Of a DNA stretch of 64,000 bases, positions 1 through 64,000 are shown in pieces. The DNA is from a virus. The notes under the pieces were generated by a model. That model worked only from the letters and a program-made list of their open reading frames with translations, was not told where the DNA came from and did not search any database. Each line of letters opens with the position of its first letter. Positions within the stretch are counted from its first letter, which is position 1. A program made the translations under genes and the position numbers. The stretch spans positions 8,699 through 72,698 of IMG/VR virus record IMGVR_UViG_3300049855_000239; one strand, 5' to 3'.

Positions 1-2
1 TG

Positions 3-164
3 GTAAAAGGAATGGCAACTAGATTAAATATTGAGATTAGAGACAAAAATGAGGCAGATCTTTTTAATGATGAGATTAAACTAAATCCAACAATCATGCA
101 GAAAGTAAATCCATTTATAGGCAAGCCAAAACTTGATCCTAAAATCACAAAAAAACTAAAATAG
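3..164 (+). CDS. 3' end of a hypothetical ORF running in from outside the window; stop lies just before the first attC-like site
   Basis: Open frame VKGMATRLNIEIRD...KITKKLK then TAG at 162-164, followed by ctgcagcTAAC. Confidence 0.5.
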   Translation, partial: VKGMATRLNIEIRDKNEADLFNDEIKLNPTIMQKVNPFIGKPKLDPKITKKLK

Positions 165-168
165 CTGC

Positions 169-298
169 AGCTAACACAGTATTTAAGAAACCTAGGGCTA
201 TATGAATTATTATTCATTATTCACATTTCATTAGTTTTTAGCGGTGGAGAATTTCGTCTCCGTCAATCCCTAAGTTTCTTAAATACATTGCGTTAGCG
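169..298. repeat. attC-like hairpin E1
   Basis: agcTAAC-aca-GTATTTAAGAAACCTAGGG ... CCCTAAGTTTCTTAAATAC-attgc-GTTAgcg; internal GCGGTGGAGA motif. Confidence 0.8.
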
Positions 299-934
299 GA
301 AACCGTGAGGACATTCAACACGATCGAAACTGTAAACCCAAACCCACGGATTTAGATCCCAACTATCATTTCCATTAATTTTTTGCCAAAGCGACCTATA
401 AGACCTTTGGGCATTTGAACACCATACCGATGGGTCTTTATTGGTATAGCATACAAAATTTCTTGGACTAAATCTGCAATTCTCGACACCTTCGCTTATC
501 GCATCTATTTCTGAAATGTCGTTTAGCCTTTCGACTCTAACATTTGTAACTTTTAGAAATAACCGACAAGCCTCTTTTGGCATAAATAGGCTTGGTTTCC
601 ATTTAGCAGACTCACAGCCAGATTTTATATATTCTTGTCTTAATTCTTCTCCTGAACTCCCTGTATCTGCCCTGTAATGCCAATAATTACGATGATACGT
701 ATGTGTTTCTCTGACCCAAATAATATCACCAATTTTGACTGGCGATTTCGATAAAGTTTCATCCCAATTTCCTAACGGAACATTATCTTTCAAAGTTCGT
801 CTTGTTTGGGTCTTGCTTCCATTTAATAATGCTCTGACCATCAGAGTTGAAAAAAGCATCGGTCTAAAAACGGCATCCGCTAACACTGTATTTGATAAAT
901 CAGGGGCGGTATTGGCTTTGGTTGCTGTATTCAT
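293..934 (-). CDS. ASCH/PUA-like phage protein (cassette gene)
   Basis: RPMLFSTLMVRALLNGSKTQTRR, WKPSLFMP, VRVERLNDIS, WDLNPWVWV motifs; likely ATG at 934 inside hairpin E2; stop TAA inside the core of E1. Confidence 0.7.
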   Translation of the reverse strand: MNTATKANTAPDLSNTVLADAVFRPMLFSTLMVRALLNGSKTQTRRTLKDNVPLGNWDETLSKSPVKIGDIIWVRETHTYHRNYWHYRADTGSSGEELRQEYIKSGCESAKWKPSLFMPKEACRLFLKVTNVRVERLNDISEIDAISEGVENCRFSPRNFVCYTNKDPSVWCSNAQRSYRSLWQKINGNDSWDLNPWVWVYSFDRVECPHGFR

Positions 935-1008
935 TTTAGTTTCTATTTTTACGGTGGAGAGTTCCGCCTCCGTCACTCCCTAGTTTTCTTGAACACCTGT
1001 CGTTATAT
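878..1008. repeat. attC-like hairpin E2 (chimeric arms)
   Basis: cgcTAAC 878-884 ... GTTAtat 1002-1008; left ~60 bp identical to E6; internal ACGGTGGAGA. Confidence 0.75.
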
Positions 1009-1037
1009 GATAGTTTAAAATAGCAGCACAAACATGT

Positions 1038-1487
1038 TTAATACTCATCAGGTGCTTTGTTTTTCCAACTACTTGAACTATTCTGCATACGCAAACCTCT
1101 TAAATATCTTGAAGCACATGCAAGTTCACACATCAAAATCCACGCTCTTTCGTTTGGAGAAGAAAAATTCTTTCGTCTTTTCATCTTGTTTTTTTCTTCC
1201 TCTGATAATGCTTCAAAAGCGACACATTCATCGTATCTACGTTCTAGTTCTTTCCAGCAGTCAATATATGGCATCCATTGCTTATGTTGAATCATTACCT
1301 TTTCAATTTGAGGTCTTAAATCAGGCAATTTTCTGAGCATCCTTACACATCGACCAACATCAGAAATATCATGCGGTACATCACATTCCCCAGTTGGTAT
1401 TCCTGTAATAGCAGCAAACATTGTTTTTGAAGAAATGCCAGTATCTCTACTTGCTAACCATTCCATCCATTCTTTTTTAACTTCCAT
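1038..1487 (-). CDS. hypothetical phage protein (cassette gene)
   Basis: 149-aa ORF with DTGISSKTM...PHDISDVGRC motif, bounded by cassette ends. Confidence 0.7.
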   Translation of the reverse strand: MEVKKEWMEWLASRDTGISSKTMFAAITGIPTGECDVPHDISDVGRCVRMLRKLPDLRPQIEKVMIQHKQWMPYIDCWKELERRYDECVAFEALSEEEKNKMKRRKNFSSPNERAWILMCELACASRYLRGLRMQNSSSSWKNKAPDEY

Positions 1488-1524
1488 ATTATTAATTTAT
1501 TGCGTTGTAAATAAAAAACCAATC

Positions 1525-1611
1525 ATATAACACTATGTTTCTGATATGGGCGATAAAGTACTGGTAGTTCGGAATTTCCGAATGCCCACATCAGAAACAT
1601 TTACGTTATGC
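1525..1611. repeat. attC-like hairpin E3 (short)
   Basis: ataTAAC-act-ATGTTTCTGATATGGGC ... GCCCACATCAGAAACAT-ttac-GTTAtgc. Confidence 0.8.
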
Positions 1612-1617
1612 ACAATG

Positions 1618-1884
1618 CTATAATGACGGCAATCCGAGCGAAGAACGTACTTTAGCTTCTGCCAGATTTTTGATAAAATCGCTATCTGAAAGAATCTCTT
1701 TTGCTTTTGCTGCAATCATTTCCTTGAAGTTTAATTCTTGCATTGCCTTATCTAGCCCTTCCCGTAATGCACCTTCTACACACCAATCTAATGCACTTTC
1801 AAAAGCATTTGCCTTATTGGACATAAAAGACTTTTGAAAGTATTCTGTCAATGCCCTTTGAATGTCAGGCATATGAGTTTGCAT
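1618..1884 (-). CDS. hypothetical protein (cassette region)
   Basis: 88-aa helical ORF between E3 and half-site E4. Confidence 0.6.
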   Translation of the reverse strand: MQTHMPDIQRALTEYFQKSFMSNKANAFESALDWCVEGALREGLDKAMQELNFKEMIAAKAKEILSDSDFIKNLAEAKVRSSLGLPSL

Positions 1885-1919
1885 TATATTAGCTTCATTT
1901 GCATTAGTTTACTTTTTGT

Positions 1920-1979
1920 ACGGTTGATACATTCGGCTTCGTTACTCCCGAAAAAGCGTGAATAAGTGTCTCGTTAGGC
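1920..1979. repeat. attC-like right half-site E4
   Basis: ACGGTTGATACATTCGGCTTCG ... tcGTTAggc; no matching left TAAC arm found. Confidence 0.6.
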
Positions 1980-1985
1980 GAAATA

Positions 1986-2171
1986 TTAAAAATCACCATC
2001 CTCTAACCCACGAATAACGAAACAAACGAAAGAATAGATTATTGACAAGATGCCACAAAAAAACAATACTTTCAAATGCCCTGTACTTGAAACATTAAAG
2101 CATATAATTAACCCTAAGCCGATAATGAATAATTTGTCAATGATTTTCATGTTGATAAAATTAAAATACAT
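1986..2171 (-). CDS. small two-TM membrane protein (cassette gene)
   Basis: Two hydrophobic segments; fills cassette 1973-2180. Confidence 0.55.
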   Translation of the reverse strand: MYFNFINMKIIDKLFIIGLGLIICFNVSSTGHLKVLFFCGILSIIYSFVCFVIRGLEDGDF

Positions 2172-2173
2172 TC

Positions 2174-2304
2174 GCCTAACACAGTACTTATAAAACTGTG
2201 GGCTTTTTTGGTTATTGTTACTTTACTGCGCTCCACTCGCTTTTTTGCGGTGGATAGTGGCGTGGTCTTAAATCCCACAGCTTTAAAAGTACGTGCCGTT
2301 ACCT
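2174..2304. repeat. attC-like hairpin E5
   Basis: gccTAAC-aca-GTACTTATAAAACTGTGGG ... CCCACAGCTTTAAAAGTAC-gtgcc-GTTAcct; near-identical to E11. Confidence 0.8.
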
Positions 2305-2305
2305 G

Positions 2306-2692
2306 CTATTTTGCAGACGAGTACCATTCAAATTCCTCATCCATTAATTGATAAGTTGTTTTCGCTTTACCACATTGCAAATCTTTTAAATAAGCAACGC
2401 ATCTTTGTTTAGGTGTCGGTTGTTGATAATTTTCATTTTTACCATCATTTACAGGATAAACCATATAGGTTGTTGCAATATTTTCAAACCAATCAAAAAG
2501 CTTTCCACCACCTAAATCAAATAAATGTCCGAATAAGCAATTTTTACCATCTTTTGTTTTTACTATATCTGTACACCAACTTTCCTCCGTTGTATTTTCC
2601 ATGTAAGTAATAATCACATCTAAAGAAAAAACAGCAGGTAACACTGTATTTGATAAATCAGGGGCGGTATTGGCTTTGGTTGCTGTATTCAT
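2306..2692 (-). CDS. hypothetical phage protein (cassette gene; first 18 aa encoded by hairpin E6)
   Basis: 128-aa ORF; N-terminus MNTATKANTAPDLSNTVL is identical to that of the 293..934 gene. Confidence 0.7.
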   Translation of the reverse strand: MNTATKANTAPDLSNTVLPAVFSLDVIITYMENTTEESWCTDIVKTKDGKNCLFGHLFDLGGGKLFDWFENIATTYMVYPVNDGKNENYQQPTPKQRCVAYLKDLQCGKAKTTYQLMDEEFEWYSSAK

Positions 2693-2766
2693 TTTAGTTA
2701 TTGTTTTTACGGTAGATAAATTCGGCTTCGAAAAGCCCCTGTTTTCTCAAATACTTAGCGTTAGCT
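2636..2766. repeat. attC-like hairpin E6
   Basis: aggTAAC-act-GTATTTGATAAATCAGGGGC ... GCCCCTGTTTTCTCAAATAC-ttagc-GTTAgct. Confidence 0.8.
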
Positions 2767-2767
2767 G

Positions 2768-3103
2768 CTATACTAACTGACGCCAAGTTTTACCACTATT
2801 GAATATTGGGCTTTTTTCGTCAACTAAATTAAGCTTACCAATTAGTTCATGTGCTTGTTGTTTTGATATTTTGCATTTGCCATAATTATCGGAATCATAA
2901 ACTTTTACAAGAGTATATTCATCATTCCACTGGCTTATACTCCAGAAATTATTATCCCACAGTTTTACACATTTATCAATATCGACTTTGCAAGATACTG
3001 TATTTGGAAATGTCAAAAGCACCTCTGTTAAAATAACAGTACAGCAGCTAACACTATGTTCTCGAACTTGTGGCGTTTTTTCAATCTTGATATTATTTTT
3101 CAT
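2768..3103 (-). CDS. hypothetical protein (cassette gene; probable start inside hairpin E7)
   Basis: ORF track 2768..3181 reads through E7; internal ATG at 3103 preceded by A-rich sequence. Confidence 0.55.
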   Translation of the reverse strand: MKNNIKIEKTPQVREHSVSCCTVILTEVLLTFPNTVSCKVDIDKCVKLWDNNFWSISQWNDEYTLVKVYDSDNYGKCKISKQQAHELIGKLNLVDEKSPIFNSGKTWRQLV

Positions 3104-3177
3104 GTCATTTACATTTTTACGGGTGATACTTTCGTGGACTTTACATGCCACAACTTCGTGAACATTTAGCGTTAGTT
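3046..3177. repeat. attC-like hairpin E7
   Basis: agcTAAC-act-ATGTTCTCGAACTTGTGGC ... GCCACAACTTCGTGAACAT-ttagc-GTTAgtt. Confidence 0.8.
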
Positions 3178-3588
3178 TCAATCTTGTAAAACGAGTTCTT
3201 CGCCAACAAGAGCAAAATATAAGTTCTGTAACTGGTGTACAAATTCAATCAATCTTAAACATGTACCTCGAAACCAAAATTCATTTCCAATAAAATATAT
3301 GTCATGATTTTCATCAAAATACCACATCTCGAAATCTTCTGAAATAAATCCAAACCGTTTCTTCCAGTTATTATCTAATGATATAGGGATAATTTCAACC
3401 AAATTACCATCCTTTATATGATATTCAACATGAAGGATGTTTTCTGGATGAGCAAATATATGAACTTCATCATCTCTAATTTCGACAACATTAAAATGAC
3501 AGTTAATATATTCTTCCTCTTCTAATTCTTTCTTAACTTCTTCGTTTATGAAGACAATATTCCCAAATCTTAACTCATTTACTTTCAT
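3178..3588 (-). CDS. YopX-like Bacteroidota phage protein
   Basis: NELRFGN...PISL...FGF...IEFVHQLQNLYFALVGEEL pattern. Confidence 0.65.
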   Translation of the reverse strand: MKVNELRFGNIVFINEEVKKELEEEEYINCHFNVVEIRDDEVHIFAHPENILHVEYHIKDGNLVEIIPISLDNNWKKRFGFISEDFEMWYFDENHDIYFIGNEFWFRGTCLRLIEFVHQLQNLYFALVGEELVLQD

Positions 3589-3616
3589 GGTTTTATGGTT
3601 ACGGTTGACAAAAAAA

Positions 3617-3673
3617 AGACTAAAACTACGGTGGATTTATTCGGCTTCGAAAAGCCCCTGTTTTCTCAAATAC
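3617..3673. repeat. truncated attC-like remnant E8
   Basis: ACGGTGGA followed by 3640-3673, identical to the E6 right arm 2721-2754; cut off where the 97-bp repeat starts. Confidence 0.65.
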
Positions 3674-3770
3674 TCTTTAAATACAGTGCAAATGTAGCAT
3701 TTAAATAATCTAAAAAAAATATTATTTTGATTTTTTATTTATCTTTTTAGTGCTTACATTTGTTCCACTA
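3674..3770. promoter_or_regulatory. divergent promoter block, copy 1 of a perfect 97-bp inverted repeat
   Basis: TACATTTG on - strand (3689-3696) and + strand (3755-3762); exact reverse complement of 9192-9288. Confidence 0.8.
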
Positions 3771-3952
3771 CATTTGTGGCATATTAAGACAACGATTATG
3801 ACAGTAAAATTTAAAACAGTCCCTACAACCTTATTGGTTATTTTTTTAATTGACCACATAAGCCAATCATTTACAAGTCACGTTACTAATTATCCTTATT
3901 GGGTTGTTTTGATTTTGTTTATGATATATTCAAAATTTGACTAAATAAGATT

Positions 3953-4318
3953 ATGAATTTACAACTATCATTAATTAATAGGTGGTTTATAAAAACCGAA
4001 ATAGGCGAGAAATTAGAGGACTATCGGGAACTAACGCCTTATTGGTATGCTAGATTATGTTTGTATGATGGCAAAAAACAACCTAAAAGTTTTTGGGAAT
4101 TTGCGCCAAGAACTAGCTTTAATTTTGATTCTAATAAAGTTACGTTTAAGAAATTCGAAGCAAACATTATGACATTAGGCTATCCTAAATCAACCGACAC
4201 AGATCGAATACTAAAATATAAACACGCTGGAATTGAAATAAGAACTGGTAATCCTAATTGGGGCGCAGAAGAAGGTAAATTATACTTTGTAATCAAGCAT
4301 GGAGAAAAGATACGGTAA
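3953..4318 (+). CDS. ASCH domain protein
   Basis: LQLSLINRWF...GEKLEDYRELTPYW...LGYPK...GNPNWGAEEGKLYFVI. Confidence 0.7.
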   Translation: MNLQLSLINRWFIKTEIGEKLEDYRELTPYWYARLCLYDGKKQPKSFWEFAPRTSFNFDSNKVTFKKFEANIMTLGYPKSTDTDRILKYKHAGIEIRTGNPNWGAEEGKLYFVIKHGEKIR

Positions 4319-4937
4319 TTGCGTATGTCACAATAGATATTCTAGTTTGAATGCTAAAGGTCTATGTCCAGAAGGCGCACGTGAGCGACATAAAAAGAGT
4401 GCCGAAAGTAAAGGATTTAAAGTAAAAGAATATGGAATTGATAGAAACACCAAAACAGAGGCTATTCAGGATAAAGAGTTTAGTTTTGAAGGAAATGGAG
4501 TTAAGGGAGAAACTACTTTCAAAAAGGCCAAAATCAACCGTGTTTCTGAAAACAAGGCAAAAGAAAACGCAGAATTGGCAAGACTTAAAAAGGCAAAGAT
4601 ATTAGAGTTAGGCGAAAAGTGCGAAATGTGTCCTAGACATGGAAGTGTTGATTTATTTCACATCATCGGAGTAGGGGATAAAACCCACGCTACTAATCCA
4701 AAAAACTTACTTCTTTCATGTCGCTGGTGCCATCTTATTTGGGGTGCAAACGACTTCGAAAAGATACTCAAATTCAATAATTTTGATGATATAATGAACC
4801 GATTGAAAGATTTGGATTCTGGTAAATATTGGAAGTTTAGGCACAAGATAGAAAAGCATGTAATTGAAAAGTATTTCGAGACAAAAGACAAAACAGATAT
4901 GAATAGGCTAGGTATAAAATTTGTGAGTCCATTATGA
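4299..4937 (+). CDS. HNH-type Zn-binding nuclease
   Basis: CEMC...DLFHIIG...NPKNLLLSCRWCH. Confidence 0.65.
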   Translation: MEKRYGNCVCHNRYSSLNAKGLCPEGARERHKKSAESKGFKVKEYGIDRNTKTEAIQDKEFSFEGNGVKGETTFKKAKINRVSENKAKENAELARLKKAKILELGEKCEMCPRHGSVDLFHIIGVGDKTHATNPKNLLLSCRWCHLIWGANDFEKILKFNNFDDIMNRLKDLDSGKYWKFRHKIEKHVIEKYFETKDKTDMNRLGIKFVSPL

Positions 4938-5260
4938 ACATTATTTTCATTTGTACTGCAAATAGGGATAGAAGCAGAACCGAAGAAATATATTTTCAAA
5001 ACAAATATCCTGAACATCGTTTTCGATCTGCTGGTATTAACAAGTATTTGAGCGAACGACACGGAGGTATTCACGTAAAAGCCTACATGTTAGATATTGC
5101 TGACCGTATTATTTGCGCTGAACATATTCATTCTGATTGGATAGTACGAAACATAAACAAAAAGTACCTAGATAAAATATAAGTATTAGAACTGGCCGAT
5201 ACTGGTACTTTTATGAGCAAAAGTTTAATAGATCGATTAGAAAGTAAGTTTAAAATATGA
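4934..5260 (+). pseudogene. low-molecular-weight protein tyrosine phosphatase (LMW-PTP/ArsC fold) with in-frame TAA at 5180-5182
   Basis: P-loop FICTANRDRS, SAG, ADRIIC; frame continues VLELADTGTFMSKSLIDRLESKFKI to TGA 5258-5260, overlapping the next ATG. Confidence 0.7.
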
Positions 5261-5607
5261 ACCACCCAGAAAGCGACTTACAAGCAAATTGTATAAAATG
5301 GTTTAGATACCAATACCCGCAACTAAAACTATGTTTGTTTAATGTGCCAAATGGATCAAAAAGAAGCAAGTCTCAACAAGCTATACTTAAAAAGGAAGGT
5401 GCTATTTCTGGAGTTTCTGACATTATTTTATTGGTGCCAAATAGCGAGTTCAATTCTTTATGTTTAGAAGCTAAGATTAAGCCTAATAAACAATCAGAAT
5501 CGCAAATTGAATTCGAAAAGGCCGTTACTAATTTTGGTAATTGTTATAAGGTATTTTACTCATTTGAAGAGTTTAGAAGTATTGTTACTAGTTATTTATC
5601 TTCTTAG
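5257..5607 (+). CDS. VRR-NUC nuclease
   Basis: ESDLQANCIKWFRYQYP...VPNG...GVSDIIL...LEAK...QSESQIEF. Confidence 0.8.
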   Translation: MNHPESDLQANCIKWFRYQYPQLKLCLFNVPNGSKRSKSQQAILKKEGAISGVSDIILLVPNSEFNSLCLEAKIKPNKQSESQIEFEKAVTNFGNCYKVFYSFEEFRSIVTSYLSS

Positions 5608-5654
5608 TTTATACTTGCTTTAGATTTGAAGTTCATGTTTAAGAAATAGTATTA

Positions 5655-5684
5655 CCACAGCTTTATAAGTACGTGCCGTTATAA
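5655..5684. repeat. attC-like right-arm remnant E9
   Basis: CCACAGCTTTATAAGTACGTGCCGTTA, identical to the right arm of E11. Confidence 0.65.
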
Positions 5685-5690
5685 GCCATT

Positions 5691-6062
5691 TTAAGAAGCA
5701 GATTCATAATAAAGATTTTTACCTCCTAATTGATAGTAGCAATCAAGAAGGGATTTTTTGGCTTCTTCTTTTATCCATTCTGTCTTGTGACCTAGATATG
5801 CTACATCAATATCTATCCATAATATTTCGGGTAGTTTAGCCCATATATTTTCATTATCTAATAACTCTTTTGCAAAACGTCCCATTCCATCCCAACTTTT
5901 AGTTTTTTCGTTGGTTTTTAATTCATCTGCACTTTTTATAGGTAATTCCAAATCCTCGCCTATATGGTTTGCTACTTTATAAATCTCAAACACTTCTTGA
6001 TGTATTTGAATACAGTTTGACCTCATTGTGTCAAAATCAATTATTGGTTTTTTACTTTCCAT
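5691..6062 (-). CDS. hypothetical protein (cassette gene)
   Basis: 123-aa ORF filling cassette 5678-6115. Confidence 0.65.
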   Translation of the reverse strand: MESKKPIIDFDTMRSNCIQIHQEVFEIYKVANHIGEDLELPIKSADELKTNEKTKSWDGMGRFAKELLDNENIWAKLPEILWIDIDVAYLGHKTEWIKEEAKKSLLDCYYQLGGKNLYYESAS

Positions 6063-6108
6063 GTTTTAATTAAATTAAATTGTTATAATTAGTGCAAATA
6101 AAAACGGC

Positions 6109-6238
6109 TTATAACGTTGTATTTTCGCACTTAATGGCATTCTGGTTTACATCACTTCACTTGCATTCATTCAGGCTACTACAGTGGATAAATTCGACTC
6201 TGTTCATCCATTAAATGCGTAAATAGTCTTCGTTAGGT
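6109..6238. repeat. attC-like hairpin E10
   Basis: ttaTAAC...TATTTTCGCACTTAATGG ... CCATTAAATGCGTAAATA...GTTAggt; internal ACAGTGGATAAATTCG. Confidence 0.8.
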
Positions 6239-6244
6239 GAAAAA

Positions 6245-6622
6245 CTAAGAGTCAAGGCAAGTTCTAACCTTTGCTCTTAATTCAGCTCCTTTTGGGTCGT
6301 TTTCTAAATGTGAACTGACTTCTTCGAGTAAGTCAATCATTTCCTTTATCCATTTTGGATGTTCTAAAATTTCAGATTCTTTGTCTTGATAATTGTCTAA
6401 TAAAATGCCCAAATTTAACGGAACTATAAAAGATCTGTCAGGTATTTTTTTAGCCACATCAGCAATTTCTTCATTTGCTCGTGTGGTATCATATCCATCA
6501 TTTTCTTTTATAATTTCTTCAAGTGAGTTAAGATATTCTCTTACTTCGTTCAGTTCTTTTTCGGTGCATTTTGCGACCGTTAATTGTTTTACTACAGTTG
6601 GCATAATCAAGAAGTTCTTCAC
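6245..6622 (-). CDS. hypothetical protein (cassette gene)
   Basis: 125-aa ORF filling cassette 6232-6627. Confidence 0.65.
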   Translation of the reverse strand: MKNFLIMPTVVKQLTVAKCTEKELNEVREYLNSLEEIIKENDGYDTTRANEEIADVAKKIPDRSFIVPLNLGILLDNYQDKESEILEHPKWIKEMIDLLEEVSSHLENDPKGAELRAKVRTCLDS

Positions 6623-6751
6623 CTAACACAGTACTTATAAAACTGTGGGTTTTTTGGGTTGTTGTTACATTTTTGCGCTCCACTCACTTTTTGGCGGTGG
6701 ATAGTGGCGTGGTCATTACTCCCACAGCTTTATAAGTACGTGCCGTTAGCG
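6621..6751. repeat. attC-like hairpin E11
   Basis: accTAAC-aca-GTACTTATAAAACTGTGGG ... CCCACAGCTTTATAAGTAC-gtgcc-GTTAgcg. Confidence 0.8.
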
Positions 6752-6757
6752 GAAACC

Positions 6758-7021
6758 TTAAAACCTTCTAGGCATTTTAAGGTAATCGCAACAAAAGTTT
6801 GATACAACTTCAAATGTTGATTGAAGTTTGCTTTTGCCAATTTCATTTGGTTTTTGAGCAACAACACCGCTTCCATCATCAAATTTGGTTATCATTATTC
6901 CTCCACATGTAATACTGAATTGATATTCCTCCCCTTTTTCTTTGTCAGTAGGGAGGTTTTCTATTTTTTCAATTACTGGCATCAGTAAATCCATACTTTC
7001 ATTAAAAGCAAGTTTGCCCAT
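6758..7021 (-). CDS. hypothetical phage protein, possibly N-terminally truncated
   Basis: FNESMDLLMPVIEKIE motif resembles the C-terminal half of a Bacteroidota phage family. Confidence 0.55.
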   Translation of the reverse strand: MGKLAFNESMDLLMPVIEKIENLPTDKEKGEEYQFSITCGGIMITKFDDGSGVVAQKPNEIGKSKLQSTFEVVSNFCCDYLKMPRRF

Positions 7022-7150
7022 GTGTCCATTTCTGGTTAACGCTTTGAATCAAATAGCAAGTGGCTTTTATTTATTCCCATCCTATTCAATCGGTTCATTT
7101 TAATTGAGACTCCAATCTTTACATTGGCTCAAATAAAGGCTAAAAATGAC

Positions 7151-7187
7151 AAAAGCCTAGATCTCGGGGGGAGCAATCTAGGCTTTT
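7151..7187. terminator. hairpin with T-tracts on both strands
   Basis: AAAAGCCTAGAT-ctcggggggagca-ATCTAGGCTTTT. Confidence 0.6.
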
Positions 7188-7294
7188 ATTTAAAAAACTG
7201 GCTTGGTATTCACTTCTGCCATTATCTTTAATTGTGCTAATTATTCCCCCGAACAATCACAGTGTAAAATTACAAATAATTTCTAAATTGCAAT

Positions 7295-7810
7295 ATGAAC
7301 GCAAAAATAAATAAAATATTGGCCGAAGTTGGCAAGGTAGTGGTAATAGTAGCAGGCTTCTATTTATTATTATGTTTGTACGATTGCACCCGAACTAAAC
7401 AAAAGCCTATCAAGGGTAAAGAAAAGGTAGTAAAGCAAACGCATACCCAAAAGGCCGATACGGTATTAGTTCATGATACATTACTGGTCTATTCAAAGCC
7501 TAAAACAATAATCAAGTGGAAATATAAACCTATCGAATTCGAGAGGTTTAACTATTGCGATTCGACTACTATTCAAACCGACACAATAACCAAGGAAGGC
7601 GTAAAAGTTGCGATACTAGACACTATTAGAAACAATTCAGTAGTAGGGAGGCAAACGCAAATTATTAGCGCAAATCAAATAATAACCAATACGTCAATAG
7701 ATTCAATTTTTACCGTTCGAGTTGACACGATTTATGTTAGGAAAAACAACGGGATGCTTTGTGCTACATGCTTTGGTGCTGGATTTGTTTTAGGTAGTTT
7801 TACAAAATAA
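7295..7810 (+). CDS. membrane-anchored protein (possibly lysis/spanin-related)
   Basis: N-terminal TM, repeated DT(I/V) motifs, hydrophobic C-terminus. Confidence 0.5.
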   Translation: MNAKINKILAEVGKVVVIVAGFYLLLCLYDCTRTKQKPIKGKEKVVKQTHTQKADTVLVHDTLLVYSKPKTIIKWKYKPIEFERFNYCDSTTIQTDTITKEGVKVAILDTIRNNSVVGRQTQIISANQIITNTSIDSIFTVRVDTIYVRKNNGMLCATCFGAGFVLGSFTK

Positions 7811-7986
7811 CTCAATCATTGTCTATAACGAATTTCACTCCGAAAATAGTAACTTTTCGGAGTGAAGATTTTTTATATTATTGTAATCCGTGTTTTTGCG
7901 CTTCGCATAATTGGCTATCGTTTCTAGTCCTAAATACTTTCCAAGTAGTTCAATTTCATGACACGGATGTTATATGCTATAAAGCA

Positions 7987-8334
7987 TTACCACTTGTTAT
8001 TTTTAATTAAATGTAGCAGGTATTCAAGCACTATATCTTGGACAATATTATCATATCGTTTTAGATATTTTCGTTTACTATTCAAATAAGATTTTACCTT
8101 ATTTTCTGCCCATTTTTCAGGATGAGAACTATAAAGAAGACTGTCAAAATCTAGCTTCAAAACTCTACAAATACCAAGCAATGTATATTCATCAGGTACA
8201 CATTCCCCTGATTCTATTTTAGAAATTGCTTGTTTTGTAACTTTTGCCATGCCACCAAGGCTTTCTTGTGTCATGTTTCTAGCCTTCCTAGCTTCTTTTA
8301 TAATGGTTGTTATTTCAACTTTTTCAGGAAACAT
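7987..8334 (-). CDS. XRE-family HTH regulator
   Basis: IKEARKARNMTQESLG...VTKQAISKIESG. Confidence 0.8.
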   Translation of the reverse strand: MFPEKVEITTIIKEARKARNMTQESLGGMAKVTKQAISKIESGECVPDEYTLLGICRVLKLDFDSLLYSSHPEKWAENKVKSYLNSKRKYLKRYDNIVQDIVLEYLLHLIKNNKW

Positions 8335-8362
8335 AGTAAATAGGATTAAAATAAAACTTTGC

Positions 8363-8492
8363 CACTAACATGATATTTAGTCATTTAAGGTCATTCTGGT
8401 GTCGGTTCTGTACTCGCATTCGGTTAGTTTTCTACGGTGGATAAATTCGGCTCTGTCACTCCCTTAAAAGCCAAAATACATGTTCGTTATAC
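8363..8492. repeat. attC-like hairpin E12
   Basis: cacTAAC 8363-8369 ... GTTAtac 8486-8492; TATTTAG..TTTAAGG / CCTTAAAAG..AAATA arms; internal ACGGTGGATAAATTCGGCTC. Confidence 0.7.
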
Positions 8493-8498
8493 GATATT

Positions 8499-8819
8499 TT
8501 AACAGTAGAACGGCAAGCAGTACCAAACATCTTTTACTTTGGTATATATTTCACCTTCAAATGAATCGCCCTCTAGTCCAATGCTTCTTTGGTCAATATA
8601 AACATCCTTGAATATCCCAAAGCCATTGTTTTGTTTATCTCCTTTTGGATTGTCAACTATTGTTATCTTTTCTGATATTTCGCAGCAGTCAGTTAAGCGA
8701 TCAAAGTCTTTTTTAGCTTTTTCACCAAATGATTTTATTATATCATCATTGTGCTTTGCTACCTCTGCATTGTATTCGCTTAGTTCTTTATACATTAAAT
8801 CTTCTTCTTCCTTAGTCAT
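8499..8819 (-). CDS. hypothetical phage protein
   Basis: 106-aa ORF; VYIDQ...GDSFEGEIY. Confidence 0.6.
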   Translation of the reverse strand: MTKEEEDLMYKELSEYNAEVAKHNDDIIKSFGEKAKKDFDRLTDCCEISEKITIVDNPKGDKQNNGFGIFKDVYIDQRSIGLEGDSFEGEIYTKVKDVWYCLPFYC

Positions 8820-8832
8820 TTTTGGTATTATC

Positions 8833-9063
8833 CTAACAACGTAGTATGGTATCTTTTCCGATACCTAAATGATTGGGTTTTATGCTGTGAATTTCATTGA
8901 GTTCAGATTGATGTTTTTCATCTCCCATACTCGGATCAATTTCATGCTTAAAAACTAAATTCAAATGACTCTTAATTACTTGCGTTTGTTCTTTATTTAT
9001 TGTTTCAGCATTACTTACTTCAAAAAACCCTTGTAGCCAAAAGGCAAAATCTCTACTTGTCAT
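8833..9063 (-). CDS. conserved small phage protein
   Basis: MTSRDFAFWLQGFFE...QVIKSHLNLVFKHEID. Confidence 0.65.
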   Translation of the reverse strand: MTSRDFAFWLQGFFEVSNAETINKEQTQVIKSHLNLVFKHEIDPSMGDEKHQSELNEIHSIKPNHLGIGKDTILRC

Positions 9064-9191
9064 ATAAATGATTGTTTAAATTGTTTTATTCTTCTTTTAA
9101 CCAAACTTGCACGTCCCTTTTGGTTTTATCAGTTCCTGTACTGCGGTGTTTTCCATTGTTTTAAAGTTTATTGGTTCAAACGAACCGCCAA

Positions 9192-9288
9192 TAGTGGAAC
9201 AAATGTAAGCACTAAAAAGATAAATAAAAAATCAAAATAATATTTTTTTTAGATTATTTAAATGCTACATTTGCACTGTATTTAAAGA
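9192..9288. promoter_or_regulatory. divergent promoter block, copy 2 of the 97-bp inverted repeat
   Basis: Reverse complement of 3674-3770; TACATTTG at 9266-9273 (+) and 9200-9207 (-). Confidence 0.8.
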
Positions 9289-9296
9289 CAATAAAG

Positions 9297-9464
9297 ATGG
9301 CAAAGACAGTACATATAAGCGAAGAGACGCATTCAAAGATAGAAGACTTAAAAGAAATGTTTAAGAAAGAGATGTTGTTACCTGTTAGTATTAACCAAAA
9401 GGAGGCGGTTGAGATAGCAATAGATGAGGCTTATAAGCGTAGAACTAAAACAGTAAAAAAATGA
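9297..9464 (+). CDS. small ribbon-helix-helix-like DNA-binding protein (not in ORF track)
   Basis: MAKTVHISEETHSKIEDLK...QKEAVEIAIDEAYK, 55 aa, first ORF after the promoter. Confidence 0.55.
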   Translation: MAKTVHISEETHSKIEDLKEMFKKEMLLPVSINQKEAVEIAIDEAYKRRTKTVKK

Positions 9465-9543
9465 CAACTGTAAAAAAAATAGGGTGGGAGTTAGACCTAG
9501 ACGAGGACGATGATCAAGAATATGAAACTATTCAAATACTAGT

Positions 9544-9753
9544 ATGAAAACCAAGGAGGAAATAATTAAAAAGTACTTTAAAGACGATCTTTCGGTAATG
9601 GATGATAACGGGGAATTGACTCTTTTCGGGGAGGTTATCGCATCGGCAATGGAGGAATATAAAGAAGGTTTAAACGAAACGTTAAACGCTTCTAATCATT
9701 CACATTTGATTATTGATTTTGAAAAAGGAGAAAATAATTTAAACAACAAGTAA
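9544..9753 (+). CDS. hypothetical protein
   Basis: MKTKEEIIKKY...AMEEY small phage ORF. Confidence 0.55.
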   Translation: MKTKEEIIKKYFKDDLSVMDDNGELTLFGEVIASAMEEYKEGLNETLNASNHSHLIIDFEKGENNLNNK

Positions 9754-9755
9754 AA

Positions 9756-10175
9756 ATGGGATCAGTTTGTAAGGTTATTTTATTGGGTAGGGTCGGGAAG
9801 GATCCTGAATTAAAACAAGTAAAAGATTCTTATGTTTGTAATTTTTCAATGGCAACAACTGAAAGTTATAAAGATAAATCAGGTAACAGAGTAGATCAAA
9901 CAGAATGGCATAATATCCAGTTTTGGGGCGAACAAAGTAAAATAATTGAAAAGTTCGTAAAAAAGGGACATGAGTTATATGTTGAAGGAACTATCAAAAC
10001 CGAAACATGGGAAGATAACGGAGTTAAAAAATATGCCGTTAAAATTAAAGGAACTTCTTTTGTTTTAATGAATAACAAAAAAGAAGGTGAAACACATGTA
10101 CAAGGCGAATCTAGCCAACGTAGTGAAACGACTATTCAATCACAAGATACAGACGGAGATAATTTACCATTTTAA
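9756..10175 (+). CDS. ssb: single-stranded DNA-binding protein
   Basis: KVILLGRVGKDPE, TEWHNI, KKG..LYVEG, acidic C-terminal DNLPF. Confidence 0.95.
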   Translation: MGSVCKVILLGRVGKDPELKQVKDSYVCNFSMATTESYKDKSGNRVDQTEWHNIQFWGEQSKIIEKFVKKGHELYVEGTIKTETWEDNGVKKYAVKIKGTSFVLMNNKKEGETHVQGESSQRSETTIQSQDTDGDNLPF

Positions 10176-10194
10176 TACCTAAAGAAGACTAAAT

Positions 10195-11238
10195 ATGGGA
10201 ATTTTAGATATAAAACCAGTAGTAAGAGGAGAAAGTAAAGTTTTATTAGCTTTTTCGGGACCAAGTGGAACAGGAAAAACACTATCGGCTTTGTATGTAG
10301 CTCGTGGGATGGTTTCTAAGCCATCGGAAATAGGTTTTTTAGATACCGAAAATGGTCGTGGTTCATTCTATTCAGATAAACTAGATGGACAGTTTATGTA
10401 CGCAAATTTGAATCCACCTTTTTCGCCTGATAGATATGGGAAGGCTATTAAGGAATTTCAAGATGCTGGCGTAAAAGTTCTTGTAATTGATTCAATATCT
10501 CACGAGTGGGAAGGGATTGGAGGTTGTGAAGAAATAGCTAACAGTTTAAAGCCAGATGGAACAGAGCGCAAGGTAGCGGATTGGAAGCGCTCCAAAAATG
10601 AACATAGGACAAAGTTTATGAATGCTTTAATGTATACAGAAATGCATATTATATGCTGTGTTCGTGCTAGAGAAAAGACTGATTTTAAAGAACCTACAAA
10701 GCCAGTTAGTTTAGGTATTCAGCCAGTTTGTGAGAAAAACTTTTTATTTGAAATGATGGCTTCTGTTATGTTTTCAAATGAAGGTAAGAATCAGAAATGG
10801 ATAAAAGTACCTGACTATCTTAAAGAAGCTTTTGGAAATGGGAATGATTATTTAGGCCAAAATACAGGTAAAAAAATAATGCAATGGGTTAGGCTTGGAG
10901 AAAAAGAAGACCCAATTATAACAAAAGCCAGAGGGGAAATAATACTTGTATGTGAGAATGGGTTAGTTGCATTGCAAGAAGCTTGGAAAAAACTTTCACC
11001 TCTTGCAAAAGGTGCTTTAAATCCTGAATATAAAGTTCATGCGGCATCGGCAATTGCGTTTGATAAAGAAAGAGAACGCTTGCATGATAGTATAGATAAA
11101 GTTGACAAAGAAGCTGAACGTATTTATTTAATGCTTTCTGATTGTAAAACGCTTATTGAAGTTGAGGAATTGCAAAATCAGGTCATTGGACACGAAGAAC
11201 TTTTTGTTAATCGTAAAGCAGAATTTAAAAATGCGTAG
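10195..11238 (+). CDS. AAA ATPase, Sak4-like recombinase
   Basis: Walker A GPSGTGKT, DTENG, Walker B VLVIDSISHEW; lies between SSB and an exonuclease. Confidence 0.8.
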   Translation: MGILDIKPVVRGESKVLLAFSGPSGTGKTLSALYVARGMVSKPSEIGFLDTENGRGSFYSDKLDGQFMYANLNPPFSPDRYGKAIKEFQDAGVKVLVIDSISHEWEGIGGCEEIANSLKPDGTERKVADWKRSKNEHRTKFMNALMYTEMHIICCVRAREKTDFKEPTKPVSLGIQPVCEKNFLFEMMASVMFSNEGKNQKWIKVPDYLKEAFGNGNDYLGQNTGKKIMQWVRLGEKEDPIITKARGEIILVCENGLVALQEAWKKLSPLAKGALNPEYKVHAASAIAFDKERERLHDSIDKVDKEAERIYLMLSDCKTLIEVEELQNQVIGHEELFVNRKAEFKNA

Positions 11239-12211
11239 CCTACCTACAACCTTCGAACCCGATACAGTACTGTTTCGTTGTTCCTCACTCGGTTATCTAA
11301 TGACAGATAGCCGAGAAAAAACAAACATTGAAAAGTATAACGATGCTATTGAATCTGTTTCAAAAAAGCAAGAACAATACGCCAACGCCAAAAACAAGGA
11401 AACTAAAACGGCTATTAAACTAGCCGAAGATATTAAAAAACTTCAATTCCAAATAGTAGAACTTGAAAAAGTAAAGCACGAAGAAACATTAAGCGAAACG
11501 GCAAAAACACATTGTATTGATGTGTTTGTCTCGCAAAAGTATAACCGTTTTACAGAACTAAGCGCAAAGCAATGTAACAAAGGAAACGATGTGGAAGATG
11601 ACTCAATTACCACAATCAGCCGAATAACAAAAAAGCTTTGGATTAAAAACACTAAAGAGGTAAAGAACGAATGGATAAGAGGAACGTGCGACATCCACAA
11701 CGGAACATGCTTAATTTTAGAAGATGGTATAAACTGGAAAATACAAGCAACAGAAGTAAGGGATGCTAAAAGTAGTTGGGATGCTTACTCTTTTTTTCGG
11801 GCAAAACACAAAGACTTAAAAAAACAATACTATTGGCAAGTATTGGGCTACATGTGGCTTACAGGAGCAAGAAAAGGCAGTGTAGATTATTGCCTCAATA
11901 ACACGCCATATCATATTGTTGAACGTGAATTAAAGTATGAATCGTACAATCATTTCGAAGGGAATACTCCAGCATGGATTGAACTCCAAATTATTGCAAA
12001 CCATGTTTATGATATTCAAACATTCAATGAGTATATCCAAAATAGGGGTTGTTATGCTACTGACGAAAACGCCTTGGCTGTTAAGGCTGGATTTGTACCA
12101 ATCCCTTTAGAAGAACGTCATTTCAATTTCGAGTTTGAATACAATGAAGATGACATCGATCTGGTGAAAAACAAAATATCACTAGCTAGGCAATACATTT
12201 CCACATTATAA
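11231..12211 (+). CDS. YqaJ/lambda-exonuclease-like PD-(D/E)xK nuclease
   Basis: FRCSSLG, KGNDVE, GTCD, DAKSSWD, YYWQVLGYMWLTG. Confidence 0.8.
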   Translation: MRSLPTTFEPDTVLFRCSSLGYLMTDSREKTNIEKYNDAIESVSKKQEQYANAKNKETKTAIKLAEDIKKLQFQIVELEKVKHEETLSETAKTHCIDVFVSQKYNRFTELSAKQCNKGNDVEDDSITTISRITKKLWIKNTKEVKNEWIRGTCDIHNGTCLILEDGINWKIQATEVRDAKSSWDAYSFFRAKHKDLKKQYYWQVLGYMWLTGARKGSVDYCLNNTPYHIVERELKYESYNHFEGNTPAWIELQIIANHVYDIQTFNEYIQNRGCYATDENALAVKAGFVPIPLEERHFNFEFEYNEDDIDLVKNKISLARQYISTL

Positions 12212-12362
12212 AGATCAATTGGAAACAAAAGAAAAAAGATATTCAGAGCTTTTAAACCTTAAAAACTTACTCTCATGTACTACACCAAAATAGAAACAGT
12301 CGCTATATTCTTTTGTTTAGGAATAGCTGGAATAGTAGAATCAATTTTAAACAACTTGTAAA

Positions 12363-12641
12363 ATGAACATAGGCCAATCAATTAGAGAGATACGAAAGTC
12401 TAAAGGGTTGAATCAAAAACAACTATCCGAGCGATGCGGAATGTCATTTAATGCATTGTGTCAAATTGAAACGGGGAGAACGCTTCCACAACGGACAACG
12501 CTTAATAAAATATGTGTTATTTTAAACGTACCAGTTTCTTATATCTATTTCAATAGTTTAGATGAAAAAGATGTACAAGAAAACAAAATACCAGTTTTTA
12601 AAGCCTTAAAAAAGGCAATAATGGAATTTCTACTAAATTAA
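12363..12641 (+). CDS. XRE-family HTH regulator
   Basis: IGQSIREIRKSKGLNQKQLSERCGMSFNALCQIETG. Confidence 0.85.
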   Translation: MNIGQSIREIRKSKGLNQKQLSERCGMSFNALCQIETGRTLPQRTTLNKICVILNVPVSYIYFNSLDEKDVQENKIPVFKALKKAIMEFLLN

Positions 12642-12646
12642 TAATT

Positions 12647-12880
12647 ATGATAACATGCACCAATAAACCATGCCCTTTGCGCTACATGTGCGAACGGGGA
12701 AATGATACTCAAACAGGTGAATTCTTTGAGTATAAAACGCTTAAAGGACACGATAACCAAGGGAATATTAGGTATACCCACGGATGCGACTATTTCGAAA
12801 AGAAGAAAGATATATTTCAGATTTGTGATGAGGTATATGGAAAACTAGAACCAATTGAACTAGAAAAAGATGTTGACTGA
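12647..12880 (+). CDS. small Cys-rich hypothetical protein
   Basis: CTNKPCPLRYMCER...CDYF. Confidence 0.55.
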   Translation: MITCTNKPCPLRYMCERGNDTQTGEFFEYKTLKGHDNQGNIRYTHGCDYFEKKKDIFQICDEVYGKLEPIELEKDVD

Positions 12881-13445
12881 GCGTGCGCATGAAATGTTCA
12901 AGCAATCTACCAAGTGCGCTTGTTTAGTTTTTAACCTTCAAAACGAAATAGACGGGTTTGAAGACAGAAAAGAATGTAAACACAAACTAAAAAGGTGGGT
13001 TCGGGATTTATTAAATGAAGTAAATACCGAAATAGATCACATTTGCTCAAAAGGACTAGGATTAAACGCAGATGCCCAGTATCAGTATGTTGAAATAACT
13101 AACAAACTATGGCACGATATGCCAACAAATCACATGCTAAATACTGGTGTTATCAACTATTCAACTAGGTTAATAATAGTATGCAAGCAGTTAGAAATTG
13201 AAGCGGAAAGGCTTAATAATCTGGCAGATAAAAAGTGTTATCGTGTTCATCCAAAACTTATTAGATTACTTAAAAAAGTAATTGAATCGGTCGAGATAAA
13301 TATAAGTAGTAGGCGAATAGCCGAACTGGTTACGATGCATTTAAAATCAGCAGATGCAACATTAACGTACTTTCTTGGAACTTACAAAGAACAATTAGAC
13401 GCAATTAAAGAATATCAAGATGATACGACCAGAATATTACAATGA
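12870..13445 (+). CDS. hypothetical protein
   Basis: 191-aa ORF overlapping its neighbours in the operon. Confidence 0.55.
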   Translation: MLTERAHEMFKQSTKCACLVFNLQNEIDGFEDRKECKHKLKRWVRDLLNEVNTEIDHICSKGLGLNADAQYQYVEITNKLWHDMPTNHMLNTGVINYSTRLIIVCKQLEIEAERLNNLADKKCYRVHPKLIRLLKKVIESVEINISSRRIAELVTMHLKSADATLTYFLGTYKEQLDAIKEYQDDTTRILQ

Positions 13446-13785
13446 TGAATTTAGTAGCCTTTACTTGGTCGCATTCAAACGCAAATGGACACCATGGCAG
13501 TTTGATGCAATGAAACGTTTAGAGCGCTGTGAGCAAAAAGGAAGCTTCAAACAGGACATTGAAAAGACTATTACAGTCATCGAGCTTCTTAAAAGTGAAT
13601 ACAATCCTAGTTTATGGCAGAAAGTAAAGTTCCTATTTAAAACACCTACGAATAAATTATCAGACCAAAGAGGATGGAATTTTTACGTTCATAATGTATG
13701 CTATGCGCTAGAAACTGGACGTTATGATTTGGCAATAGCCGAATGTCGCAAGTACTACTTTGCCGTAACCAAAAATAATTTATAA
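13420..13785 (+). CDS. DUF3310-like protein
   Basis: RPEYY...AMKRLERCEQKG..KQDIEK resembles DUF3310. Confidence 0.45.
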   Translation: MIRPEYYNDEFSSLYLVAFKRKWTPWQFDAMKRLERCEQKGSFKQDIEKTITVIELLKSEYNPSLWQKVKFLFKTPTNKLSDQRGWNFYVHNVCYALETGRYDLAIAECRKYYFAVTKNNL

Positions 13786-13856
13786 ACTTTTGTATTAAAT
13801 GTATACAAGTATTCGAAAGGTTCGTATATTTGTATACATTTAAACGACAACAAAAT

Positions 13857-14417
13857 ATGATAGTATCAGTAACATCTTCAATACATGATTCAAGTACAAT
13901 GAAGTTTGTATTAGAATCAGACTCAGACGAATACGGTTTTTATGCAGCTATACTAGTCCCACATGATGGAGAGGATAATTATTCATTCGAAAGCTTAATC
14001 TTTGATTCAGAAACAAGTGAGGAGGATATAAAACGTGCTGTAATTTTTATCGAAAACCATGAAGCCGAAATTATACAGTCGTTATACTCCGAAACGCATC
14101 CAAATTTGAAGGTTTTAGACTTTAAAAAAAGCAATACAAAAGAAATTGAATACGATGACAGAATCGTACAAGTTCGTGAGATATTGGATAAGCATAATTT
14201 TTTCAGCAAACCGTACTGGTTTGGCAATGAGTTTGAAACTTATCAATTCGTTTTGGATTTGATTAAAGGAATGAGCAAAACAAGCGACCTAGCTAAATTG
14301 GCTACTCAAGAAAGATTACACGGGAATACGTCCAATTCTTTGAGAGACCTAAACGTAACGATTGACCTACTAAACGATCTAAACAATGCCAGAAAAGAAA
14401 CAACGTGGACAGCCTAA
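13857..14417 (+). CDS. hypothetical protein
   Basis: ATG at 13857 downstream of a TATATTTG promoter box. Confidence 0.55.
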   Translation: MIVSVTSSIHDSSTMKFVLESDSDEYGFYAAILVPHDGEDNYSFESLIFDSETSEEDIKRAVIFIENHEAEIIQSLYSETHPNLKVLDFKKSNTKEIEYDDRIVQVREILDKHNFFSKPYWFGNEFETYQFVLDLIKGMSKTSDLAKLATQERLHGNTSNSLRDLNVTIDLLNDLNNARKETTWTA

Positions 14418-14524
14418 AAAAGATTATACTACCAAAGTAGCGTCTGAAAGAGTTCGTACTGAATGGTACGATTTAGTAAAAAAAGAAATGAAAGATTTTA
14501 TTAAAAAACTGAAAGAAAAAGAAG

Positions 14525-16726
14525 ATGGAGTATAGCGAATTTTTAGGGAATAAAAGAAAATCAGTTATAAAGTCTGGTTTTGAGGTAAAGGAATTTAAAT
14601 GCAAAACTCTAAGAGAAGATCAAAAATTTGTAATTAAAAAAGGACTCCAATCAGGGCGTTTTGCTTTTTTTCAGGATTGCGGATTGGGTAAAACAGTAGA
14701 ACAGCTAGAATGTGCATGGCAAGTGTTACAATACACAAATAAGCCTGTTTTAATACTCACACTTTTAGCTGTAGTAGATCAAACAATGGATATTGAAGCT
14801 CCAAAGTTTGGATTTGAAATTTATAAATTAAAACAAAATTCAATAGTAGAACCAAAAATATACATTACAAATTACGATCAATTAGAAAATATTGATTCCA
14901 GTTTGTTTGAATGTATAATTTTAGATGAAAGTTCAAAACTTAAAAACGTTGATGGTAAAACTAGGAATTTATTAGTTGAAAAGTTTCTTAAAACACCCTA
15001 TAAATTTTGCTTTACGGCAACCCCAAGCCCTAACGATCACATGGAACTTGGAAACCATTCTGAGTTCTTAGGACACATGTCATATGGTGAAATGTTGGCA
15101 ATGTTCTTTGTTCATGATGGTGGTGAAACTAGTAAATGGCGTTTAAGGAAGCATGCAGAAAATGATTTCTGGGATTATGTTTTGAGTTGGTCAATTGCCG
15201 AAACAACACCAAAAAGTTTAGGATTCGATATTGATGGATTTGATTTGCCAGAGATTAACTTTATTGAACACTTTATAGATGTTGAAGGCGAAAACCTTAA
15301 TTTATTTGGAGAGTCGGAAGTTTCGGCCACAGAATTACATGCTGATTTGAGATCAACAATAAATGAAAGGGTATTAAAATGCAAAGAGATAGTTTCGGAA
15401 ATACCAAATGTACAATGGCTTATTTGGGGATTAGGTAATGCAGAAACTGATTTAATTGCAAAAACTATTGATGGATGCGTAAACGTACAAGGTTCAAATA
15501 CTCCAGAAATTAAGGCCAAAAATCTGAATGCTTTTGCAACAGGAGAAATAAAAGATATGGTAACAAAGGCTAAAATAGCTGGTTTCGGTATGAATTACCA
15601 AAATTGTTACAATATGATTTTTTCATCTTACGATTTTGGATTTGAATTGTTTTATCAGGCAATCAGAAGGGCTTATCGTTTTGGGAATCCTTATTCTGTA
15701 AACGTACATTTAATTATCCCAAGAACTCAGATTAATGTAAGGAGTTCTATTTTATTAAAAATGAAAAAACACAAAGAAATGATGGAAAAGTTAGCACAAA
15801 AATGCTTTATCTACCAAAAGAAAGAAGCTGAATTTGTAAAGAATGAAGATGTAAAAACTAGTGATTACTGGTTGATGAATGGAGATTGCGTTGAAAAATC
15901 AAAATTGATTCCTGATAATGCTGCTGATGTTTGCGTTTTTTCACCTCCATTTTCAGAGTTATATGTTTATTCTGATAAAATAGAGGATATGGGTAATTCA
16001 AAGGATTATACAGAATTTGAAACTCATTTTAAATACCTAATTCCTGAGATTAAAAGAGTTCTTAAGTCAGGCCGTATTTGTGCTGTTCATTGCATGGACC
16101 TTCCAATTCAGAAAGGGAAAGAAGGCTATATCGGTCTTAGAGACTTTTCGGGTATGTTGGTTGATTGGTTCACAGAAAAAGGATTTATTTACCATGCAAA
16201 GGTTACTATTTGGAAGAATCCAGTAACGGAAATGCAGCGCACAAAAGCATTGGGATTACTCCATAAAACAATAAAAAAAGATTCCGTAATGTCTCGTGTA
16301 GGAATACCAGATTACGTTTTGTTTTTCAGAAATGAAGGGGAAAATGAGGTACCAATTAGGCACCAAGACATCGACCAATCAAGGCCGGATTATTTACCAG
16401 TTGATTTGTGGCAAAAATACGCAAGCCCTGTTTGGATGGACGTTAACTATTCTCGTACACTTCAATATACAACGGCTCGAGATTCAAACGATGAAAAGCA
16501 TATTTGCCCATTACAATTAGATACGATTGAAAGAATATTGCATCTTTATTCGAATGAAGGTGAAACTGTTTTTAGTCCTTTTGGCGGTATTGGGTCAGAA
16601 GGTTTTCAATCTTTAAAAATGAATCGTAAATCAATTTCTATTGAGTTAAAAGAATCGTATTTTAAAGTAAATGTACAAAACCATAAAAATGCAGCCCTAA
16701 AAGGAACTTTAGAATTAGTATTTTAA
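14525..16726 (+). CDS. SNF2-type helicase fused to an amino (N6A/N4C) DNA methyltransferase
   Basis: DCGLGKT, LDESS, TATP, QAIRRAYRFG helicase motifs; then GDC, FSPPF, HICPLQ, SPFGGIGS (beta-class motif order). Confidence 0.88.
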   Translation: MEYSEFLGNKRKSVIKSGFEVKEFKCKTLREDQKFVIKKGLQSGRFAFFQDCGLGKTVEQLECAWQVLQYTNKPVLILTLLAVVDQTMDIEAPKFGFEIYKLKQNSIVEPKIYITNYDQLENIDSSLFECIILDESSKLKNVDGKTRNLLVEKFLKTPYKFCFTATPSPNDHMELGNHSEFLGHMSYGEMLAMFFVHDGGETSKWRLRKHAENDFWDYVLSWSIAETTPKSLGFDIDGFDLPEINFIEHFIDVEGENLNLFGESEVSATELHADLRSTINERVLKCKEIVSEIPNVQWLIWGLGNAETDLIAKTIDGCVNVQGSNTPEIKAKNLNAFATGEIKDMVTKAKIAGFGMNYQNCYNMIFSSYDFGFELFYQAIRRAYRFGNPYSVNVHLIIPRTQINVRSSILLKMKKHKEMMEKLAQKCFIYQKKEAEFVKNEDVKTSDYWLMNGDCVEKSKLIPDNAADVCVFSPPFSELYVYSDKIEDMGNSKDYTEFETHFKYLIPEIKRVLKSGRICAVHCMDLPIQKGKEGYIGLRDFSGMLVDWFTEKGFIYHAKVTIWKNPVTEMQRTKALGLLHKTIKKDSVMSRVGIPDYVLFFRNEGENEVPIRHQDIDQSRPDYLPVDLWQKYASPVWMDVNYSRTLQYTTARDSNDEKHICPLQLDTIERILHLYSNEGETVFSPFGGIGSEGFQSLKMNRKSISIELKESYFKVNVQNHKNAALKGTLELVF

Positions 16727-16965
16727 TGCCTGAAATTCAGACCGCCCCTTTTACGTTTGAATCAAACGTAAAGCTAACAGGCGAAAAGGTACAGCTAATC
16801 GAATTCGGAAAGAGTCGGTTAGCTGCTTACAACAAGCTATTCAAAAAGCATCGTTTAACGCATAACATAAAATGGAATTGAAAGCATTTGTAAAATACAA
16901 TGGAATTTGGACTCCACTTGTAAACGGTCGAATACATGTGAAATACAGATTTTTAAACACTTAAA

Positions 16966-17238
16966 ATGATAGACAAAATAATTGATACTGTTTTAGAGTA
17001 TTACGACATTACAAGAGAAGAATTGTTTTCGGCAAAAACAACCTATGAGATACATCACGCAAGGAAAATGACAATATATTTTGTACATCAAAAAACAGGG
17101 ATGGCATTTTATAAGATTGCCCCAATTTTTGGAAGGAATACCTCAAGTTGTTTTAAAATTGTCGAGAAAATACTTAACTCTAAAAACAAATACCTGAAAA
17201 AACAATTGGTCGAAATTGACGCTTTAATTGGTAGTTAA
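16966..17238 (+). CDS. DnaA C-terminal-like HTH protein
   Basis: IIDTVLEYYDITREEL...ARKMTIY...IAPIFGRNTSS. Confidence 0.7.
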   Translation: MIDKIIDTVLEYYDITREELFSAKTTYEIHHARKMTIYFVHQKTGMAFYKIAPIFGRNTSSCFKIVEKILNSKNKYLKKQLVEIDALIGS

Positions 17239-17250
17239 TTGGGAAATTGT

Positions 17251-17371
17251 TATCTTTGTGTACTAAGTAAAACGGCTTAGTCTTCGTGTGGAAGCGATGA
17301 AAGAACTTGTCGATAGACAAACTAACCTCGATTGATAGCTACCTTCCACTAGCTTGATTTCGGGGTTTTTT
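17251..17371 (+). promoter_or_regulatory. promoter plus structured leader/attenuator upstream of the replication initiator
   Basis: TATCTTTG 17251-17258; hairpin AACCTCGA...TCGGGGTT followed by a T-run. Confidence 0.55.
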
Positions 17372-17464
17372 ATTTTACAACTATGGTAGTTTATTGTAAA
17401 CATTGCAAATCATATGAACGAGTAATAATGATTACATGTACGTGTATTAAATGCGGTAATAAAT

Positions 17465-18166
17465 ATGGAAAATAGAGATTTTAAAGGAGTTTGGATTCCT
17501 AAAGAAATATACCTAAATAAAGATCTTAGTTGGTCAGAAAAGATACTTTTAATCGAAATTGATTCTTTAGATAATGACGAAGAAAAAGGATGTTTTGCAT
17601 CCAATAAATACTTGTCTGAATTTATTGGAATAAGCGAGTCAAGTATGGCCAATATGATTTCTAAATTAAAGAGCCAAAATTACCTATTTCAAGTCTTTTT
17701 TGATGGAAGGAATAGAGGTTTGAGACTTCATAAAAATATGAAGTCAGGGTTCATAAAAGATGTTGAGACTTCACAAGAATATGAAGGCAGGGTTCATAAA
17801 AATATGAAAGCTGAGTTAACAAAAATAGTAAAGCAGACTACACAAAAAAATGAACATAGTAATATAATTAATAATACAACTAGTAAAACAAGTATTGATG
17901 ATAGGAAAAACGCCTTTGGCTACACACTTAAAGAATTTGAAAGTAAATATCCTGTGCAAATGTTAGAAGCATTTTTTAGGTATTGGGCTGAAAAGAATAA
18001 ATCAGGTACAAAGATGAAATGGGAACTTGAAAAAACATTTGAAGTAGGATTAAGATTAGCAACTTGGGCAAGTAGAGATAAAACATTCAATTCACAACAA
18101 GGCCAAATTTTTACACCAGCACCACCTAAAAAACAAATGACAAATGAGGAAAGACGAAGAGCTTAG
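17465..18166 (+). CDS. phage replication initiator (N-terminal HTH)
   Basis: FKGVWIPKEI...EKILLIEIDSL...CFASNKYLSEF; C-terminal FFRYW...RLATW; directly upstream of DnaB. Confidence 0.8.
   Translation: MENRDFKGVWIPKEIYLNKDLSWSEKILLIEIDSLDNDEEKGCFASNKYLSEFIGISESSMANMISKLKSQNYLFQVFFDGRNRGLRLHKNMKSGFIKDVETSQEYEGRVHKNMKAELTKIVKQTTQKNEHSNIINNTTSKTSIDDRKNAFGYTLKEFESKYPVQMLEAFFRYWAEKNKSGTKMKWELEKTFEVGLRLATWASRDKTFNSQQGQIFTPAPPKKQMTNEERRRA
17722..17855. repeat. putative replication origin iterons inside the initiator gene
   Basis: TTCATAAAAATATGAA-like units; ~43-bp imperfect tandem duplication starting 17722 and 17765; followed by an AT-rich tract. Confidence 0.6.
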
Positions 18167-19610
18167 TTTAGTAAAACTACCTCCCCAAAACTTGGAGGCC
18201 GAAGAAGCTGTATTGGGGGCGATGCTTATAAGCCAAAATGATTTAATGGCACCAATTGGATTACTTTCAGGTGAAATGTTTTACAAGCCCCAGCATAAAA
18301 TAATTTTTGAAGCTATTAAAAATCTTTTTGTTTTACGTTATTCTGTTGATCTACTAACTGTAACAGACCAATTGCGAAAACTGGATAAGCTTGATTTTAT
18401 TGGAGGTGCTTTACAGTTGCATGAATTAACACAAAGAGTAAGCTCATCGGCTAATATTGAATTTCATGCAAGAATCATTATCGAGCGATATTTGAAAAGA
18501 AAAATAATCGACATATCGAATGTTTCAATTTCAGAATCATACGACCAAAGTTTTGATGTATTTGAAATACTAGACAAGCTACAAACTGAAATACTTTGTC
18601 TTACTAATAAAATAGGAACCAACAAACCTAAAACGCTAAAACAAATAGTACCAGAAGTACTTCAAACAATAGAAGAAAACCAAGGCAAAACAGGCTTTAC
18701 TGGCATTGATACTGGACTTGAAAGCTTGAATAGCATTACTGGGGGGTTTCAAGAAGGTTTAATAATTGTAGGAGGTCGCCCAGGCATGGGTAAAACGGCC
18801 ATAGCTGTTTTGTTTGCCACACGTCCAGTTTTTCAACACAATAAAGTTGTTTTAGTTTTCAGCCTAGAGATGTCGGATAAAAGTTTGGCTTGTAGGATAC
18901 TTTCCAGCCTTTCAGGTGTAAAGTATTCAAACATGACAAAAGGAAGCCTTACGGATCAAGATTTGGGGCTAATTTACGATAATATAGAGCCAGCCTATAC
19001 CGACAACCTGATAATTGACGAAACGCCATCTATTTCGGTCACTCAAATGAGAGCAAAAGCGATGGCAATAAAAATGGAACGTGGGCAATTGGATATGATT
19101 GTAGTAGATTATTTACAACTAGCAAAAGGAGAGGGTAAAGGCAATAGAGAGCAAGAAATAAGTAGTATTTCAAGAGGGTTAAAAATACTATCTAAGGAAT
19201 TAAAAATTCCAGTTATTGCATTGGCTCAATTAGGACGTGCGACAGAGACAAGAAGTGGAGATAAACGGCCAATTTTAGCCGACCTACGTGAGTCTGGAGC
19301 TATCGAGCAAGATGCCGATATGGTAATGTTTGTTTATCGCGAACAATACTATTTAGAGCAACAAAACCAGCCAGTTCCAGACGATGTAATAGATAAGATA
19401 GAAATAATTATTGCAAAGCAAAGAAACGGGGCTTTAGATTCAATTAAAACTAATTGTTACCTAGCAACAAACATAATCCAAGACGAAGAGTATATTCCAG
19501 AAAAAAGATACAATGTACTTGATAAGCAACGAAATACCGAATTATTAGATGGATATTCTTTAAATTATGAATCAGGAGATGTAAATAAAATCAATACACC
19601 ACCATTTTAA
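18144..19610 (+). CDS. dnaB: replicative DNA helicase DnaB
   Basis: PPQNLEAEEAVLG, GRPGMGKT, FSLEMS, VVDYLQL, LAQLGR, DLRESGAIEQDAD, AKQRNG. Confidence 0.95.
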   Translation: MRKDEELSLVKLPPQNLEAEEAVLGAMLISQNDLMAPIGLLSGEMFYKPQHKIIFEAIKNLFVLRYSVDLLTVTDQLRKLDKLDFIGGALQLHELTQRVSSSANIEFHARIIIERYLKRKIIDISNVSISESYDQSFDVFEILDKLQTEILCLTNKIGTNKPKTLKQIVPEVLQTIEENQGKTGFTGIDTGLESLNSITGGFQEGLIIVGGRPGMGKTAIAVLFATRPVFQHNKVVLVFSLEMSDKSLACRILSSLSGVKYSNMTKGSLTDQDLGLIYDNIEPAYTDNLIIDETPSISVTQMRAKAMAIKMERGQLDMIVVDYLQLAKGEGKGNREQEISSISRGLKILSKELKIPVIALAQLGRATETRSGDKRPILADLRESGAIEQDADMVMFVYREQYYLEQQNQPVPDDVIDKIEIIIAKQRNGALDSIKTNCYLATNIIQDEEYIPEKRYNVLDKQRNTELLDGYSLNYESGDVNKINTPPF

Positions 19611-19696
19611 TTGAAATATATGAAGAAAAAGAGGCTAATAGTAAAGGCAATTAAAGCATTAAAATCAATTTGGAACGAACATAAAAACGAGGTAAA

Positions 19697-20206
19697 ATGA
19701 AAAGTATAGATCTAGTTGGTTTTATAGAAAAAACAGAAAGTAAATATCGATGGGATGGTAATGAAGTATATTTATCTATATATTTTTGGGACATCAAGGA
19801 GTTTGTCGAATTTTTTTCTGAAAGTCCATTTCTAGCAAACAGAGACACAAAAATAGTCATTAAAGACCATTATTTCATATTTGGGATGGCAGAAATTTGT
19901 GAATATTTTGATATAGAATTAGAATCAGTTTTCGGCCGTTCAATTGACTACTGTAACGGGCATGATGAACATCCAGAAAAACAATTACCTTTTGATTCGT
20001 CAGATCATGAATTATTATTAGGAGCTAAAATTCGTGAAAAACTAGACAAAAATATATCAGGATTGTGTATTGAGGTTCGAAGCGATGGGATAACAGTTGG
20101 AAAATGGGATATTGACTACGGAAACTTATCTATTAACTGCGAATATTTTAACGAAGTATTAAAAAAATGGATGCCATGCGTAAAACAAAATGGGACGACA
20201 AAATAG
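19697..20206 (+). CDS. hypothetical protein
   Basis: 169-aa ORF in operon. Confidence 0.55.
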   Translation: MKSIDLVGFIEKTESKYRWDGNEVYLSIYFWDIKEFVEFFSESPFLANRDTKIVIKDHYFIFGMAEICEYFDIELESVFGRSIDYCNGHDEHPEKQLPFDSSDHELLLGAKIREKLDKNISGLCIEVRSDGITVGKWDIDYGNLSINCEYFNEVLKKWMPCVKQNGTTK

Positions 20207-20519
20207 GGGAATAGAAATGAAAAATGCGATATTGCGACTTAAATTGGCGGACGTTTTTGTATCGGCAGAAAGAAAAAACACCTCTGGACTGGAGGAGTTT
20301 CAATCAAAATTAAGAGAATTGATTGGTAAGGCTGAGGCTTTTATTAAAAAAAAGAAACTAGAAACGAAGAGGTTAGACGATGTTTATTGCGAAAAGTTAG
20401 AAATCGCAAACAGAGATACATACATGAAACAGTTCATTTTTGAGTTTGAGGGAGAATATTATTTCGTGAAATGGGGGCAGTTAAAATGGTCGGAACCAAT
20501 TAAAATAAAAACAATTTAA
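20190..20519 (+). CDS. hypothetical protein
   Basis: 109-aa ORF in operon. Confidence 0.5.
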   Translation: MGRQNRGIEMKNAILRLKLADVFVSAERKNTSGLEEFQSKLRELIGKAEAFIKKKKLETKRLDDVYCEKLEIANRDTYMKQFIFEFEGEYYFVKWGQLKWSEPIKIKTI

Positions 20520-20523
20520 AATC

Positions 20524-21159
20524 ATGATACTAGGAGATAAAGCAATCAGAGAGTATTTGGGACAAGGTTCGGGCGTGATCGGCTACAAGGAAGAATACAT
20601 TAACCCTAACAGCGTAGACTTAACGCTGGCCAACGAAATTACAATGTACAAGAACGAAATACTGGATTGTCGAAAACCTAACGAAACGACAAAATTTAGT
20701 ATTGAAGGCGAGGATTATTTTCTTTTGCTTCCTAATCATTTGTATCTTGTAGCAACAAATGAAACACTTGATTTAAAGCCTTTTGAGTTTGAAAAAACAA
20801 TTTGCTCAACTGGTTTTAAAATGAAAGCGCAAAAAACAATATGCGCACGGGTTGAGGGTAAAAGTTCACTTGCAAGGCTAGGGATGTGGTGCCATATTAC
20901 CGCTGGATGGGTTGATTCGGGCTTTAAAGGTTCACTTGTGTTAGAGTTGGCAGTTGTAAAACCCTTGCGTATTTATCCTAATCAAAAGATTTGCCAGATT
21001 GCATTCATGGAAAGTACCGAGGTAGAAACTAACTACGGGGAAAAAGTGGGAAGCAAATACCAAAATCAAGTAGGAGCGCAAGAATCAAAGATGCATGAAA
21101 ACTTTAAACCAAATTTAGAAAATTCATTAAATGAAGGTTTGAGTATAATGAAACACTAA
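20524..21159 (+). CDS. dcd: dCTP deaminase
   Basis: INPNSVDLTL, EGKSSLARLG, HITAGWVDSGFKGSLVLE, KICQIAF, KYQNQ. Confidence 0.92.
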   Translation: MILGDKAIREYLGQGSGVIGYKEEYINPNSVDLTLANEITMYKNEILDCRKPNETTKFSIEGEDYFLLLPNHLYLVATNETLDLKPFEFEKTICSTGFKMKAQKTICARVEGKSSLARLGMWCHITAGWVDSGFKGSLVLELAVVKPLRIYPNQKICQIAFMESTEVETNYGEKVGSKYQNQVGAQESKMHENFKPNLENSLNEGLSIMKH

Positions 21160-21174
21160 AAAAATACCCCTCTG

Positions 21175-21507
21175 TTGATGTTGATGTTGATCGGTAGACT
21201 TAAAAAGCATATGGATGTAAGTGAAAAATATAAATCTTTATTTGATTTTCTATCAAATGAGTATGGCATAATAGCAACTATAACGGAAATGGACGAAATA
21301 ATTCATGAATCTTTACGTGTTGCTAATAGTTTTGATCAATTTATTGAGTATTGCGAAGAAAAACCAAAAGAGTCAGGGCTTTATTTTGTGAAAGGCAAAA
21401 AAGATTACAAAGCTGTTGCTGAGTATAATCTAGATACTGATGAATGGGATTTGAAAGACCTCCCAATAAACTATTTCTCAAACGAAAATATTAGGTATTT
21501 AAAATAA
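21175..21507 (+). CDS. hypothetical protein
   Basis: ORF; EEKPKESGLYFV motif; true start likely an internal Met. Confidence 0.5.
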   Translation: MMLMLIGRLKKHMDVSEKYKSLFDFLSNEYGIIATITEMDEIIHESLRVANSFDQFIEYCEEKPKESGLYFVKGKKDYKAVAEYNLDTDEWDLKDLPINYFSNENIRYLK

Positions 21508-21508
21508 G

Positions 21509-21793
21509 ATGGATAATTTAAGAAATTTACTCGAAATGTTGTCAGAAACAAAAATAGTTGAAGACACTATAAAAAGGACGGAAGTTTATGAGGCTATAAA
21601 CAGCGACATTACACTTTTAGAGCTTAGAATAGCGGATCTGGACAGAACACGAAAAAATCAAGATTTCGAAGAGTCAGAACCAGCAAAGGTTATTCGTGCG
21701 GAATGCTTAGCTAAAATTGAAGCCTTATTGGCATTGTTCCAGTCAATAGTATGGGTCGTAGGTTCAAGCCCTGCCGTGACACCTTTAAAATAG
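21509..21793 (+). CDS. hypothetical protein
   Basis: 94-aa ORF; its 3' end overlaps a tRNA-like fragment. Confidence 0.45.
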   Translation: MDNLRNLLEMLSETKIVEDTIKRTEVYEAINSDITLLELRIADLDRTRKNQDFEESEPAKVIRAECLAKIEALLALFQSIVWVVGSSPAVTPLK

Positions 21794-21999
21794 TTTTGCT
21801 ATCCTCTGATGATTGGAATTCTTGATGCATATTGACTATCCAAGTCTTTTAGTTTTTCACTAAAGAAAGTATCTTGCGAAACTGCTTTCAAGTACTAACC
21901 CAAATGGGGATAGTTTTGCATTTAATTGTTCAAAATCAGATATTTCACCACTGATTATTTTATCAGATAGGCATTTTAGTATTAAGGCTTCCATATTTT

Positions 22000-22212
22000 T
22001 CATCTTGCCAAGTTGTTTCCTGTTTCTTCAAAGTACACCGAAAGCAAAGCGTTGGTCATTATCAGGTTGCATTTCTTGCGCCCAAAATGTTCAATTATTT
22101 CTATTGGAGTTTTGACGCTGAAATCTTCCGATACAGCCTTGAATTTAGTTTTGCGTCCTGCATTTGGGTTTTTAGAGCCTTTTGGCCTTCCTACTGGTTT
22201 CTTGTTTTCCAT
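22000..22212 (-). CDS. small DNA-binding protein with AT-hook-like motif
   Basis: KPVGRPKGSKNPNAGRK. Confidence 0.55.
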   Translation of the reverse strand: MENKKPVGRPKGSKNPNAGRKTKFKAVSEDFSVKTPIEIIEHFGRKKCNLIMTNALLSVYFEETGNNLAR

Positions 22213-22215
22213 AAA

Positions 22216-22707
22216 TTAGTTTTGCTTATTACATTTAACTTTTAGGCCATGCAAAGGACATGTTTTTATGCCATCTACACATTCTGTTTGTGACAAATCA
22301 TGCCCACGGTGCGGACATTTGCCGTTTTTCTCATAATCACGTTTTAGTTTTGATTTACTAATCATGTTCACTGGTGTATGTCTAGTTTCGTTCGACCTTA
22401 CAACCCTAATATTAAACCACTGTAGCGAATTAGTTTCATCTAATACCTGTCTATAGAAGTCACAATCGTAAAATACTTTTGCTCCCTCAATCTTGCACTT
22501 ATAGACAGGTACACCGTTTTTAATCTTTACGATTATGAACCTGTTATCAGCGTGATAATGGATATAGTTTTGCCCATTTTCTTTATCACTGTGAGGCGTA
22601 TTGATGACTGGCGTTATTCTTGTGCCATCTTTTGAAACAACACAAGGGACACGAACAATTTCACCTTTTACCAAAGGTCTATAAATGTTATCTATCCTTG
22701 AAATCAT
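22216..22707 (-). CDS. protein with C-terminal Rieske-like [2Fe-2S] motif
   Basis: CPHRGHDL...CPLHG (CxH...CxxH). Confidence 0.65.
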   Translation of the reverse strand: MISRIDNIYRPLVKGEIVRVPCVVSKDGTRITPVINTPHSDKENGQNYIHYHADNRFIIVKIKNGVPVYKCKIEGAKVFYDCDFYRQVLDETNSLQWFNIRVVRSNETRHTPVNMISKSKLKRDYEKNGKCPHRGHDLSQTECVDGIKTCPLHGLKVKCNKQN

Positions 22708-23025
22708 TTTGTGAAATAGTTTTGCTTAAATAAGACTAGAAATTGGCTTTTATAGCCATGCTACCTGTTTGTGTTGCCCGTTTGTTTTGGAGTCTGAAAT
22801 ATACTCAAAATAGTCTCCTAACGTCTCAAACTCTAGTCCTTTTATTGTTGCTTTCGTTACCATGGTTTTTTGATTAAATAGTTTTGTTCAATTCGTTTGC
22901 TTTCTTAGTACAAAATAGTTTTCCTTTGCCTTCAAAGTAGTATATCCTAGTTGTTAGGCATAAAACAGCCCATTTATTACGGTTTAATACAGCTTGAAAT
23001 TTCATGTTCTTAGTAGTTTAAAAGA

Positions 23026-23325
23026 TTAGTTTTCTATTGTCAAATATTTTCTATAAACATTACCCTTCTTTGAGGTGCAAAAAACAAATAGTTTTCCCTT
23101 TGCAGTCTCGTAAATAGGTAGTTTTTCACCTGATTTAATTACGAACACCTTACCAGTATCTTTGTACGTGCCTAATTTTGCATTTGAGACACTTTGAACG
23201 TATTCGCCAGTATTAGACTCCTTAATTATAGTTTGTGCCTTGCAAGTTGAATTTAAGGCACAAAACAAGCTGATTGAAAAGATTAGTTTTTGCATGGTTG
23301 AAATGGTTATATAGTTTTGATCCAT
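23026..23325 (-). CDS. small secreted/periplasmic protein
   Basis: Signal-like MQKLIFSISLFCALNSTCKAQ; YETAKGKLFV..SKKGNVYRKYL. Confidence 0.55.
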   Translation of the reverse strand: MDQNYITISTMQKLIFSISLFCALNSTCKAQTIIKESNTGEYVQSVSNAKLGTYKDTGKVFVIKSGEKLPIYETAKGKLFVFCTSKKGNVYRKYLTIEN

Positions 23326-23498
23326 TTATTATTTTGTTTGCTTGATATTTCAGTGGCTACATAGCCACAATTAAAACGAACCGATACAGAAGAATAACCG
23401 TTTCGAGTAGCGTAGTTTTTTGCGCCTTTTTCTGTTTTTGATGTGTCAACGTGTACACCGTTTGAAAGTACACCATAAACATTTTGAGAATTTGCCAT
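23307..23498 (-). CDS. hypothetical early protein
   Basis: SKTEKGAKNYATRNG motif; tightly packed leftward operon. Confidence 0.55.
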   Translation of the reverse strand: MANSQNVYGVLSNGVHVDTSKTEKGAKNYATRNGYSSVSVRFNCGYVATEISSKQNNKWIKTI

Positions 23499-23508
23499 AA
23501 TAGTTTTT

Positions 23509-23706
23509 TTAAGAGTTTTTTATGAAAAAATCCGATTCTTTACCGTTTAGCGTGGTATTATCTTGCCACGTTAAACCAATACAATTACCTGAATGATGTT
23601 TTATTAAATAGTTTTCTTTTGAGTCTTTAATTACTTGGTAGCCGATGTTTGACCAACAAACAGTTTGACCGTTTGCAATAGCTTGTTTAATTTCTGATAG
23701 GTTCAT
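23509..23706 (-). CDS. hypothetical early protein
   Basis: MNLSEIKQAIANGQTVCWSN..YQVIKD...IGLTW. Confidence 0.6.
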   Translation of the reverse strand: MNLSEIKQAIANGQTVCWSNIGYQVIKDSKENYLIKHHSGNCIGLTWQDNTTLNGKESDFFIKNS

Positions 23707-23875
23707 AATAAAATATATTTAACAAGTTCCTAATATTTGTTCTAATGGTAAATCTTGCAAAGCCATAATATTTAGTTTTGTGATTGAAGAAACAAAGCAA
23801 TAAAATAAAGGGTTGTAAGTAGGAAGCCGATAATTAAACAGCTTCCTAATAAGTCGATAATAGCACGTTTAAGCA

Positions 23876-24142
23876 TTATATTAGTTTTGACAATTCGATA
23901 TGAAGCCCGAAATTATGGAGCGGTACAAATTTGTGCGACACATTCAAACGTAGCATTATTTTTACGCTCAAAAGGTTCATATACTCAAAGTTTGAGTCCG
24001 CACCGTAAAGCCTTTTATATTCCTTAGCTGCTGTTTTCTCCAAGTATTCAAAATACTTTTCTTGTGGCTCAAATGACATTCTATAAACCTCATTTGCCAG
24101 TCTTTTTATATCTCGGTTTAATTCTTGCTTTGTCATAATCAT
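23876..24142 (-). CDS. hypothetical early protein
   Basis: Abutting ORF in leftward operon. Confidence 0.5.
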   Translation of the reverse strand: MIMTKQELNRDIKRLANEVYRMSFEPQEKYFEYLEKTAAKEYKRLYGADSNFEYMNLLSVKIMLRLNVSHKFVPLHNFGLHIELSKLI

Positions 24143-24391
24143 TTAATTTATAATGTGTAGAAATTTTTTTGTTTGTAACTTTTTAAAATCCGTTCCGTTC
24201 TTGTTAAATTCTGAAGTAAACCATCCCCCTCTTTCTCCCCAATAAAAAAGAGTGTTATTTTCTATCTTATAGAATTTTTCTATAAATGTATTTTTGGGGT
24301 TCATTGCTGCAAATTGAGCCTGCGCAGGGACAAAACCACTTATATTTTGCCTTTCTTGAGTTCTAATTATGATTAATTCCGAATCTTTCAT
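24143..24391 (-). CDS. hypothetical early protein
   Basis: Abutting ORF in leftward operon. Confidence 0.5.
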   Translation of the reverse strand: MKDSELIIIRTQERQNISGFVPAQAQFAAMNPKNTFIEKFYKIENNTLFYWGERGGWFTSEFNKNGTDFKKLQTKKFLHIIN

Positions 24392-24394
24392 ATA

Positions 24395-24694
24395 TTAAAC
24401 AGTTTTAGTAATACCTTCAAATTTAAAAGAGTTTTTAGCGGCTAGTAAGCCACGCAAATAAGCGCACATTTCGCCCTTTGATTTACGTGAATGACTATCG
24501 AAAGCGGATTGGCTAGTTGTCGTATGTACAATCATAAGCACATAACCTCCATAACAAGAATTATGATCCATTTTAATAAAATCGTTAGAATAGAACTCTT
24601 TTTGTTCCGGATTCTCGCGCCTAGTTTTTGCGCTTGTTTTTAAGTTGTAAGCCTCACAAAACTCTTCAAATAATGCTTTAATTTCCTTGTTCAT
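24395..24694 (-). CDS. hypothetical early protein
   Basis: 99-aa ORF, YGGY...EMCAYLRG. Confidence 0.55.
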   Translation of the reverse strand: MNKEIKALFEEFCEAYNLKTSAKTRRENPEQKEFYSNDFIKMDHNSCYGGYVLMIVHTTTSQSAFDSHSRKSKGEMCAYLRGLLAAKNSFKFEGITKTV

Positions 24695-24721
24695 AATAAT
24701 AAATGATTAAATAGTGAATGA

Positions 24722-24934
24722 TTAGATTAAATTTGAGTTCATTTTGAAATCGATACATGAATTATCAGTAATTGTAATAATTCCATTATTGCGGTATCTA
24801 TAATTAGAGTCCTTTTTTACGTGTCTTCTAATTTCGGCTATCGAGTTACCACTAACGAAACCTAAACAAGTAAAACCGCCTGTTTTATCGTTGATTTTTA
24901 CGACTGAACAATGATATTTATAAGTTACTTCCAT
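24722..24934 (-). CDS. hypothetical early protein
   Basis: 70-aa ORF in leftward operon. Confidence 0.45.
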   Translation of the reverse strand: MEVTYKYHCSVVKINDKTGGFTCLGFVSGNSIAEIRRHVKKDSNYRYRNNGIITITDNSCIDFKMNSNLI

Positions 24935-25112
24935 TATTATACAATTTAAAACGTGATATACTTGCTAACTAAATCGGCCAAAACTTCAACCGATGTATTA
25001 AGGATTGACGCTATACGGTCAGGGCTTAACCCTTGTGCGTATAATTTTATTGCCTCTATTCTGATTAATGTTGTTTCCATTTTCTTTGTGGTTAATTGCG
25101 TTTCTGATATGA

Positions 25113-25210
25113 CAAAGGTATATAATTAATTTAACCCTGCAAAATTAATTAAGAATAGAGGCAATTATTTTGAAAGTATTTTACAACTCGTTAAGGATCA
25201 GGTATCTTTG
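25113..25210. promoter_or_regulatory. divergent Bacteroidota-type promoters
   Basis: TACCTTTG on - strand (25113-25120); TATCTTTG on + strand (25203-25210). Confidence 0.6.
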
Positions 25211-25224
25211 AAATAAAAAAAAAT

Positions 25225-25701
25225 ATGCCGATTAAACAACAAAATCGAAAATTCTACAAAAAACCGCTAATTGAAGGGCTTGAATCAATAGACCTAAACA
25301 CTTTACTATATATACTAGCTTATTCAAATAGAATACTATTCTTAGCAGCCAAACAAATAGCACTAGACCAAAACGAACGTTTGGTATTAAATACGCTACA
25401 TACTCGTTACTTATTACTTATTTACATTCAATCACAATTCACAAAGTATATAGCACACGCAGCAATAGAGCAAAACGACTATACAAGCAGAAAGAAACAA
25501 CACAATAGACTAATAATAACAAACGAACTAAACCGGCTAGGATTAATAAAACACGCAAAAAACAGCCATTCACAAAAACTACCTAGTTACCAACTTACCG
25601 ACCTAGGACACGAAGCAATTAACACCATTTTTAAAATAGCAAACGAAACATTTTTAAGCTATCCAAAACAAACAAGTAAAGCGTTGTTTCCAGAAAAATA
25701 G
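25225..25701 (+). CDS. winged-helix (MarR-like) protein
   Basis: LDQNERLVLNTL...NELNRLGLIK...YQLTDLGHEAI. Confidence 0.5.
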   Translation: MPIKQQNRKFYKKPLIEGLESIDLNTLLYILAYSNRILFLAAKQIALDQNERLVLNTLHTRYLLLIYIQSQFTKYIAHAAIEQNDYTSRKKQHNRLIITNELNRLGLIKHAKNSHSQKLPSYQLTDLGHEAINTIFKIANETFLSYPKQTSKALFPEK

Positions 25702-25875
25702 GTCTAATATTCTTTATAGTTTAGAATTCCCATTTAATACGCTTGTTTGAAGGTGTTACAGTCTACCACAATCACAACTAAATCCTATTTTTAATCGAAA
25801 AAACACGGGAAAACACGACCTTATACATAGAATAATACAATTACGACTTGTTTAATTAATCAATGTTAAGTATAT

Positions 25876-26283
25876 TTGAATATGGAAAAGAACTATTATA
25901 ATTATCATATTACTAGTAATGGAGTAATATATAGCTTTGAAAGGAATAGGTATATGAAACCTTCAAAGCAAGTAGTAAACGGTAAAGAAACAGGATATTT
26001 GTGTCAAACATTGCTTGTGAATGGTAAGTCAAAGCGGTTTTATATTCATAGGCTTGTAGCTATTATCTATATTCCTAATCCTTCAAATAAACCTTGGGTG
26101 AACCATATAGACGGGAATAGGAGTAATAATAATATAAATAATTTAGAATGGTCAACGATAAGCGAAAATATTAAACATTCTTATACTAATCTAGGACGTA
26201 CATATAAAGGACGTTTAGTAGGGTTTAGACATAGCGAAGAAACTAAATATAAAATGTCAATCGCCAAATTAAGTAAAAAATAA
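25876..26283 (+). CDS. HNH homing endonuclease with NUMOD3-like C-terminus
   Basis: YIHRLVA..YIPNP..KPWVNHIDGNRSNNNINNLEW; GFRHSEETKYKMS. Confidence 0.88.
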   Translation: MNMEKNYYNYHITSNGVIYSFERNRYMKPSKQVVNGKETGYLCQTLLVNGKSKRFYIHRLVAIIYIPNPSNKPWVNHIDGNRSNNNINNLEWSTISENIKHSYTNLGRTYKGRLVGFRHSEETKYKMSIAKLSKK

Positions 26284-26605
26284 ATGTCCTAAAATTGGCT
26301 ATTTATTGCACTTTTCAACGCTAGATTAAATATGTTTCAATTAAGTAATATTGTTAATGCAAAATATAATTCTGTTTGTTCGCTTAATAGTATTGTAGCT
26401 TTGTAATATAGTTTTAATAGCAATAATAAAGCTTTGATACATAATATGTTACATTATGCTTGATAAAAACGTGGAGTAAATTAGCCCCCCCCGTTCATTT
26501 ATTTGCGTTTCAATGTCGGAGCGTACTAGGGGGTATATTTGACGTATCGTTTGTCACACACACAGATAAGTAAGTTTCATATAATTACCTTTGCAAGAAA
26601 AGCTT

Positions 26606-26877
26606 ATGGTAAGGGTTTTTGGGAATTATTGGATTGGTACGCATGATGATTGTGCTGGGAGTGGGATAGCTATTGTTCATGCTTGGTTCACTGTAACAAG
26701 GGAGAAAGTAGGAGTCCATCGGTGCTGATGTGTTGGCTGGCTATTGAGGGGGTTATATCGAGTGGTTCATTTGAGGAAGCGTATGATTCGTTCGTGGATA
26801 TGTATGAGGAGTATAGTCCGAACTTGGGGATTAGGTTATTTTTACATGCTAAGTGGGGAGAATTAATGTTGTTGTAA
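26606..26877 (+). pseudogene. dual-specificity phosphatase with apparent internal deletion/frameshift
   Basis: Frame A MVRVFGNYWIGTHDDCAGSGIAIVHA; frame B LVHCNKGESRS (HCxxGxSR) ...YSPNLGI; TACCTTTG box at 26586. Confidence 0.6.
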
Positions 26878-27030
26878 CCTGTTATAAAGAGTGAAAAGAA
26901 TATAAGAAGAGAGAATAGTCTTTTGCCTGATAATCAGATAGATAGCTTCCCTCTTTAGGGAAGAAAAGTGGCATATTTTGTCCTCTTTAGGGAAAAATTG
27001 GGTACATTTGTTGTAAATGTTGAGTTATTT

Positions 27031-27549
27031 ATGGCGAAGAGAGGGTATAGTGTGACTGTGGGGTTGAATCATGACGAGGTCGCTGCGAGGGTTAATTCTG
27101 ACAGTGGTGAGGTTATTATTATTGGGAAAGGTAGAGTTCCAGAGGGGAAGGAAATGGTTTCTATTGGTAAGTTTTCTAGGTGTCATACTGAGGCGTGGAT
27201 TTATTTAGAGAGACACCTTAGTACGTTGGAGTTTGCCGTTGCAAATAGGATGGCGTTGATGGCTGGGGCTTATACGAATAGTTTAAGGCCGTTGAATGAC
27301 GAGAGTACGATATTCGAGTTGATGAATAAGTTAGGGATAGGGAAGAATAAGGTAATATCTGTTACTAAAAAGTTGTTTGACTTGGGGGTATTTGCCAAGT
27401 TTGACGTAAAGGAGGTTGATGTTGAATATAAGAAGTATTGGATATTTAACCCATACTTGTCGTTTAATGGGAGGTTTATTGATATGTCAATGAAGAATTT
27501 GTTTAAGAATACATTGCCAGCAAAAGTAATGAGGGGTGAGATTAGTTAG
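27031..27549 (+). CDS. RepL-like HTH DNA-binding protein
   Basis: VNSDSGEV; HTH region; KLFDLGV...YWIFNPYLSFNG. Confidence 0.55.
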   Translation: MAKRGYSVTVGLNHDEVAARVNSDSGEVIIIGKGRVPEGKEMVSIGKFSRCHTEAWIYLERHLSTLEFAVANRMALMAGAYTNSLRPLNDESTIFELMNKLGIGKNKVISVTKKLFDLGVFAKFDVKEVDVEYKKYWIFNPYLSFNGRFIDMSMKNLFKNTLPAKVMRGEIS

Positions 27550-27853
27550 TCACCCCTTTAAATCTTCTTGTGAATGATTTTTCTCTGATATACCATAGGG
27601 TGGGTTTCTGTGTTGATTTTATATGTGCTATAACCCCGTCCCACCATTTTTGATGAAAGGCATATATTGTTTGATAATCGTAGTCGGAACATAATACGTG
27701 AATGTAGAATGAATTTTCCACAGCCCATAGGTTTGGGAATATGCGATCATACTCCGCTATCATTAGCCTTTTTTGTTCTCTATTTATTGGCCTGACTAGA
27801 GGCTGGAATATATCCAGTAGAATAGGGTAATTAGGGCTTGTTAGGTCTTTCAT
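27542..27853 (-). CDS. hypothetical protein
   Basis: 103-aa ORF. Confidence 0.5.
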   Translation of the reverse strand: MKDLTSPNYPILLDIFQPLVRPINREQKRLMIAEYDRIFPNLWAVENSFYIHVLCSDYDYQTIYAFHQKWWDGVIAHIKSTQKPTLWYIREKSFTRRFKGVTN

Positions 27854-27951
27854 TATTACATTTGGTACAAGTGAGTATATTGTTTTTCCATTTAAAGTAT
27901 GTAAGCTTTTTTACACATTTACAATACTGTACAATGGTTATGTGTGACTTG

Positions 27952-28242
27952 TCATTCATTGAATGGCGGTGGTGTTTGTTTGCATTTTACACATCTTGCT
28001 TCGTATGGAGCATCTGCATTACCGTGACTTCCGTTAACGCATACAGCTTCATAAATACAATTCCCTTCTTTTGTGCATTTAGTTACAAATGGATAGCATA
28101 AACGTAAGGAGAAATTATTCGTTAGGCTATCTGTTTTGTCCAAAAGTTCTTTGATCCTTTTTGCGATGTTCAATTGGGTGTCATATGGGCTATCGGCCAC
28201 ATAAACCTCGTTCAGTACTTCTAGTTCTTGTTCTGGAGTCAT
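27952..28242 (-). CDS. small Cys-containing hypothetical protein
   Basis: CTKEGNC...CVKC. Confidence 0.45.
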   Translation of the reverse strand: MTPEQELEVLNEVYVADSPYDTQLNIAKRIKELLDKTDSLTNNFSLRLCYPFVTKCTKEGNCIYEAVCVNGSHGNADAPYEARCVKCKQTPPPFNE

Positions 28243-28258
28243 TTGATTTTCTTTTTTG

Positions 28259-28471
28259 TTAACGGAAAATTTCTTCCATTGAAATATCGTTTGTCTTCCC
28301 AGTATTCATTCCCTCTTTTACTATTGTGTCAACAATATAACTAGCATAAAGATGTTCAGCGAATAATACTGTTATGTCATATGGATTTCTAGTTGTCATT
28401 TGCGCATATTCTTTATGCGCGTATTCAGAAGCTTCTATTAATCTTTTTTCTAAAAAAACTACAACTCTCAT
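28259..28471 (-). CDS. hypothetical protein
   Basis: 70-aa ORF in leftward operon. Confidence 0.45.
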   Translation of the reverse strand: MRVVVFLEKRLIEASEYAHKEYAQMTTRNPYDITVLFAEHLYASYIVDTIVKEGMNTGKTNDISMEEIFR

Positions 28472-28503
28472 GGTTTTATGCTTTACTGTAAATTATTTGA
28501 TCG

Positions 28504-28944
28504 TTACTTTCCAATATCCTTAACAGTTAAATTATACAAATGTATAGCATCGGCCTCATTGTCGTCTTTTGGCGTAAAACCTAATTCAATAGCCTTGGCA
28601 ATCATTAGTTCTTTGTTTGCATTTCCCTTGTCGGTGGCGAACTTCTTTATTTCTGTTGCCGAATAACAAGCGAGGTCGATAGACTTTTCAATACATAGGT
28701 CTTTTAGAACGCCAACCATTTCAGAAGCTACCATTATACTAGACTTGTGCATACCTGCTGGTCTTTCGTATGATATAAGTGTTATTCCCTCTAATTGTAT
28801 CAGTTCCTTAACCTTACTTTTAAACCTGACTAGCCTCATGCCATCGGACTCGCCTCTGTTTGGCTTTAAATCCCAAACACCGCTTGATGTTTCTGTTCTC
28901 CAACCTGTCTTTGTTGCGATGTCGAGTGCTAGTATCTTTTTCAT
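28504..28944 (-). CDS. RuvC-like Holliday junction resolvase
   Basis: ILALDIATKTGW, ISYERP, IKKFATDKGNANKE, DDNEADA. Confidence 0.85.
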   Translation of the reverse strand: MKKILALDIATKTGWRTETSSGVWDLKPNRGESDGMRLVRFKSKVKELIQLEGITLISYERPAGMHKSSIMVASEMVGVLKDLCIEKSIDLACYSATEIKKFATDKGNANKELMIAKAIELGFTPKDDNEADAIHLYNLTVKDIGK

Positions 28945-29145
28945 ATTGTGGTTAAAGTGGCACTTTATCGTTAGTGCCATACGGTCTTCTAATTCTTTCC
29001 TTGAATAACTTTAATACCACTCGGTTTGTGCATATGATAGCTAAATTTCACCGAAAAGAAGAAACGGCTGGTTGGCGGACATATCAGTAGCAAGAATTAG
29101 CCTAACAATGCAGACGGGCATTAGCTTTATGCGTGGGCGCCTCAC

Positions 29146-29334
29146 TTACTTTACAGACTCTCTTTCTTCCTTAATCAAAGCCCTTGTTTCAGTACAAAGC
29201 TTTTTGATTTCGGAAAGGTTGTTTCTTAAACGGATGGATGCCTGAAAGTTTCCTTTTTCTTCAAACTTTTCGCAATCATTAACGCAAGCATGAAATAAAT
29301 CTTGCATTTTGGATAGATTTTCAGATGGTTTCAT
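29146..29334 (-). CDS. histone H1-like (Hc1-family) nucleoid protein
   Basis: DCEKFEEKGNFQASIRLRNNLSEIKKLCTETR. Confidence 0.7.
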   Translation of the reverse strand: MKPSENLSKMQDLFHACVNDCEKFEEKGNFQASIRLRNNLSEIKKLCTETRALIKEERESVK

Positions 29335-29388
29335 TTATGACTAACTTTAAATACGCACAAATATTGCTATAATACTTCTGAATCGCAA

Positions 29389-30003
29389 TTATTTTTTCTT
29401 CAAAGAAGCGTAATATTCAGGCGTTCGTGATATTTTCTTGTCAGAAATGGATGCAGCACGTTTATTGTCGCCAAAAATCTCTTTTCGCAGTTTGTCGATA
29501 ATCACAATCAGGTCGCTGGCAGGTTGGGTTATCTTTACTTTGGTTTCCATTGCCTTCAAAGCCTTATCGTCACCTATTACAAAATTTACCTTGCTTCTAA
29601 GTTTTTGTGTGTACTCTGAAAATAGCGTTTGGTAGGTTATGTAAAGCTCAAATTTGTAATTGTGCTGTATTCTGGAAAGGTAGCACGAAATCATGTCCTC
29701 TATCTGTAATTGTAAAGGGTTTGGTATGTCTTGCGCCTCGCCAATATTCTCCAAAGTGCCTTGCAAAACCAATACCTCGCATATTTCTTTGTCTTCTATT
29801 GGGTGGTTCTTGAAAATAATGGATAGCCTGTCGTTAAAAAACTCGTATTGGCGCACGTAAGGCGATTCGGTACTATAAGCATACTGGATAAAGTCAGTTA
29901 TTTGCTTCTTTTCCTTGTGCTGGAAAGAGGAAAATTCCTCGTAGGCATTAAGTAAATCGTCATTTACGAGCCAAGAATCTGTAATAGCTATTTCTGTTGA
30001 CAT
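29389..30003 (-). CDS. hypothetical protein divergent from TerL (possible small terminase)
   Basis: ~204-aa helical ORF adjacent to terL; function inferred from position only. Confidence 0.45.
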   Translation of the reverse strand: MSTEIAITDSWLVNDDLLNAYEEFSSFQHKEKKQITDFIQYAYSTESPYVRQYEFFNDRLSIIFKNHPIEDKEICEVLVLQGTLENIGEAQDIPNPLQLQIEDMISCYLSRIQHNYKFELYITYQTLFSEYTQKLRSKVNFVIGDDKALKAMETKVKITQPASDLIVIIDKLRKEIFGDNKRAASISDKKISRTPEYYASLKKK

Positions 30004-30058
30004 AATTATATTTGGTATATGACGTAAAATTCGCAATTTTGTATCGAAATGCAACATT

Positions 30059-32179
30059 TTGTACGAACATACTAGCAACCCATATACGTTCAAGTACCTT
30101 CAAACTTCCATCAAAGGAGATGGGATAGAATGCGTTTACCTGCCAAAAGTCCCAGATTCTTCTTTAATACTCGATTTCGGTGGTAAATGGGTAAAGCAAG
30201 ACCTTCCTGAACAATGGGATGATTGGAACGACATTGAGGTATATGAGAACGCTAAGATTCGTAAATTCAATGAAGCCCAGAAAAAAAGACTGGAAGAAGG
30301 GTTGGAGTATCAACCACAGAAACCTCCTTATGTACATCCAAAGAAAGAGGAATATATTGAGCAGGAGTGGGATAGGCGACTAAATGGATGTTGGCTGTAT
30401 ATCATGCAGGGTGGGCAGAAGTTACCAGTCTACATTACGGGACTTCATTATTTTGTGCTTCAATGGTGGGATGTTTCATTTGAAGTACATTACCGTGATA
30501 CAGACAGGGAGATTTACTACTGGATTGACTATTGGATGAACGACCCACGTTCACTAGGTGGTATTCTGGGAACAATGCGCCAGTACGGCAAATCCGTGAT
30601 ACTTGGAGGCTGGGGAATAGAATCAGCCACAAGGACAATAGGCGGCCACTTGGGGATGCAGGGAGAAACCGAAAGGTCTATTTCGGAGTTCTATCAAAAG
30701 CATATTCTTTATGGTTTCGATAGGTTGGTGGAATTCTTTACGCCACAGTACGACAAAGATGGCAAGCAAAAGGGAGGGATTGAATTTGTTGCCACCAAAA
30801 AGAAGAATAAGCGTTTAAGTAAGGATGAATTACAAGCATCGCTGAATGGTAAGGTTGACTTTGGTGGTTCTAATATCAACTTTTACAATGGCCGAACTCT
30901 TACCCAGTATATTGGAGAGGAATCAGGAAAGGTAACGGAAGTAGACATTTATGAAAGGCACGAGAAAGTAAAGCCAGCATTACGTAGAAGAAACGGAAAG
31001 GCGTTCCACGCAAGTACATCAGATGAGATAAGCGAGAAGGCCAAGTCGTTCAAAGAGTTGGTGATTGATTCTGATTGTGGACAACGCAAGGCAAATGGAG
31101 AAACTAAGTCTGGTCTTTATTTTGCGTTTCTTCCTTCGCATCATGCTTATAGCTACGACCAATATGGGATGCCTCGCAGCGATGAAAACCTCAAAGCATT
31201 ACAAGTGGATAGGGAGTCGTATGCCGACAATCCTTCTAAATACACAATGGTATGTAGGCAGTACCCATTGACGGTAAATGAGTATTTTTATCTACCTGCC
31301 GATAAGTGCTGTTTCAATGTTAGGATATTGCAAGAGAACCTTCAAAGGGTTTATGAAAATCCACAATTGACCACTACCGTAGATTTCATTTGGGAAGGTG
31401 GCGTGGAAGATAGCAAAGTGATGTTTGTCCACGACAAGATGGGGAAGTTCGAGGTATCTACACTTCCTAAAGACCTAGATAAAGAAGCAAATTTGGTGTT
31501 TGATAATGGGGTTGATGCAGGAGATTTCCGATTTGAGCCATTGAATGATGTAAACTACTGCATTGGAGTTGACCCTATTGATTATGGGGTGGGGTCGGGT
31601 GGTAGGATGTCACGACCAGTCGCCTATGTAAAACGGAAGTATAGCGTTGCTTTGGAAGGCGAGTTGACTCCGCAAGAAAAGCATCAGCGCATGTTGGATA
31701 AGTATGAATACAAGACAGGACTACCAGAGTGTCAATACGATTACAGACCGCACGACCCAATCTTATTTTACGAGCATGTAATTAGATTATGTAGGTTCTA
31801 TGGATGTAAAGTACATATTGAGTCAACTAGAGGTCAAGCAATGATTCAGCACTTCCAAAAAAGAGGGTATGCAGCTTTTGTGATGAAACGTCCAGCAATT
31901 ACCCGAACAAGCTCTCGCTGGAATCAAGACACTGACGGAACACCAGCATCGCAGGGGCTTACTCAGGCATATACGGCCATGATTGCACACGATGTTCAGT
32001 ATTATGGACACAGGCATCCATTTAAAGATTTGGTGGAAGACCTTTTAAAGTTCGACCCTAAAAATACCTTAGAGAGTGACTATGCGGTCGCTTGGGGATA
32101 TACATTAATGGCTGAACAAGACGACAAGATAGAGGAAAAACAGCCAGAGATTGATTTGTCCATCTTCAAAAGACACTAA
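30059..32179 (+). CDS. terL: terminase large subunit
   Basis: YITGLHYF..QW, Walker A-like RQYGKS, Walker B-like GEESGK, TKSGLY, RQYP, nuclease IGVDP, HIES; upstream of portal. Confidence 0.88.
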   Translation: MYEHTSNPYTFKYLQTSIKGDGIECVYLPKVPDSSLILDFGGKWVKQDLPEQWDDWNDIEVYENAKIRKFNEAQKKRLEEGLEYQPQKPPYVHPKKEEYIEQEWDRRLNGCWLYIMQGGQKLPVYITGLHYFVLQWWDVSFEVHYRDTDREIYYWIDYWMNDPRSLGGILGTMRQYGKSVILGGWGIESATRTIGGHLGMQGETERSISEFYQKHILYGFDRLVEFFTPQYDKDGKQKGGIEFVATKKKNKRLSKDELQASLNGKVDFGGSNINFYNGRTLTQYIGEESGKVTEVDIYERHEKVKPALRRRNGKAFHASTSDEISEKAKSFKELVIDSDCGQRKANGETKSGLYFAFLPSHHAYSYDQYGMPRSDENLKALQVDRESYADNPSKYTMVCRQYPLTVNEYFYLPADKCCFNVRILQENLQRVYENPQLTTTVDFIWEGGVEDSKVMFVHDKMGKFEVSTLPKDLDKEANLVFDNGVDAGDFRFEPLNDVNYCIGVDPIDYGVGSGGRMSRPVAYVKRKYSVALEGELTPQEKHQRMLDKYEYKTGLPECQYDYRPHDPILFYEHVIRLCRFYGCKVHIESTRGQAMIQHFQKRGYAAFVMKRPAITRTSSRWNQDTDGTPASQGLTQAYTAMIAHDVQYYGHRHPFKDLVEDLLKFDPKNTLESDYAVAWGYTLMAEQDDKIEEKQPEIDLSIFKRH

Positions 32180-32223
32180 AAAGTATATAGGTATTATTGT
32201 TTAATTTTGCAAAAAGCGAGTAC

Positions 32224-34590
32224 ATGTTAGGATTACAGGAAGGTCGTATAGTTCCAATAGAGGAAAAGGTAAAGCCTGAATATGGGTATAAGGCTGTTAG
32301 TAATATGTGGTCTACCTACTCGAACTCCCCAATAGGGGTAGGGTACAACTCGATAGACTATATCAAAAACATGGACTTGGCTCTTGGTAGGCCATCTCAA
32401 TTCAGGGAAAATATCTCCAGATTTTTAGGAGCTAGAAATAACGACCTGCTTTCTTCATACGGCATAAATAGCATTGATCCACAGTTAGTAAACCTTTGTC
32501 CAAAGTTCGTCAACCATGTTCATGGGAAATTGATGAATTTCGAATATGAGATTGGGGTGGATGTAATAGATGCTACTTCTGTTAATGAAAAGAAACAGAT
32601 AAGAGCTGAATTAGAAGCATACGTCAAATTAAAAGACTTCTATGCAGGTCTTGGTGTTCAGGTGGAGCAAGTACGTAAAGAGTCAGGTATTGAAGAGCTT
32701 CCTGAAACGCAAGAAGACATTGAATTGATAATGACTACTACCTACAAACACCATGAGGCAATGAAAGCCGAATTGGAGTTGAAGGCTATCCATAATCTCA
32801 ACGATTGGAATGCGATAAAAAGTAAGTTTGTTTGGGAATTGATTGTTCAGGGGCAATCTGGAGTCAGGACATTTGTAGACGAATACGGCACTATTAGGGA
32901 AGAATGGTTTCCTATGAACCGTTTTGTTTCTTCTTATTCCGAATCAGAAGACTTTAATAAACTGACACATGCAGGTATTATTGATTACATTACAGTAGAT
33001 CAATTCTATGCAGAAGCAAAAGATTCATTAACAGAGGCGCAAATATTTGATGTCATTAAAAACCATACAACCACAAGTATGGGTATGGCATCGGAAAACC
33101 CTACTTTCATTACTCCGCAAGCAACAGGAAATGTCAAGTATGTAAAAATCATGCGTTTCCAGTTCTTAGAGGAAGATGTTGAGAACTACGTAAAAAAGAA
33201 AGATAAGAATGGCAATTGGGGGCATGAGAAAAAGAAAGCAAATTTCTCTATTGCGCCAGAAGAAAAACCTTTTTACGATGCTGGGGAAAAAATACACATT
33301 CAAACATGTATAAAAACTAAGTACGGAGGAACTTGGGTAGTTGGTACTCAGAATGTTTATGATTACGGAATTATCCAACAAGGCAATGACGTAAGACTTG
33401 ACTACCATGTTTATGCGCCAAACATGCGCAATGGCAGGGTTGTTTCTATGGTAGCCCAAATAAGAGAGCCATTGGAAATGATTTCGGTTGCTTGGACAAG
33501 ATATAAAGACGTTATCGGAAAAGGGTACAATGGGTTACTTGAAATTAATATTGACCTATTAGCAGACCTTACGCTTGGGAAAGGCGGAACGAACCCCAAC
33601 TGGAAACACGCACTTGATTTGTTTACTGTGAATGGTATTGTGCTTTCTAAATCAAAAAGAAACGTGCACGACCAAAATATAGGCAAAGCTATTGATATAT
33701 TAAACCAAGGGTTGACATCTACCGACTTTGAGAATGTTATCAATCTTAGTATTAGTATGATACGCAGCATTTGCGGCATCAATGAATTGTCGGACGGCTC
33801 TACACCAAAAGCAGGAACACTGAATGGGGTAATGCAAATGAGTAATCAAGCAACTGATAACAACTTGCAGTATTTCTATCGTGCCTACAATTCTGTTTAT
33901 CGCAGAACATCATTAGCGATACTTGGCTACTGGAAGTCAATACCAAGTAACGAAGCATGGAATAGAGAGTATATTATTGGTGTTGAAGCAGCTACCACAC
34001 AGGAAGAATGGGCTGCATTCTATGCCAGCCTTGATAGGCAAACGCAAATACCATTGGGAGATGGTGGTCTTAAATATTCCGACTTCATAGAACTTCATAA
34101 TGTAAAGAACTTGAAGCAAGCGGAGTTGATGGCTAAGAATCGTTGCCGTAAAAACATGGCAGAAGCTAGGGCAATGCAAGCTGAGCAAATGAAACAGCAG
34201 CAAGATCAATCGGCACAGGCAGCACAAATGGCGAATGATGCCAAGATGCAACAAATGCAGTTGGATTTAGAGATATTCAAGCAAAAAGAGTCATTCTTGA
34301 CATCGCAGATTCTTGTAAGACAAGAGAAGATAAATGAAGGCTTAATATTAAGCAAAGAAGTATCTAACGAAGGTGCATTGGCTGTTGCCAATACCAACAT
34401 GAAAGCAATGGTAGTGAAGGAGGCGCAACGCTCAAATTCAGACCAAAAAATCCAAGAGATGAAGAATCAAATGGAACAAATGCGAACTATATTGGAACAA
34501 GAAATGCACGACCTCGAAATGCAGATAAAAGCATCAGAGGTCGCACAAAAGAAAGAGGAGGCTAGCGAGAGTAAGACCACCAAAAGTTAG
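32224..34590 (+). CDS. portal protein
   Basis: ~790 aa after TerL; PKFVN, IRSICGINELSDGSTPK motif, Q-rich coiled-coil C-terminus. Confidence 0.85.
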   Translation: MLGLQEGRIVPIEEKVKPEYGYKAVSNMWSTYSNSPIGVGYNSIDYIKNMDLALGRPSQFRENISRFLGARNNDLLSSYGINSIDPQLVNLCPKFVNHVHGKLMNFEYEIGVDVIDATSVNEKKQIRAELEAYVKLKDFYAGLGVQVEQVRKESGIEELPETQEDIELIMTTTYKHHEAMKAELELKAIHNLNDWNAIKSKFVWELIVQGQSGVRTFVDEYGTIREEWFPMNRFVSSYSESEDFNKLTHAGIIDYITVDQFYAEAKDSLTEAQIFDVIKNHTTTSMGMASENPTFITPQATGNVKYVKIMRFQFLEEDVENYVKKKDKNGNWGHEKKKANFSIAPEEKPFYDAGEKIHIQTCIKTKYGGTWVVGTQNVYDYGIIQQGNDVRLDYHVYAPNMRNGRVVSMVAQIREPLEMISVAWTRYKDVIGKGYNGLLEINIDLLADLTLGKGGTNPNWKHALDLFTVNGIVLSKSKRNVHDQNIGKAIDILNQGLTSTDFENVINLSISMIRSICGINELSDGSTPKAGTLNGVMQMSNQATDNNLQYFYRAYNSVYRRTSLAILGYWKSIPSNEAWNREYIIGVEAATTQEEWAAFYASLDRQTQIPLGDGGLKYSDFIELHNVKNLKQAELMAKNRCRKNMAEARAMQAEQMKQQQDQSAQAAQMANDAKMQQMQLDLEIFKQKESFLTSQILVRQEKINEGLILSKEVSNEGALAVANTNMKAMVVKEAQRSNSDQKIQEMKNQMEQMRTILEQEMHDLEMQIKASEVAQKKEEASESKTTKS

Positions 34591-35002
34591 ACTTAGCATT
34601 AGGCGCAAACCAGTAATAAGAGCATGGATCGTTAGGATGCGCAGTTTGAACGTCCTCTTTGAAATATAAAGATGAATAGTCAGAATATGGTACACAATTA
34701 ACCCACCATATTCTGATTTCAAATACAGAGTCGGGCTTATTACCATTACAATGACAATTCCATTTATACACGTCAGCTTTCGGTATATGAACATCGTCAT
34801 GCCTGATAAACGTAACGTTCAATGAACCACTGTTTTTGAATGGTAGCCCAATTTGGGTAAAGTCCTTATAATATGGAGTTTGTTTAGTCTCTTGCACTAC
34901 AACTGGCGTAGCGGTATTAACTTGTGGTTGTGGGTCTTCTGTTTTCTTTTTTGAACAAGAAAATACAGAAGCGATTGCGAGTAATAAGATTAGCTTTTTC
35001 AT
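34562..35002 (-). CDS. lipoprotein
   Basis: Lipobox MKKLILLLAIASVFS-C-SKKK. Confidence 0.75.
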   Translation of the reverse strand: MKKLILLLAIASVFSCSKKKTEDPQPQVNTATPVVVQETKQTPYYKDFTQIGLPFKNSGSLNVTFIRHDDVHIPKADVYKWNCHCNGNKPDSVFEIRIWWVNCVPYSDYSSLYFKEDVQTAHPNDPCSYYWFAPNAKSNFWWSYSR

Positions 35003-35008
35003 TTTACT

Positions 35009-35908
35009 TTATTTAGAATGTTTATAAACAATACCGCTTTCTTTTACAATAATAAAATCCCCAATAGGCGATTCAAATATTCCCAAGAAATCCTCAAAGC
35101 TGACATAATCGCCTACGTTTACATTCAATACTTCATCCCCAATAAAAGCCACTTCTCCTTTAGGAAGAAACTTCCTATGTGATTCAGGAATAAACACACC
35201 ACCTTCTGTTTTGTCTTTTTCGGGTTCAGGAGAAATAAGAATATAATCTTCTACTACCACAAATTCATCAGTATGCTTAATAGCAAACACATCCGATTCT
35301 TTCATGGCATAATAGACTTTGCCATTTATCGTCACCTCGGAATTTGAGTTAGGAAGAAAGTAAACATCACATCCACGATAGTTATTTGAATAAACAATCG
35401 TACCACAATTCAAATGCTTTTTGACTTCCGACTGTATAAACAGCCCACTACTTGTCTTAATTTCGTCCTCGCTTTGAAAAATAGGCTCTAGTAAGATAAA
35501 ATTCTTGTTCATCAGAATATCTTCGCCACGAGTAACGCATATTGCCCTCCAAGCAGGTAGCAGATAAGTGAACGACATTTTAATGTTTCCGTTCTTGTCT
35601 ACTTCACCCCAAAGCTTTTTCTTTTCAATCTCACGATCTTTGTTTAGTGCCGACCAGTAAAAGTGAACCGTATCGCCTACTTCAAATACAGTAGCACCAC
35701 CTTCTTTTTCGCACCTTTCAGTTAATCGTTGTGGCGTGGCAATAATTGTGGCATACGTTTTCTTGTACTTATTCGGGTTATAAAGAATATCCTTTTCATC
35801 CAATGAAATTGTCTTCTCAAAGAACTGCGAAGAACTATTTCCTACGATTAAACCTGTTTCATACAGGCAATCTAGTTCTATGATGTAATTATCTAATACT
35901 CCTTTCAT
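35009..35908 (-). CDS. multi-domain GroES/Cpn10-like co-chaperonin
   Basis: Repeated Cpn10-like units: FILLEP...KTSSGLFI and YILISPEPEKDKTEGGVFIP...GEVAFIG...VNVGDYV. Confidence 0.75.
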   Translation of the reverse strand: MKGVLDNYIIELDCLYETGLIVGNSSSQFFEKTISLDEKDILYNPNKYKKTYATIIATPQRLTERCEKEGGATVFEVGDTVHFYWSALNKDREIEKKKLWGEVDKNGNIKMSFTYLLPAWRAICVTRGEDILMNKNFILLEPIFQSEDEIKTSSGLFIQSEVKKHLNCGTIVYSNNYRGCDVYFLPNSNSEVTINGKVYYAMKESDVFAIKHTDEFVVVEDYILISPEPEKDKTEGGVFIPESHRKFLPKGEVAFIGDEVLNVNVGDYVSFEDFLGIFESPIGDFIIVKESGIVYKHSK

Positions 35909-36238
35909 ATTTATGAATTAATCCACTGTTTTAACTCGTCAATCATTTTGTTCGCATCTTCTTTGGAATATAATTGCGAAAAGGCCATCACACTCTTCTG
36001 TAAACAGAATGCCATCTTTTTCTTTTACAACAGACAATATTCTTGCATCGCCCCCAATTAGTACAATTCCCAAAGCCCCATATCCATTACAGGACTTTTC
36101 TTCTTTCCATTGAGTCAGTACCATTTAGTTGATGTTATGCCCAAAAGTAGATAAACATTTCGATTCCGCAATGAAATCGCAATAAAAAAGCAAATAAATT
36201 TTCTTATTTACCTTTGCATAAATCAAAATGATAAAGAC

Positions 36239-36793
36239 ATGACAAGTAATACTCCAGTTATCCCAATCACATCTTACGATGCAGTAAAAGACGAAGCTAA
36301 AATTGTTTACGAATCAATAGTGGCTTTAAGAAGTGTATCATACCTTGGAACGGCAGCAAATGCAGAAGTTAAGTATATGAAAAGTGGTATTACAGATACC
36401 ATCGCTGCTCTTGAATCTCCTGCTACACTAAAATATTTAGCAGGCGTAAATACCGCTACTTCAACTGGGCTTACCGTTCTAGGCGCAAACGTAGCAGGAA
36501 CAAACGTAGGTTCGGCATCGTCAGGAACAACTAACATTATCAATTATATCACTTACGGTTCGGCTGCTACTGGCGTAAAATATACGCTTCCTGCAATCGC
36601 AAAAGGGTTGTGTTATACAATATTTAACACACATGCTTCAAGTGCTTTGAGTATCTATCCTGTTACTGGTGATTATATTGATGCTTTGGCAGTTGACACA
36701 GCTGTATCAATCCCTGTAGGTGGAAGCAAGACTTTCTATACAAAATCAATATCTGCAACTGCAACAGCAAAAAAAGGTTGGTTCTCGTTGTAG
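36239..36793 (+). CDS. virion structural/decoration protein
   Basis: T/A/S-rich beta protein with YTLPAIAKG motif; own promoter (TACCTTTG 36209) and terminator. Confidence 0.55.
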   Translation: MTSNTPVIPITSYDAVKDEAKIVYESIVALRSVSYLGTAANAEVKYMKSGITDTIAALESPATLKYLAGVNTATSTGLTVLGANVAGTNVGSASSGTTNIINYITYGSAATGVKYTLPAIAKGLCYTIFNTHASSALSIYPVTGDYIDALAVDTAVSIPVGGSKTFYTKSISATATAKKGWFSL

Positions 36794-36820
36794 TACGGAA
36801 AATATTATGTTTGGTATTAT

Positions 36821-36862
36821 AACAGAAATCCTCTTGCGGTGTCGTAAGGGGATTTTTCTGTT
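36821..36862 (+). terminator. intrinsic terminator
   Basis: AACAGAAATCCTCTTGCG-gtgt-CGTAAGGGGATTTTTCTGTT. Confidence 0.7.
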
Positions 36863-36972
36863 ATACAGAATATTATTTGGTAGTTATGGTATTTGATATA
36901 TCAATTATTTTGCTATAAATTTGCTTGTAAACGGAATAATATTTCGCAAAAACATAATAAATCGAAACAAAA

Positions 36973-38112
36973 ATGGATGAAAACGAAATCGACCCATTAG
37001 AAGCTTCTTGGGAAAGTGCCGAACAAGCACCAGTGGCCGAAGAAGCAAAAACAGAAGAAACTCCTGTTGCTCCTTTAGAGGAAGAAAAAGTTGAAGAAAA
37101 CTCGTTACCTGACATTGTTCCGTTAGAAGACGAAGAACCTATTGTAGAAACACCGCAAGACGTTGATACGTTTTTGCAAGAAAAATATTCAGACTATGGC
37201 ATCAAATCAGGAAAAGATTTAGATGCCTTTTTTCAAAAGCAGTCGGCTTACGAAAGTCAAATAGCTGAACTAAATGCCAAATTGGAGGACGCTTCAAAAA
37301 AGGCAAACCCATTTGAGAACGATGCACAACGCAAGTTATTTGAGTTTGCAAAGTCTTTCGATGGAACAAATGCTAAGGTATTAGCGGAGTTTGAGCATTT
37401 GCAGTCATTAGACGTTGAAAAAATGTCGGCTAAGGACGCTCTGAAAGAAGCCTACGTACAAGCAAATAAAACATTTGGTCGGGCAAAAGCCGAAGAGATG
37501 TTCGATTTGAACTACGAAGACACTTACGATACGAGCGCACTTGACCCTGATGACGATGCAAAGGAGATTCGCAAACGCAGTTTAAAGCTAGAGTTCGATT
37601 CTGTTGATGCCAAAAGAAAGCTGGCAGATACGATAAAGACTTTTAAGCCAGAAGCGACAAGCGAGAAACAAGCCCCAATTAATACAGTGCTTGAAGCGGA
37701 GGTACAGAGAACACTTAAAAATGCCGATGAGGTGTTGTCCAACTTTAAGACCGTAGACATAGTGCTTGATAAAACAGGTGCTAGAAAGTTTACAGTTGGT
37801 CTTTCAGAAAATCAACAAAACATCGTGAATCAAGAGGTTCGCAACTACTTGTCGAACAGGGCAAATTATGACGAAAAAGGAAATTTGCTTAATGGGGCTA
37901 CTCCACAATCGGTTGCACAATTTATCACAAAAGCAGCGTTTAACGACCTGATGATAAGGAAGGCATACGAGAGAGGATTGCACGAGAAAGAAATGGAATA
38001 CGTGCAAAAGAACGTACCAAAAGCAGGGAAACCTATTTCGGCGGGAAGTAACGCACATCAAGTGGCTACTTCCGAACAAGAGGCATTTGAGATGTCCCTT
38101 GCATCAAAATAA
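36973..38112 (+). CDS. capsid scaffolding protein
   Basis: Acidic, coiled-coil, directly upstream of the major capsid gene. Confidence 0.7.
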   Translation: MDENEIDPLEASWESAEQAPVAEEAKTEETPVAPLEEEKVEENSLPDIVPLEDEEPIVETPQDVDTFLQEKYSDYGIKSGKDLDAFFQKQSAYESQIAELNAKLEDASKKANPFENDAQRKLFEFAKSFDGTNAKVLAEFEHLQSLDVEKMSAKDALKEAYVQANKTFGRAKAEEMFDLNYEDTYDTSALDPDDDAKEIRKRSLKLEFDSVDAKRKLADTIKTFKPEATSEKQAPINTVLEAEVQRTLKNADEVLSNFKTVDIVLDKTGARKFTVGLSENQQNIVNQEVRNYLSNRANYDEKGNLLNGATPQSVAQFITKAAFNDLMIRKAYERGLHEKEMEYVQKNVPKAGKPISAGSNAHQVATSEQEAFEMSLASK

Positions 38113-38141
38113 ATTAACCACAAAAATCAAAGAAAAAGAAA

Positions 38142-39518
38142 ATGGCATATACACAAGCCTCCGCAATTACGAGACAATCTACCGACATGGTGTCGTTGAT
38201 GGATTATATCGACAAACCTCAATATTGGGGTAAATTTATTCAGACCTTCAAAGACCAATACGATTTGGGCTTGATGAAGCAAATGGAAATGATGGACGAA
38301 ATCGTTGGGGGTGAACAATACTTCTGGGAAGAAAACGATAAGTTTATTACTGTTCCTGTTGCTGCTGGTGCGCCAGTAAACAATACTACCTATGCTACTA
38401 TTACTTATGACGCAGCTAGTCATACAGATAGTGGAAAGAAATCATACGGCCGTGTTGGGGAAACCATTGAACTACCAAACTATTTGTCAGGTTTAATTAC
38501 TGCTAAAAACACAAGTGTTGATGGCGCACATACAATTGATGTAAAACCAATTGGCACTGACAGTTCTGGCGCAGCTATTACTGTTGCTGCATTGGTGGCT
38601 AATATCACCGCAGGTATGCCATTGCCAATTATCACTAACGGTTGGACAGAAGGTGGAGCTGGTTTGGGTTCTACTATAATGTCAAGTGTATCTAAATTCT
38701 CGAATAGAATCCAAAATATCACAGAGACTTATGAGGTTACATTCAACTCTCAAACTAATGAGACTTGGGTTGATTTCCCTTTTAATGCACCTGATGGTAC
38801 TGCTAAGAATCGTTATTGGGTAAAACAAGCACACGAAGCGGAAATCAGAATGATGAGGGCAATTATGTTGGCTTCGTTCAATGGTAAAGGTGGCTCTACT
38901 ACTGATGCCTCTGGTAATACAGTTTACTTCACGGAAGGTCTTTATACTACTTCTGAAAAATATGCTACTCTATTGCCTTATGGTTCTACCATCTCTAAAG
39001 CATACTACGATCAATTAGAGAAAATCACTCGTAATAACTTCTCTGGGAACGAGTATACTCAATTTGTAGGTTTGACAGCAAATCAGAAACTACAAGACTT
39101 GAAGGTTGATTACAAAAAGAATCGTCCTGATGGCGTTAGTCCTGAATTGATTAATACACGTGTAAACAGAATGGAGATTGGCGACAATACCTACGACATT
39201 GTTCCGTTGAAAGTTCTTTCTGACCCTTATTCATTGGGTGTTATTGGTACTAAATACCAATCTACTATCCTTACTTTGCCTTCTGGTGCTTCTACTGTAA
39301 TGGTGGATAATAAACCAGTTGAATCTAAGTATTTTATGATGAGGTACAAGCCACGTGTACGTCCATACAAAGGCAAGTCTTACTTTGCAGTAGAGACTCT
39401 AGGTTATAACGGTTCAGTTGCTACTAATGCAAATGACGTTAAGACTTACGCTTGGAAAGCATCTATCGGAGCGCAAACACACTCTGCTAGAAACTTCGTC
39501 TTGTCTTACGCTTCTTAA
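38142..39518 (+). CDS. major capsid protein
   Basis: 458 aa, YFWEE, NRIQNITETYEV, TEGL; strong codon bias; follows scaffold and precedes a terminator. Confidence 0.8.
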   Translation: MAYTQASAITRQSTDMVSLMDYIDKPQYWGKFIQTFKDQYDLGLMKQMEMMDEIVGGEQYFWEENDKFITVPVAAGAPVNNTTYATITYDAASHTDSGKKSYGRVGETIELPNYLSGLITAKNTSVDGAHTIDVKPIGTDSSGAAITVAALVANITAGMPLPIITNGWTEGGAGLGSTIMSSVSKFSNRIQNITETYEVTFNSQTNETWVDFPFNAPDGTAKNRYWVKQAHEAEIRMMRAIMLASFNGKGGSTTDASGNTVYFTEGLYTTSEKYATLLPYGSTISKAYYDQLEKITRNNFSGNEYTQFVGLTANQKLQDLKVDYKKNRPDGVSPELINTRVNRMEIGDNTYDIVPLKVLSDPYSLGVIGTKYQSTILTLPSGASTVMVDNKPVESKYFMMRYKPRVRPYKGKSYFAVETLGYNGSVATNANDVKTYAWKASIGAQTHSARNFVLSYAS

Positions 39519-39524
39519 TTTGAT

Positions 39525-39558
39525 AAGGGAGGTGAAATATCCTCCCTTTCTTTTTTTT
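39525..39558 (+). terminator. intrinsic terminator after MCP
   Basis: AAGGGAGG-tgaaatat-CCTCCCTT followed by a T-run. Confidence 0.85.
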
Positions 39559-39589
39559 GTTATAATACCAAAACATAACCACAATAAGA

Positions 39590-40582
39590 ATGTCAGCAAA
39601 ATCATTATCACCAAAATTGCAAGAGGTTCTTGATAAGAGAATCGCAGATAGAGTTAGATTCCACACCGATTCGGCAACAGGACTAACTACTCCATTTGTA
39701 TTCAAACTAGAGGGTGCAGATGCTATTGATAAAACGGTATCGCCACCTAAATTGATGCGTAAGAACGCATATTTACCACCCAAGACAGACATCTACGACC
39801 CATACGACAAAAAACAACCTGTAAAGATTGTCAGGAACGTAACGGATGTAGATATTCGTTGGGATGACGATAAACAACGTGAAGTAAGCGTTGAAACAGT
39901 GCAATCAGTAGAGTTTATTCAAAGTCACTGCTATGTGCAAGTGAACGAGATAAACAAGCTTGCCTACTTGATGTTTGGCGATGGCAATATGTCAAAACCA
40001 AAATTCCTTCAACGTCAAGGTGCAAAACCAATGATTAAATGGGAAGAATCTAGTTCTACATTACATTCAGGTCGTGACAGAAACGAGGTAGGCGAAATCA
40101 TGTTACTTTCTAAAGCATTGGAAGTAGCTAAAAGAGCCGATTTTGCAAGACAGAAACTTGTATTATCAACTATTTGTAAGGAAGAAAAATTTGCGTCATT
40201 CGACCCTAATGGGAAAGATTCAACTGCCATCAATAACGACTTCTTTATCTTTGCCAAGAACTATCCAAAGTCATTCCTACATACAAATGTAGAAGACAAT
40301 GTAAAAGTAGAAGTATTGGTAACAGAATCGGAATTGAAGGGTATTATCAAGAATGACAAAGGAACTGCTACATGGAAGATTGAAAGTGGTGATGGATTTG
40401 TAAAATTAATGGCTTACAACGCTATTACTGACACAGACCCAGATAAAGCACTTGTGAAATTCTTGCTTGACCCAAAGAACGAAAGGGCGTTGAAAAACCT
40501 AGAGTTCAAAAATAAACCGAAGCACCACCCATACATGCCTGCCGATGAAGTAGAGCCTGTTTTAGAGGAGGTTACTGCTTAA
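39590..40582 (+). CDS. hypothetical protein following MCP
   Basis: 330-aa ORF; position in head module. Confidence 0.6.
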   Translation: MSAKSLSPKLQEVLDKRIADRVRFHTDSATGLTTPFVFKLEGADAIDKTVSPPKLMRKNAYLPPKTDIYDPYDKKQPVKIVRNVTDVDIRWDDDKQREVSVETVQSVEFIQSHCYVQVNEINKLAYLMFGDGNMSKPKFLQRQGAKPMIKWEESSSTLHSGRDRNEVGEIMLLSKALEVAKRADFARQKLVLSTICKEEKFASFDPNGKDSTAINNDFFIFAKNYPKSFLHTNVEDNVKVEVLVTESELKGIIKNDKGTATWKIESGDGFVKLMAYNAITDTDPDKALVKFLLDPKNERALKNLEFKNKPKHHPYMPADEVEPVLEEVTA

Positions 40583-40629
40583 AAAGCGATTCAAAATCGT
40601 TTGTTACATTTGTGAAAAGAAAAGGATAG

Positions 40630-41838
40630 ATGGCATTAACTATATCGGCTTCCCCACTAGGCTATTTAGGTGGGTCGGTAACTATAACAGCATCAAGCAT
40701 TCCAACGTCTCCTAGTAGATGGGGATTGTTCCTTTTTTACAAAGCCGTAACAAGTGCGACACCATATTATAGCAGTCCAGTAGCAGGAAATTATCTAAAC
40801 CCTGCTACTGATACTTATTGGGATGTAACACTCCCAATGAATGCCACATATACATTTTATTCATTTGCCATATTAGCATACAACAATACCTATCCTTATG
40901 GATTGGGTGATTGGGTATTTAATCCCGTTGATGGGTGTATTTATATATCTAACGCAGGGTCTAATAATGGACACGCTTTAGATAATCAAACTTGGTGGAG
41001 GAAGATGGATTCTGACGACTACCAAGATGTCCCATTAAAAGGGGATAATTATAGTTCCATATCTTTCCCAGTAACAACGCTAGAAAGAGCAAGCCTTGTA
41101 CAGTCTGTTACCAACAATACAGCATTTCTTGGGTTGAACCTAAAGATGCGAATGTCATGTGATTCTAGTGTACAGACAATTGCATTGAATGACCAAACGG
41201 GCAATTTTGTTTTTGACACTAATCCAAATGGCTATGGTGGAGTAAACGCATATCGTGGCGACTATGCCTATGCTTCATTCCTGACCAATACAAGAGCCGA
41301 TGGATCGGTTTATACTTATACGCCAAGAACCTACTCGTATCGTTCGGCATTGAAGTACAATATTGATGTACCTAGAGATGGGTTGTATAGACTAGATTTA
41401 TTCATGGCACAATTATATGTGTCAGGAACTAGTTATAATACTAACGATTTAGTATTTGAAGAAACAAGCAATACATTCTATAAGTCACTGATAGACTATA
41501 ATTTAGATGCCGTTTCGGTTAGCACATCATGGATTGCTATTAGTACGCTAAGTGAGTTTCAATCGGTAGATTACTACCAATTGTGTCAATTCTATTTTAT
41601 ACAAGACAATAACGGAAGGAAGTTGTTGTATGACTTGGGAGCTGGTATAAAAGATTCTTGTCCTTGCGGATGTACTTCTAAGTGTGGCGATGATTTGTAC
41701 AAGAAATATATGTTTGTAATGCAGTGTATTGAAAATGCTTGCTTTGCGAAACAATTAGGGAAATATGAGTTGGCCCAGTGTTTCCTAGAAAAGATACCTA
41801 AAAATTGTGCGCCTTACGTTTCGATATACAAATGCTAA
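40630..41838 (+). CDS. virion structural protein
   Basis: Two CBM5/12-like aromatic repeats (YNNTYPYGLGDWV, YVSGTSYNTNDLV); Cys-rich C-terminus. Confidence 0.55.
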   Translation: MALTISASPLGYLGGSVTITASSIPTSPSRWGLFLFYKAVTSATPYYSSPVAGNYLNPATDTYWDVTLPMNATYTFYSFAILAYNNTYPYGLGDWVFNPVDGCIYISNAGSNNGHALDNQTWWRKMDSDDYQDVPLKGDNYSSISFPVTTLERASLVQSVTNNTAFLGLNLKMRMSCDSSVQTIALNDQTGNFVFDTNPNGYGGVNAYRGDYAYASFLTNTRADGSVYTYTPRTYSYRSALKYNIDVPRDGLYRLDLFMAQLYVSGTSYNTNDLVFEETSNTFYKSLIDYNLDAVSVSTSWIAISTLSEFQSVDYYQLCQFYFIQDNNGRKLLYDLGAGIKDSCPCGCTSKCGDDLYKKYMFVMQCIENACFAKQLGKYELAQCFLEKIPKNCAPYVSIYKC

Positions 41839-42046
41839 CGAACGCTCAATTACATACTAAAAAAGTAGAATCTACTCAGATTGGGGAGCAATTGCTTTAT
41901 CAAGTGAATGGAGGACAAGATATATGTTGTATATTATCGCAATGGGGAAAAGATTGGAGTACTTACAATAAGTATTCTACACCACCAAACGAGACAACAT
42001 CCGATAATAGGTTATTTGCAATGGAATTTGACGTAGAATTTGAATA

Positions 42047-42943
42047 ATGGATAATATAAAAGTTGCCCAAAAAGCTACTGTTGCATCTAGGATAACAGAC
42101 AAAACAGTAGATTATTCTATTGCAAAGCAAGATATAGGAAGTACCTATAATGAAATAATAGACTTGCTTGGAGCAGTGCTTGTTAATGTAGATTTAGTTT
42201 ATCCAATAGGATTCCCAGTATATACCACAAGCCCTTTTGCTGTATACATATCAAAGGTAGATAACGTCTATGGAGATGTAACTAATCAGACGAATTGGTT
42301 GAAAATTGCAGGTTCTGGGTTACCTTATTTGGTTGCTGACGTAGATGTCGTGGTTACACCCGTATCTTATCAATCATCAGACTATTATGTGTCAGAACCT
42401 ATTTCACTAGCTAGTAATGCAGGTAAATTGTTTGATTTAAGGCTAACTGGAGTACCTATATCTAATACATCTCAACTTGGATATGCAATATCAATAAGTA
42501 CAACTGGAGCGATAACAGGAAGTTCTCTGTTTATAAAAACTGATTGTAATGGAGTCGGGATGCACACGCTGTTAGTAGATGGTACATACAGTGAAAGATT
42601 GGAAGCTGGAGCTACCTATTTGTTTTCCAAAACATATGATGGCGAGGATTCTGATGGGTATGTTTTAATAAAACTAGGGAGGAGTGGTTTAAAAATTGGG
42701 TCTACTTATGCTTATAAGGTTTCTACTGGAAAAACTCTTATAAACGGAACAAATACTATAACATTACCACTAGCAGTAGGATTACATGGCGAAGATGTGG
42801 AAATAATACTTATATCGGCAGGTACTATCACAGTACTGTTAAGTGGCTCTGATACGTTGGTAAATATTGGAGGAGCGTCATTTAATAGGCCTATAATGAG
42901 GTTTATTAGTGATGGAGTAGATAAATGGTATTACGCAGGTTAA
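42047..42943 (+). CDS. short tail fibre/structural protein
   Basis: N-terminus similar to 60212..63877; C-terminal TITLP...FISDGVDKWY. Confidence 0.6.
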   Translation: MDNIKVAQKATVASRITDKTVDYSIAKQDIGSTYNEIIDLLGAVLVNVDLVYPIGFPVYTTSPFAVYISKVDNVYGDVTNQTNWLKIAGSGLPYLVADVDVVVTPVSYQSSDYYVSEPISLASNAGKLFDLRLTGVPISNTSQLGYAISISTTGAITGSSLFIKTDCNGVGMHTLLVDGTYSERLEAGATYLFSKTYDGEDSDGYVLIKLGRSGLKIGSTYAYKVSTGKTLINGTNTITLPLAVGLHGEDVEIILISAGTITVLLSGSDTLVNIGGASFNRPIMRFISDGVDKWYYAG

Positions 42944-42947
42944 TGAT

Positions 42948-43676
42948 ATGAAAAGATACCCAGTACTCATATTGGCATACAAACGAACAACTGAATTAGA
43001 GTTGACTTTGGAGTCATTAAAACAACTAAATCCTTCTATTGTTTATTTTCATATACACAATGCCCCAGAAGGGGATATTGAAGGCCAAAAACAAGTAGAG
43101 GCTGTAAAAAAAATAATCATATCGTATCAAGGAGCGAAAGAAGTAAGATACCCAAAAGAAGCGTTGGGAGTAAGGGAGAGCATGTACTCTGCTTTAGCTT
43201 GGATTTCTGAGAAGGAAGATTTTTTTTATGTATGGGAAGATGATATTGTGTTAAAGCCAAATAGCGCAAAGAAGTTAGATAAATACATGTCACAGCTTGA
43301 AAAAGAGGATGGAGTATTAAAATTTGGCGAGTATAGAAATTGGGCTGTATACTGGGGGTGGGCAACAACATCTAAAACGGCAAAAAGGCTTATTGATAAG
43401 TCGGTATGGGAATTGCCTAGTGAAGTTGTTAAGCCTTACTTTCAAGACTCGTTTCATTATAAAGGGACAATGGAATTGTATAGGCGTGGACAGTTTCATG
43501 CTTGGGATGATGAATTTGGATTGGTGACTAAAATATTAGGGGTAAATCAAATTCTTTCAGAAGAGCAACTTACAGACCATATCGGATTTCAGTCTACAAG
43601 AATAAGTAATGGAATAGATAAAGTGTTTGGAGAAGGGACCCATGTAACTTTTAGAAACGGAAAATTAGTAGACTAA
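42948..43676 (+). CDS. GT-A fold glycosyltransferase
   Basis: PVLILAYKR, LG..S...AL.W, WEDD motif, WGWAT, WD, DHIGF. Confidence 0.75.
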   Translation: MKRYPVLILAYKRTTELELTLESLKQLNPSIVYFHIHNAPEGDIEGQKQVEAVKKIIISYQGAKEVRYPKEALGVRESMYSALAWISEKEDFFYVWEDDIVLKPNSAKKLDKYMSQLEKEDGVLKFGEYRNWAVYWGWATTSKTAKRLIDKSVWELPSEVVKPYFQDSFHYKGTMELYRRGQFHAWDDEFGLVTKILGVNQILSEEQLTDHIGFQSTRISNGIDKVFGEGTHVTFRNGKLVD

Positions 43677-44992
43677 TGAAAAGGATTTATTTTGATAAAG
43701 GCGGTTGTGATGATGGGTGTAATGCCAACGCCAATTCTTATGAAGAATCGCTAAGGGGCGCACAAGGAGTACAAGGCAAGCAAGGTATTCAGGGGATTGA
43801 CGGCAAAAGTTCATTGATTAACGGAAGTGTTACTGACGGCACGACTGATTCGGATGGAACGGCTGATGATGCACTGGACAATACAGCAAAGACGAATCTT
43901 AACTCAATGGGCTTTAATGTAGAAACAGATTCTACACTTAGACCTACAATAGATACATCTGATACGGTCAATAAAAAAACATGGGTAAGACTATCTAATA
44001 AGGTGCTAAACCTAATTGGGCTGGAAATTAAGCCTAATTTATTGCCAAGCGTAGGCTCGGAAGGTCAAGTGCTGACAGTTGCAAGTGGACTTTGGACACC
44101 ACAAACTCCTGTAAATGAAATTTACAATACCACATCTGTTACTTCATTGGCAATTACAGAGTCAATGGTTGGGAACAATGTTGGGCTATCGGTAGGTACT
44201 GGTTTGGCATATAAGTTTGGGATTCCCGTCAGGGCTACGGACGCAGCTAGTAATAATAATTATATTGAAGGTGTTGTTGCTTCATATTCAGGTTCAACAT
44301 TAACGTTTAATGTGACAAGGGTTGTAGGCAGCGGAACTCCTGCTTCTTGGAGGGTAGCTTTAGGGTCGTTGCTGAATGTGCCTTATATCTCTTCGAGTAC
44401 AGCAAATAAGGTATTAATAAATGATGGATTAAATTCTTCATGGGGAGATTCGACAATAATTACGGGGTTCTGTATGCCTTGGTTTTCGCCAACCCTACCA
44501 TCTGGAGGATGGCTTTTCTGTAATGGGGCGCCTTATGATATAGCAGTACAAACCTATCTAACTCCATTATATAATTTATTATGCCCATCTGGAACTAATA
44601 AATTTAATGACGGCCTCCCTGCTGGTCAATTTCGTGTTCCCAATCTTACAGGAAGAGTACCTGTTGGTAGAGATTCTGATAATGCAAATATAAATGAACT
44701 AGGAGAGACATATGGTGCTGTAACCACTATACTGTTGGCAGAAAACCTTCCTGAGGTATGTCCATATCCTACCGTGAACGGAGCAGGAACTAGTGACCTT
44801 GCAGGGATTACTCCACTTACGGGAGTTCCTGGGAACAGTGGAGGGGGTGGAACTGTCTTGATTCCTGGGGCAAATACAGCAGTCCAAAATATAAGTACTA
44901 ATGTCACAATGGGAACAAATACCGCAACTGGCGACGCTCCTTTTAGTAACTTTCAGCCCTCTACTGTTTGTTATTGGATTATAAAATACTAA
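43676..44992 (+). CDS. tail fibre with collagen-like repeat and tail-collar domain
   Basis: GAQGVQGKQGIQGIDG; LPSGGWLFCNG...FRVPNLTGRVPVG...NFQPSTVCYWIIKY. Confidence 0.8.
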   Translation: MKRIYFDKGGCDDGCNANANSYEESLRGAQGVQGKQGIQGIDGKSSLINGSVTDGTTDSDGTADDALDNTAKTNLNSMGFNVETDSTLRPTIDTSDTVNKKTWVRLSNKVLNLIGLEIKPNLLPSVGSEGQVLTVASGLWTPQTPVNEIYNTTSVTSLAITESMVGNNVGLSVGTGLAYKFGIPVRATDAASNNNYIEGVVASYSGSTLTFNVTRVVGSGTPASWRVALGSLLNVPYISSSTANKVLINDGLNSSWGDSTIITGFCMPWFSPTLPSGGWLFCNGAPYDIAVQTYLTPLYNLLCPSGTNKFNDGLPAGQFRVPNLTGRVPVGRDSDNANINELGETYGAVTTILLAENLPEVCPYPTVNGAGTSDLAGITPLTGVPGNSGGGGTVLIPGANTAVQNISTNVTMGTNTATGDAPFSNFQPSTVCYWIIKY

Positions 44993-44993
44993 A

Positions 44994-45770
44994 ATGAACG
45001 CAGGAGAAGCATATTCTTTCGTACAATATTTGGCAAACAAATCTAGCAGTGGAGGATTCATTAAACCTGAATACTTCACTGACCTAATGCAACGTGCCGA
45101 AATGGAATTTGTGTTCAAGAATTACAACAATAATAAGCAATACACAAGAAACGAAGCTACTCCTATTTATGGATTTGGAATGTCCCAAAGAATGAGGGAT
45201 AACCTAAGACCGTACAAAAAAACGTATGTATTCACATCTTTGAGTAACGGAAGTGCAGCTTTACCTTCTGACTATTTACATCCGATAGGGTTCTTTGCTG
45301 ATTATTATTCTAGTTCTTCTAGCACATCAAACACGACAGAATCATTGGATTGTGGAATACCTGCGTTCCCAAAAAAGAATGCTACGCTAGTGTATAGTAC
45401 AACGGCTAAATCGGTAGAGGTAAAGTTACTGGAAGATGACGAGTTTGGGTCTAGGGTTGGAAGTGTAACAAGAACACCAACCAATGAATACCCTATTGCG
45501 AAGTTTGTAGGCAATACTGCTTATTTCGCACCTACAACCACGTCAAGACCCACATTGCATTATATCAAAAAGCCTGATGGGGCTATCTTTGGGTACACGC
45601 TAGATGTTAATGGTGACGCTATTTATAGCCCATCTACAAGCAAGGATTGGGAAGCCCCAGTTGATTGTCATAATGAGTTGTGTATAATGATTTGTCAGTA
45701 TGTAGGCATTCACGTTTCTTCCGATACCATAACCGAGTTCTCACGCTATAAAGAAAACACTGGGATATGA
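44994..45770 (+). CDS. tail ring/adaptor protein
   Basis: ANK...GFIKPEYF..LMQRAEME; LPSDY; YIKKP; synteny with podovirus tail genes. Confidence 0.6.
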   Translation: MNAGEAYSFVQYLANKSSSGGFIKPEYFTDLMQRAEMEFVFKNYNNNKQYTRNEATPIYGFGMSQRMRDNLRPYKKTYVFTSLSNGSAALPSDYLHPIGFFADYYSSSSSTSNTTESLDCGIPAFPKKNATLVYSTTAKSVEVKLLEDDEFGSRVGSVTRTPTNEYPIAKFVGNTAYFAPTTTSRPTLHYIKKPDGAIFGYTLDVNGDAIYSPSTSKDWEAPVDCHNELCIMICQYVGIHVSSDTITEFSRYKENTGI

Positions 45771-46411
45771 CAAAGAGAGAACACGCTGAAATAATCTTGA
45801 ATTACCTAGCCGAGTATACCATAGGTATGGATTTGCAATATGAAGAAAGGGATATTTACCCTATTCTTGATAGTGTAACCAATGCCTATGCTAAGAAGAA
45901 CATGTTGGAAAACATGAAACTAGGTGATCCGAATATTTCAGATCAGTATGCTTTGGAGTTCAAGAATTTAGAGATATTCTTTGATAAAGATTATGCTTTT
46001 TGTTACAGTAATCTTCCTGCAAAGCCAATAGCATTACCCAATGGTAGAGGCGTTGATTTTGTGTCAGGAATGCGTAACAGGAACAATCAATACTATGTAG
46101 TAAATAGAAACCAATTGACACTACAGCCAGAACAAGAAATAGAAGGGAATGTATATTGTTGGAAAGAAGGTTCACGTATTTATTATTCAAAACGATTTGA
46201 CGAAACCGATGCTCCTAGAGTTTTTATGCGACTTATCGTTTCTAGTGCTTCAAGTGTGGACGCAGATGCCGAATATCCTTTAGATCCTAGTGTGGAGTTT
46301 GACGTAAGAAAAGAGGTCATTAATTATTTTATGGCAATAAGCGCATCAAGCCAAGACTTGACAAAAGATGCACAAAACGAATCAAAGACACAACCTATTG
46401 CTAGGAGATGA
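45767..46411 (+). CDS. tail ring/adaptor protein
   Basis: Second of three overlapping ring-size ORFs; EYPLD motif. Confidence 0.55.
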   Translation: MTKREHAEIILNYLAEYTIGMDLQYEERDIYPILDSVTNAYAKKNMLENMKLGDPNISDQYALEFKNLEIFFDKDYAFCYSNLPAKPIALPNGRGVDFVSGMRNRNNQYYVVNRNQLTLQPEQEIEGNVYCWKEGSRIYYSKRFDETDAPRVFMRLIVSSASSVDADAEYPLDPSVEFDVRKEVINYFMAISASSQDLTKDAQNESKTQPIARR

Positions 46412-47202
46412 CAAACGATAAATACACCATAACGGCAGTAGCGCAAAAGGTAGCCTCTGATTTAGAAGACTTTAGTGGTCACAAGATACTCACGTATATC
46501 AATTGGGCAAAAGCAGGTTTAAGGGGTTTGCAACAAGAGGTATTACAAGAGGTAAAAACCATTAAGGTTGCTATGAATAGCTATTACGCTATTGATTTGC
46601 CTGATGATTGTGTCGATTGGGTGAAGGTTGGCGTTCAATATGGGGACAAGATATTTGTACTTGGAATAGCCAATGACATAGCACTATTTCAAGACGAAAC
46701 GGATTGTGGCGAAAAGACTGCAAACGTACATTACCCTAGCGTTGATGACTTGACAAATGGAATTAGTTTAGAGGCATATACTCCGTTTTACTTTACTAAC
46801 TTTTATGGTTCTTATCCAAGTCAAGGGAATTGGAACGATGGGTTGTATGGGTTATATTCAGGATTACCTAGTAAAGGGTTCTTTAGAGAAAACAAACAGG
46901 CACGTCAATTACAGTTCAGTAGCAACGTAAAAGCACCATACATTTACTTGGAGTATATTACCGATGGTAGTGTATGCAATGGTTCTACACAAGTAGACCC
47001 GAAAGTATTTGATTACTTGGTGCAATTTGTACACTACGAAAGAATGAAGTTTAGACTGGACGTTCCTGATGGACTAAAACATAGAACACAATCTGACCTG
47101 CATTACATGTTCTTGGAAATAAAACGTAGAACCGCAGGTATCACGATGAAAGATATTGTGAATGGAGTAAGGGCAGGGTACAGAATGACACCACACATAT
47201 AA
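46408..47202 (+). CDS. tail ring/adaptor protein
   Basis: LPDDCVDWVKVG, LEYITDG motifs. Confidence 0.6.
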   Translation: MTNDKYTITAVAQKVASDLEDFSGHKILTYINWAKAGLRGLQQEVLQEVKTIKVAMNSYYAIDLPDDCVDWVKVGVQYGDKIFVLGIANDIALFQDETDCGEKTANVHYPSVDDLTNGISLEAYTPFYFTNFYGSYPSQGNWNDGLYGLYSGLPSKGFFRENKQARQLQFSSNVKAPYIYLEYITDGSVCNGSTQVDPKVFDYLVQFVHYERMKFRLDVPDGLKHRTQSDLHYMFLEIKRRTAGITMKDIVNGVRAGYRMTPHI

Positions 47203-50054
47203 TGGCACAAGCTTCTGCAATAAACATATTTACAGGTGGCATGAACATGGATATTAACCCATCGTTCATGAAAGATGGTGATTATACCTATGCCGAAAAT
47301 GTGCGTATCGGATTCTCCGAGTCGGACAATATGGGTGCGGTTGAGAATGTAAAAAGTACACTTCCAATCCTAAATACCTACTTGGATAATGTTACTGGAA
47401 GATATAAAACCATTTGTGCTGCACCTTATGAATCAAAAAGTATCTTGTATTATTTCGTAAAAGATACACAAGGCACTAATGATGCCATTTATGAGTTCAA
47501 CCTAAAGACGAGTGCCATAGTACAAGTATTAAGTGGTGTTGTGCTTGGCTTTGGAGACGATATTAAATCAGCCAACTATTTTAGCGACATGCTAACATGG
47601 ACTGATGGAGTAGGTGAGGTGAGGCAGATTTTTGTTTCATTGGCAAAACAAGGAGTATATCAGTCATTTATGGGCGAGTATACAACCCTTATAAAACCAC
47701 AACCTGATACTACAATAATTGCGACCCTAATGGAAGACGCTACCGTAAGCAGTTCGTCTTTTGAGGATAAAAATTATCAGTTCATTTATAGGTACGTATT
47801 CTTTGGAAATCAAAAGAGTGCATGGTCGATGCCTAGTAGAATGGTAGCTTATGGCTATGATACTAACCTGAAAAAGATGCGGTTAAGCATGAACCCATCG
47901 GAGGTCAGGCAAGCACCATATTTTCAAAAACTAATAGCCTATATTGAAATAGGGATGCGTGACGAGGACTCACAGCCTTGGAAGTTAATTAAGCGATTAA
48001 CATTCCCTACTGTTCAGTCAAATGATTTTTACTATGATTTCTACAATGATTCTATTTATCCTGTAATATCCACATTAGAGACAAATAGGTTCTATGATGA
48101 TGTGCCACGTACTTCACAGGCGATGGCACTAGTGAATAGCAGGTTGATGTTGGGGAATAATAAAACAGGTTTTAATAATGTACCTCTCATCCAAGCGTTA
48201 GATTTTACACCATCGTTAATAACAGACCCATTAATAGATAATGGATGTTATTTTAAAAGTGGAGGGACATATGGAGTAGGAGTGGAGTTGTATGATAGAT
48301 ACCAAAGGAGAACGTTTACTTATCCATTGGGAGGTTTTACGGCTATTGAACGAAATGGCTCTTTCAAGGCAACACAAGTAGGCTTTAAATTAGTAGGTGG
48401 AAGTACAGAAGGGTTGCCTGAATGGTGTGAGTATTGGGCGATTGCAATGACAAAATGCAACAATAAAGGATCGTTCCAGCAGGTACATGTAACTATTGAT
48501 GGTAGCAGTACAAATCATAAAATAATATTCTCTTCTACGTTTGCAACACCAACAAAACCACAAATAGCATGGGTGTATTCAACGGGGGATAAGTGCAGTA
48601 TTAGGACAGTAGACGCAGCAGGAAACCCATCAGGAGCAGGTTTTTTCAATATCCCATTGCAATTAGATAGTACAAGTGGTAATTTTTATATTGAATGGGA
48701 TGGAACTACGGTATTGCCAACATGTACCACTGGTGCTATATTTGAATTATTTGCTCCCATTAAATCTACCGAAACACAGTTCTATTATGAGGTAGGAGAA
48801 TTGAATCCAATTACCTTAGATGTGAATGGTAAGCGCAGGTTCGGTACGGACTTTTCGCAAGTAGGGAAAACTATAACAATTACTGGTGGCGATACACAAT
48901 ATAGAGTGTCAGACAACTGTGAAGCAATGGCATCCTCTGAAAAGTTCTTTGAAACATGGTCGCATAATATTGGAAGGCCGAATACAATAGATACCGAAAC
49001 AGAGGGGGAAAACTTAGGTATATCAGAACTAGCTTATAGTAATGCTTATTCTCAAGGAACAAAACTAAATGGGCTAAACACCTTTGAGTTTCTTTCAAAG
49101 GAAACATACCCTATGGAACTTGGGGCTATCACTAAACTGACTGTTGCAAGGGATTTTGAAGTAAACGGATCGGTGTTACTAGTGACTACCGAATACAATA
49201 ATTACAGCGTTTACATTGGGAAGACACAAATAAAAAACCCCGATGGAAGTACGCAATTAGTGACTAACAACGCTATTCTTGGTACATATAACCTATTAGC
49301 AGGAGGCTTCGGAAGTATAAACCCAGAGTCAGTACATGCTTTCGGAACAACAGTAAGAGGATTTGATTTGTTAAAAGGAGTCCTGTGGAGGTATAGTACG
49401 GATGGATTGACAGCGATTAGTCAACAATATGGCACAAATAGCTATGTGTCACATAAGGCATCAGAAATATATGCCACAACACAAAAGAATGTAGCTGCAT
49501 ACGACCCATATTTTGACGAATATGTTATCTGTATAAAAGGGGTTAACGAGCAAAATCCGAAATGCTTGGCATTCAATGAAGATGCTAATAAGTTCAGTAC
49601 ATTCTATGACATGAATCCTGATTGGATGGCTACACTGAATAGGTATCTTATATCATGGAAAAATGGAGTGCTTTATGTTCACAGGAAAGGAAGCGACTAC
49701 AATACATTGCAGGATAAAAAAGTAAAAAGTAAAATATCCTACGTGGCAAAATCTAGTCCTTTTTTAACAGTGAACTCTATTTCTGAAAGAGTTTATTCTC
49801 AAGATGAATGGAAGTTGAAGGTGGAGGGATGCAAGAAATCTACAAAACCAAGGCAAGTATCAGAGACCTTGAAAGCCGATTACGGAGAAGAATCATATTT
49901 GTATCCTATAAAAGTAGATACGAATACTCGTAATGATATGAAATCTAGGCACTTTGTAATATCTTTGGAATTAGGTAATAATGTAGATTATTTATCGGTA
50001 TTGTATGGTACTGAAACTATTCTATCAGGAAGCAATCCTAGTCCAGCAAAATGA
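47202..50054 (+). CDS. tail tube/stabilization (muzzle) protein
   Basis: FTGGMNMD..P...DGDYTYAENVR..GAVENV; QFIYRY; SRLMLGN; AYDPYFDEY. Confidence 0.75.
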   Translation: MAQASAINIFTGGMNMDINPSFMKDGDYTYAENVRIGFSESDNMGAVENVKSTLPILNTYLDNVTGRYKTICAAPYESKSILYYFVKDTQGTNDAIYEFNLKTSAIVQVLSGVVLGFGDDIKSANYFSDMLTWTDGVGEVRQIFVSLAKQGVYQSFMGEYTTLIKPQPDTTIIATLMEDATVSSSSFEDKNYQFIYRYVFFGNQKSAWSMPSRMVAYGYDTNLKKMRLSMNPSEVRQAPYFQKLIAYIEIGMRDEDSQPWKLIKRLTFPTVQSNDFYYDFYNDSIYPVISTLETNRFYDDVPRTSQAMALVNSRLMLGNNKTGFNNVPLIQALDFTPSLITDPLIDNGCYFKSGGTYGVGVELYDRYQRRTFTYPLGGFTAIERNGSFKATQVGFKLVGGSTEGLPEWCEYWAIAMTKCNNKGSFQQVHVTIDGSSTNHKIIFSSTFATPTKPQIAWVYSTGDKCSIRTVDAAGNPSGAGFFNIPLQLDSTSGNFYIEWDGTTVLPTCTTGAIFELFAPIKSTETQFYYEVGELNPITLDVNGKRRFGTDFSQVGKTITITGGDTQYRVSDNCEAMASSEKFFETWSHNIGRPNTIDTETEGENLGISELAYSNAYSQGTKLNGLNTFEFLSKETYPMELGAITKLTVARDFEVNGSVLLVTTEYNNYSVYIGKTQIKNPDGSTQLVTNNAILGTYNLLAGGFGSINPESVHAFGTTVRGFDLLKGVLWRYSTDGLTAISQQYGTNSYVSHKASEIYATTQKNVAAYDPYFDEYVICIKGVNEQNPKCLAFNEDANKFSTFYDMNPDWMATLNRYLISWKNGVLYVHRKGSDYNTLQDKKVKSKISYVAKSSPFLTVNSISERVYSQDEWKLKVEGCKKSTKPRQVSETLKADYGEESYLYPIKVDTNTRNDMKSRHFVISLELGNNVDYLSVLYGTETILSGSNPSPAK

Positions 50055-50581
50055 CATTTAGGCTAGAAGAGTCGTTTGATATTGACGAAACTATCAAGGA
50101 GGTATTTCTTGGGGATGTCAATTTATTCTTGAAATACCATTACGAAAGCCCTACCGATCATGCGGAAGCTAGCCAATACACCTCGCTATATACCATAAGG
50201 GATGTTCCGAGAGAGACTGTATTTTACTCCATATACTTAGACGATATATTGTTTGGGTATATTGCATTTGAGCATAATAATATTTGGGATATAGCATTTT
50301 CTATAAAATACAGGGAAGGTGATTATATAAACAAATTCTACAATTATTTTTTTAGAGAGGTATTGCAAGAAGGAACGATACGTTTGTGCGAGCGCAATCA
50401 TCGTGACATAAACCTATTATTAAAATCAAAGCTTGCCAGACCTGTTGCGTTTGACAGGTATATTGGCAAGCGTGATTATACGGAATTGGCACAGGAGGGT
50501 GCTGTCAAAAACAAAGAGAAGCACATATTGTATATCCCTTTGTCGCAGATAATTCTTAGCTTTGGAACAAATGAAGCTTAA
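50051..50581 (+). CDS. hypothetical protein (possible GNAT-like fold)
   Basis: LFGYIAF...IAFSIKYR...ERNHRDINLL; position after tail tube gene. Confidence 0.4.
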   Translation: MTFRLEESFDIDETIKEVFLGDVNLFLKYHYESPTDHAEASQYTSLYTIRDVPRETVFYSIYLDDILFGYIAFEHNNIWDIAFSIKYREGDYINKFYNYFFREVLQEGTIRLCERNHRDINLLLKSKLARPVAFDRYIGKRDYTELAQEGAVKNKEKHILYIPLSQIILSFGTNEA

Positions 50582-51083
50582 AAAACTAAGAAACAAGTAT
50601 TTGGCAAAATCTGTCAACAGGAAGTCTATTATCGAGATAGAGGATTCTATCAAAAATATGGACGGTTCTTTTATTGGTGATAGTGTTAATTGCCCTTTAA
50701 AGCACTCTTTTTCGGATGGTATTTATGTAAGGGAGATATTTATACCTGCCAACACAATACTAACAGGAAAGATACACAAACACGACCATCCCAATTTTTT
50801 ATTAAAAGGAAAGGTTGTTGTGGCTACGGAATTTGGAGGGGTGGAAGAATTGGACGCCCCTTTGTCTATGATTTCAAAAGCAGGCACCAAAAGGGTGGTG
50901 CAAACTATCACCGACACGGTATGGGTAACAATACACCACAATCCTACAAATACGCAAGACCTTGAAAAACTAGAGCGAGATATTATCGCAAAGGATTATC
51001 AAGAGTACGATTCTTTCAGAACAAAAAGGATTGGCCTGAAAAATATTATCTTTGCGTATATCAAGAAGTACCTAAATATATAG
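50562..51083 (+). CDS. cupin-fold protein
   Basis: PLKHSFSDGIYVREIFIPANTILTGKIHKHDHPNFLLKG...SKAGTKR...DTVWVTIH. Confidence 0.7.
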   Translation: MEQMKLKKLRNKYLAKSVNRKSIIEIEDSIKNMDGSFIGDSVNCPLKHSFSDGIYVREIFIPANTILTGKIHKHDHPNFLLKGKVVVATEFGGVEELDAPLSMISKAGTKRVVQTITDTVWVTIHHNPTNTQDLEKLERDIIAKDYQEYDSFRTKRIGLKNIIFAYIKKYLNI

Positions 51084-51085
51084 AT

Positions 51086-51817
51086 ATGACATGGGTAGCA
51101 GCAGGTGTAGCTTCGGCAGCCGTTACGGTAAAGGCTTATCAGGCATATAAAGCAGATAGAAATGCCAAAAATGCCAAAAAAGAACAAGACAAGCTAAGGG
51201 AGAATAGGCCTCAATATACCATCCCAGAGGAATATCAGAAGAATATTGACTTGCAAACTGGCATAGTAAAGGGGTACGAGCCTTATACTAAGACATCGCA
51301 ATTGGCAGGGCAGTCCTATATGCAAAATAGGATTGATGCCAACACGGCAAATCAAACAGCATTGGCATCTCAACAGGGAGTCAGTTCTCCTAGTGGAATG
51401 GCGGCTTTATACGGTTCGGCAATGAACGCACAGAACGAAGCTACTACTGACATGAATATAAAAGGTGCTGAGAATAGAAAAGACTACCAGCAATTATATG
51501 CTAATGAAACTGGTAATTTGCAAAAAGCAAACGCTGATATGGCGGATCAAAAGGCACTAGAATGGAATCAGAACACATTTAGCCCTTACGCTAGTCTTAT
51601 TAATGAAAAGACTAATATGATTAGAGACTATACCCAAAGAAGTCGAGAAAGGGCGGATAGTGCTATTGAATCAGGCACAAGTGTTGGTAGCATGGCAGGT
51701 AGCGGAGCTAGTATGTATGGAAATGGGATGTCTGCATCCAAGAAAGGAAAGAAAAATAAAGGTAGCGGAGGTTTTGATATGAATGACGCTCAAATGAACA
51801 CATCATATTCAAGTTAA
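51086..51817 (+). CDS. internal virion/DNA ejection protein
   Basis: Hydrophobic A/G-rich N-terminus MTWVAAGVASAA, Q/N/A-rich body. Confidence 0.6.
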   Translation: MTWVAAGVASAAVTVKAYQAYKADRNAKNAKKEQDKLRENRPQYTIPEEYQKNIDLQTGIVKGYEPYTKTSQLAGQSYMQNRIDANTANQTALASQQGVSSPSGMAALYGSAMNAQNEATTDMNIKGAENRKDYQQLYANETGNLQKANADMADQKALEWNQNTFSPYASLINEKTNMIRDYTQRSRERADSAIESGTSVGSMAGSGASMYGNGMSASKKGKKNKGSGGFDMNDAQMNTSYSS

Positions 51818-51819
51818 AA

Positions 51820-53922
51820 ATGGCATACGATACAACTGCACCATTATCATATTATGATGTACCAGAGGTAATACAAGTACCACAGGCGCATCTTCAAGCC
51901 GCTGCGCTCGTACACCAAAGAGTAGAAGCTCAAAAAGATAAACAAGCAGCACAAGAGGAAGCTAAGGGAGAAGCTGAAAGGAAGAGACTATTGGCATTGA
52001 AAGCAACAGAAGCTAGTTCCCCTTATGAAGTAGATGCCCGAAAAATTGGAGAACTGGCTAATCAACAAATTAACTCCAAGATGTTAGGAGATGAACCTGC
52101 ACATGGCAAATATGGATTGCAAATGACAGATATTCAAAATATAACAAAGGCACAAAAAGGGAGAGAAGATGCTCAAATAAAAGACATAGACAATAAAACG
52201 GCACAAGGTTTTATTCCGAAAGGAGACTATCTAACCGCATATAGAAATAAGGTTGCAAATTCGGGTTTTAGTAATAGGGATGCAGTTCAAGACGAACACG
52301 ATAATATAATAGCCACAAAACCACACGAAGTTTTTAGTACAGATAATACATGGAGGGCTTCTGTACTTACTGATAAAAATTTCCCTGTAACACCCTATAA
52401 GTTTGACAAGACCACCGAAAAAGGTTCAACTACCTATAATACTGGTGCTGAAATGAATAGTAGGTTTTTTATACCTACTAAAGAAGTCGAAAAAGATGCA
52501 CAGGGAAATCCTATAATGGTAGGTGGCCAGCCTGTTTATAAGCCAAAGCCTGTTACAACAATAGAAGAAGCTAGAGAATTAGTACCAAACCTAATTGGTA
52601 GTAAGATTCCTAAAGATTATGTATCACTAGAAGCATCAGAGGTTTATAGCGACCCAAAGAATAAACAAGAAATTGACGAAAAAGTAAAAGAATACGAGAA
52701 TACTGCAGACCCAGTAACAGGCAAACCTGATGCAAATTCTGTATCTATTTTTAAAGAGGGATTAAAAGAAAAGTATGCACAAGAAAAAATTGCAGAAAGA
52801 ATCCTGAACGAACAAAAGGCATATCAAAGGTTATCTTCTATTAAAGTAAGTGAAAAGACTGAAAAGCCTACGGAAAAAGAAAAAGAGGATGCATCTTTTC
52901 AAAATAAACGGAAGAAATCTGGTTCATCTGGAACATTAGTACCAGATGTTTATTTGACTCGTGCTGATGGTAATAAGTCAGAATTTAATAGCCAAGTAGG
53001 ACGTGCTACTGACATGAACAGACCAAATTTATTATCTATTCAGAAAAAGAAAGGTAATATTATGGGAGACGTAGACCCCCAAACAGTGAACTTTAGCGGA
53101 ACGGTAACTGATGAAGTTACTGGGTCGAAATATAAAATATCAGACAAGAACCCTGTAGTAGTAACAAACATATATCCAGTACTAGAGCATTATAATGAAA
53201 AAACTGATAAATGGGTAAGGACGGTTTTTGACAAAAACCAGAATCATGATGATTTTGAAAATCAAATTCATGCCTATGGAAAGAAAGGAGTCCCTATAAG
53301 AGTAACAATGCAGGGAGATGTGAACATGTCTACCAAGAACAATAAAACAGGCACTCTTACAACAGAAGAATCTCAGGAAATGGCTACTCTGGCAGCTACA
53401 AAAGAGAGGGATGAAGAGCAAACTAAAAGGCTTGGCGAACTACAAGGGAAATTAGCACAAGAGCAAGGGAAAACCATAAGAGTAAATATGGAGGATTCTG
53501 GTATTTTTAAACAAGTAACAGGATATAACAATATGAATGAAGTGGCTAAACATGCCGACACTCCAGAAGTAAAAAATGCAGCGAAACTTAACTCAAAATG
53601 GATAAATATAGCTAATACGTACAATAAAAATAAGGGACACGACATTGTTGCTATTGATAAAAAGTCGGAAGAAATTCAGAAGTCTAAAGAGGACGTAAAA
53701 GCAAAAATAGAAGAGTTCAAAAGAATAAAAAAAGATGAAGGGGATGCGGCTGCTAGGGAATATGCCGAATCTCACGGAGCAAGGAAAGATTCAGAAGGCC
53801 GTTATGATTTCGCCAAACAAGAACCATCACAACCTGTGAAAAAGAAAACAGAACCAATGGTAGGCAGGAAGCAAGGTGGACAGCCAGTATTTAATAAAGG
53901 TGGTAAAAAATTAGGAGAATAA
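51820..53922 (+). CDS. internal virion/ejection protein
   Basis: 700-aa charged ORF in ejection-protein position. Confidence 0.55.
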   Translation: MAYDTTAPLSYYDVPEVIQVPQAHLQAAALVHQRVEAQKDKQAAQEEAKGEAERKRLLALKATEASSPYEVDARKIGELANQQINSKMLGDEPAHGKYGLQMTDIQNITKAQKGREDAQIKDIDNKTAQGFIPKGDYLTAYRNKVANSGFSNRDAVQDEHDNIIATKPHEVFSTDNTWRASVLTDKNFPVTPYKFDKTTEKGSTTYNTGAEMNSRFFIPTKEVEKDAQGNPIMVGGQPVYKPKPVTTIEEARELVPNLIGSKIPKDYVSLEASEVYSDPKNKQEIDEKVKEYENTADPVTGKPDANSVSIFKEGLKEKYAQEKIAERILNEQKAYQRLSSIKVSEKTEKPTEKEKEDASFQNKRKKSGSSGTLVPDVYLTRADGNKSEFNSQVGRATDMNRPNLLSIQKKKGNIMGDVDPQTVNFSGTVTDEVTGSKYKISDKNPVVVTNIYPVLEHYNEKTDKWVRTVFDKNQNHDDFENQIHAYGKKGVPIRVTMQGDVNMSTKNNKTGTLTTEESQEMATLAATKERDEEQTKRLGELQGKLAQEQGKTIRVNMEDSGIFKQVTGYNNMNEVAKHADTPEVKNAAKLNSKWINIANTYNKNKGHDIVAIDKKSEEIQKSKEDVKAKIEEFKRIKKDEGDAAAREYAESHGARKDSEGRYDFAKQEPSQPVKKKTEPMVGRKQGGQPVFNKGGKKLGE

Positions 53923-55934
53923 TGCCGAACGATATAATAATAAATGCACATAAATCATTAATAAAAAATGGCTATGAAGTGCCTAAAAATGTTAATGATT
54001 TTGAATCAGAGCTTTCTTCTAATCCAGATATGGTAAAAGACCTTCATACCTCTTTTGTAAAAATGGGATACGAAGTACCTGAATATGAGGAATTTTCTAA
54101 ATCTTTAGCATTAAAAAAAAAAGAAGAAACTACATCAGAAAATTCTTCGACTCCTGCATCAAGTCCTTTACAGCCTTCAAAAACGAGTGGCGAGATTCCT
54201 AGTAATATCGTAGAAGCTACTACCAAAACTCCAGTAATGATAGGTCGTGGAGCTGGTGGTAAGCCTGTTTACGAAGGAGAAAAGTCAGGCAAAACATATA
54301 GCGTAGAAGATCAAATAAAGAATAAACCACAAGATAATTATATAAAGGAAGGTGTAAATATTCCCATCCCGAAAGAATTAGAGCAATCTATAAAAACATC
54401 TAAGGAAGTAGCCGAACAAGACAGGCTGGCTAAGATAAAAGAGGACGAAGCCTACAATAAAATAGCAGAGTCACTTCCATTTTCTATCAAGGCAAAAACA
54501 GTAGGTAGTTCTATTGTTAAGGGGGCGATAGAGGTATTACCTACGATAATGGATGTATATGCTAATGCTACAGGAAGCGCCTTAGACAAGGCAGATGTAT
54601 TAAAGGTTCGTGATTTTTTAGACGAAACATTCAAAGAAGACGATCGCTATAAAAAGACAACAGTAAATGCAATTGCTAGAAATGTAGCAACAGCAGGAGC
54701 TATGATGGCTACTGGAGGTGCTGGCGCAGCGGCACAGGGGGCTGTAATGGCAGGTAATGAATCTTTTAATGATGCGATAAGCAATGGAGCAAGCAAAAGC
54801 ACGGCAACTAAAGCAGCAGTTATAAATATGCTAGGTGGGGCTGCGCTTGAATCAATTCCAGTGTTTAGGGCATTAAATAGAGTTGGAGCGAAAACAGGTA
54901 GTAATATCTACAAAAATATATGGGATGCTTCCAAAAATACCGTAAAGGGAGGGGTAGAAGAAGCTATAACTGGTGGGCTACAACAAACATTGTCAAATGC
55001 TACAGCAAATGTAATGTATGATTCTACTAGGGATATATCTGACAACGTGTTTAACAGCGGAATGGATGAAGGAACTGCTGGATTTATACTAAATGGGTTG
55101 CTAAACACGCTTGCGCTAAAAAGAGGAAAGACTACCATTAAAAGTGAAATAGCAAAAATAGATAATGCTATAAAATATGCTACTGAAACAAAACGGGCTG
55201 TACTAGAAAAGTTTAAGAAGAATGGACAAGTGCCAATACCACAGTCGGCTGAACGACAGACCGTTGACACCACAGGAACGGAACAAGGTGTTATTAAAAC
55301 TGAGGGACAAGCACCCGATAATCGAGGAGCTAATCAACAGAATAATCAAGTAGAAAATGTACAGCCTATACCCCAACAAGGAAGTTCAGAAGCAATTAGC
55401 AATGAACCAAGTGTATCAGGAGGAATTGAACCAAGTGGAACAAATAGGAATGAGGCTAATGTTGTTGATGAAAATAATACAACTAAGCAAACGAATATAA
55501 CTGACCTTCATATAGATAATTTAATTGAATCTGGAGGTGCGGATTTGGCGATAGAGGATATTACCAGAAATGCAAAGTTGTTGTCAGAGGAAATAATTAA
55601 ATCAAATACTAATGGAAGCCCAAATACGTCAAATACTACCCAAGAAGGACAAAATAACGGCAGCGGAATACCAACAGGCAATGAAGGAAACCCAGCAATT
55701 CCTAAAGGAGACGAAAGAGCAAAAGCTGACTTGGGGAAGACGAAGGTTTTAATAAATGACATTGTGTCTAAATGGAATTCCGCACAAGAATTACAAGGCA
55801 CTGAAAAGACACAAGCCATGCGAGACTATAAGGAATCAGTAAATAGTGACCCTAAAATAAAGCGTATATTCGAAAATCTAAATGCCATAAACAAAGCACT
55901 TGGAGTAGAAAAATCATCAGTAAAATGCCCTTAA
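53922..55934 (+). CDS. internal virion/ejection protein
   Basis: A/G-rich hydrophobic core (GAMMATGGAGAAAQG...GGVEEAITGGLQQ). Confidence 0.6.
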   Translation: MPNDIIINAHKSLIKNGYEVPKNVNDFESELSSNPDMVKDLHTSFVKMGYEVPEYEEFSKSLALKKKEETTSENSSTPASSPLQPSKTSGEIPSNIVEATTKTPVMIGRGAGGKPVYEGEKSGKTYSVEDQIKNKPQDNYIKEGVNIPIPKELEQSIKTSKEVAEQDRLAKIKEDEAYNKIAESLPFSIKAKTVGSSIVKGAIEVLPTIMDVYANATGSALDKADVLKVRDFLDETFKEDDRYKKTTVNAIARNVATAGAMMATGGAGAAAQGAVMAGNESFNDAISNGASKSTATKAAVINMLGGAALESIPVFRALNRVGAKTGSNIYKNIWDASKNTVKGGVEEAITGGLQQTLSNATANVMYDSTRDISDNVFNSGMDEGTAGFILNGLLNTLALKRGKTTIKSEIAKIDNAIKYATETKRAVLEKFKKNGQVPIPQSAERQTVDTTGTEQGVIKTEGQAPDNRGANQQNNQVENVQPIPQQGSSEAISNEPSVSGGIEPSGTNRNEANVVDENNTTKQTNITDLHIDNLIESGGADLAIEDITRNAKLLSEEIIKSNTNGSPNTSNTTQEGQNNGSGIPTGNEGNPAIPKGDERAKADLGKTKVLINDIVSKWNSAQELQGTEKTQAMRDYKESVNSDPKIKRIFENLNAINKALGVEKSSVKCP

Positions 55935-55935
55935 T

Positions 55936-56424
55936 ATGACACCGAAAATACTAGAATCAAAAGTCACAAACCTATTATTACCACGTTTACAAGATGAGTA
56001 CGATGCGTTCTACCATTACAGAGCCGTATCTAACTATTGCAAGGGAGTTGGGTTTGAAAAAGCTGCGGAATATTTCGCCAACGAAAGTGCGGACGAACTT
56101 ACCCATGCCAAGAAAATAGAAAGCTATTTAGTAGACTGGAACGTAACGCCTGAACTTCCCGAAATACCCAACCCTAAAACATCATTCAAAAGTCTAGTAG
56201 ATTGTATCGAGCAATCGTACAAGATAGAATATGCCTTATATGAAGCCTACGAAGAAACGGCAAAGACAATGTTTCAGGTTGATATGTGTACCTTTGCTTT
56301 AATGCAAGAAATGCTTGCTATACAATTAAAATCAGTAGCGGAGTATTCTGACATGCTAAATCTTTTGGATGGCGTAGAGCCTACTAAAACTAACTTGTTA
56401 TTGTTGGAAGATAAATTATTCTAA
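55936..56424 (+). CDS. ferritin-like protein
   Basis: DEYDAFYHY...GFEKAAEYFANESADELTHAKKIESYL...IEYALYE...Q..SVAE, ferroxidase-type ligand pattern. Confidence 0.85.
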   Translation: MTPKILESKVTNLLLPRLQDEYDAFYHYRAVSNYCKGVGFEKAAEYFANESADELTHAKKIESYLVDWNVTPELPEIPNPKTSFKSLVDCIEQSYKIEYALYEAYEETAKTMFQVDMCTFALMQEMLAIQLKSVAEYSDMLNLLDGVEPTKTNLLLLEDKLF

Positions 56425-56427
56425 GAA

Positions 56428-59400
56428 ATGGCTTCACCTTGCGTTTATACTATCAATGGAGAGCAAAAATCCTTTGAAGATTACATTGACATGCTTCATA
56501 ACATGGACGATGCAGAACTTGATGGACTAATAGAAAAAGGAGACAAGCAAGTAGAAAAGACCATTACAAAAAAAAGGGCTTTTGATGCAACGCAAGATGA
56601 AGATGTAAAAAGGGCTATCAAAAGAAATGGCTTATACAGGGATAAATCCGATACAAAAGATACAATAAGCAGGGCTGAATCATTTGTATCGGAAGTAGGG
56701 TTTGGCCAAGCATTGAAAGCGGTGGTAGATGACCCAAAAATACCTCAACCCATGAAAGCTGCGATAGCAGGGGAATTGATAACTTTAGCCGATAAAGAAA
56801 TAAAAAATCCGAAAGCCCTATCGGATAGCGAATTCCGGCAAGCATTAGAAAATTATGCAAATGCGATAGAGGCACTTGAAGTTCACGGGAATAGTGCAGG
56901 AACAACTATGGGTATTCTTCCTCATGTGTATAAAAAATTGGCTTCGGAAGGAGTTGATTTTTACACCGACAAACTAGCAGACCAATACATAGATGAATGG
57001 AAGAACTCGCACGATGGGCTTATTCCTGATAGTCTTAAAAAAGAATTTGAGAAGTCAAGCGAGAAACTAAAGGAAGTATCTGACAAGCTGATTGAACTAG
57101 AGCAAAAAATAGCCGACCAAAACGCCCATATAGCCATGATGGAAGCGAGGGAAAAGGCGGAAACAAAAGCAAAGGAAAAGAGCGACCTAAAAGCGAAGGA
57201 AGCAAAGAAGAAAGCATTGGACAAGCAATTGAACGATGGACTTTCAGAAATGTTCGGGGCAATTGCATCCGCCACTGGAGGTAAGATGTCAGCCGTAGAT
57301 TCAGACGAGAAATTCTTTAGGGGTGCTAAAAAAGCCGTAAGTGCTTTGATGCAAAAAGCTGAGATAAGCGCACAAGAAGCATTTGAGCAACTTATTGAAC
57401 TTGCAAAATCGAAAGGCTTAAATACCGACAAGTTACAAACTTCAAAAGACGAAATACTGTCTATGTTTGAAGAAAAAGTAAAAGGTATTTTCGGGCTTTC
57501 AAACGAAAAGCTACAAGAACTTGCCATGCAAGTAGACATGGGCAAAGAAACTCCGGCCGAAAAACAAGTAGAACAATTTGCTAAACTAATCAAAGAGGAA
57601 ATAAAAGACACACATCCTGATATTCAAGAAAGGGAGATTCGGGACGAACTGAGTAGGTATGGGAAAACAACCACCGAAAGCCCGTTGGAAGCCAAACAAA
57701 AGCTATCCAAGCTAAAAACAATGTTTAGGCTTACTTCCCAATTGGAAGATATTGCCAAAGGCGAAAGACCATTAAAAACTGGATTCCAAAGACAACCTAC
57801 CGATACAGAAGTTAGAAGGTTGATGAAAATGGTAAGGGAAGGATTAAAGACCTTGCCTATTGACCAATCTATCAAAGACAACCTACTAAGAACGGCACAG
57901 GAAGCGCATATCCAACGATTGAAAAACAGGATAGCCGACAAGCAAAAAGAAATAGATACTGGCGTAAAAACCAAAAGCGAAAAGCAAAAGGTTGATGATA
58001 ACGACCAAATAATTATGCTAAAACAAGAACTTGAACAAGTTCAAGCAAAGCATGATGAAAAGTTTAAAAACGAGAACGAAGCTGAGAAACAACAAAAATC
58101 ATTAGAAGCATCAAAGAGAGCGTTAAAAAGAAGGATAGAAGAACTTGAAACGAAACTAAAAAATAACGACTTCTCTAAGCGTGTAAAGCAAAAGCAACTC
58201 ATGGACAATGAGAGAGCTGCGCTATTGGCTAAAAAAGAGGACGTGCTAGAAAACTTCGATAATGCACGTAAGAAATACGAATATGAACATAGAGATAATC
58301 CGCAAAAATACAAAGACCTAGCAAAAGAATCGTGGAGATTAGGGCAAGTGATAGCTACTGGTGCTGACTTTGGTATTGCAGGGGTTCAGTTGTTTGGTGC
58401 TATTTCTAGGTCTGTTTGGTCTGATTTATACAACATACGCAAAAAGGGGTATAATGCTAATACAGCAAAAGCATTTGCCGATTCGTTCAAGGCATTTGCA
58501 AGCCCAGAATACGCACAAAATAAAATAGAGGAGATAAAAGGGGATAAATATTACGCATCCGCAAAAAAAGCAAAGCTGGATGTATTGGGCGCAAATGGGG
58601 CTGAAACCGAATTTAAGTCAGATTTACTAAACGATTCAATCAAAAAAGCATTTGAAAAAACACTAGGAAGTGCAATTGGAAAAGAAAAGGCCGAAAAACT
58701 AGCAGAAGCTATAAACCCGAAAGCATTTGAAAGGTGGTCTAATACGTTAAGCAACTCGCTTCGATTTAAAGCATACAAGGATGCGGCCATAGCAGCCGAA
58801 GCTATGGGATATGATATAGAGAATGATTTAAAAGCATTCAAGGATATTGCGGGAACAATAAACACATTTACAGGACGTGCATCTACGGGTCTTACGGGAT
58901 GGGTAAAAGAAGGTGCTGGGTTGACTTTGTTTTCTCCTAGAAACTGGGCTTCAATGATAAAAACGGCTACGCCCGTTGGTTTGTATAGATACTACAAAAT
59001 GGGAGGAAATGATTTACTGGAAACTGGCCATGTAATGAACTCCCCTGCAAGGCGTGAAGCAACAAGGCAATTCTTAGCATTAACAACGGCAGCCACATCT
59101 ATTGTGATGTTGAAAGCATTGATTTATAACAATGACGATGACGAGGATACTAATGTAAACATAACCGATCCTGATAGGGCAGATTTCTTTCAACCAACTG
59201 TTAAGCTTAAAAATGGCAATGTTATACAGGATGATTATACGGGAGGAAGAATAAGGATGATAATAACTATGGTAAAGTTCTATAAAGCCCTTTTTGATAA
59301 AGAAGTGACCTCATTGAAAGGAAGTGAATACATGGCAACACCTTTTGATGTGGTACAAAAACATGCATTAGGAAAAACAAGTCCGACAGCATCTATACTG

Positions 59401-59637
59401 AAAGATAGGTTGATGTTCAAAAGAAAAGAAGTGAATGGCGAAATGAGAAGTATAGACCCGTTTACAAAAGAACCAGTCGATTGGGCAGAAAGGGCTATCG
59501 AAGCATACAAACCTATGGCTGGTGGTGATATATTGGATATAATGCAATCAGACCCTTCGTTATTTGAAGGGTTGCATACAATAAGTACAGCGTTTGGTTT
59601 GAGCAACGTAAACAAGCGATATGACGAGAAGAAGTAG
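56428..59637 (+). CDS. large internal virion/ejection protein
   Basis: 1069 aa, long coiled coils, C-terminal INTFTGR...LFSPR...DF region typical of large ejection proteins. Confidence 0.6.
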   Translation: MASPCVYTINGEQKSFEDYIDMLHNMDDAELDGLIEKGDKQVEKTITKKRAFDATQDEDVKRAIKRNGLYRDKSDTKDTISRAESFVSEVGFGQALKAVVDDPKIPQPMKAAIAGELITLADKEIKNPKALSDSEFRQALENYANAIEALEVHGNSAGTTMGILPHVYKKLASEGVDFYTDKLADQYIDEWKNSHDGLIPDSLKKEFEKSSEKLKEVSDKLIELEQKIADQNAHIAMMEAREKAETKAKEKSDLKAKEAKKKALDKQLNDGLSEMFGAIASATGGKMSAVDSDEKFFRGAKKAVSALMQKAEISAQEAFEQLIELAKSKGLNTDKLQTSKDEILSMFEEKVKGIFGLSNEKLQELAMQVDMGKETPAEKQVEQFAKLIKEEIKDTHPDIQEREIRDELSRYGKTTTESPLEAKQKLSKLKTMFRLTSQLEDIAKGERPLKTGFQRQPTDTEVRRLMKMVREGLKTLPIDQSIKDNLLRTAQEAHIQRLKNRIADKQKEIDTGVKTKSEKQKVDDNDQIIMLKQELEQVQAKHDEKFKNENEAEKQQKSLEASKRALKRRIEELETKLKNNDFSKRVKQKQLMDNERAALLAKKEDVLENFDNARKKYEYEHRDNPQKYKDLAKESWRLGQVIATGADFGIAGVQLFGAISRSVWSDLYNIRKKGYNANTAKAFADSFKAFASPEYAQNKIEEIKGDKYYASAKKAKLDVLGANGAETEFKSDLLNDSIKKAFEKTLGSAIGKEKAEKLAEAINPKAFERWSNTLSNSLRFKAYKDAAIAAEAMGYDIENDLKAFKDIAGTINTFTGRASTGLTGWVKEGAGLTLFSPRNWASMIKTATPVGLYRYYKMGGNDLLETGHVMNSPARREATRQFLALTTAATSIVMLKALIYNNDDDEDTNVNITDPDRADFFQPTVKLKNGNVIQDDYTGGRIRMIITMVKFYKALFDKEVTSLKGSEYMATPFDVVQKHALGKTSPTASILKDRLMFKRKEVNGEMRSIDPFTKEPVDWAERAIEAYKPMAGGDILDIMQSDPSLFEGLHTISTAFGLSNVNKRYDEKK

Positions 59638-59693
59638 ATTCAAAAAGCAAAAGGAATCTACTAAGTATATTTGCAACATAAACGAGAATACCA

Positions 59694-60212
59694 ATGGCAG
59701 GTCAATTATATAGAGGTGGACTAGAAACATGGTCGTTCCTTTCAGGCACAACAGAAGGACAGCACAATGTAGTAGTGCCAAATGCAGGGATGTTCCCAAG
59801 ACAAGCCAACCTAAAAACATCCGCTGATGTACAAATAACGGCTACGCAAACAGGAGACGTATTGGTATTTTCTTCGGCTGATTGGGCTACAAAAGACCTG
59901 CAAGAGGGGGATTTTCTATATATTAATGGCACAAAAAGAGAAGTGTTGCAGATATTCCCAAGCAAGTATGCCATACGTCTAAAGTATGCTTTCGGGTCGG
60001 CAGTAACAGCACAAAACGTAACAGTATCTAAACCTAGCACGTATCGCTATGTAAAGATTACGGCAGTAGGTACGGCAGATACGGCTACGGTAGATGGAGT
60101 TGCCTTGAAAAGTGGTTCTAGTGTTACATACGCAAACAATGGAGGTATTCTTCCGATAGTATATTCAGCATCAGGAGTAAATGAATCATTGAAATTTGAA
60201 GTTGGAATTTAA
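59694..60212 (+). CDS. virion structural protein
   Basis: Beta-rich 172 aa; promoter box TATATTTG at 59666. Confidence 0.5.
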   Translation: MAGQLYRGGLETWSFLSGTTEGQHNVVVPNAGMFPRQANLKTSADVQITATQTGDVLVFSSADWATKDLQEGDFLYINGTKREVLQIFPSKYAIRLKYAFGSAVTAQNVTVSKPSTYRYVKITAVGTADTATVDGVALKSGSSVTYANNGGILPIVYSASGVNESLKFEVGI

Positions 60213-63200
60213 TGAGCAACGTATTAGTAGGCTATGAAGACGCGGTTGATTCACGAATCACTGACAAGGTTGATGATTATTCAATCTCGAAGGATGACGT
60301 TTCTGGTTCTTTAAAAGAACTTGCTGACCTAGCATTATTATACCCACAATCTAACACTGCGCTAACATACCCTAAAGATTTTATCACTAGGGATGCAGCA
60401 TATAACCTATTCATAGCACTTGCCGATGATGTAAACGGAGATACTACGAATAGTGCGAATTGGCAGTTATTATCAAGTAATACAAGTCAATCTGTATATG
60501 ATTTAGGTGTTATATCAGATGACTTTTCCAATGGCTACGAGGCATCAATTCCTTCGATAGCCGCTTATTCTACAAGTAATATTTACCTGTTTAAGCCAGA
60601 TACTACAAATACGGGAGCAAGTACATTGCAAATAAATGCACTATCTGTACTGCCAATTAAAAAGTATAGTTCAGGTGCTATTATAGATGTAGTGGCAGGA
60701 GATTTAGATTTAGCCAATACATATTTACTCATTTACAAAACCACTTATTTCTTAATAGCCAGCTGGGCAAGTAGCGGTGGAGGTTCAGGTGATTTTGCTT
60801 CTCTTACTGGAAGTCCATATGACAACACCAATCTTGCAACAGATTTAAACTCTAAACAAAATCGTATTAACGGAATAGTTTCAGGTTGTGAAATAACAGT
60901 AGAAACGTTTGTAGGAGTAGGTACTAATAAACGAATTAGGGTAGGTGACGGAACTTGGTATATTTCTCCTTCTGAATATACAAAAGGAACTGATACTGTT
61001 TCTTCTGAAATTACGCTTTGTGTTACAGGTGGGGACTTTAAATACTATGATGTAGTTGCAGATAATACAGGAGTAATTACAATTCATGAAGGGACTCCAA
61101 ATACTTCACCAGCTCATTATACTATCAATCCTTTAATAGAGGTTTTATTAGGTTATGTTTTAGTAGGAGATGCTGTAATAGAAACTCCTACACCTGTCGT
61201 AAGTGGATTTATCCCTTATGACGAGAAAGGTGACGAGGTATACTATTCTAATACAGAAGGATTTGGGATAGGTTATCAACAATCTTCTGGAAAAGGAAGT
61301 GTTTATTTTTTAGGAGGAGATAATGTTCAGGGTGTTTTAGAGAGTAACACGGTTGATGGGTTAAATGTAGCTAAAGTAAGAACTTCAACAGAATCAGGGG
61401 GGCAGAATGGTATATACTCAGAAATTGTATCTACAATAAGAAATGTAGCTACGTATTTAACCACAGCATCTTTTCAATTAGTTGGGGTTGCTTTAAATTA
61501 CGCCCCTTCTGTAACACTAGCATCTGCAACAAATCCAGCTTTAGGAGCAACATATTCAAATAACGTAACAATTACTGGAACTACAACTATCGCAGGTTTT
61601 GACAATGTAGCAGATGGAATTACAAGAGTAGTTAAGTTTACTGGAATACTACAATTAACGTATAATGCCACTACCTTAATACTACCTTCTAATGCAAATA
61701 TTACTACAGCAGTAGGAGATATTGCTGTTTTTAGGAGTCTTGGAAGTGGTAATTGGGAATGCATAGAATATACTAGAAGAGACGGGACTGCTTTAGTAGG
61801 TGGTTCTAGTTTAACACAAGCTTCACAAGCACAAGTAGAAGCTGCGTTCGATAATACAGATCAAACTACTCCTACTACTTTAGAGCAAACTTCCGTTTTA
61901 ACCCCTTTTAATACTTGGTGGTTAGTTCAGAAGATTAAGACATTCTTTGGCACTACTGCAAACCAAACGGACTCTACTAATAAAAGATTTGTAACTGATG
62001 CTGAAAAAGTTGTAATAGGAAATACTTCAAATACAAATTCTGGAAACGAAACCGCTACTACAATTGGAGCGTTATTAACAACAGATACAACTCCTCTCGA
62101 TACTGATTTAGTAGTTTCTTGGGATGGGACTGTTTTGATGAAAACAACTTGGACGAATGTAAAAGCGTTCCTAGTTACTTATTTTGACACACTATACCTA
62201 AAACTAACAGGAGGTACACTTTCAGGAGCATTAAACTATGCACCTACTATTTCACTTACTGGCGCAACCCCTGCAATTGGCGCAGCAGGTAGTAATAATA
62301 TTGCTATTACAAGTACTACTACAATTACAGCTTTTGATACTATTGCAGAAGGAACAATTAGAAGAGTAAAGTTTAGTGCAATTACGACTCTGACGCATTC
62401 TTCTAATTTAGATTTACCAACATCAGCCAATATTACGACAGCAGTCGGGGATGAAGCTGTTTTTAGATCGAATGGTGCAGGTAGTTGGAAGTGTATTGCT
62501 TTCATGAGAAAAGATGGTACCGCTCTTGTTGGAGGAGGTAGTTTTCAAACACTTCCTGTCGAAGTAACAGGAAGCTTGACCGCAGCAGTAGATAAATTTT
62601 ATGTAAATACAGCAACTGCAACATACACTGATCCTACAGGTGTGCAGGGCAAAGGATTTATAGTTTTAGTGAGAGGTGGTACTGCTACTATTGGAGGAAC
62701 TGCTTATACAGTAGGTGTAGTTTATAGATACTACAATAGTGCTGCATGGACGAATATAGTACTTAGAGACTTTGCAACTATTACTGGAGATATAACATTT
62801 GCAGCAGGAGTTGGAACGATTGCAAATAATGCTGTTACAAATGCGAAAGCTGCACAAATGTCAGCTAATACAATAAAAGCAAATAATACAGGAAGTACGG
62901 CGAATGCAAGCGATGTAACAACAGACCAATTTACTGCAATGATGGAAATTGCTACAACGGTAGCAACAGCAGGTATTTTAACAGCAATAACAAGTAGCAC
63001 TTATAAATATTTAAGATTAACAGGATGTACTGGATTAGCTAGTATTGTAGCTCCAAGCTCCTCATATAAAGACCTTTATATTTGGAATGACACAGGAAGC
63101 ACTATTACATTGTATCACGATTATGCTAGTGAAGCAACAGTAGCAAATCGTATTTATTGCGGTGCAAATCGTAGCTGGGCTAACAATACTATGTTGCATC

Positions 63201-63877
63201 TAAAATACAGTGTAGATGAGGCAAGATGGTGTACGGTAGCTCAAGATGGGAGTACATTTCGTGCTTTACTGGCAGGAACGGGAGAAAGAGTAACGGTAGT
63301 AGATGCAGCAGGACAAGAGACTGCCCCTTACACAACACAATCAAGAGATTTCACCCCAGCTCAACAAACTAGTGCCGATGCTGGAAGTTGGACAGGAGTA
63401 ACATATATAACACTTACAGGTTTAAAAGTTGGACAAGTTTACCATAATACAAGCACAGGATTTAGGTACGAGTGTAATGCAAATGATCAATGCACAAGAA
63501 TATCAGAAAAGGAAACGACAATAGTAACAACTAACCTGATTTACCCATGTACGGAAATTACAGGAACAAGTGGAACATTAGCAGAAGATAATGCATATGT
63601 GTTAAATAATGCGAGTCAGGTCGTGATGGCTTTACCTTCAACTGCTACGCAAGGGAAAGTAATAGTAATTTCTGGGAAAGGAGCAGGAGGGTGGAAAATA
63701 ACAGTACCGAACACACAACAAATAGTTGGGGGTGTAACTAATACGACAACAGCAGGAAGTGGATATATAAGTGCTGGGCAGTATGCATCATGTACATTAA
63801 AATGTATAACAAGTGGAACTGCTGCCGTTTGGGAAATAATGTCTACTAATCCTGCAACTACTTTAACAATAGCATAA
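60212..63877 (+). CDS. long tail fibre / receptor-binding protein
   Basis: T/G/S-rich modular protein; NTGASTLQIN, YLKLTGGTLSG, internal ~105-aa duplication, LPSTATQG C-terminal domain. Confidence 0.8.
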   Translation: MSNVLVGYEDAVDSRITDKVDDYSISKDDVSGSLKELADLALLYPQSNTALTYPKDFITRDAAYNLFIALADDVNGDTTNSANWQLLSSNTSQSVYDLGVISDDFSNGYEASIPSIAAYSTSNIYLFKPDTTNTGASTLQINALSVLPIKKYSSGAIIDVVAGDLDLANTYLLIYKTTYFLIASWASSGGGSGDFASLTGSPYDNTNLATDLNSKQNRINGIVSGCEITVETFVGVGTNKRIRVGDGTWYISPSEYTKGTDTVSSEITLCVTGGDFKYYDVVADNTGVITIHEGTPNTSPAHYTINPLIEVLLGYVLVGDAVIETPTPVVSGFIPYDEKGDEVYYSNTEGFGIGYQQSSGKGSVYFLGGDNVQGVLESNTVDGLNVAKVRTSTESGGQNGIYSEIVSTIRNVATYLTTASFQLVGVALNYAPSVTLASATNPALGATYSNNVTITGTTTIAGFDNVADGITRVVKFTGILQLTYNATTLILPSNANITTAVGDIAVFRSLGSGNWECIEYTRRDGTALVGGSSLTQASQAQVEAAFDNTDQTTPTTLEQTSVLTPFNTWWLVQKIKTFFGTTANQTDSTNKRFVTDAEKVVIGNTSNTNSGNETATTIGALLTTDTTPLDTDLVVSWDGTVLMKTTWTNVKAFLVTYFDTLYLKLTGGTLSGALNYAPTISLTGATPAIGAAGSNNIAITSTTTITAFDTIAEGTIRRVKFSAITTLTHSSNLDLPTSANITTAVGDEAVFRSNGAGSWKCIAFMRKDGTALVGGGSFQTLPVEVTGSLTAAVDKFYVNTATATYTDPTGVQGKGFIVLVRGGTATIGGTAYTVGVVYRYYNSAAWTNIVLRDFATITGDITFAAGVGTIANNAVTNAKAAQMSANTIKANNTGSTANASDVTTDQFTAMMEIATTVATAGILTAITSSTYKYLRLTGCTGLASIVAPSSSYKDLYIWNDTGSTITLYHDYASEATVANRIYCGANRSWANNTMLHLKYSVDEARWCTVAQDGSTFRALLAGTGERVTVVDAAGQETAPYTTQSRDFTPAQQTSADAGSWTGVTYITLTGLKVGQVYHNTSTGFRYECNANDQCTRISEKETTIVTTNLIYPCTEITGTSGTLAEDNAYVLNNASQVVMALPSTATQGKVIVISGKGAGGWKITVPNTQQIVGGVTNTTTAGSGYISAGQYASCTLKCITSGTAAVWEIMSTNPATTLTIA

Positions 63878-64000
63878 TGGCTGGAATACTAACAACTAGT
63901 AACGGAAATATATTGACAGATTCTAGTAATAGAATCCTAGTACAGGATGCCACTCCTTTAGACCTTCCCAATCTAAAATTATATCTTTCTGCAAGTAGAA
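63877..64000 (+). CDS. 5' part of next structural/fibre protein (runs off window)
   Basis: ATG overlapping the previous stop; MAGILTTSNGNILTDSSNRILVQDATPLDLPNLKLYLSA. Confidence 0.55.
   Translation, partial: MAGILTTSNGNILTDSSNRILVQDATPLDLPNLKLYLSASR

Follow-up and report, generated by a model that had tools for sequence, protein, structure and literature searches.

The window, by which we mean the whole stretch of 64,000 nucleotides analysed (positions 8,699 to 72,698 of the virus record IMGVR_UViG_3300049855_000239), begins inside an array of hairpin sites and short genes that spans record positions 2460–17187, i.e. window positions −6238 to 8489. At least 16 complete attC-like sites were found in this record; such sites are usually ~125 nt long, with a range of 47–127 nt. 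Below, coordinates refer to the window, sites are on the + strand, and units and their open reading frames (ORFs) are on the − strand unless stated otherwise. Positions 1–175 hold the end of a unit entering from the left (record 7937–8873), which has cognate, i.e. mutually complementary, ends and a + strand ORF at 3–164; it is the sole one of the 16 units with its longest ORF on the top strand. The 124-nt site that follows (172–295) consists of TAAC, a 3-nt spacer, a stem arm of ~19 bp, a centre with a CGGTGGA motif, the second arm, a 5-nt spacer and GTTA; all sites share this order of parts, with both spacers unpaired. Unit 1 (292–884), with the ends GTTAGCGGAAACCGT / ACGGCATCCGCTAAC, encodes a 187-aa protein of PHROG 874, function unknown (296–856), and is followed by a 125-nt site (881–1005), by unit 2 (1002–1531; ORF 1041–1487, 149 aa), whose ends form a 1×2 internal loop at position 11, and by a short site of 81 nt (1528–1608). 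The adjoining unit at 1605–1976 (ORF 1621–1884) has no TAAC end of its own, and its following hairpin has no left arm, so that the right half alone is left (~1885–1976). Unit 3 (1973–2180, 204 nt), the ORF of which is small and membrane-like, unit 4 (2298–2642; ORF 2309–2602) and unit 5 (2760–3052; ORF ~2771–3025) are each followed by a site, at 2177–2301 (125 nt), 2639–2763 (125 nt) and 3049–3174 (126 nt), respectively.

The unit at 3171–3674, encoding a 136-aa protein of PHROG 10066 (ORF 3181–3588), shares 93 % DNA identity with one unit of the viral record G002; the window unit has lost its TAAC and left hairpin arm, and a right-arm remnant persists at 3612–3674. Here the array is interrupted (3674–5677, +) by four + strand ORFs (3953–5607), one of them weakly HNH-like, up to another right-arm remnant of a hairpin (5640–5681). 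The interruption also contains the first arm (3674–3770) of a 97-nt inverted repeat without mismatches, the second arm of which (9192–9288) borders rightward replication genes, namely an SSB-like ORF, an AAA_24 protein adjoining it (9756–11238) and a DnaB-like ORF. The array resumes with unit 6 (5678–6115; ORF 5694–6062), a 124-nt site (6112–6235), unit 7 (6232–6627; ORF 6248–6604) and a 125-nt site (6624–6748). This last site is 90 % identical to the one at 2177–2301, and the units to the left of the two have similar ends, TTCGCCTAAC at 2177–2301 and TTCACCTAAC at 6624–6748. A stretch without cognate ends (6745–8365) then holds an ORF at 6761–7021 (−), a 171-aa protein with hydrophobic ends (7295–7810, +), which adjoins the arrays in four of the six larger viral records, and an HTH_3 gene (7990–8334, −). 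The final site of the array (8366–8489, 124 nt) has no cognate TAAC after it.

The whole 72,698-nt record was scanned for GTTA/TAAC pairs spaced by 60–3000 nt, the flanks of which open with at least five complementary bases. Eighteen of the 24 pairs obtained lie within the first 15.3 kb, while the six across the other 57 kb have no hairpin at any of them. The 18 left-hand pairs comprise 16 distinct hairpin-bounded units, one alternative partner and one chance match in a run of A. All seven end pairs quoted in the original prediction, those of units 1 to 7, were recovered exactly, each string occurring once; the seven units are real, but their number was too low given the 16 cognate units in the record. 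Ends were scored at flank positions 5–10 and 12–15 (10 positions), allowing a 1-nt shift. The 16 consecutive units running from a GTTA to the next TAAC score 9–10 out of 10 with a mean of 9.9, against a mean of 5.1 and a maximum of 8 for non-cognate end pairs (n=240) and a mean of 4.8 for pairs in array form, where both ends touch the same hairpin (n=10). The bases after GTTA thus match the next TAAC flank better than their own hairpin, as had been proposed, and shuffled pairings do not score as well, since 100,000 permutations gave sums of at most 121 against the 158 observed.

Across an extended set of 50 units with 46 distinct end pairs, drawn from nine viral contigs and one MAG contig, flank positions 5–10 covary as Watson–Crick pairs (8 of 276 cells are non-Watson–Crick), with four Watson–Crick pair types at three of these positions. 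The mismatch noticed near position 11 is real and regular, with an A on the GTTA side in 45 of the 46 end pairs and, opposite to it, a C in 21 and a 2-nt stretch in 19. As this irregularity is A⋅C on the + strand and G⋅T or a 1-nt bulge on the − strand, the latter, corresponding to the “bottom” strand of attC, folds better. The fact that the 15-base ends match unit by unit shows that the units are mobile individually.

Covariation extends to the stem of the hairpins. Changes on both sides were seen in 18 of 19 stem pairs, and 81 % of the stem cells are paired compared to 66 % after shuffling, the observed value being reached in none of 500 shuffles. The inner stem contains symmetric mismatches, and we saw no clear extrahelical bases beside an L box in it. 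When cassettes were circularised in silico, as the original prediction had suggested, all 38 were more stable as circles than in array form; folding of the bottom strand gave −28.1 kcal/mol for the circle versus −19.6 kcal/mol for the array form, shuffled ends also yielding −19.6 kcal/mol, and the bottom strand was more stable than the top strand for 32 of the 38. The folded bottom strand of attC sites is likewise described to be enriched in G:T mispairs (Nivina et al. 2016, PMC5027507). Wherever viral units have identical ends, the flanking hairpin that is clearly alike is always the right one (alignment scores of 76, 77 and 57 on the right versus 9, 8 and 20 on the left), even with unrelated ORF bodies in two of these three pairs. 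Three same-end units of G002 have their right hairpins in common, but not their left ones. In bacterial loci, this linkage between end and right hairpin is weak, with mean hairpin scores of 36.9 on the right and 22.9 on the left for identical ends and one pair reversed.

Cultured phages provide a view on the movement of these units. Lillamyvirus and Muminvirus phages contain 8–15 tiled cassettes each, and the anticipated occurrence of the same cassettes beside different neighbours was found in six cultured Flavobacterium phages, which differ by whole cassettes and in cassette order, although the shared cassettes are 94–99 % identical. Presence or absence of cassette 18 is delimited exactly by two GTTA cores, cassette 6 occurs in three contexts with its hairpin kept, and cassette 12 occupies two array positions. 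These differences weigh against regarding the array as an inactive relic, a CALIN acquired once from an integron-like host array and then inherited, with ends that merely record past events. Such a history would fit the three truncated sites in the window, the stretch at 6745–8365 devoid of cognate ends and the absence of an integrase, as well as the sole run holding the region (stored as contigs), in which no cassette variants were detected. The same run showed no circular form and no excision joint either. Complementarity, however, is still at 9–10 out of 10 in 16 of 16 units, and otherwise unrelated phages have hairpin-plus-end modules in common that are attached to unrelated genes, so we judge the relic reading to be quite improbable.

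Exchange had been placed at GTTA. The junctions do fall on the core tetranucleotides, but one of the three examined events points to the TAAC core: the hairpins that follow the body of cassette 12 differ between its two contexts, with homology that stops at TAAC and not at the next GTTA. A junction at this place, within a piece that counts as one cassette under the integron model, would be expected if the cassettes were shuffled by the phages' general recombination functions, using hairpin arms and cores as short homologies and no site-specific recombinase, a mode suggested also for the PeSL cassettes of T4-type phages. The phage indeed has the SSB-like ORF, the AAA_24 protein and a possible nuclease, hairpins of unrelated phages are 70–90 % alike, and no site-specific recombinase turned up in any phage record searched: PF00589 found no match in 13 phage records (eight IMG/VR records, of which CheckV rates three as 100 % complete, plus five cultured phages), nor did PF00239 or PF01797 in the five IMG/VR records searched. 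Nevertheless, general recombination leaves the 11 variable bases at the sides of each unit, complementary and covarying, unexplained, as it does the position-11 irregularity, which is conserved and strand-asymmetric. Core proteins, furthermore, are hardly shared among the array-bearing phages, the six larger viral records having not one protein family in common. We therefore regard this explanation as unlikely, all the more because the same site family is arrayed beside a tyrosine recombinase in bacteria.

With a covariance model built from 34 hairpins, members of the hairpin family were detected in 50 of 151 sampled genomes from a single Bacteroidota order and in 39 of 151 from the phylum. 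Cognate ends were present in 41 of 51 adjacent-hairpin units at 14 bacterial loci, with the A at position 11 in 41 of 41. At the start of these bacterial arrays is a Xer/IntI-like tyrosine recombinase of the same orientation, a homologue of which lies up to ~10 kb upstream of a hairpin and on the same strand in 12 genomes; in G076 and G012 the first cassette begins at a cognate non-hairpin GTTR site 0.2–0.8 kb downstream of the recombinase operon. Hairpin and recombinase co-occur with an odds ratio of 4.6 (34/16/32/69 genomes with both, the hairpin only, the recombinase only and neither), a recombinase match at E≤1e-40 being absent in 16 of the 50 hairpin-bearing genomes, the MAG G001 among them. 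The closest solved structures of the array-adjacent recombinase are XerA and XerC/D. It is devoid of the IntI-specific insertion, a domain tied to the specialised pathway of integrons (Escudero et al. 2016, PMC4792948), so its handling of folded single strands is putative.

Phage and bacterial cassettes differ in the strand of their genes, as ORFs are on the bottom strand in 45 of 48 phage cassettes versus 2 of 51 bacterial ones. This opposite polarity means that the phage cassettes are not simply copies from host arrays, and together with their phage-type cargo it also speaks against a relic copied wholesale. Pfam-tested phage cassettes include three N6_N4 methylases, a C-5 methylase and a Tad2-like protein. 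Half of the ten largest bacterial cassette proteins match PADLOC models, namely pAgo/SIR2 (1437 bits), AbiU, Old/GajA, an RM methylase and, weakly, a caspase. The polarity also bears on the thought that the ends act in RNA, where a 15-bp stem with G⋅U would enclose each leftward ORF and serve processing or stability without any DNA recombination. The phage coding strand is the one on which position 11 reads G⋅T(U), and the ends lie just outside the ORFs. Yet 49 of 51 bacterial units have their genes on the other strand, with an A⋅C mismatch at position 11, and their ends are equally cognate; a given hairpin takes its ends along to unrelated genes, the indels that separate cultured phages stop at the cores, and Rfam returned no matching family, its sole match being glmS at 20.4 bits, below the threshold of 37. 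We hence consider a role in RNA very improbable.

Taken together, window positions 1–8489 probably represent the right part of an integron-type cassette array of ~15 kb in an uncultivated tailed phage, served by a host recombinase in trans. A cassette would combine a short unit bearing a gene with the imperfect palindrome to its right (in + coordinates), and strand exchange would presumably occur in or beside the conserved core, the crossover not being localised to a position within the conserved CGTTA. With exchange at the core, the bases after GTTA would belong to the next cassette in the array and would for this reason complement its own TAAC flank and not the flank of the hairpin they touch. 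Excision would join the two ends of a cassette, probably in a circular intermediate, and the joined hairpin would gain a cassette-specific outer stem of 6 bp, the irregularity at position 11 and 4 bp. The phage encodes no recombinase, and the same site family lies beside a bacterial one; most likely, the host Xer/IntI-like tyrosine recombinase works on the DNA of the infecting phage in trans. The proposed integron-style cassettes that pair in circular form are thus backed by end matching, folding, covariation and the contexts in cultured phages; the circles themselves are deduced, and the system falls outside the formal definition of an integron, because the phage is without an integrase and the bacterial recombinase without the IntI-specific domain.

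Other phage systems share single features with this array. Arbiol and colleagues are said to have described in 2010 the PeSL mobile cassettes of T4-type phages as repeats of a promoter and a stem-loop that are exchanged through homology. Both systems comprise small early genes in a phage region that varies, with repeated stem-loop elements between the genes and shuffling from phage to phage, but for PeSL neither complementary ends specific to a cassette nor a recombinase-bearing cellular counterpart are known to us. In the case of CTX phage attP, a host Xer-type tyrosine recombinase, XerCD, acts on a hairpin of phage single-stranded DNA; the recombinase found here is closest to XerA and XerC/D structures, but with CTX the whole phage integrates at dif instead of cassette arrays.

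The likeness to integrons, as described by Nivina et al. 2016 (PMC5027507) and Cury et al. 2016 (PMC4889954), comprises co-oriented cassette arrays with an imperfect-palindrome site ending each cassette, a core with 5′-AAC-3′/GTT, an unpaired spacer between outer box and inner stem, first cassette bases complementing the inverse core of the cassette's own site, and G:T pairs favouring the bottom strand; in the bacterial relatives, one array end also has a tyrosine recombinase together with an entry site that forms no hairpin. In contrast to the canonical R box of 7 bp, the outer pairing here is cassette-specific, covers 15 bp and has its irregularity fixed at position 11. The inner stem with its symmetric mismatches in place of clear extrahelical bases beside the L box, a recombinase that lacks the IntI-specific insertion and is on the same strand as the cassettes, and phage genes on the bottom strand differ as well. 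A 2023 study (PMC9892861) reported 17 CALINs, with at least two predicted sites each, in 10,705 phage genomes, among them a Flavobacteriia phage, Polaribacter phage P12002L. These resemble the present array in having attC-type sites without integrase in lytic phages and DNA methyltransferase cargo, but the described examples have ~2–4 sites compared to at least 16 complete ones here, and extended cognate ends, reversed polarity or a link to a non-IntI recombinase are not described in the portions of its text available to us.

Sedentary chromosomal integrons store anti-phage defence cassettes, as reported for IntI and mainly Vibrio by Darracq et al. 2024 (10.1101/2024.07.02.601686), where Bacteroidota are among the clades earlier found without integrons. 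The bacterial arrays likewise are chromosomal and hold defence genes (pAgo/SIR2, AbiU, Old/Gabija-like, RM), but they belong to Bacteroidota, lie beside a recombinase of another type and are matched by a phage-borne array with putative counter-defence genes. This cassette system occurs in Bacteroidota and in their phages alike. On the bacterial side, the defence genes lie on the hairpin's top strand, and phage cassettes would carry counter-defence and many small unknown genes on the bottom strand, probably transcribed leftwards from the early-gene border.

The original prediction held that seven gene-bearing units of the window each carry complementary ends of their own, with the sequence following a GTTA being the reverse complement of the sequence preceding the next TAAC. 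All seven sequence pairs listed in it are exact, and each is unique in the window. A scan of the whole record that was independent of this list, searching for GTTA/TAAC pairs whose flanks start with at least 5 complementary bases, returned 24 pairs, 18 of them in the first 15.3 kb and 6 in the other 57 kb, with none of the latter six located at a hairpin. The observation was thereby confirmed, as matching ends were found in 16 consecutive units between attC-like hairpins. When ten flank positions were scored for each end pair, cognate ends, meaning the two flanks of one unit, reached 9–10, compared to a mean of 5.1 (maximum 8) for 240 non-cognate pairs and a mean of 4.8 for ten pairs of flanks belonging to the same hairpin. 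The observed score total was reached by 0 of 100,000 permutations, so that the comparison with shuffled ends proposed beforehand was decided in favor of the cognate pairs. These scores also bear on an alternative in which each hairpin is a MITE-like element framed by a target-site duplication. The flanks of one hairpin are unrelated, their mean of 4.8 out of ten equaling that of random pairs, and this explanation was therefore rejected.

The array spans positions 2460–17187 of the record (window −6238 to 8489) and comprises at least 16 complete hairpin sites as well as several truncated ones, nine complete and three truncated sites falling into the window. A site consists of TAAC, a 3-nt spacer, a stem of ~19 bp, a central part often featuring CGGTGGA, the second stem strand, a 5–6-nt spacer and GTTA. 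We aligned 34 sites from six viral records and one contig of a metagenome-assembled genome (MAG), all 34 of which carry TAAC...GTTA, while CAAC...GTTG is also used in bacterial copies. Compensatory changes are present in 18 of the 19 stem pairs of this alignment, and 81 % of the cells are paired vs. 66 % after shuffling, the observed value being reached in 0 of 500 shuffles. Rfam contains no matching family for the site, and no clear extrahelical bases beside an L box were seen.

Other arrays on viral contigs were located by pattern scans, giving a pooled set of 50 units with 46 distinct end pairs. Their ends follow a common pattern of GTTA, 6 paired bases, an irregular position 11 and 4 further paired bases. 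Positions 5–10 are Watson-Crick paired in 268 of 276 cells, with all four pair types occurring at three positions. At position 11, the GTTA side bears an A in 45 of the 46 pairs, faced by C in 21 and by two bases in 19 of them, and on the minus strand this irregularity turns into a G⋅T pair or a one-base bulge. As expected of an integron cassette, the first bases of a unit pair with the inverse core of its own attC and not with that of the upstream site; this was observed in 16 of 16 units of the record and in 41 of 51 units of bacterial loci, extending over 15 bp vs. 7. The covarying 15-bp ends are population-genetic evidence for a form in which both cassette ends are adjacent, which is otherwise hard to obtain.

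To which of its two neighboring hairpins a unit belongs can be read from viral units sharing identical ends: whenever one of the flanking hairpins is clearly alike, it is the right one, with alignment scores of 76, 77 and 57 for the right hairpins and 9, 8 and 20 for the left hairpins of the same pairs. The gene bodies are unrelated in two of these three pairs, where likeness begins in the bases preceding TAAC, continues across the hairpin as far as GTTA and otherwise comprises the GTTA with its flank at the far end alone. The viral record G002 contains three units with one and the same set of ends, their short right hairpins being homologous and their left hairpins unrelated. As the ends go with the right hairpin, a cassette comprises a unit together with the hairpin on its right, with the + strand as the attC "top" strand. 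The array of the record starts at position 2460 with a GTTA that has no complete hairpin on its left, and it ends with a hairpin that is not followed by a cognate TAAC. Breakpoints between homologous cassettes were compiled from the metagenomic and bacterial units, leaving out one duplicated segment inside a single MAG; a strict filter gave none, and a relaxed listing contains three viral cases in which homology ends within 12 nt of the GTTA core.

The original prediction had further proposed circularizing each unit in silico, which we did for 38 cassettes with a defined right-hand hairpin by joining their own left end to this hairpin. Predicted folding energy was lower for the circle in 38 of 38 cassettes. 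It amounts to −28.1 kcal/mol for the bottom strand of the circle, compared to −19.6 kcal/mol in array form and −19.6 kcal/mol with ends taken from other cassettes, the respective values for the top strand being −25.6, −17.9 and −18.0 kcal/mol. In 32 of the 38 cassettes, the bottom strand folds more stably than the top strand. A dif-like Xer site, which is used as double-stranded DNA, consists of two binding arms of roughly 11 bp around a central region of 6–8 bp; the outer arm of the hairpin (TAAC, 6 bp and position 11) likewise measures 11 nt, a resemblance only. The attC sites of integrons are described to prefer the bottom strand by means of G:T pairs (Nivina et al. 2016, PMC5027507), and IntegronFinder describes them by R''/R' cores of the type RYYYAAC...GTTRRRY, an unpaired central spacer and a better-folding bottom strand (Cury et al. 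2016).

The record hosting the array is linear, has a length of 72,698 nt, of which the window represents bases 8699–72698, a G+C content of 36 % and a completeness of 69 % as estimated by CheckV. It stems from a tailed phage, with the terminase large subunit, portal, tail and virion proteins encoded at window 30–50 kb and an SSB-like ORF, an AAA_24 protein and a DnaB-like ORF at window 9.7–19.6 kb. A 39-nt repeat in three direct copies (72–100 % identical) at window 17720–17824, in or beside the ORF at 17465–18166, precedes the DnaB-like gene and looks like iterons. DNA-level likeness to Flavobacterium phages is limited to short stretches, and a DNA search of the GenBank phage collection with window 1–3700 gave a single cassette-gene match, to Flavobacterium phage laban6-1, and no match to a hairpin. 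Four relatives found via the AAA_24 protein (L001–L004) lack hairpins in the upstream sequence, of which as much as 10 kb was covered, so the array does not characterize that phage lineage. One DNA sequencing run, probably of the source sample, and no RNA run was listed as containing the region; the contigs of the DNA run break at repeats and lack an excision joint, which counts neither for nor against mobility or expression.

Several further features adjoin or interrupt the array. A perfect 97-nt inverted repeat at window 3674–3770 and 9192–9288 encloses a 5.4-kb segment in which a portion of the array and a group of + strand genes are located. Of its two copies, one points to the leftward cassettes and its counterpart to the rightward replication genes, an arrangement that may have arisen by duplication of an early regulatory region or be left over from an inversion. 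Near this repeat, Logan contigs break or end loosely (3668/3973 and 9036/9065), and depth is low at 3721–4030. At window 3953–5607, four + strand ORFs of 121, 212, 82 and 116 aa break up the array between two truncated hairpins and look like a later insertion, the 212-aa product having a weak HNH match that stays under the cut-off (16.6 bits). On the + strand, window 7295–7810 encodes a 171-aa protein that is hydrophobic at both termini and matches neither Pfam nor PHROG families, and its homologues directly adjoin the arrays in four of the six larger viral records (G000, G002, G006 and G008).

Cultured relatives were found via a methylase cassette of G002, which has homologues of 81–85 % identity in Flavobacterium phages isolated with strains LMO6 and LMO9 as hosts (27 GenBank records), and this methyltransferase protein was used to locate their arrays. 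The array of phage snork6-2 comprises at least 12 hairpins and 13 cognate units, and in six cultured phage genomes the arrays are gap-free tilings of 8–15 cassettes. The same cassettes do occur beside different neighbors here, as had been asked for in the original prediction. Cassette 18 is present in sniff9-1 and missing from snork6-2 and hemulen9-1, both flanks being identical up to GTTA; cassette 6 keeps its own hairpin in three contexts; and cassette 12 has cassettes 3 and 4 as its neighbors in two phages, compared to 14 and 1 in three others. The hairpin before cassette 1 stays unchanged whichever unit precedes. Two versions of cassette 12, however, are 98.8 % identical up to TAAC and then continue into different hairpins, showing that junctions can form at the left core too, and a model with exchange at GTTA only does not fit this result. 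Differences in methyltransferase content among the phages of Flavobacterium sp. LMO6 and LMO9 were linked to plating efficiency by Nilsson et al. (2020, PMC7077304), a paper whose searched passages do not mention hairpins, palindromes or integrons. These strains and their Lillamyvirus and Muminvirus phages represent an existing cultured test system.

When bacteria were scanned for the pattern, with each species represented by one genome, a single true match was obtained, on a contig of a Cytophagaceae MAG. With a covariance model built from the 34 sites, the site family was detected in 50 of 151 sampled genomes from the order of this MAG and in 39 of 151 from its phylum, with up to 17 clustered matches per genome. 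From 14 fetched bacterial loci with 68 model matches, the 65 with E<0.03 were used and yielded 51 units between adjacent hairpins. Their cores are TAAC/GTTA or CAAC/GTTG, the ends of 41 units match at 9–10 of ten positions, and position 11 is an A in all 41. In nine of the 14 arrays, the cassette of the first detected hairpin begins at a cognate GTTR site further upstream. For the bacterial genomes G076 and G012, this start is a non-hairpin GTTR, a candidate attI-type entry site, a few hundred bases downstream of an operon whose first gene encodes a tyrosine recombinase and has the same orientation as the cassettes. A Zeta_toxin/AAA_33-like ORF or an SSB-like ORF, in one genome each, lies between the recombinase gene and the entry site (L085 3284–5518 for G076 and L084, reverse strand, for G012). 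The palindromic sequence directly preceding the first core is almost identical in two arrays of G076, only one of which adjoins the recombinase. A different dispersed repeat of ~70–180 nt is found beside the array of the MAG (G001, contig C3, L010 200–560), with more than 40 copies on more than 20 contigs of this MAG, often clustered ~1 kb apart. Neron et al. (2022, PMC9024848) describe integrons as very rare in Bacteroidetes, and Darracq et al. (2024) list Bacteroidota among the clades in which no integrons had been found before.

A homologue of the recombinase is encoded at most ~10 kb upstream of a hairpin and on the same strand in 12 genomes, and divergently in one more. Hairpins and recombinase occur together in 34 genomes, hairpins only in 16, the recombinase only in 32 and neither in 69, corresponding to an odds ratio of 4.6 that is only indicative, since related genomes are not independent. 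The protein contains PF00589 and a SAM-like N-terminal domain. Its best curated models are archaeal XerA/"integron integrase" (204–211 bits, cut-off 220) and the integron integrase model TIGR02249, which is matched with 190–199 bits (cut-off 265) in two stretches that skip roughly model positions 180–238. Among solved structures, XerA-type proteins are the closest, and residues ~212–247 of VchIntIA (PDB 2A3V) are left unmatched. According to IntegronFinder, an integron integrase combines PF00589 with an IntI-specific insertion near patch III (Cury et al. 2016, PMC4889954), which has been linked to the specialized single-strand pathway (Escudero et al. 2016, PMC4792948); as the recombinase does not have this insertion, it is not a member of IntI by this definition. 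A recombinase encoded by the phages themselves was rejected, since PF00589 has no match in this record, seven other viral records (three rated 100 % complete) and five cultured phages, 13 in all, nor do the serine recombinase (PF00239) and Y1 transposase (PF01797) families in the five records tested for each. The array-bearing viral records have almost no proteins in common, and none of the protein families occurs in each of the six larger ones, the most widespread being the 171-aa protein with four of six.

Gene polarity separates the two groups of arrays. Of the bacterial units, 49 of 51 have their longest ORF on the top strand, as in canonical integrons, but 45 of 48 units of viral contigs have it on the bottom strand, although the phage array likewise starts at a non-hairpin GTTA (record 2460). 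The reversed phage polarity might be explained by inversion of bacterial-type units between their cores, but inversion would give a G at position 11, and an A is found on the GTTA side in 45 of 46 viral pairs as well as in bacteria; phage units are thus not flipped bacterial units.

Regarding cargo, nine of ten cassette proteins of the window have no Pfam family, and three of the ten match PHROGs of unknown function. To the left of the window, two cassettes of the same virus record (L071 3658–4098 and 5430–6571) encode a protein with a Tad2-like (Thoeris anti-defence) domain (84 bits) and a C-5 cytosine methylase, which is split over two ORFs and may therefore be frameshifted. Three N6_N4 methylases are found in the G002 phage array. 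As the small phage cassette genes adjoin such methyltransferase and Tad2-like cassettes, they are good candidates for new anti-defence proteins. On the bacterial side, five of the ten largest cassette proteins match PADLOC models, namely a pAgo/SIR2 fusion (1437 bits), AbiU, Old/GajA, an RM methylase and, weakly, a caspase, and further large ones contain MoxR/vWA domains or a beta-lactamase-fold domain. The cassette at L093 1746–3281 (bacterial genome G068) encodes a 512-aa protein with the Beta-lactamase (PF00144) fold domain, from which no function was deduced because this fold also spans esterases and penicillin-binding proteins.

Cassette and hairpin logic is that of integrons, and the integron-like reading of the original prediction is not only supported but widened. 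The integrase required by the IntegronFinder definition of an integron has no match in the phage records searched, and the recombinase beside the bacterial arrays lacks its IntI-specific region. By definition, a CALIN has at least two attC sites spaced over no more than a few kb, with no integron integrase in the vicinity. The record, with at least 16 complete hairpin sites and no integrase, would correspond to this description if its sites are recognized by the standard attC models. Qi et al. (2023, PMC9892861) described CALINs in virulent phages, among them a Polaribacter phage whose cassettes encode methyltransferases. Our literature search, with subscription journals and supplements outside its scope, found nothing on these Bacteroidota arrays, 15-bp cognate ends or reversed polarity, and the parts of the literature covered do not describe the site architecture and associated recombinase, the occurrence in this phylum, phage arrays of such a size or a polarity that differs between hosts and phages.

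Taken together, we tentatively propose, while giving it somewhat less than an even chance, a phylum-wide analogue of integrons that operates without IntI and is common to Bacteroidota and their phages. It would rely on an Xer/XerA-like recombinase without the IntI insertion and on a cassette-specific 15-bp outer stem with one strand-asymmetric irregularity. Hosts would stock defence genes, and lytic phages would use the host enzyme to reshuffle counter-defence arrays of opposite polarity, the two pools therefore being kept separate under one recombination chemistry. Integrons are defined by an integrase domain that is missing from the bacterial array recombinase. If the arrays are active, cassette capture by folded single strands would not be bound to IntI, and about one quarter to one third of the sampled Bacteroidota genomes would have arrays that standard integrase-based searches would not list as integrons. 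Lytic phages would then hold large, fast-changing counter-defence stores in the same format as the defence stores of their hosts.

Follow-up and report, generated by a model that had tools for sequence, protein, structure and literature searches.

Long hairpin sites with a start codon in the loop appear to serve both the shuffling and the expression of genes in a phage

The attC sites of integron cassettes are bounded by inverse core sites, R'' (RYYYAAC) and R' (GTTRRRY). Clusters of attC sites lacking an integrase (CALINs) have been described in phage genomes, Polaribacter phage P12002L being among those listed (Qi et al. 2023, PMC9892861). According to the part of that report available to us, attC sites and phage CALINs resemble the sites described below in several respects: each is an imperfect hairpin bounded by inverse cores that end in AAC and GTT, the structure is conserved and the sequence varies, the arrays consist of one-gene cassettes with DNA methylases in the cargo, and the core that follows each hairpin belongs to the next cassette. 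Sites of this kind can also affect translation. The attI1 site contains the reading frames ORF-11, ORF-17 and ORF-18, short ORFs within attC help the translation of downstream genes, and cassettes of aacA4 (aminoglycoside acetyltransferase) borrow an upstream start (PMC8876359, available in part). Another relative is the PeSL of T4-type phages, a repeated intergenic regulatory stem-loop that, in the accessible portions of PMC2839356 and PMC4122927, flanks small accessory genes of lytic phages, within hyperplastic regions, and mediates modular shuffling.

Here, a window of 64,000 nt of phage DNA (positions 8,699 to 72,698 of virus record IMGVR_UViG_3300049855_000239) was analyzed, together with the whole 72.7-kb record. 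The host is probably a member of the Bacteroidota. The record carries 15 copies of a hairpin of 123–126 nt with the layout TAAC-arm-loop-arm-GTTA (Table 1 gives those that matter here), and a scan for pairing arms found 14 sites per strand versus 0–5 in five shuffled versions. In an alignment of 13 copies, 82.8% of the stem cells were paired, as compared with 68.1% in shuffles, none of 500 reaching the observed value, and compensatory changes occurred in 17 of the 25 stem pairs. This hairpin anatomy and stem covariation were observed directly, and they match attC sites in having internal imperfect inverted repeats whose structure is conserved. TAAC and GTTA were invariant in all 13 copies, the sequence A[CT][AT]GTGTTA was conserved around the cores, and the three outer bases often broke the R/Y pattern (CGCTAAC, GTTACCT). 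A 2-nt bulge in the 5' arm, seven pairs above the base, recurred in the folds, with no data on a role in strand polarity. G-T pairings outnumbered A-C ones in the stems by 20 to 8, one pair supplying 11 of the 20; since the apparently better folding of the sense strand is mostly due to that one conserved G-T pair, the active strand remains undetermined. An Rfam search with the elements gave no match. The TAAC..GTTA hairpins beside methylase genes in P12002L measured 49–58 nt. The present sites differ from integron attC in their length and in that a start in the loop is read in frame into the next gene.

Table 1. Coordinates of hairpin elements, start modules and fused genes in the window
Feature	Positions	Strand	Description	Basis
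Start module, copy A	881..941	-	GTTA core 884..881; 3' hairpin arm; 18 leader codons 934..881; ATG 934..932; 7-nt A-rich leader 941..935	sequence, exact identity
Start module, copy B	2639..2699	-	parts as in copy A; ATG 2692..2690; core 2642..2639	
Element E1	172..295	-	hairpin 3' of the ASCH cassette, last of the array; faces a converging AntA-like gene	
Chimeric element E2	881..1007	-	3' half identical to E6, 5' arm unrelated; no stable fold	
Element E3	1528..1608	-	81-nt short form without start module; downstream gene has its own ATG, 1487	
Element E5	2177..2301	-	loop without ATG; start of the small downstream gene 2171 or 2150, at the core or shortly past it	
Element E6	2639..2763	-	intact 125-nt hairpin TAAC..GTTA; ATG unpaired in the loop	fold, scan, alignment
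Element E7	3049..3174	-	intact 126-nt hairpin; loop ATG 3103..3101; leader reads GTT AGC (V-S) across the core	
Element E10	6112..6235	-	downstream gene has its own start, 6062	
Element E11	6624..6748	-	90% identical to E5; loop ORF stops at once	
Gene after E11		-	start at core GTG 6622 or ATG 6604	
Element E12	8366..8489	-	downstream HTH gene with its own ATG, 8334	
ASCH-fold protein	293..934	-	213 aa including leader; body starts TTAGCGG (883..); alternative ATG 859..857 (Met26)	
Protein of unknown function	2306..2692	-	128 aa including leader; alternative ATG 2602..2600 (Met31) inside the conserved body	
Protein of unknown function	2768..3103	-	111 aa including leader; no other ATG	

A sequence-only reading of the window had pointed to two identical stretches, 881–940 and 2639–2698, as hairpin sites that provide the start codon and an 18-residue leader to two unrelated proteins. 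The exact identity was found to cover 61 nt, one base more than proposed (881–941 and 2639–2699), running exactly from the TAAC/GTTA core to a point in the loop that precedes the ATG by 7 nt; a direct-repeat search extended the pair to 139 nt at 80% identity (874–1012 and 2632–2770). Both ATG 934 and ATG 2692 encode MNTATKANTAPDLSNTVL through the GTTA core without a stop, and BLASTP aligned the proteins 293..934 and 2306..2692 over residues 1–32 only, indicating that their bodies are unrelated, as had been claimed. Equally, the proposed ATG 3103 of E7 gives MKNNIKIEKTPQVREHSVS in frame with 2768..3103. The designation as hairpin sites applied to E6 and E7, whose RNA folds reached −41.8 kcal/mol (z −6.6) and −34.3 kcal/mol (z −4.6), respectively, but not to E2, a chimera for which the fold was −24.1 kcal/mol (z = −0.15), 84 of 200 shuffles folded as well, and the arm-pairing scan of the record gave no site. 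The hairpin hosting copy A no longer folds, and the recombination site there may be dead. In both copies of the 18-residue leader, the core offers a possible GTG start (GTG TTA).

Fourteen elements of the record have a downstream gene. Five of them (E2, E6, E7, genome 2646–2771 and genome 6437–6560) feed it an in-frame leader, the last one serving a C5 DNA methylase; behind the remaining nine, the gene has its own ATG 25–60 nt past the core. In a first set of elements, 27 ORFs were open at the core, and an in-frame loop ATG started 20 of them versus 6 of 105 control frames. An independent set came from arrays located through their recombinase gene and not through leaders. In 93 of its 144 long hairpins, a long ORF was already open at the core; an in-frame loop ATG started 66 of these ORFs as compared with 24 of 339 control frames (Fisher p 1.5e-35); the figures for short-form hairpins were 3 of 20 and 17 of 166. 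Element and protein counts are drawn from related sequences, and the p-values overstate independence. Maintenance of an open frame across these sites is an observation. The loop ATG lay mostly 50–51 nt from the core in this genome and the first-found relatives, and 42–69 nt in the larger set. It was preceded by A at −3 in 74% of in-frame fused cases versus 38% of other loop ATGs, which agrees with the A-3 start determinant reported for Flavobacterium (PMC6847099, seen as an excerpt). That the loop ATG is the real start of the fused proteins is supported by these data, but inferred without RNA or protein evidence, the region being absent from all RNA runs.

The nearest precedents are ORF-11 of attI1 and the short ORFs within attC. 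As described in the available part of PMC8876359, the attI1 frames also provide a site-borne initiation region that helps start-less cassettes, in a frame that spans the crossover; they differ in that a stop, frequently the TAG in the core of the cassette, closes them and in that they act by translational coupling. In the present elements the frame runs on into the cassette ORF, whose product gains a leader (three cases in the window and 66 of 93 in related arrays), and the module is not limited to attI but recurs at attC-like sites throughout the array. A minority of elements is ORF-11-like, for instance L003:2204-2333, in which the loop ORF stops at the core TAG. In aacA4 and other fused cassettes, a start outside the cassette likewise expresses a start-less ORF and produces variable N-termini; such fusions are, from what is accessible of PMC8876359 and PMC4670013, sporadic and often arise through attC loss, whereas here the site bearing the start is intact and recurrent, and the arrangement is common, with 66 cases among 144 long elements. 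A literature search found no attC-like loop from which leaders are systematically fused in frame. The earlier remark that attC sites are not known to supply starts needs softening, translation-helping ORFs and borrowed starts being known.

Initiation might instead occur at the codon preceding the core TTA, GTG in E2 and E6 and ATG or TTG in some relatives, the site then giving a start codon only and the 17 upstream codons remaining untranslated. One relative, P0008, is called from an ATG at exactly that position (MLSDAVFRP...), and the core of the chimeric E2 is not locked in a stem. In intact hairpins, however, the core is base-paired; the idea fails for the GTT-Ann phase (41 of the 66 fusions, including E7) and for L003, where the codon is CTG; and it does not explain why at least 17 upstream codons are open with an ATG in 66 of 93 cases versus 7% of control frames. 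We consider it improbable.

Comparison of the fused proteins with their relatives provided separate evidence on the position of the start. Close homologues of all three differ in their leaders but share the core at which these are joined, and proteins unrelated to one another bear leaders of the same families. In the 2306 family, eight or more different leaders occur among homologues 72–92% identical, and every one meets the body at (V/L/M)L-PAVFSLD, the hyphen marking the joint. One and the same DNA motif behind the core is translated in either of two phases, giving VL-ADAVFRP and VS-GSRFVP, a 1-nt difference before the core being matched by one after it. The sequence-only reading had proposed an alignment of homologues to see where conservation begins; leaderless homologues were found to begin within a few residues of the cassette boundary, with MKINTFSLD in the 2306 family and with MKDSISIKDVLLTFP in the 2768 family. 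The proposal that the site is a portable start module for start-less cassettes is thereby supported, by leader swaps and leaderless homologues as well as by the excess of loop starts over control frames.

The label ASCH-like, given earlier to 293..934, rests on weak evidence. No Pfam hit was obtained with the window protein, but 18 of 35 aligned relatives matched ASCH weakly (best E 0.0015), and the best PDB matches of its AlphaFold model were ASCH/DUF984/YqfB folds, at E about 1e-3. The stop codon of this gene, TAA (295..293), sits inside the TAAC core of the next element. Among the best 120 hits, 118 carry the motif P[MI]LFST, and 86 of those 118 have a leader of at least 10 aa.

These alignments bear on the view that the read-through is a product of chance and gene-caller bias, with the real starts located internally at ATG 859, ATG 2602 and GTG 3022. 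A-rich DNA often contains short open stretches (in the first set, 41 of the 105 control frames were open for at least 15 codons), 65 of the 86 ASCH relatives with a leader have Met26, and the protein N-termini come from gene callers that favour long ORFs, a bias only partly corrected by control frames at the DNA level. Against this, conservation begins upstream of the internal candidate in all three families. Met26 is replaced by Ile or Val in the other 21 leader-bearing relatives, none of the best 120 hits starts at MLFST, and the first strand of the model spans residues 23–27, hence begins before Met26. The column of Met31 in the 2306 family is mostly Leu; the only other candidates in 2768..3103, GTG 3022..3020 and TTG 3016..3014, are both inside the conserved body, downstream of the start of the leaderless homologues. 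In addition, the first 15 codons past the core are free of in-frame ATGs in 47 of the 66 fused ORFs, 16 ORFs lack any later in-frame ATG, and the enrichment over control frames is large. Internal starts are accordingly very improbable.

Whether the leader itself matters was considered as well. It could be a functional tag, a sorting, packaging or secretion signal for co-targeted proteins and not a by-product, an analogue being the capsid-targeting sequence of T4 internal proteins. An identical leader on two unrelated proteins would fit, as would the few leaders of related arrays that resemble lipoprotein signal peptides (e.g. ..AFAYVLLVAVIFCGC..). Yet leaders are extremely variable (82 distinct ones among the 86 of the ASCH family; 39% identity between the leader of the window protein and that of an 88%-identical relative), mostly polar and modelled as disordered (pLDDT below 50 at residues 1–16 of the ASCH-fold protein), and the recent 61-nt duplication explains the identical pair. 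A tag function is scarcely credible.

The ends of the cassettes were informative as to how genes move. In four window cassettes, inverted ends of 8–16 bp, GTTAnnnn...nnnnTAAC, match each other and not the adjoining hairpin: GTTAGCGG..CCGCTAAC, GTTAGCTGCTG..CAGCTAAC, GTTAGGCG..CGCCTAAC and GTTATATG..CATATAAC. This is as in integrons, where the core before a cassette is complementary to that after its gene. The 2306 cassette matches two other phage contigs at the DNA level from TGTTACCTGCTG to CAGCAGGTAAC, and the hairpins that flank it are unrelated; in the three contigs, one gene is thus trailed by hairpins that bear no relation to each other. Unlike integron cassettes, the genes do not keep a 3' hairpin, and both cores are break points. 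Across 185 long elements, 17 pairs shared at least 90% of the 3' half with unrelated downstream DNA (versus 3 that were the same in both), 22 pairs shared the 5' half with unrelated upstream DNA (versus 3), and only 3 pairs broke in the loop. Contigs of four other metagenome runs contained single hairpins or single cassettes ending at cores. The break points at the cores are observed; that genes and hairpins swap there site-specifically is inferred from the sequences compared.

A candidate catalyst is found next to related arrays, a small Xer-like tyrosine recombinase of 267 aa. A model built from the 13 elements of this genome gave 63 full-length matches (E ≤ 0.01) in 80 loci of this recombinase, 61 of which have at least one element, and all 63 lie upstream of the recombinase and on its strand. 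In the 22 loci viewed, the last cassette ends at TAAC, followed by about 55 conserved nucleotides before the recombinase ATG, an arrangement that may correspond to an attI-type primary site, without functional data. The protein falls below the curated cut-offs of every NCBIfam model; it scored 138 bits against the integron integrase model TIGR02249 (cut-off 265), matched in two stretches. An integron platform has next to its array an IntI-type integrase with an IntI-specific extra domain; no such integrase was seen beside these arrays, and the record contains no IntI. Nor was any tyrosine recombinase (PF00589) found in the record, whose completeness the tool puts at 69%, or in two related ones with a 100% rating; the conserved 55-nt end sequence was also absent from this record. 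The Xer-like protein could simply be a lysogeny integrase beside an accessory-gene region, and its catalysis of cassette exchange is inferred from position only.

This absence is one of the reasons to consider a view that keeps the start module but takes the hairpins for regulatory blocks of RNA or DNA without a dedicated recombinase, genes and hairpins being shuffled by ordinary recombination, homologous or through short homology, at conserved blocks (the core with its flanks, and the loop motif ATCCACCG), as proposed for the PeSLs of T4-type phages. The phage has genes for both an AAA_24 (Sak4-type) protein and a RuvC-like resolvase, A[CT][AT]GTGTTA around the cores gives 8–10 nt of homology, the E2/E6 identity ends in the loop beside a conserved block, and there are the three loop-break pairs. 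PeSL-mediated shuffling and mini-circles are documented in the consulted portion of PMC2839356. On the other hand, PeSLs combine a sigma-70 early promoter with a terminator and are exchanged by homologous recombination; as far as that portion goes, they encode no protein N-termini and lack inverse cores and cassette-specific inverted ends (PMC2839356). At the present hairpins, promoter-like sites were not enriched (34 versus 38.1 expected in a sigma-70-type scan, a weak result as Bacteroidota promoters are not covered), nor were terminator-like sites (6 versus 5.0). Break points at the cores, in 17 and 22 pairs, far exceed those in the loop; inverted ends that are cassette-specific and complementary across the gene are a residue expected of site-specific core exchange; and the arrays are fixed in orientation and position relative to the recombinase gene and to the conserved site beginning with TAAC. 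Ordinary recombination is judged unlikely, though not negligible.

The reading we favour, with a probability of about 0.65, is that the hairpins work like integron attC sites and that the loop ATG starts start-less cassettes with a leader, one DNA site of about 125 nt thereby appearing to serve both gene shuffling and expression. The hairpins separate small accessory genes, and genes and hairpins would be exchanged at both cores in an attC-like manner. The loop of the long form holds the start module, an unpaired A-rich tract with an ATG, and many cassettes have no start codon of their own, their frame being open straight from the core. Ribosomes would begin at the loop ATG and cross the 3' arm and the core, yielding a protein with a variable, polar and probably disordered leader of 17–25 residues; a cassette relocated behind another long hairpin in the right phase would be expressed at once with a new leader. 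Whether all this amounts to an undescribed integron-like system of Bacteroidota phages, with attC-equivalent hairpins, arrays of one-gene cassettes, a primary site, a Xer-like recombinase and an in-site start with leader, we regard as evenly poised. In such a system, the arrays, including anti-defence genes (a Tad2-like protein, DNA methylases), would end at the conserved primary site and the small Xer-like recombinase, all in the same orientation; each site would encode the ribosome start and the first 17–25 residues of the next protein, in any of the three phases; and start-less gene fragments could be captured and expressed at once, sometimes gaining a signal peptide.

Integron cassettes are generally viewed as expressed from a promoter of the platform and as mostly bringing their own ribosome start, translation-helping sites being special cases confined to attI1. 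The sites described here seem to be recombination sites built to start translation, at nearly half of the long sites and in many phage contigs. If this is true, the position dependence of cassette expression would be removed, a phage could express a captured ORF that has no start, and the site preceding a gene would be coupled to its reading phase. For annotation, starts are easily misassigned in arrays of this kind, the first 20 residues of the products are uninformative as to protein family, and the site can contribute the final codons of a gene, stop included. The anti-defence genes carried by the arrays make these a source worth searching for further ones.

On the minus strand, copy A (881-941, in element E2) and copy B (2639-2699, in element E6) are identical over 61 nt, and in a direct-repeat search the two appeared as a 139-nt repeat at 80%. 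Both carry an A-rich tract followed by an ATG encoding MNTATKANTAPDLSNTVL, with no stop onward; the frame of copy A enters the ASCH-fold gene and that of copy B enters the 2306 gene. At a third element, E7, ATG 3103 encodes MKNNIKIEKTPQVREHSVS in frame with the 2768 gene, whose ORF lacks any other ATG. The sequence-only reading had given the repeat coordinates and translations correctly, and its statement that two unrelated proteins share one leader was confirmed, since the likeness of the two proteins is confined to residues 1-32. The further proposal, that the site is a portable translation start, was examined on DNA and protein evidence. Positions are collected in the table; the window itself covers bases 8699-72698 of a single virus record of 72,698 bp.

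Positions of elements, genes and other features. Unmarked positions refer to the window; L001 is the record itself, including bases before the window, and other L numbers are related viral contigs.
Feature	Position	Strand	Remarks
Element E1	172-295	-	loop ATG at 217
Element E2	881-1007	-	loop ATG at 934
Element E6	2639-2763	-	loop ATG at 2692
Element E7	3049-3174	-	loop ATG at 3103
ASCH-fold gene	293..934	-	stop TAA at 293-295; inverted ends GTTAGCGGAtgCCGT...ACGGttTCCGCTAAC
2306 gene	2306..2692	-	inverted ends GTTACCTGCTGTTTT...AAAATAGCAGGTAAC
2768 gene	2768..3103	-	inverted ends GTTAGCTGCTGTACT...AGTATAGCAGCTAAC
Two further genes			inverted ends GTTAGGCG...CGCCTAAC and GTTATATG...CATATAAC
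Read-through frame from E1	2-217	-	84 codons
Short-form element	1528-1608		81 nt
Short-form element	L003:274-358
Half element	1900-1985	-	ATG of next gene at 1884
Half element	3600-3680	-	ATG of next gene at 3588
Element with in-frame leader	genome 2646-2771		product MEKNSNTQETPQQLEHNVS/EWFVFDY..
Element with in-frame leader	genome 6437-6560		product MCEAQITSTPLHNSKLVL/GAVLSLFDGMSCG..; C5 DNA methylase
Tad2-like and methylase ORFs	L001:3655-4098, L001:5774-6571, L001:5427-5750	-
SNF2-type helicase/DNA methylase gene	14525-16726	+	733 aa
Tandem 39-nt units	17720-17824		three units, each with a short palindrome (TTCATAAAAATATGAA)
ORF with Cpn10 domain	35009-35908	-	299 aa
Tyrosine recombinase gene	L094:1156-1959		267 aa
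Lipoprotein-like leaders	L153:3233-3359, L170:302-427, L176:2927-3052, L101:1096-1222		by eye

Copies A and B each form the 3' half of an element, and these elements belong to one repeat family. In gene direction (minus strand), an element consists of TAAC, a 5' arm of ca. 25 nt, a loop of ca. 65-70 nt, a 3' arm and GTTA. Scanning the record for pairing arms gave 14 sites per strand, against 0-5 in five shuffled copies; the total is 15 once the chimeric 881-1007 is counted, with six elements in the 8.7 kb preceding the window. Lengths are 123-126 nt for thirteen elements and 81 nt for one short form. RNAalifold found only 10 pairs in a MAFFT alignment spanning 43 elements of various phages, which aligned too poorly in the 5' arm, and the 13 long copies of this record were used instead. 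In their alignment 82.8% of the cells of the 25-pair stem are paired, against 68.1% in shuffles (0 of 500 reached the observed value) and 32-44% in slid controls, and 17 of the 25 stem pairs show compensatory changes. Features of the loop are a small G+C hairpin, ATCCACCG(T/C)AAAAA as a conserved motif and an A-rich stretch, then ACCAR ahead of the 3' arm. RNA folds of E6 and E7 were far more stable than shuffles (z -6.6 and -4.6, respectively), the ATG region being unpaired or nearly so in both. No stable RNA fold was found for 881-1007 (z -0.15), which is a chimera joining a foreign 5' arm to the 3' half of E6. An Rfam search gave no matching family; its one result, glmS at E 0.2, fell below threshold. 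Better duplex energies of the sense strand, considered as a sign of RNA-level or sense-strand structure, were dropped, as pair counting traced them mostly to one conserved G-T pair.

Two variants of the element were also observed. Short forms of 74-92 nt (in the window, in L003, L121, L175 and others) have the cores and arms of the long form and lack the loop module. In two half elements, which lack 3' arm and core, the 5' arm is present together with the small hairpin and the CCACCGTA block; the ATG of the next gene lies ca. 35-40 nt past CCGTA, and the loop block seems to serve there as an ordinary 5' leader.

The use of the loop ATG as a start was assessed on elements followed by an ORF of at least 45 codons open at the core, by asking whether the same frame was free of stops back to the loop ATG, the other frames serving as controls. 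A first set, comprising this record and 11 loci partly found via leader-bearing proteins and hence biased, contained 44 long elements; the ORF was open at the core in 27, and a loop ATG was present in 20 of these versus 6 of 105 control frames. The 20 include one probably spurious case, in which the frame opened by the loop ATG of E1 runs through the core antisense to a converging AntA-like gene, a caution against equating read-through with a gene. The second set was assembled without using leaders, from 80 loci found through a recombinase gene (L097-L176, the best 80 of 99 relatives in the viral collection). After removal of exact duplicates it held 144 long elements, 93 with the ORF open at the core, and the loop ATG was found in 66 of the 93 versus 24 of 339 control frames (Fisher p 1.5e-35). 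No enrichment of in-frame ATGs was seen for the 62 short-form elements of this set (3/20 versus 17/166). Elements are related and p-values are therefore upper bounds on significance; the leaders are nonetheless diverse. All three phases occurred among the 66 fused cases (41, 21 and 4); an in-frame ATG within 15 codons past the core is missing in 47 of these ORFs, and 16 lack any later one. An A at position -3 was present in 74% of fused ATGs versus 38% of other loop ATGs. In Flavobacterium johnsoniae, which does not use Shine-Dalgarno sequences, initiation is determined by A-3 and low secondary structure according to the consulted portion of PMC6847099.

Within this record, 14 elements are followed by a gene, and 5 of them supply an in-frame leader: E2, E6, E7 and the two at genome positions. 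For the remaining nine genes, an ATG of their own lies 25-60 nt past the core, and the loops ahead of them have no ATG or a short, early-stopping ORF. A 27-nt stretch of the module had no exact match in viral contigs, and degenerate patterns for the ASCH cassette junction recovered only one viral, two metagenome and one bacterial locus (Shinella), the latter probably by chance; with so few loci, DNA-level statistics were taken from protein-anchored loci. For loci L090 and L091, the analysis comprised the hairpin scan alone. Against the phage collection, blastn of 36001-44000 gave no match, and for 1-4000 the sole match was a 107-nt stretch of one Flavobacterium phage (two records).

Homologues of all three leader-bearing proteins were searched for. 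Members of the 2306 family with 72-92% identity in the body bear differing leaders of similar length (e.g., MSKAKTTSTAPDLLNTVL, MTELKINDQSPHCSKHVL, MESTKQTSNEAENGNKSKPLL and MNNEQNVEGLNISPAIEKPML), every one joined at ..L/PAVFSLDVII, and leaderless members start with MKINTFSLDVII or MEKLNDII. Met31 of the 2306 protein is mostly Leu in aligned relatives, and conservation begins about ten residues earlier. In the ASCH-fold family, a P[MI]LFST motif was present in 118 of the 120 best matches and was preceded by at least 10 residues in 86 of the 118, with 82 distinct leaders; the position of Met26 is Ile or Val in 21 of these 86, and none of the 120 starts with MLFST. The same leader families turn up in more than one protein family: MSKAKTTSTAPDL(S/L)NTVL is found on both an ASCH protein (P0003) and a 2306-family member (P0121), and NVEGL.(V/I)SPAI(A/E)KP(L/M)L on both homologues P0018 and P0127. 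Two phases are used to read the DNA past the core, GTG TTA GCG GAT GCC GTT TTT as VL/ADAVF with the ATG 50 nt ahead of the core, and GTT AGT GGA AGT CGT TTT GTT as VS/GSRFV with the ATG 51 nt ahead. A 1-nt difference past the core offsets the two distances, leaving 24 codons up to the conserved Pro in both phases. Leaderless members of the 2768 family start at MKDSISIKDVLLTFP, which places GTG 3022 and TTG 3016, the only non-ATG candidates, inside the conserved body. The AlphaFold model of the ASCH-fold protein has a mean pLDDT of 87, with residues 1-16 below 50 and a first strand at 23-27, and its best PDB matches are ASCH/DUF984/YqfB folds. Pfam gave no match for nine small cassette proteins. 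Some leaders resemble lipoprotein signal peptides, with a hydrophobic run spanning the core and then ..FCGC.. or ..LTSC, as judged by eye with no predictor. The proposal that translation starts at the loop ATG is supported by independent comparative evidence, without experimental test; no RNA data set was listed for window 150-3700.

Genes lying between two elements have inverted ends that pair with each other and not with the neighbouring hairpin. By analogy, these cassette-specific ends would be the footprint left by integron-type exchange at a core; unlike in integron cassettes, the gene here does not retain the hairpin that follows it. Between the window and two other phage contigs, the 2306 gene is ca. 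90% identical from TGTTACCTGCTG to CAGCAGGTAAC, with unrelated hairpins on both sides. Among 185 long elements (this record and 90 loci), the last 54 nt were at least 90% alike with unrelated DNA past the core in 17 pairs, versus 3 in which both were the same; correspondingly, the first 50 nt were alike with unrelated DNA ahead of the core in 22 pairs versus 3. Breaks in the loop, of the E2/E6 kind, were found in only 3 pairs. In four other metagenome runs, contigs carried single hairpins (e.g., 3047-3174, 2639-2763 and 170-296) or single cassettes (310-889) at ca. 90% identity, their loose ends beginning at cores. Combined, the break points in element pairs and metagenome contigs indicate that hairpin and gene are separate modules joined at TAAC and GTTA. 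The stop codon of the ASCH-fold gene lies within the TAAC core of the next hairpin, and its C-terminal GFR is encoded by the 3' inverted end of the cassette, so that the site shapes both ends of the protein; C-termini of the form GF[R/C/H] occur in 66 of 86 leader-bearing versus 5 of 32 leaderless (short) relatives.

The cargo of the cassettes, in record bases ahead of the window, includes a Tad2-like (Thoeris anti-defence) protein and a C5 cytosine DNA methylase. The Pfam match of the methylase falls on two successive ORFs (profile positions 3-113 and 240-323), and its gene may be interrupted or frameshifted. Within the window, a SNF2-type helicase is joined to an N6/N4 DNA methylase, and another ORF ends in a Cpn10 (GroES-like) domain. 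The tandem 39-nt units, inside or adjoining an HTH_36 gene and just ahead of a DnaB-like helicase gene, could be origin iterons.

No tyrosine recombinase was found in this linear record, given a tool rating of 69% complete, nor in two related records rated 100% complete. One related contig (L094) encodes such an enzyme directly past the last cassette, in the orientation of the array. Its best NCBIfam match was the XerA/'integron integrase' model (179.8 bits, cut-off 220), and it scored 138 bits on TIGR02249 (cut-off 265) in two stretches; with both scores below cut-off, the enzyme is Xer-like and not a canonical IntI. At least one hairpin was present in 61 of the 80 recombinase loci, at 0.36 per kb compared with 0.064 per kb in 79 ASCH-anchored loci, and most hairpin-free recombinase loci have almost no upstream flank. 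A covariance model built solely from 13 elements of this record gave 63 matches of full length (E <= 0.01), every one located upstream of the recombinase gene and on its strand, and no match in Polaribacter phage P12002L or the Shinella locus. In 22 loci viewed, the last cassette ends in TAAC, followed by a conserved stretch of ca. 55 nt (TAcTATATgTAAAAAccATCTGTAAACACTAATAAACTTAAcACC...) and the recombinase ATG. This stretch, which contains repeated TAAC(A/T)AC-like words and is absent from this record, may be a primary (attI-like) site. The related arrays resemble an integron-like platform that has its recombinase at the far end; the link is positional only.

Integrase-free attC clusters have been described in virulent phages, including P12002L with methylase cassettes, and IntI1 mediated recombination at 5 of 6 tested sites (Qi et al. 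2023, PMC9892861; neither 'start codon' nor 'Flavobacter' occurs in the main text). P12002L has TAAC..GTTA hairpins of 49-58 nt beside methylase genes; their identity with attC1 and attC2 of that study is unconfirmed. Among the points made in the sections seen of a review (PMC8876359), attI1 carries ORF-11/17/18, short ORFs within attC relieve the stem-loop barrier, and aacA4 cassettes use an upstream start. Among phage systems, the PeSLs of T4-type phages come nearest as an analogue of shuffling through intergenic stem-loop blocks; promoter and terminator scans did not support a PeSL-type architecture here. Nothing closer was found among phage integron-like systems or attC-encoded N-terminal extensions in the literature searched, the coverage of which was limited. 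The wider platform, in which anti-defence cargo would be combined with a primary site and an Xer-like recombinase, is an interesting lead that is still open, and the most fitting description of the element itself is an attC-like hairpin that has acquired, in its loop, what appears to be a translation-start module.
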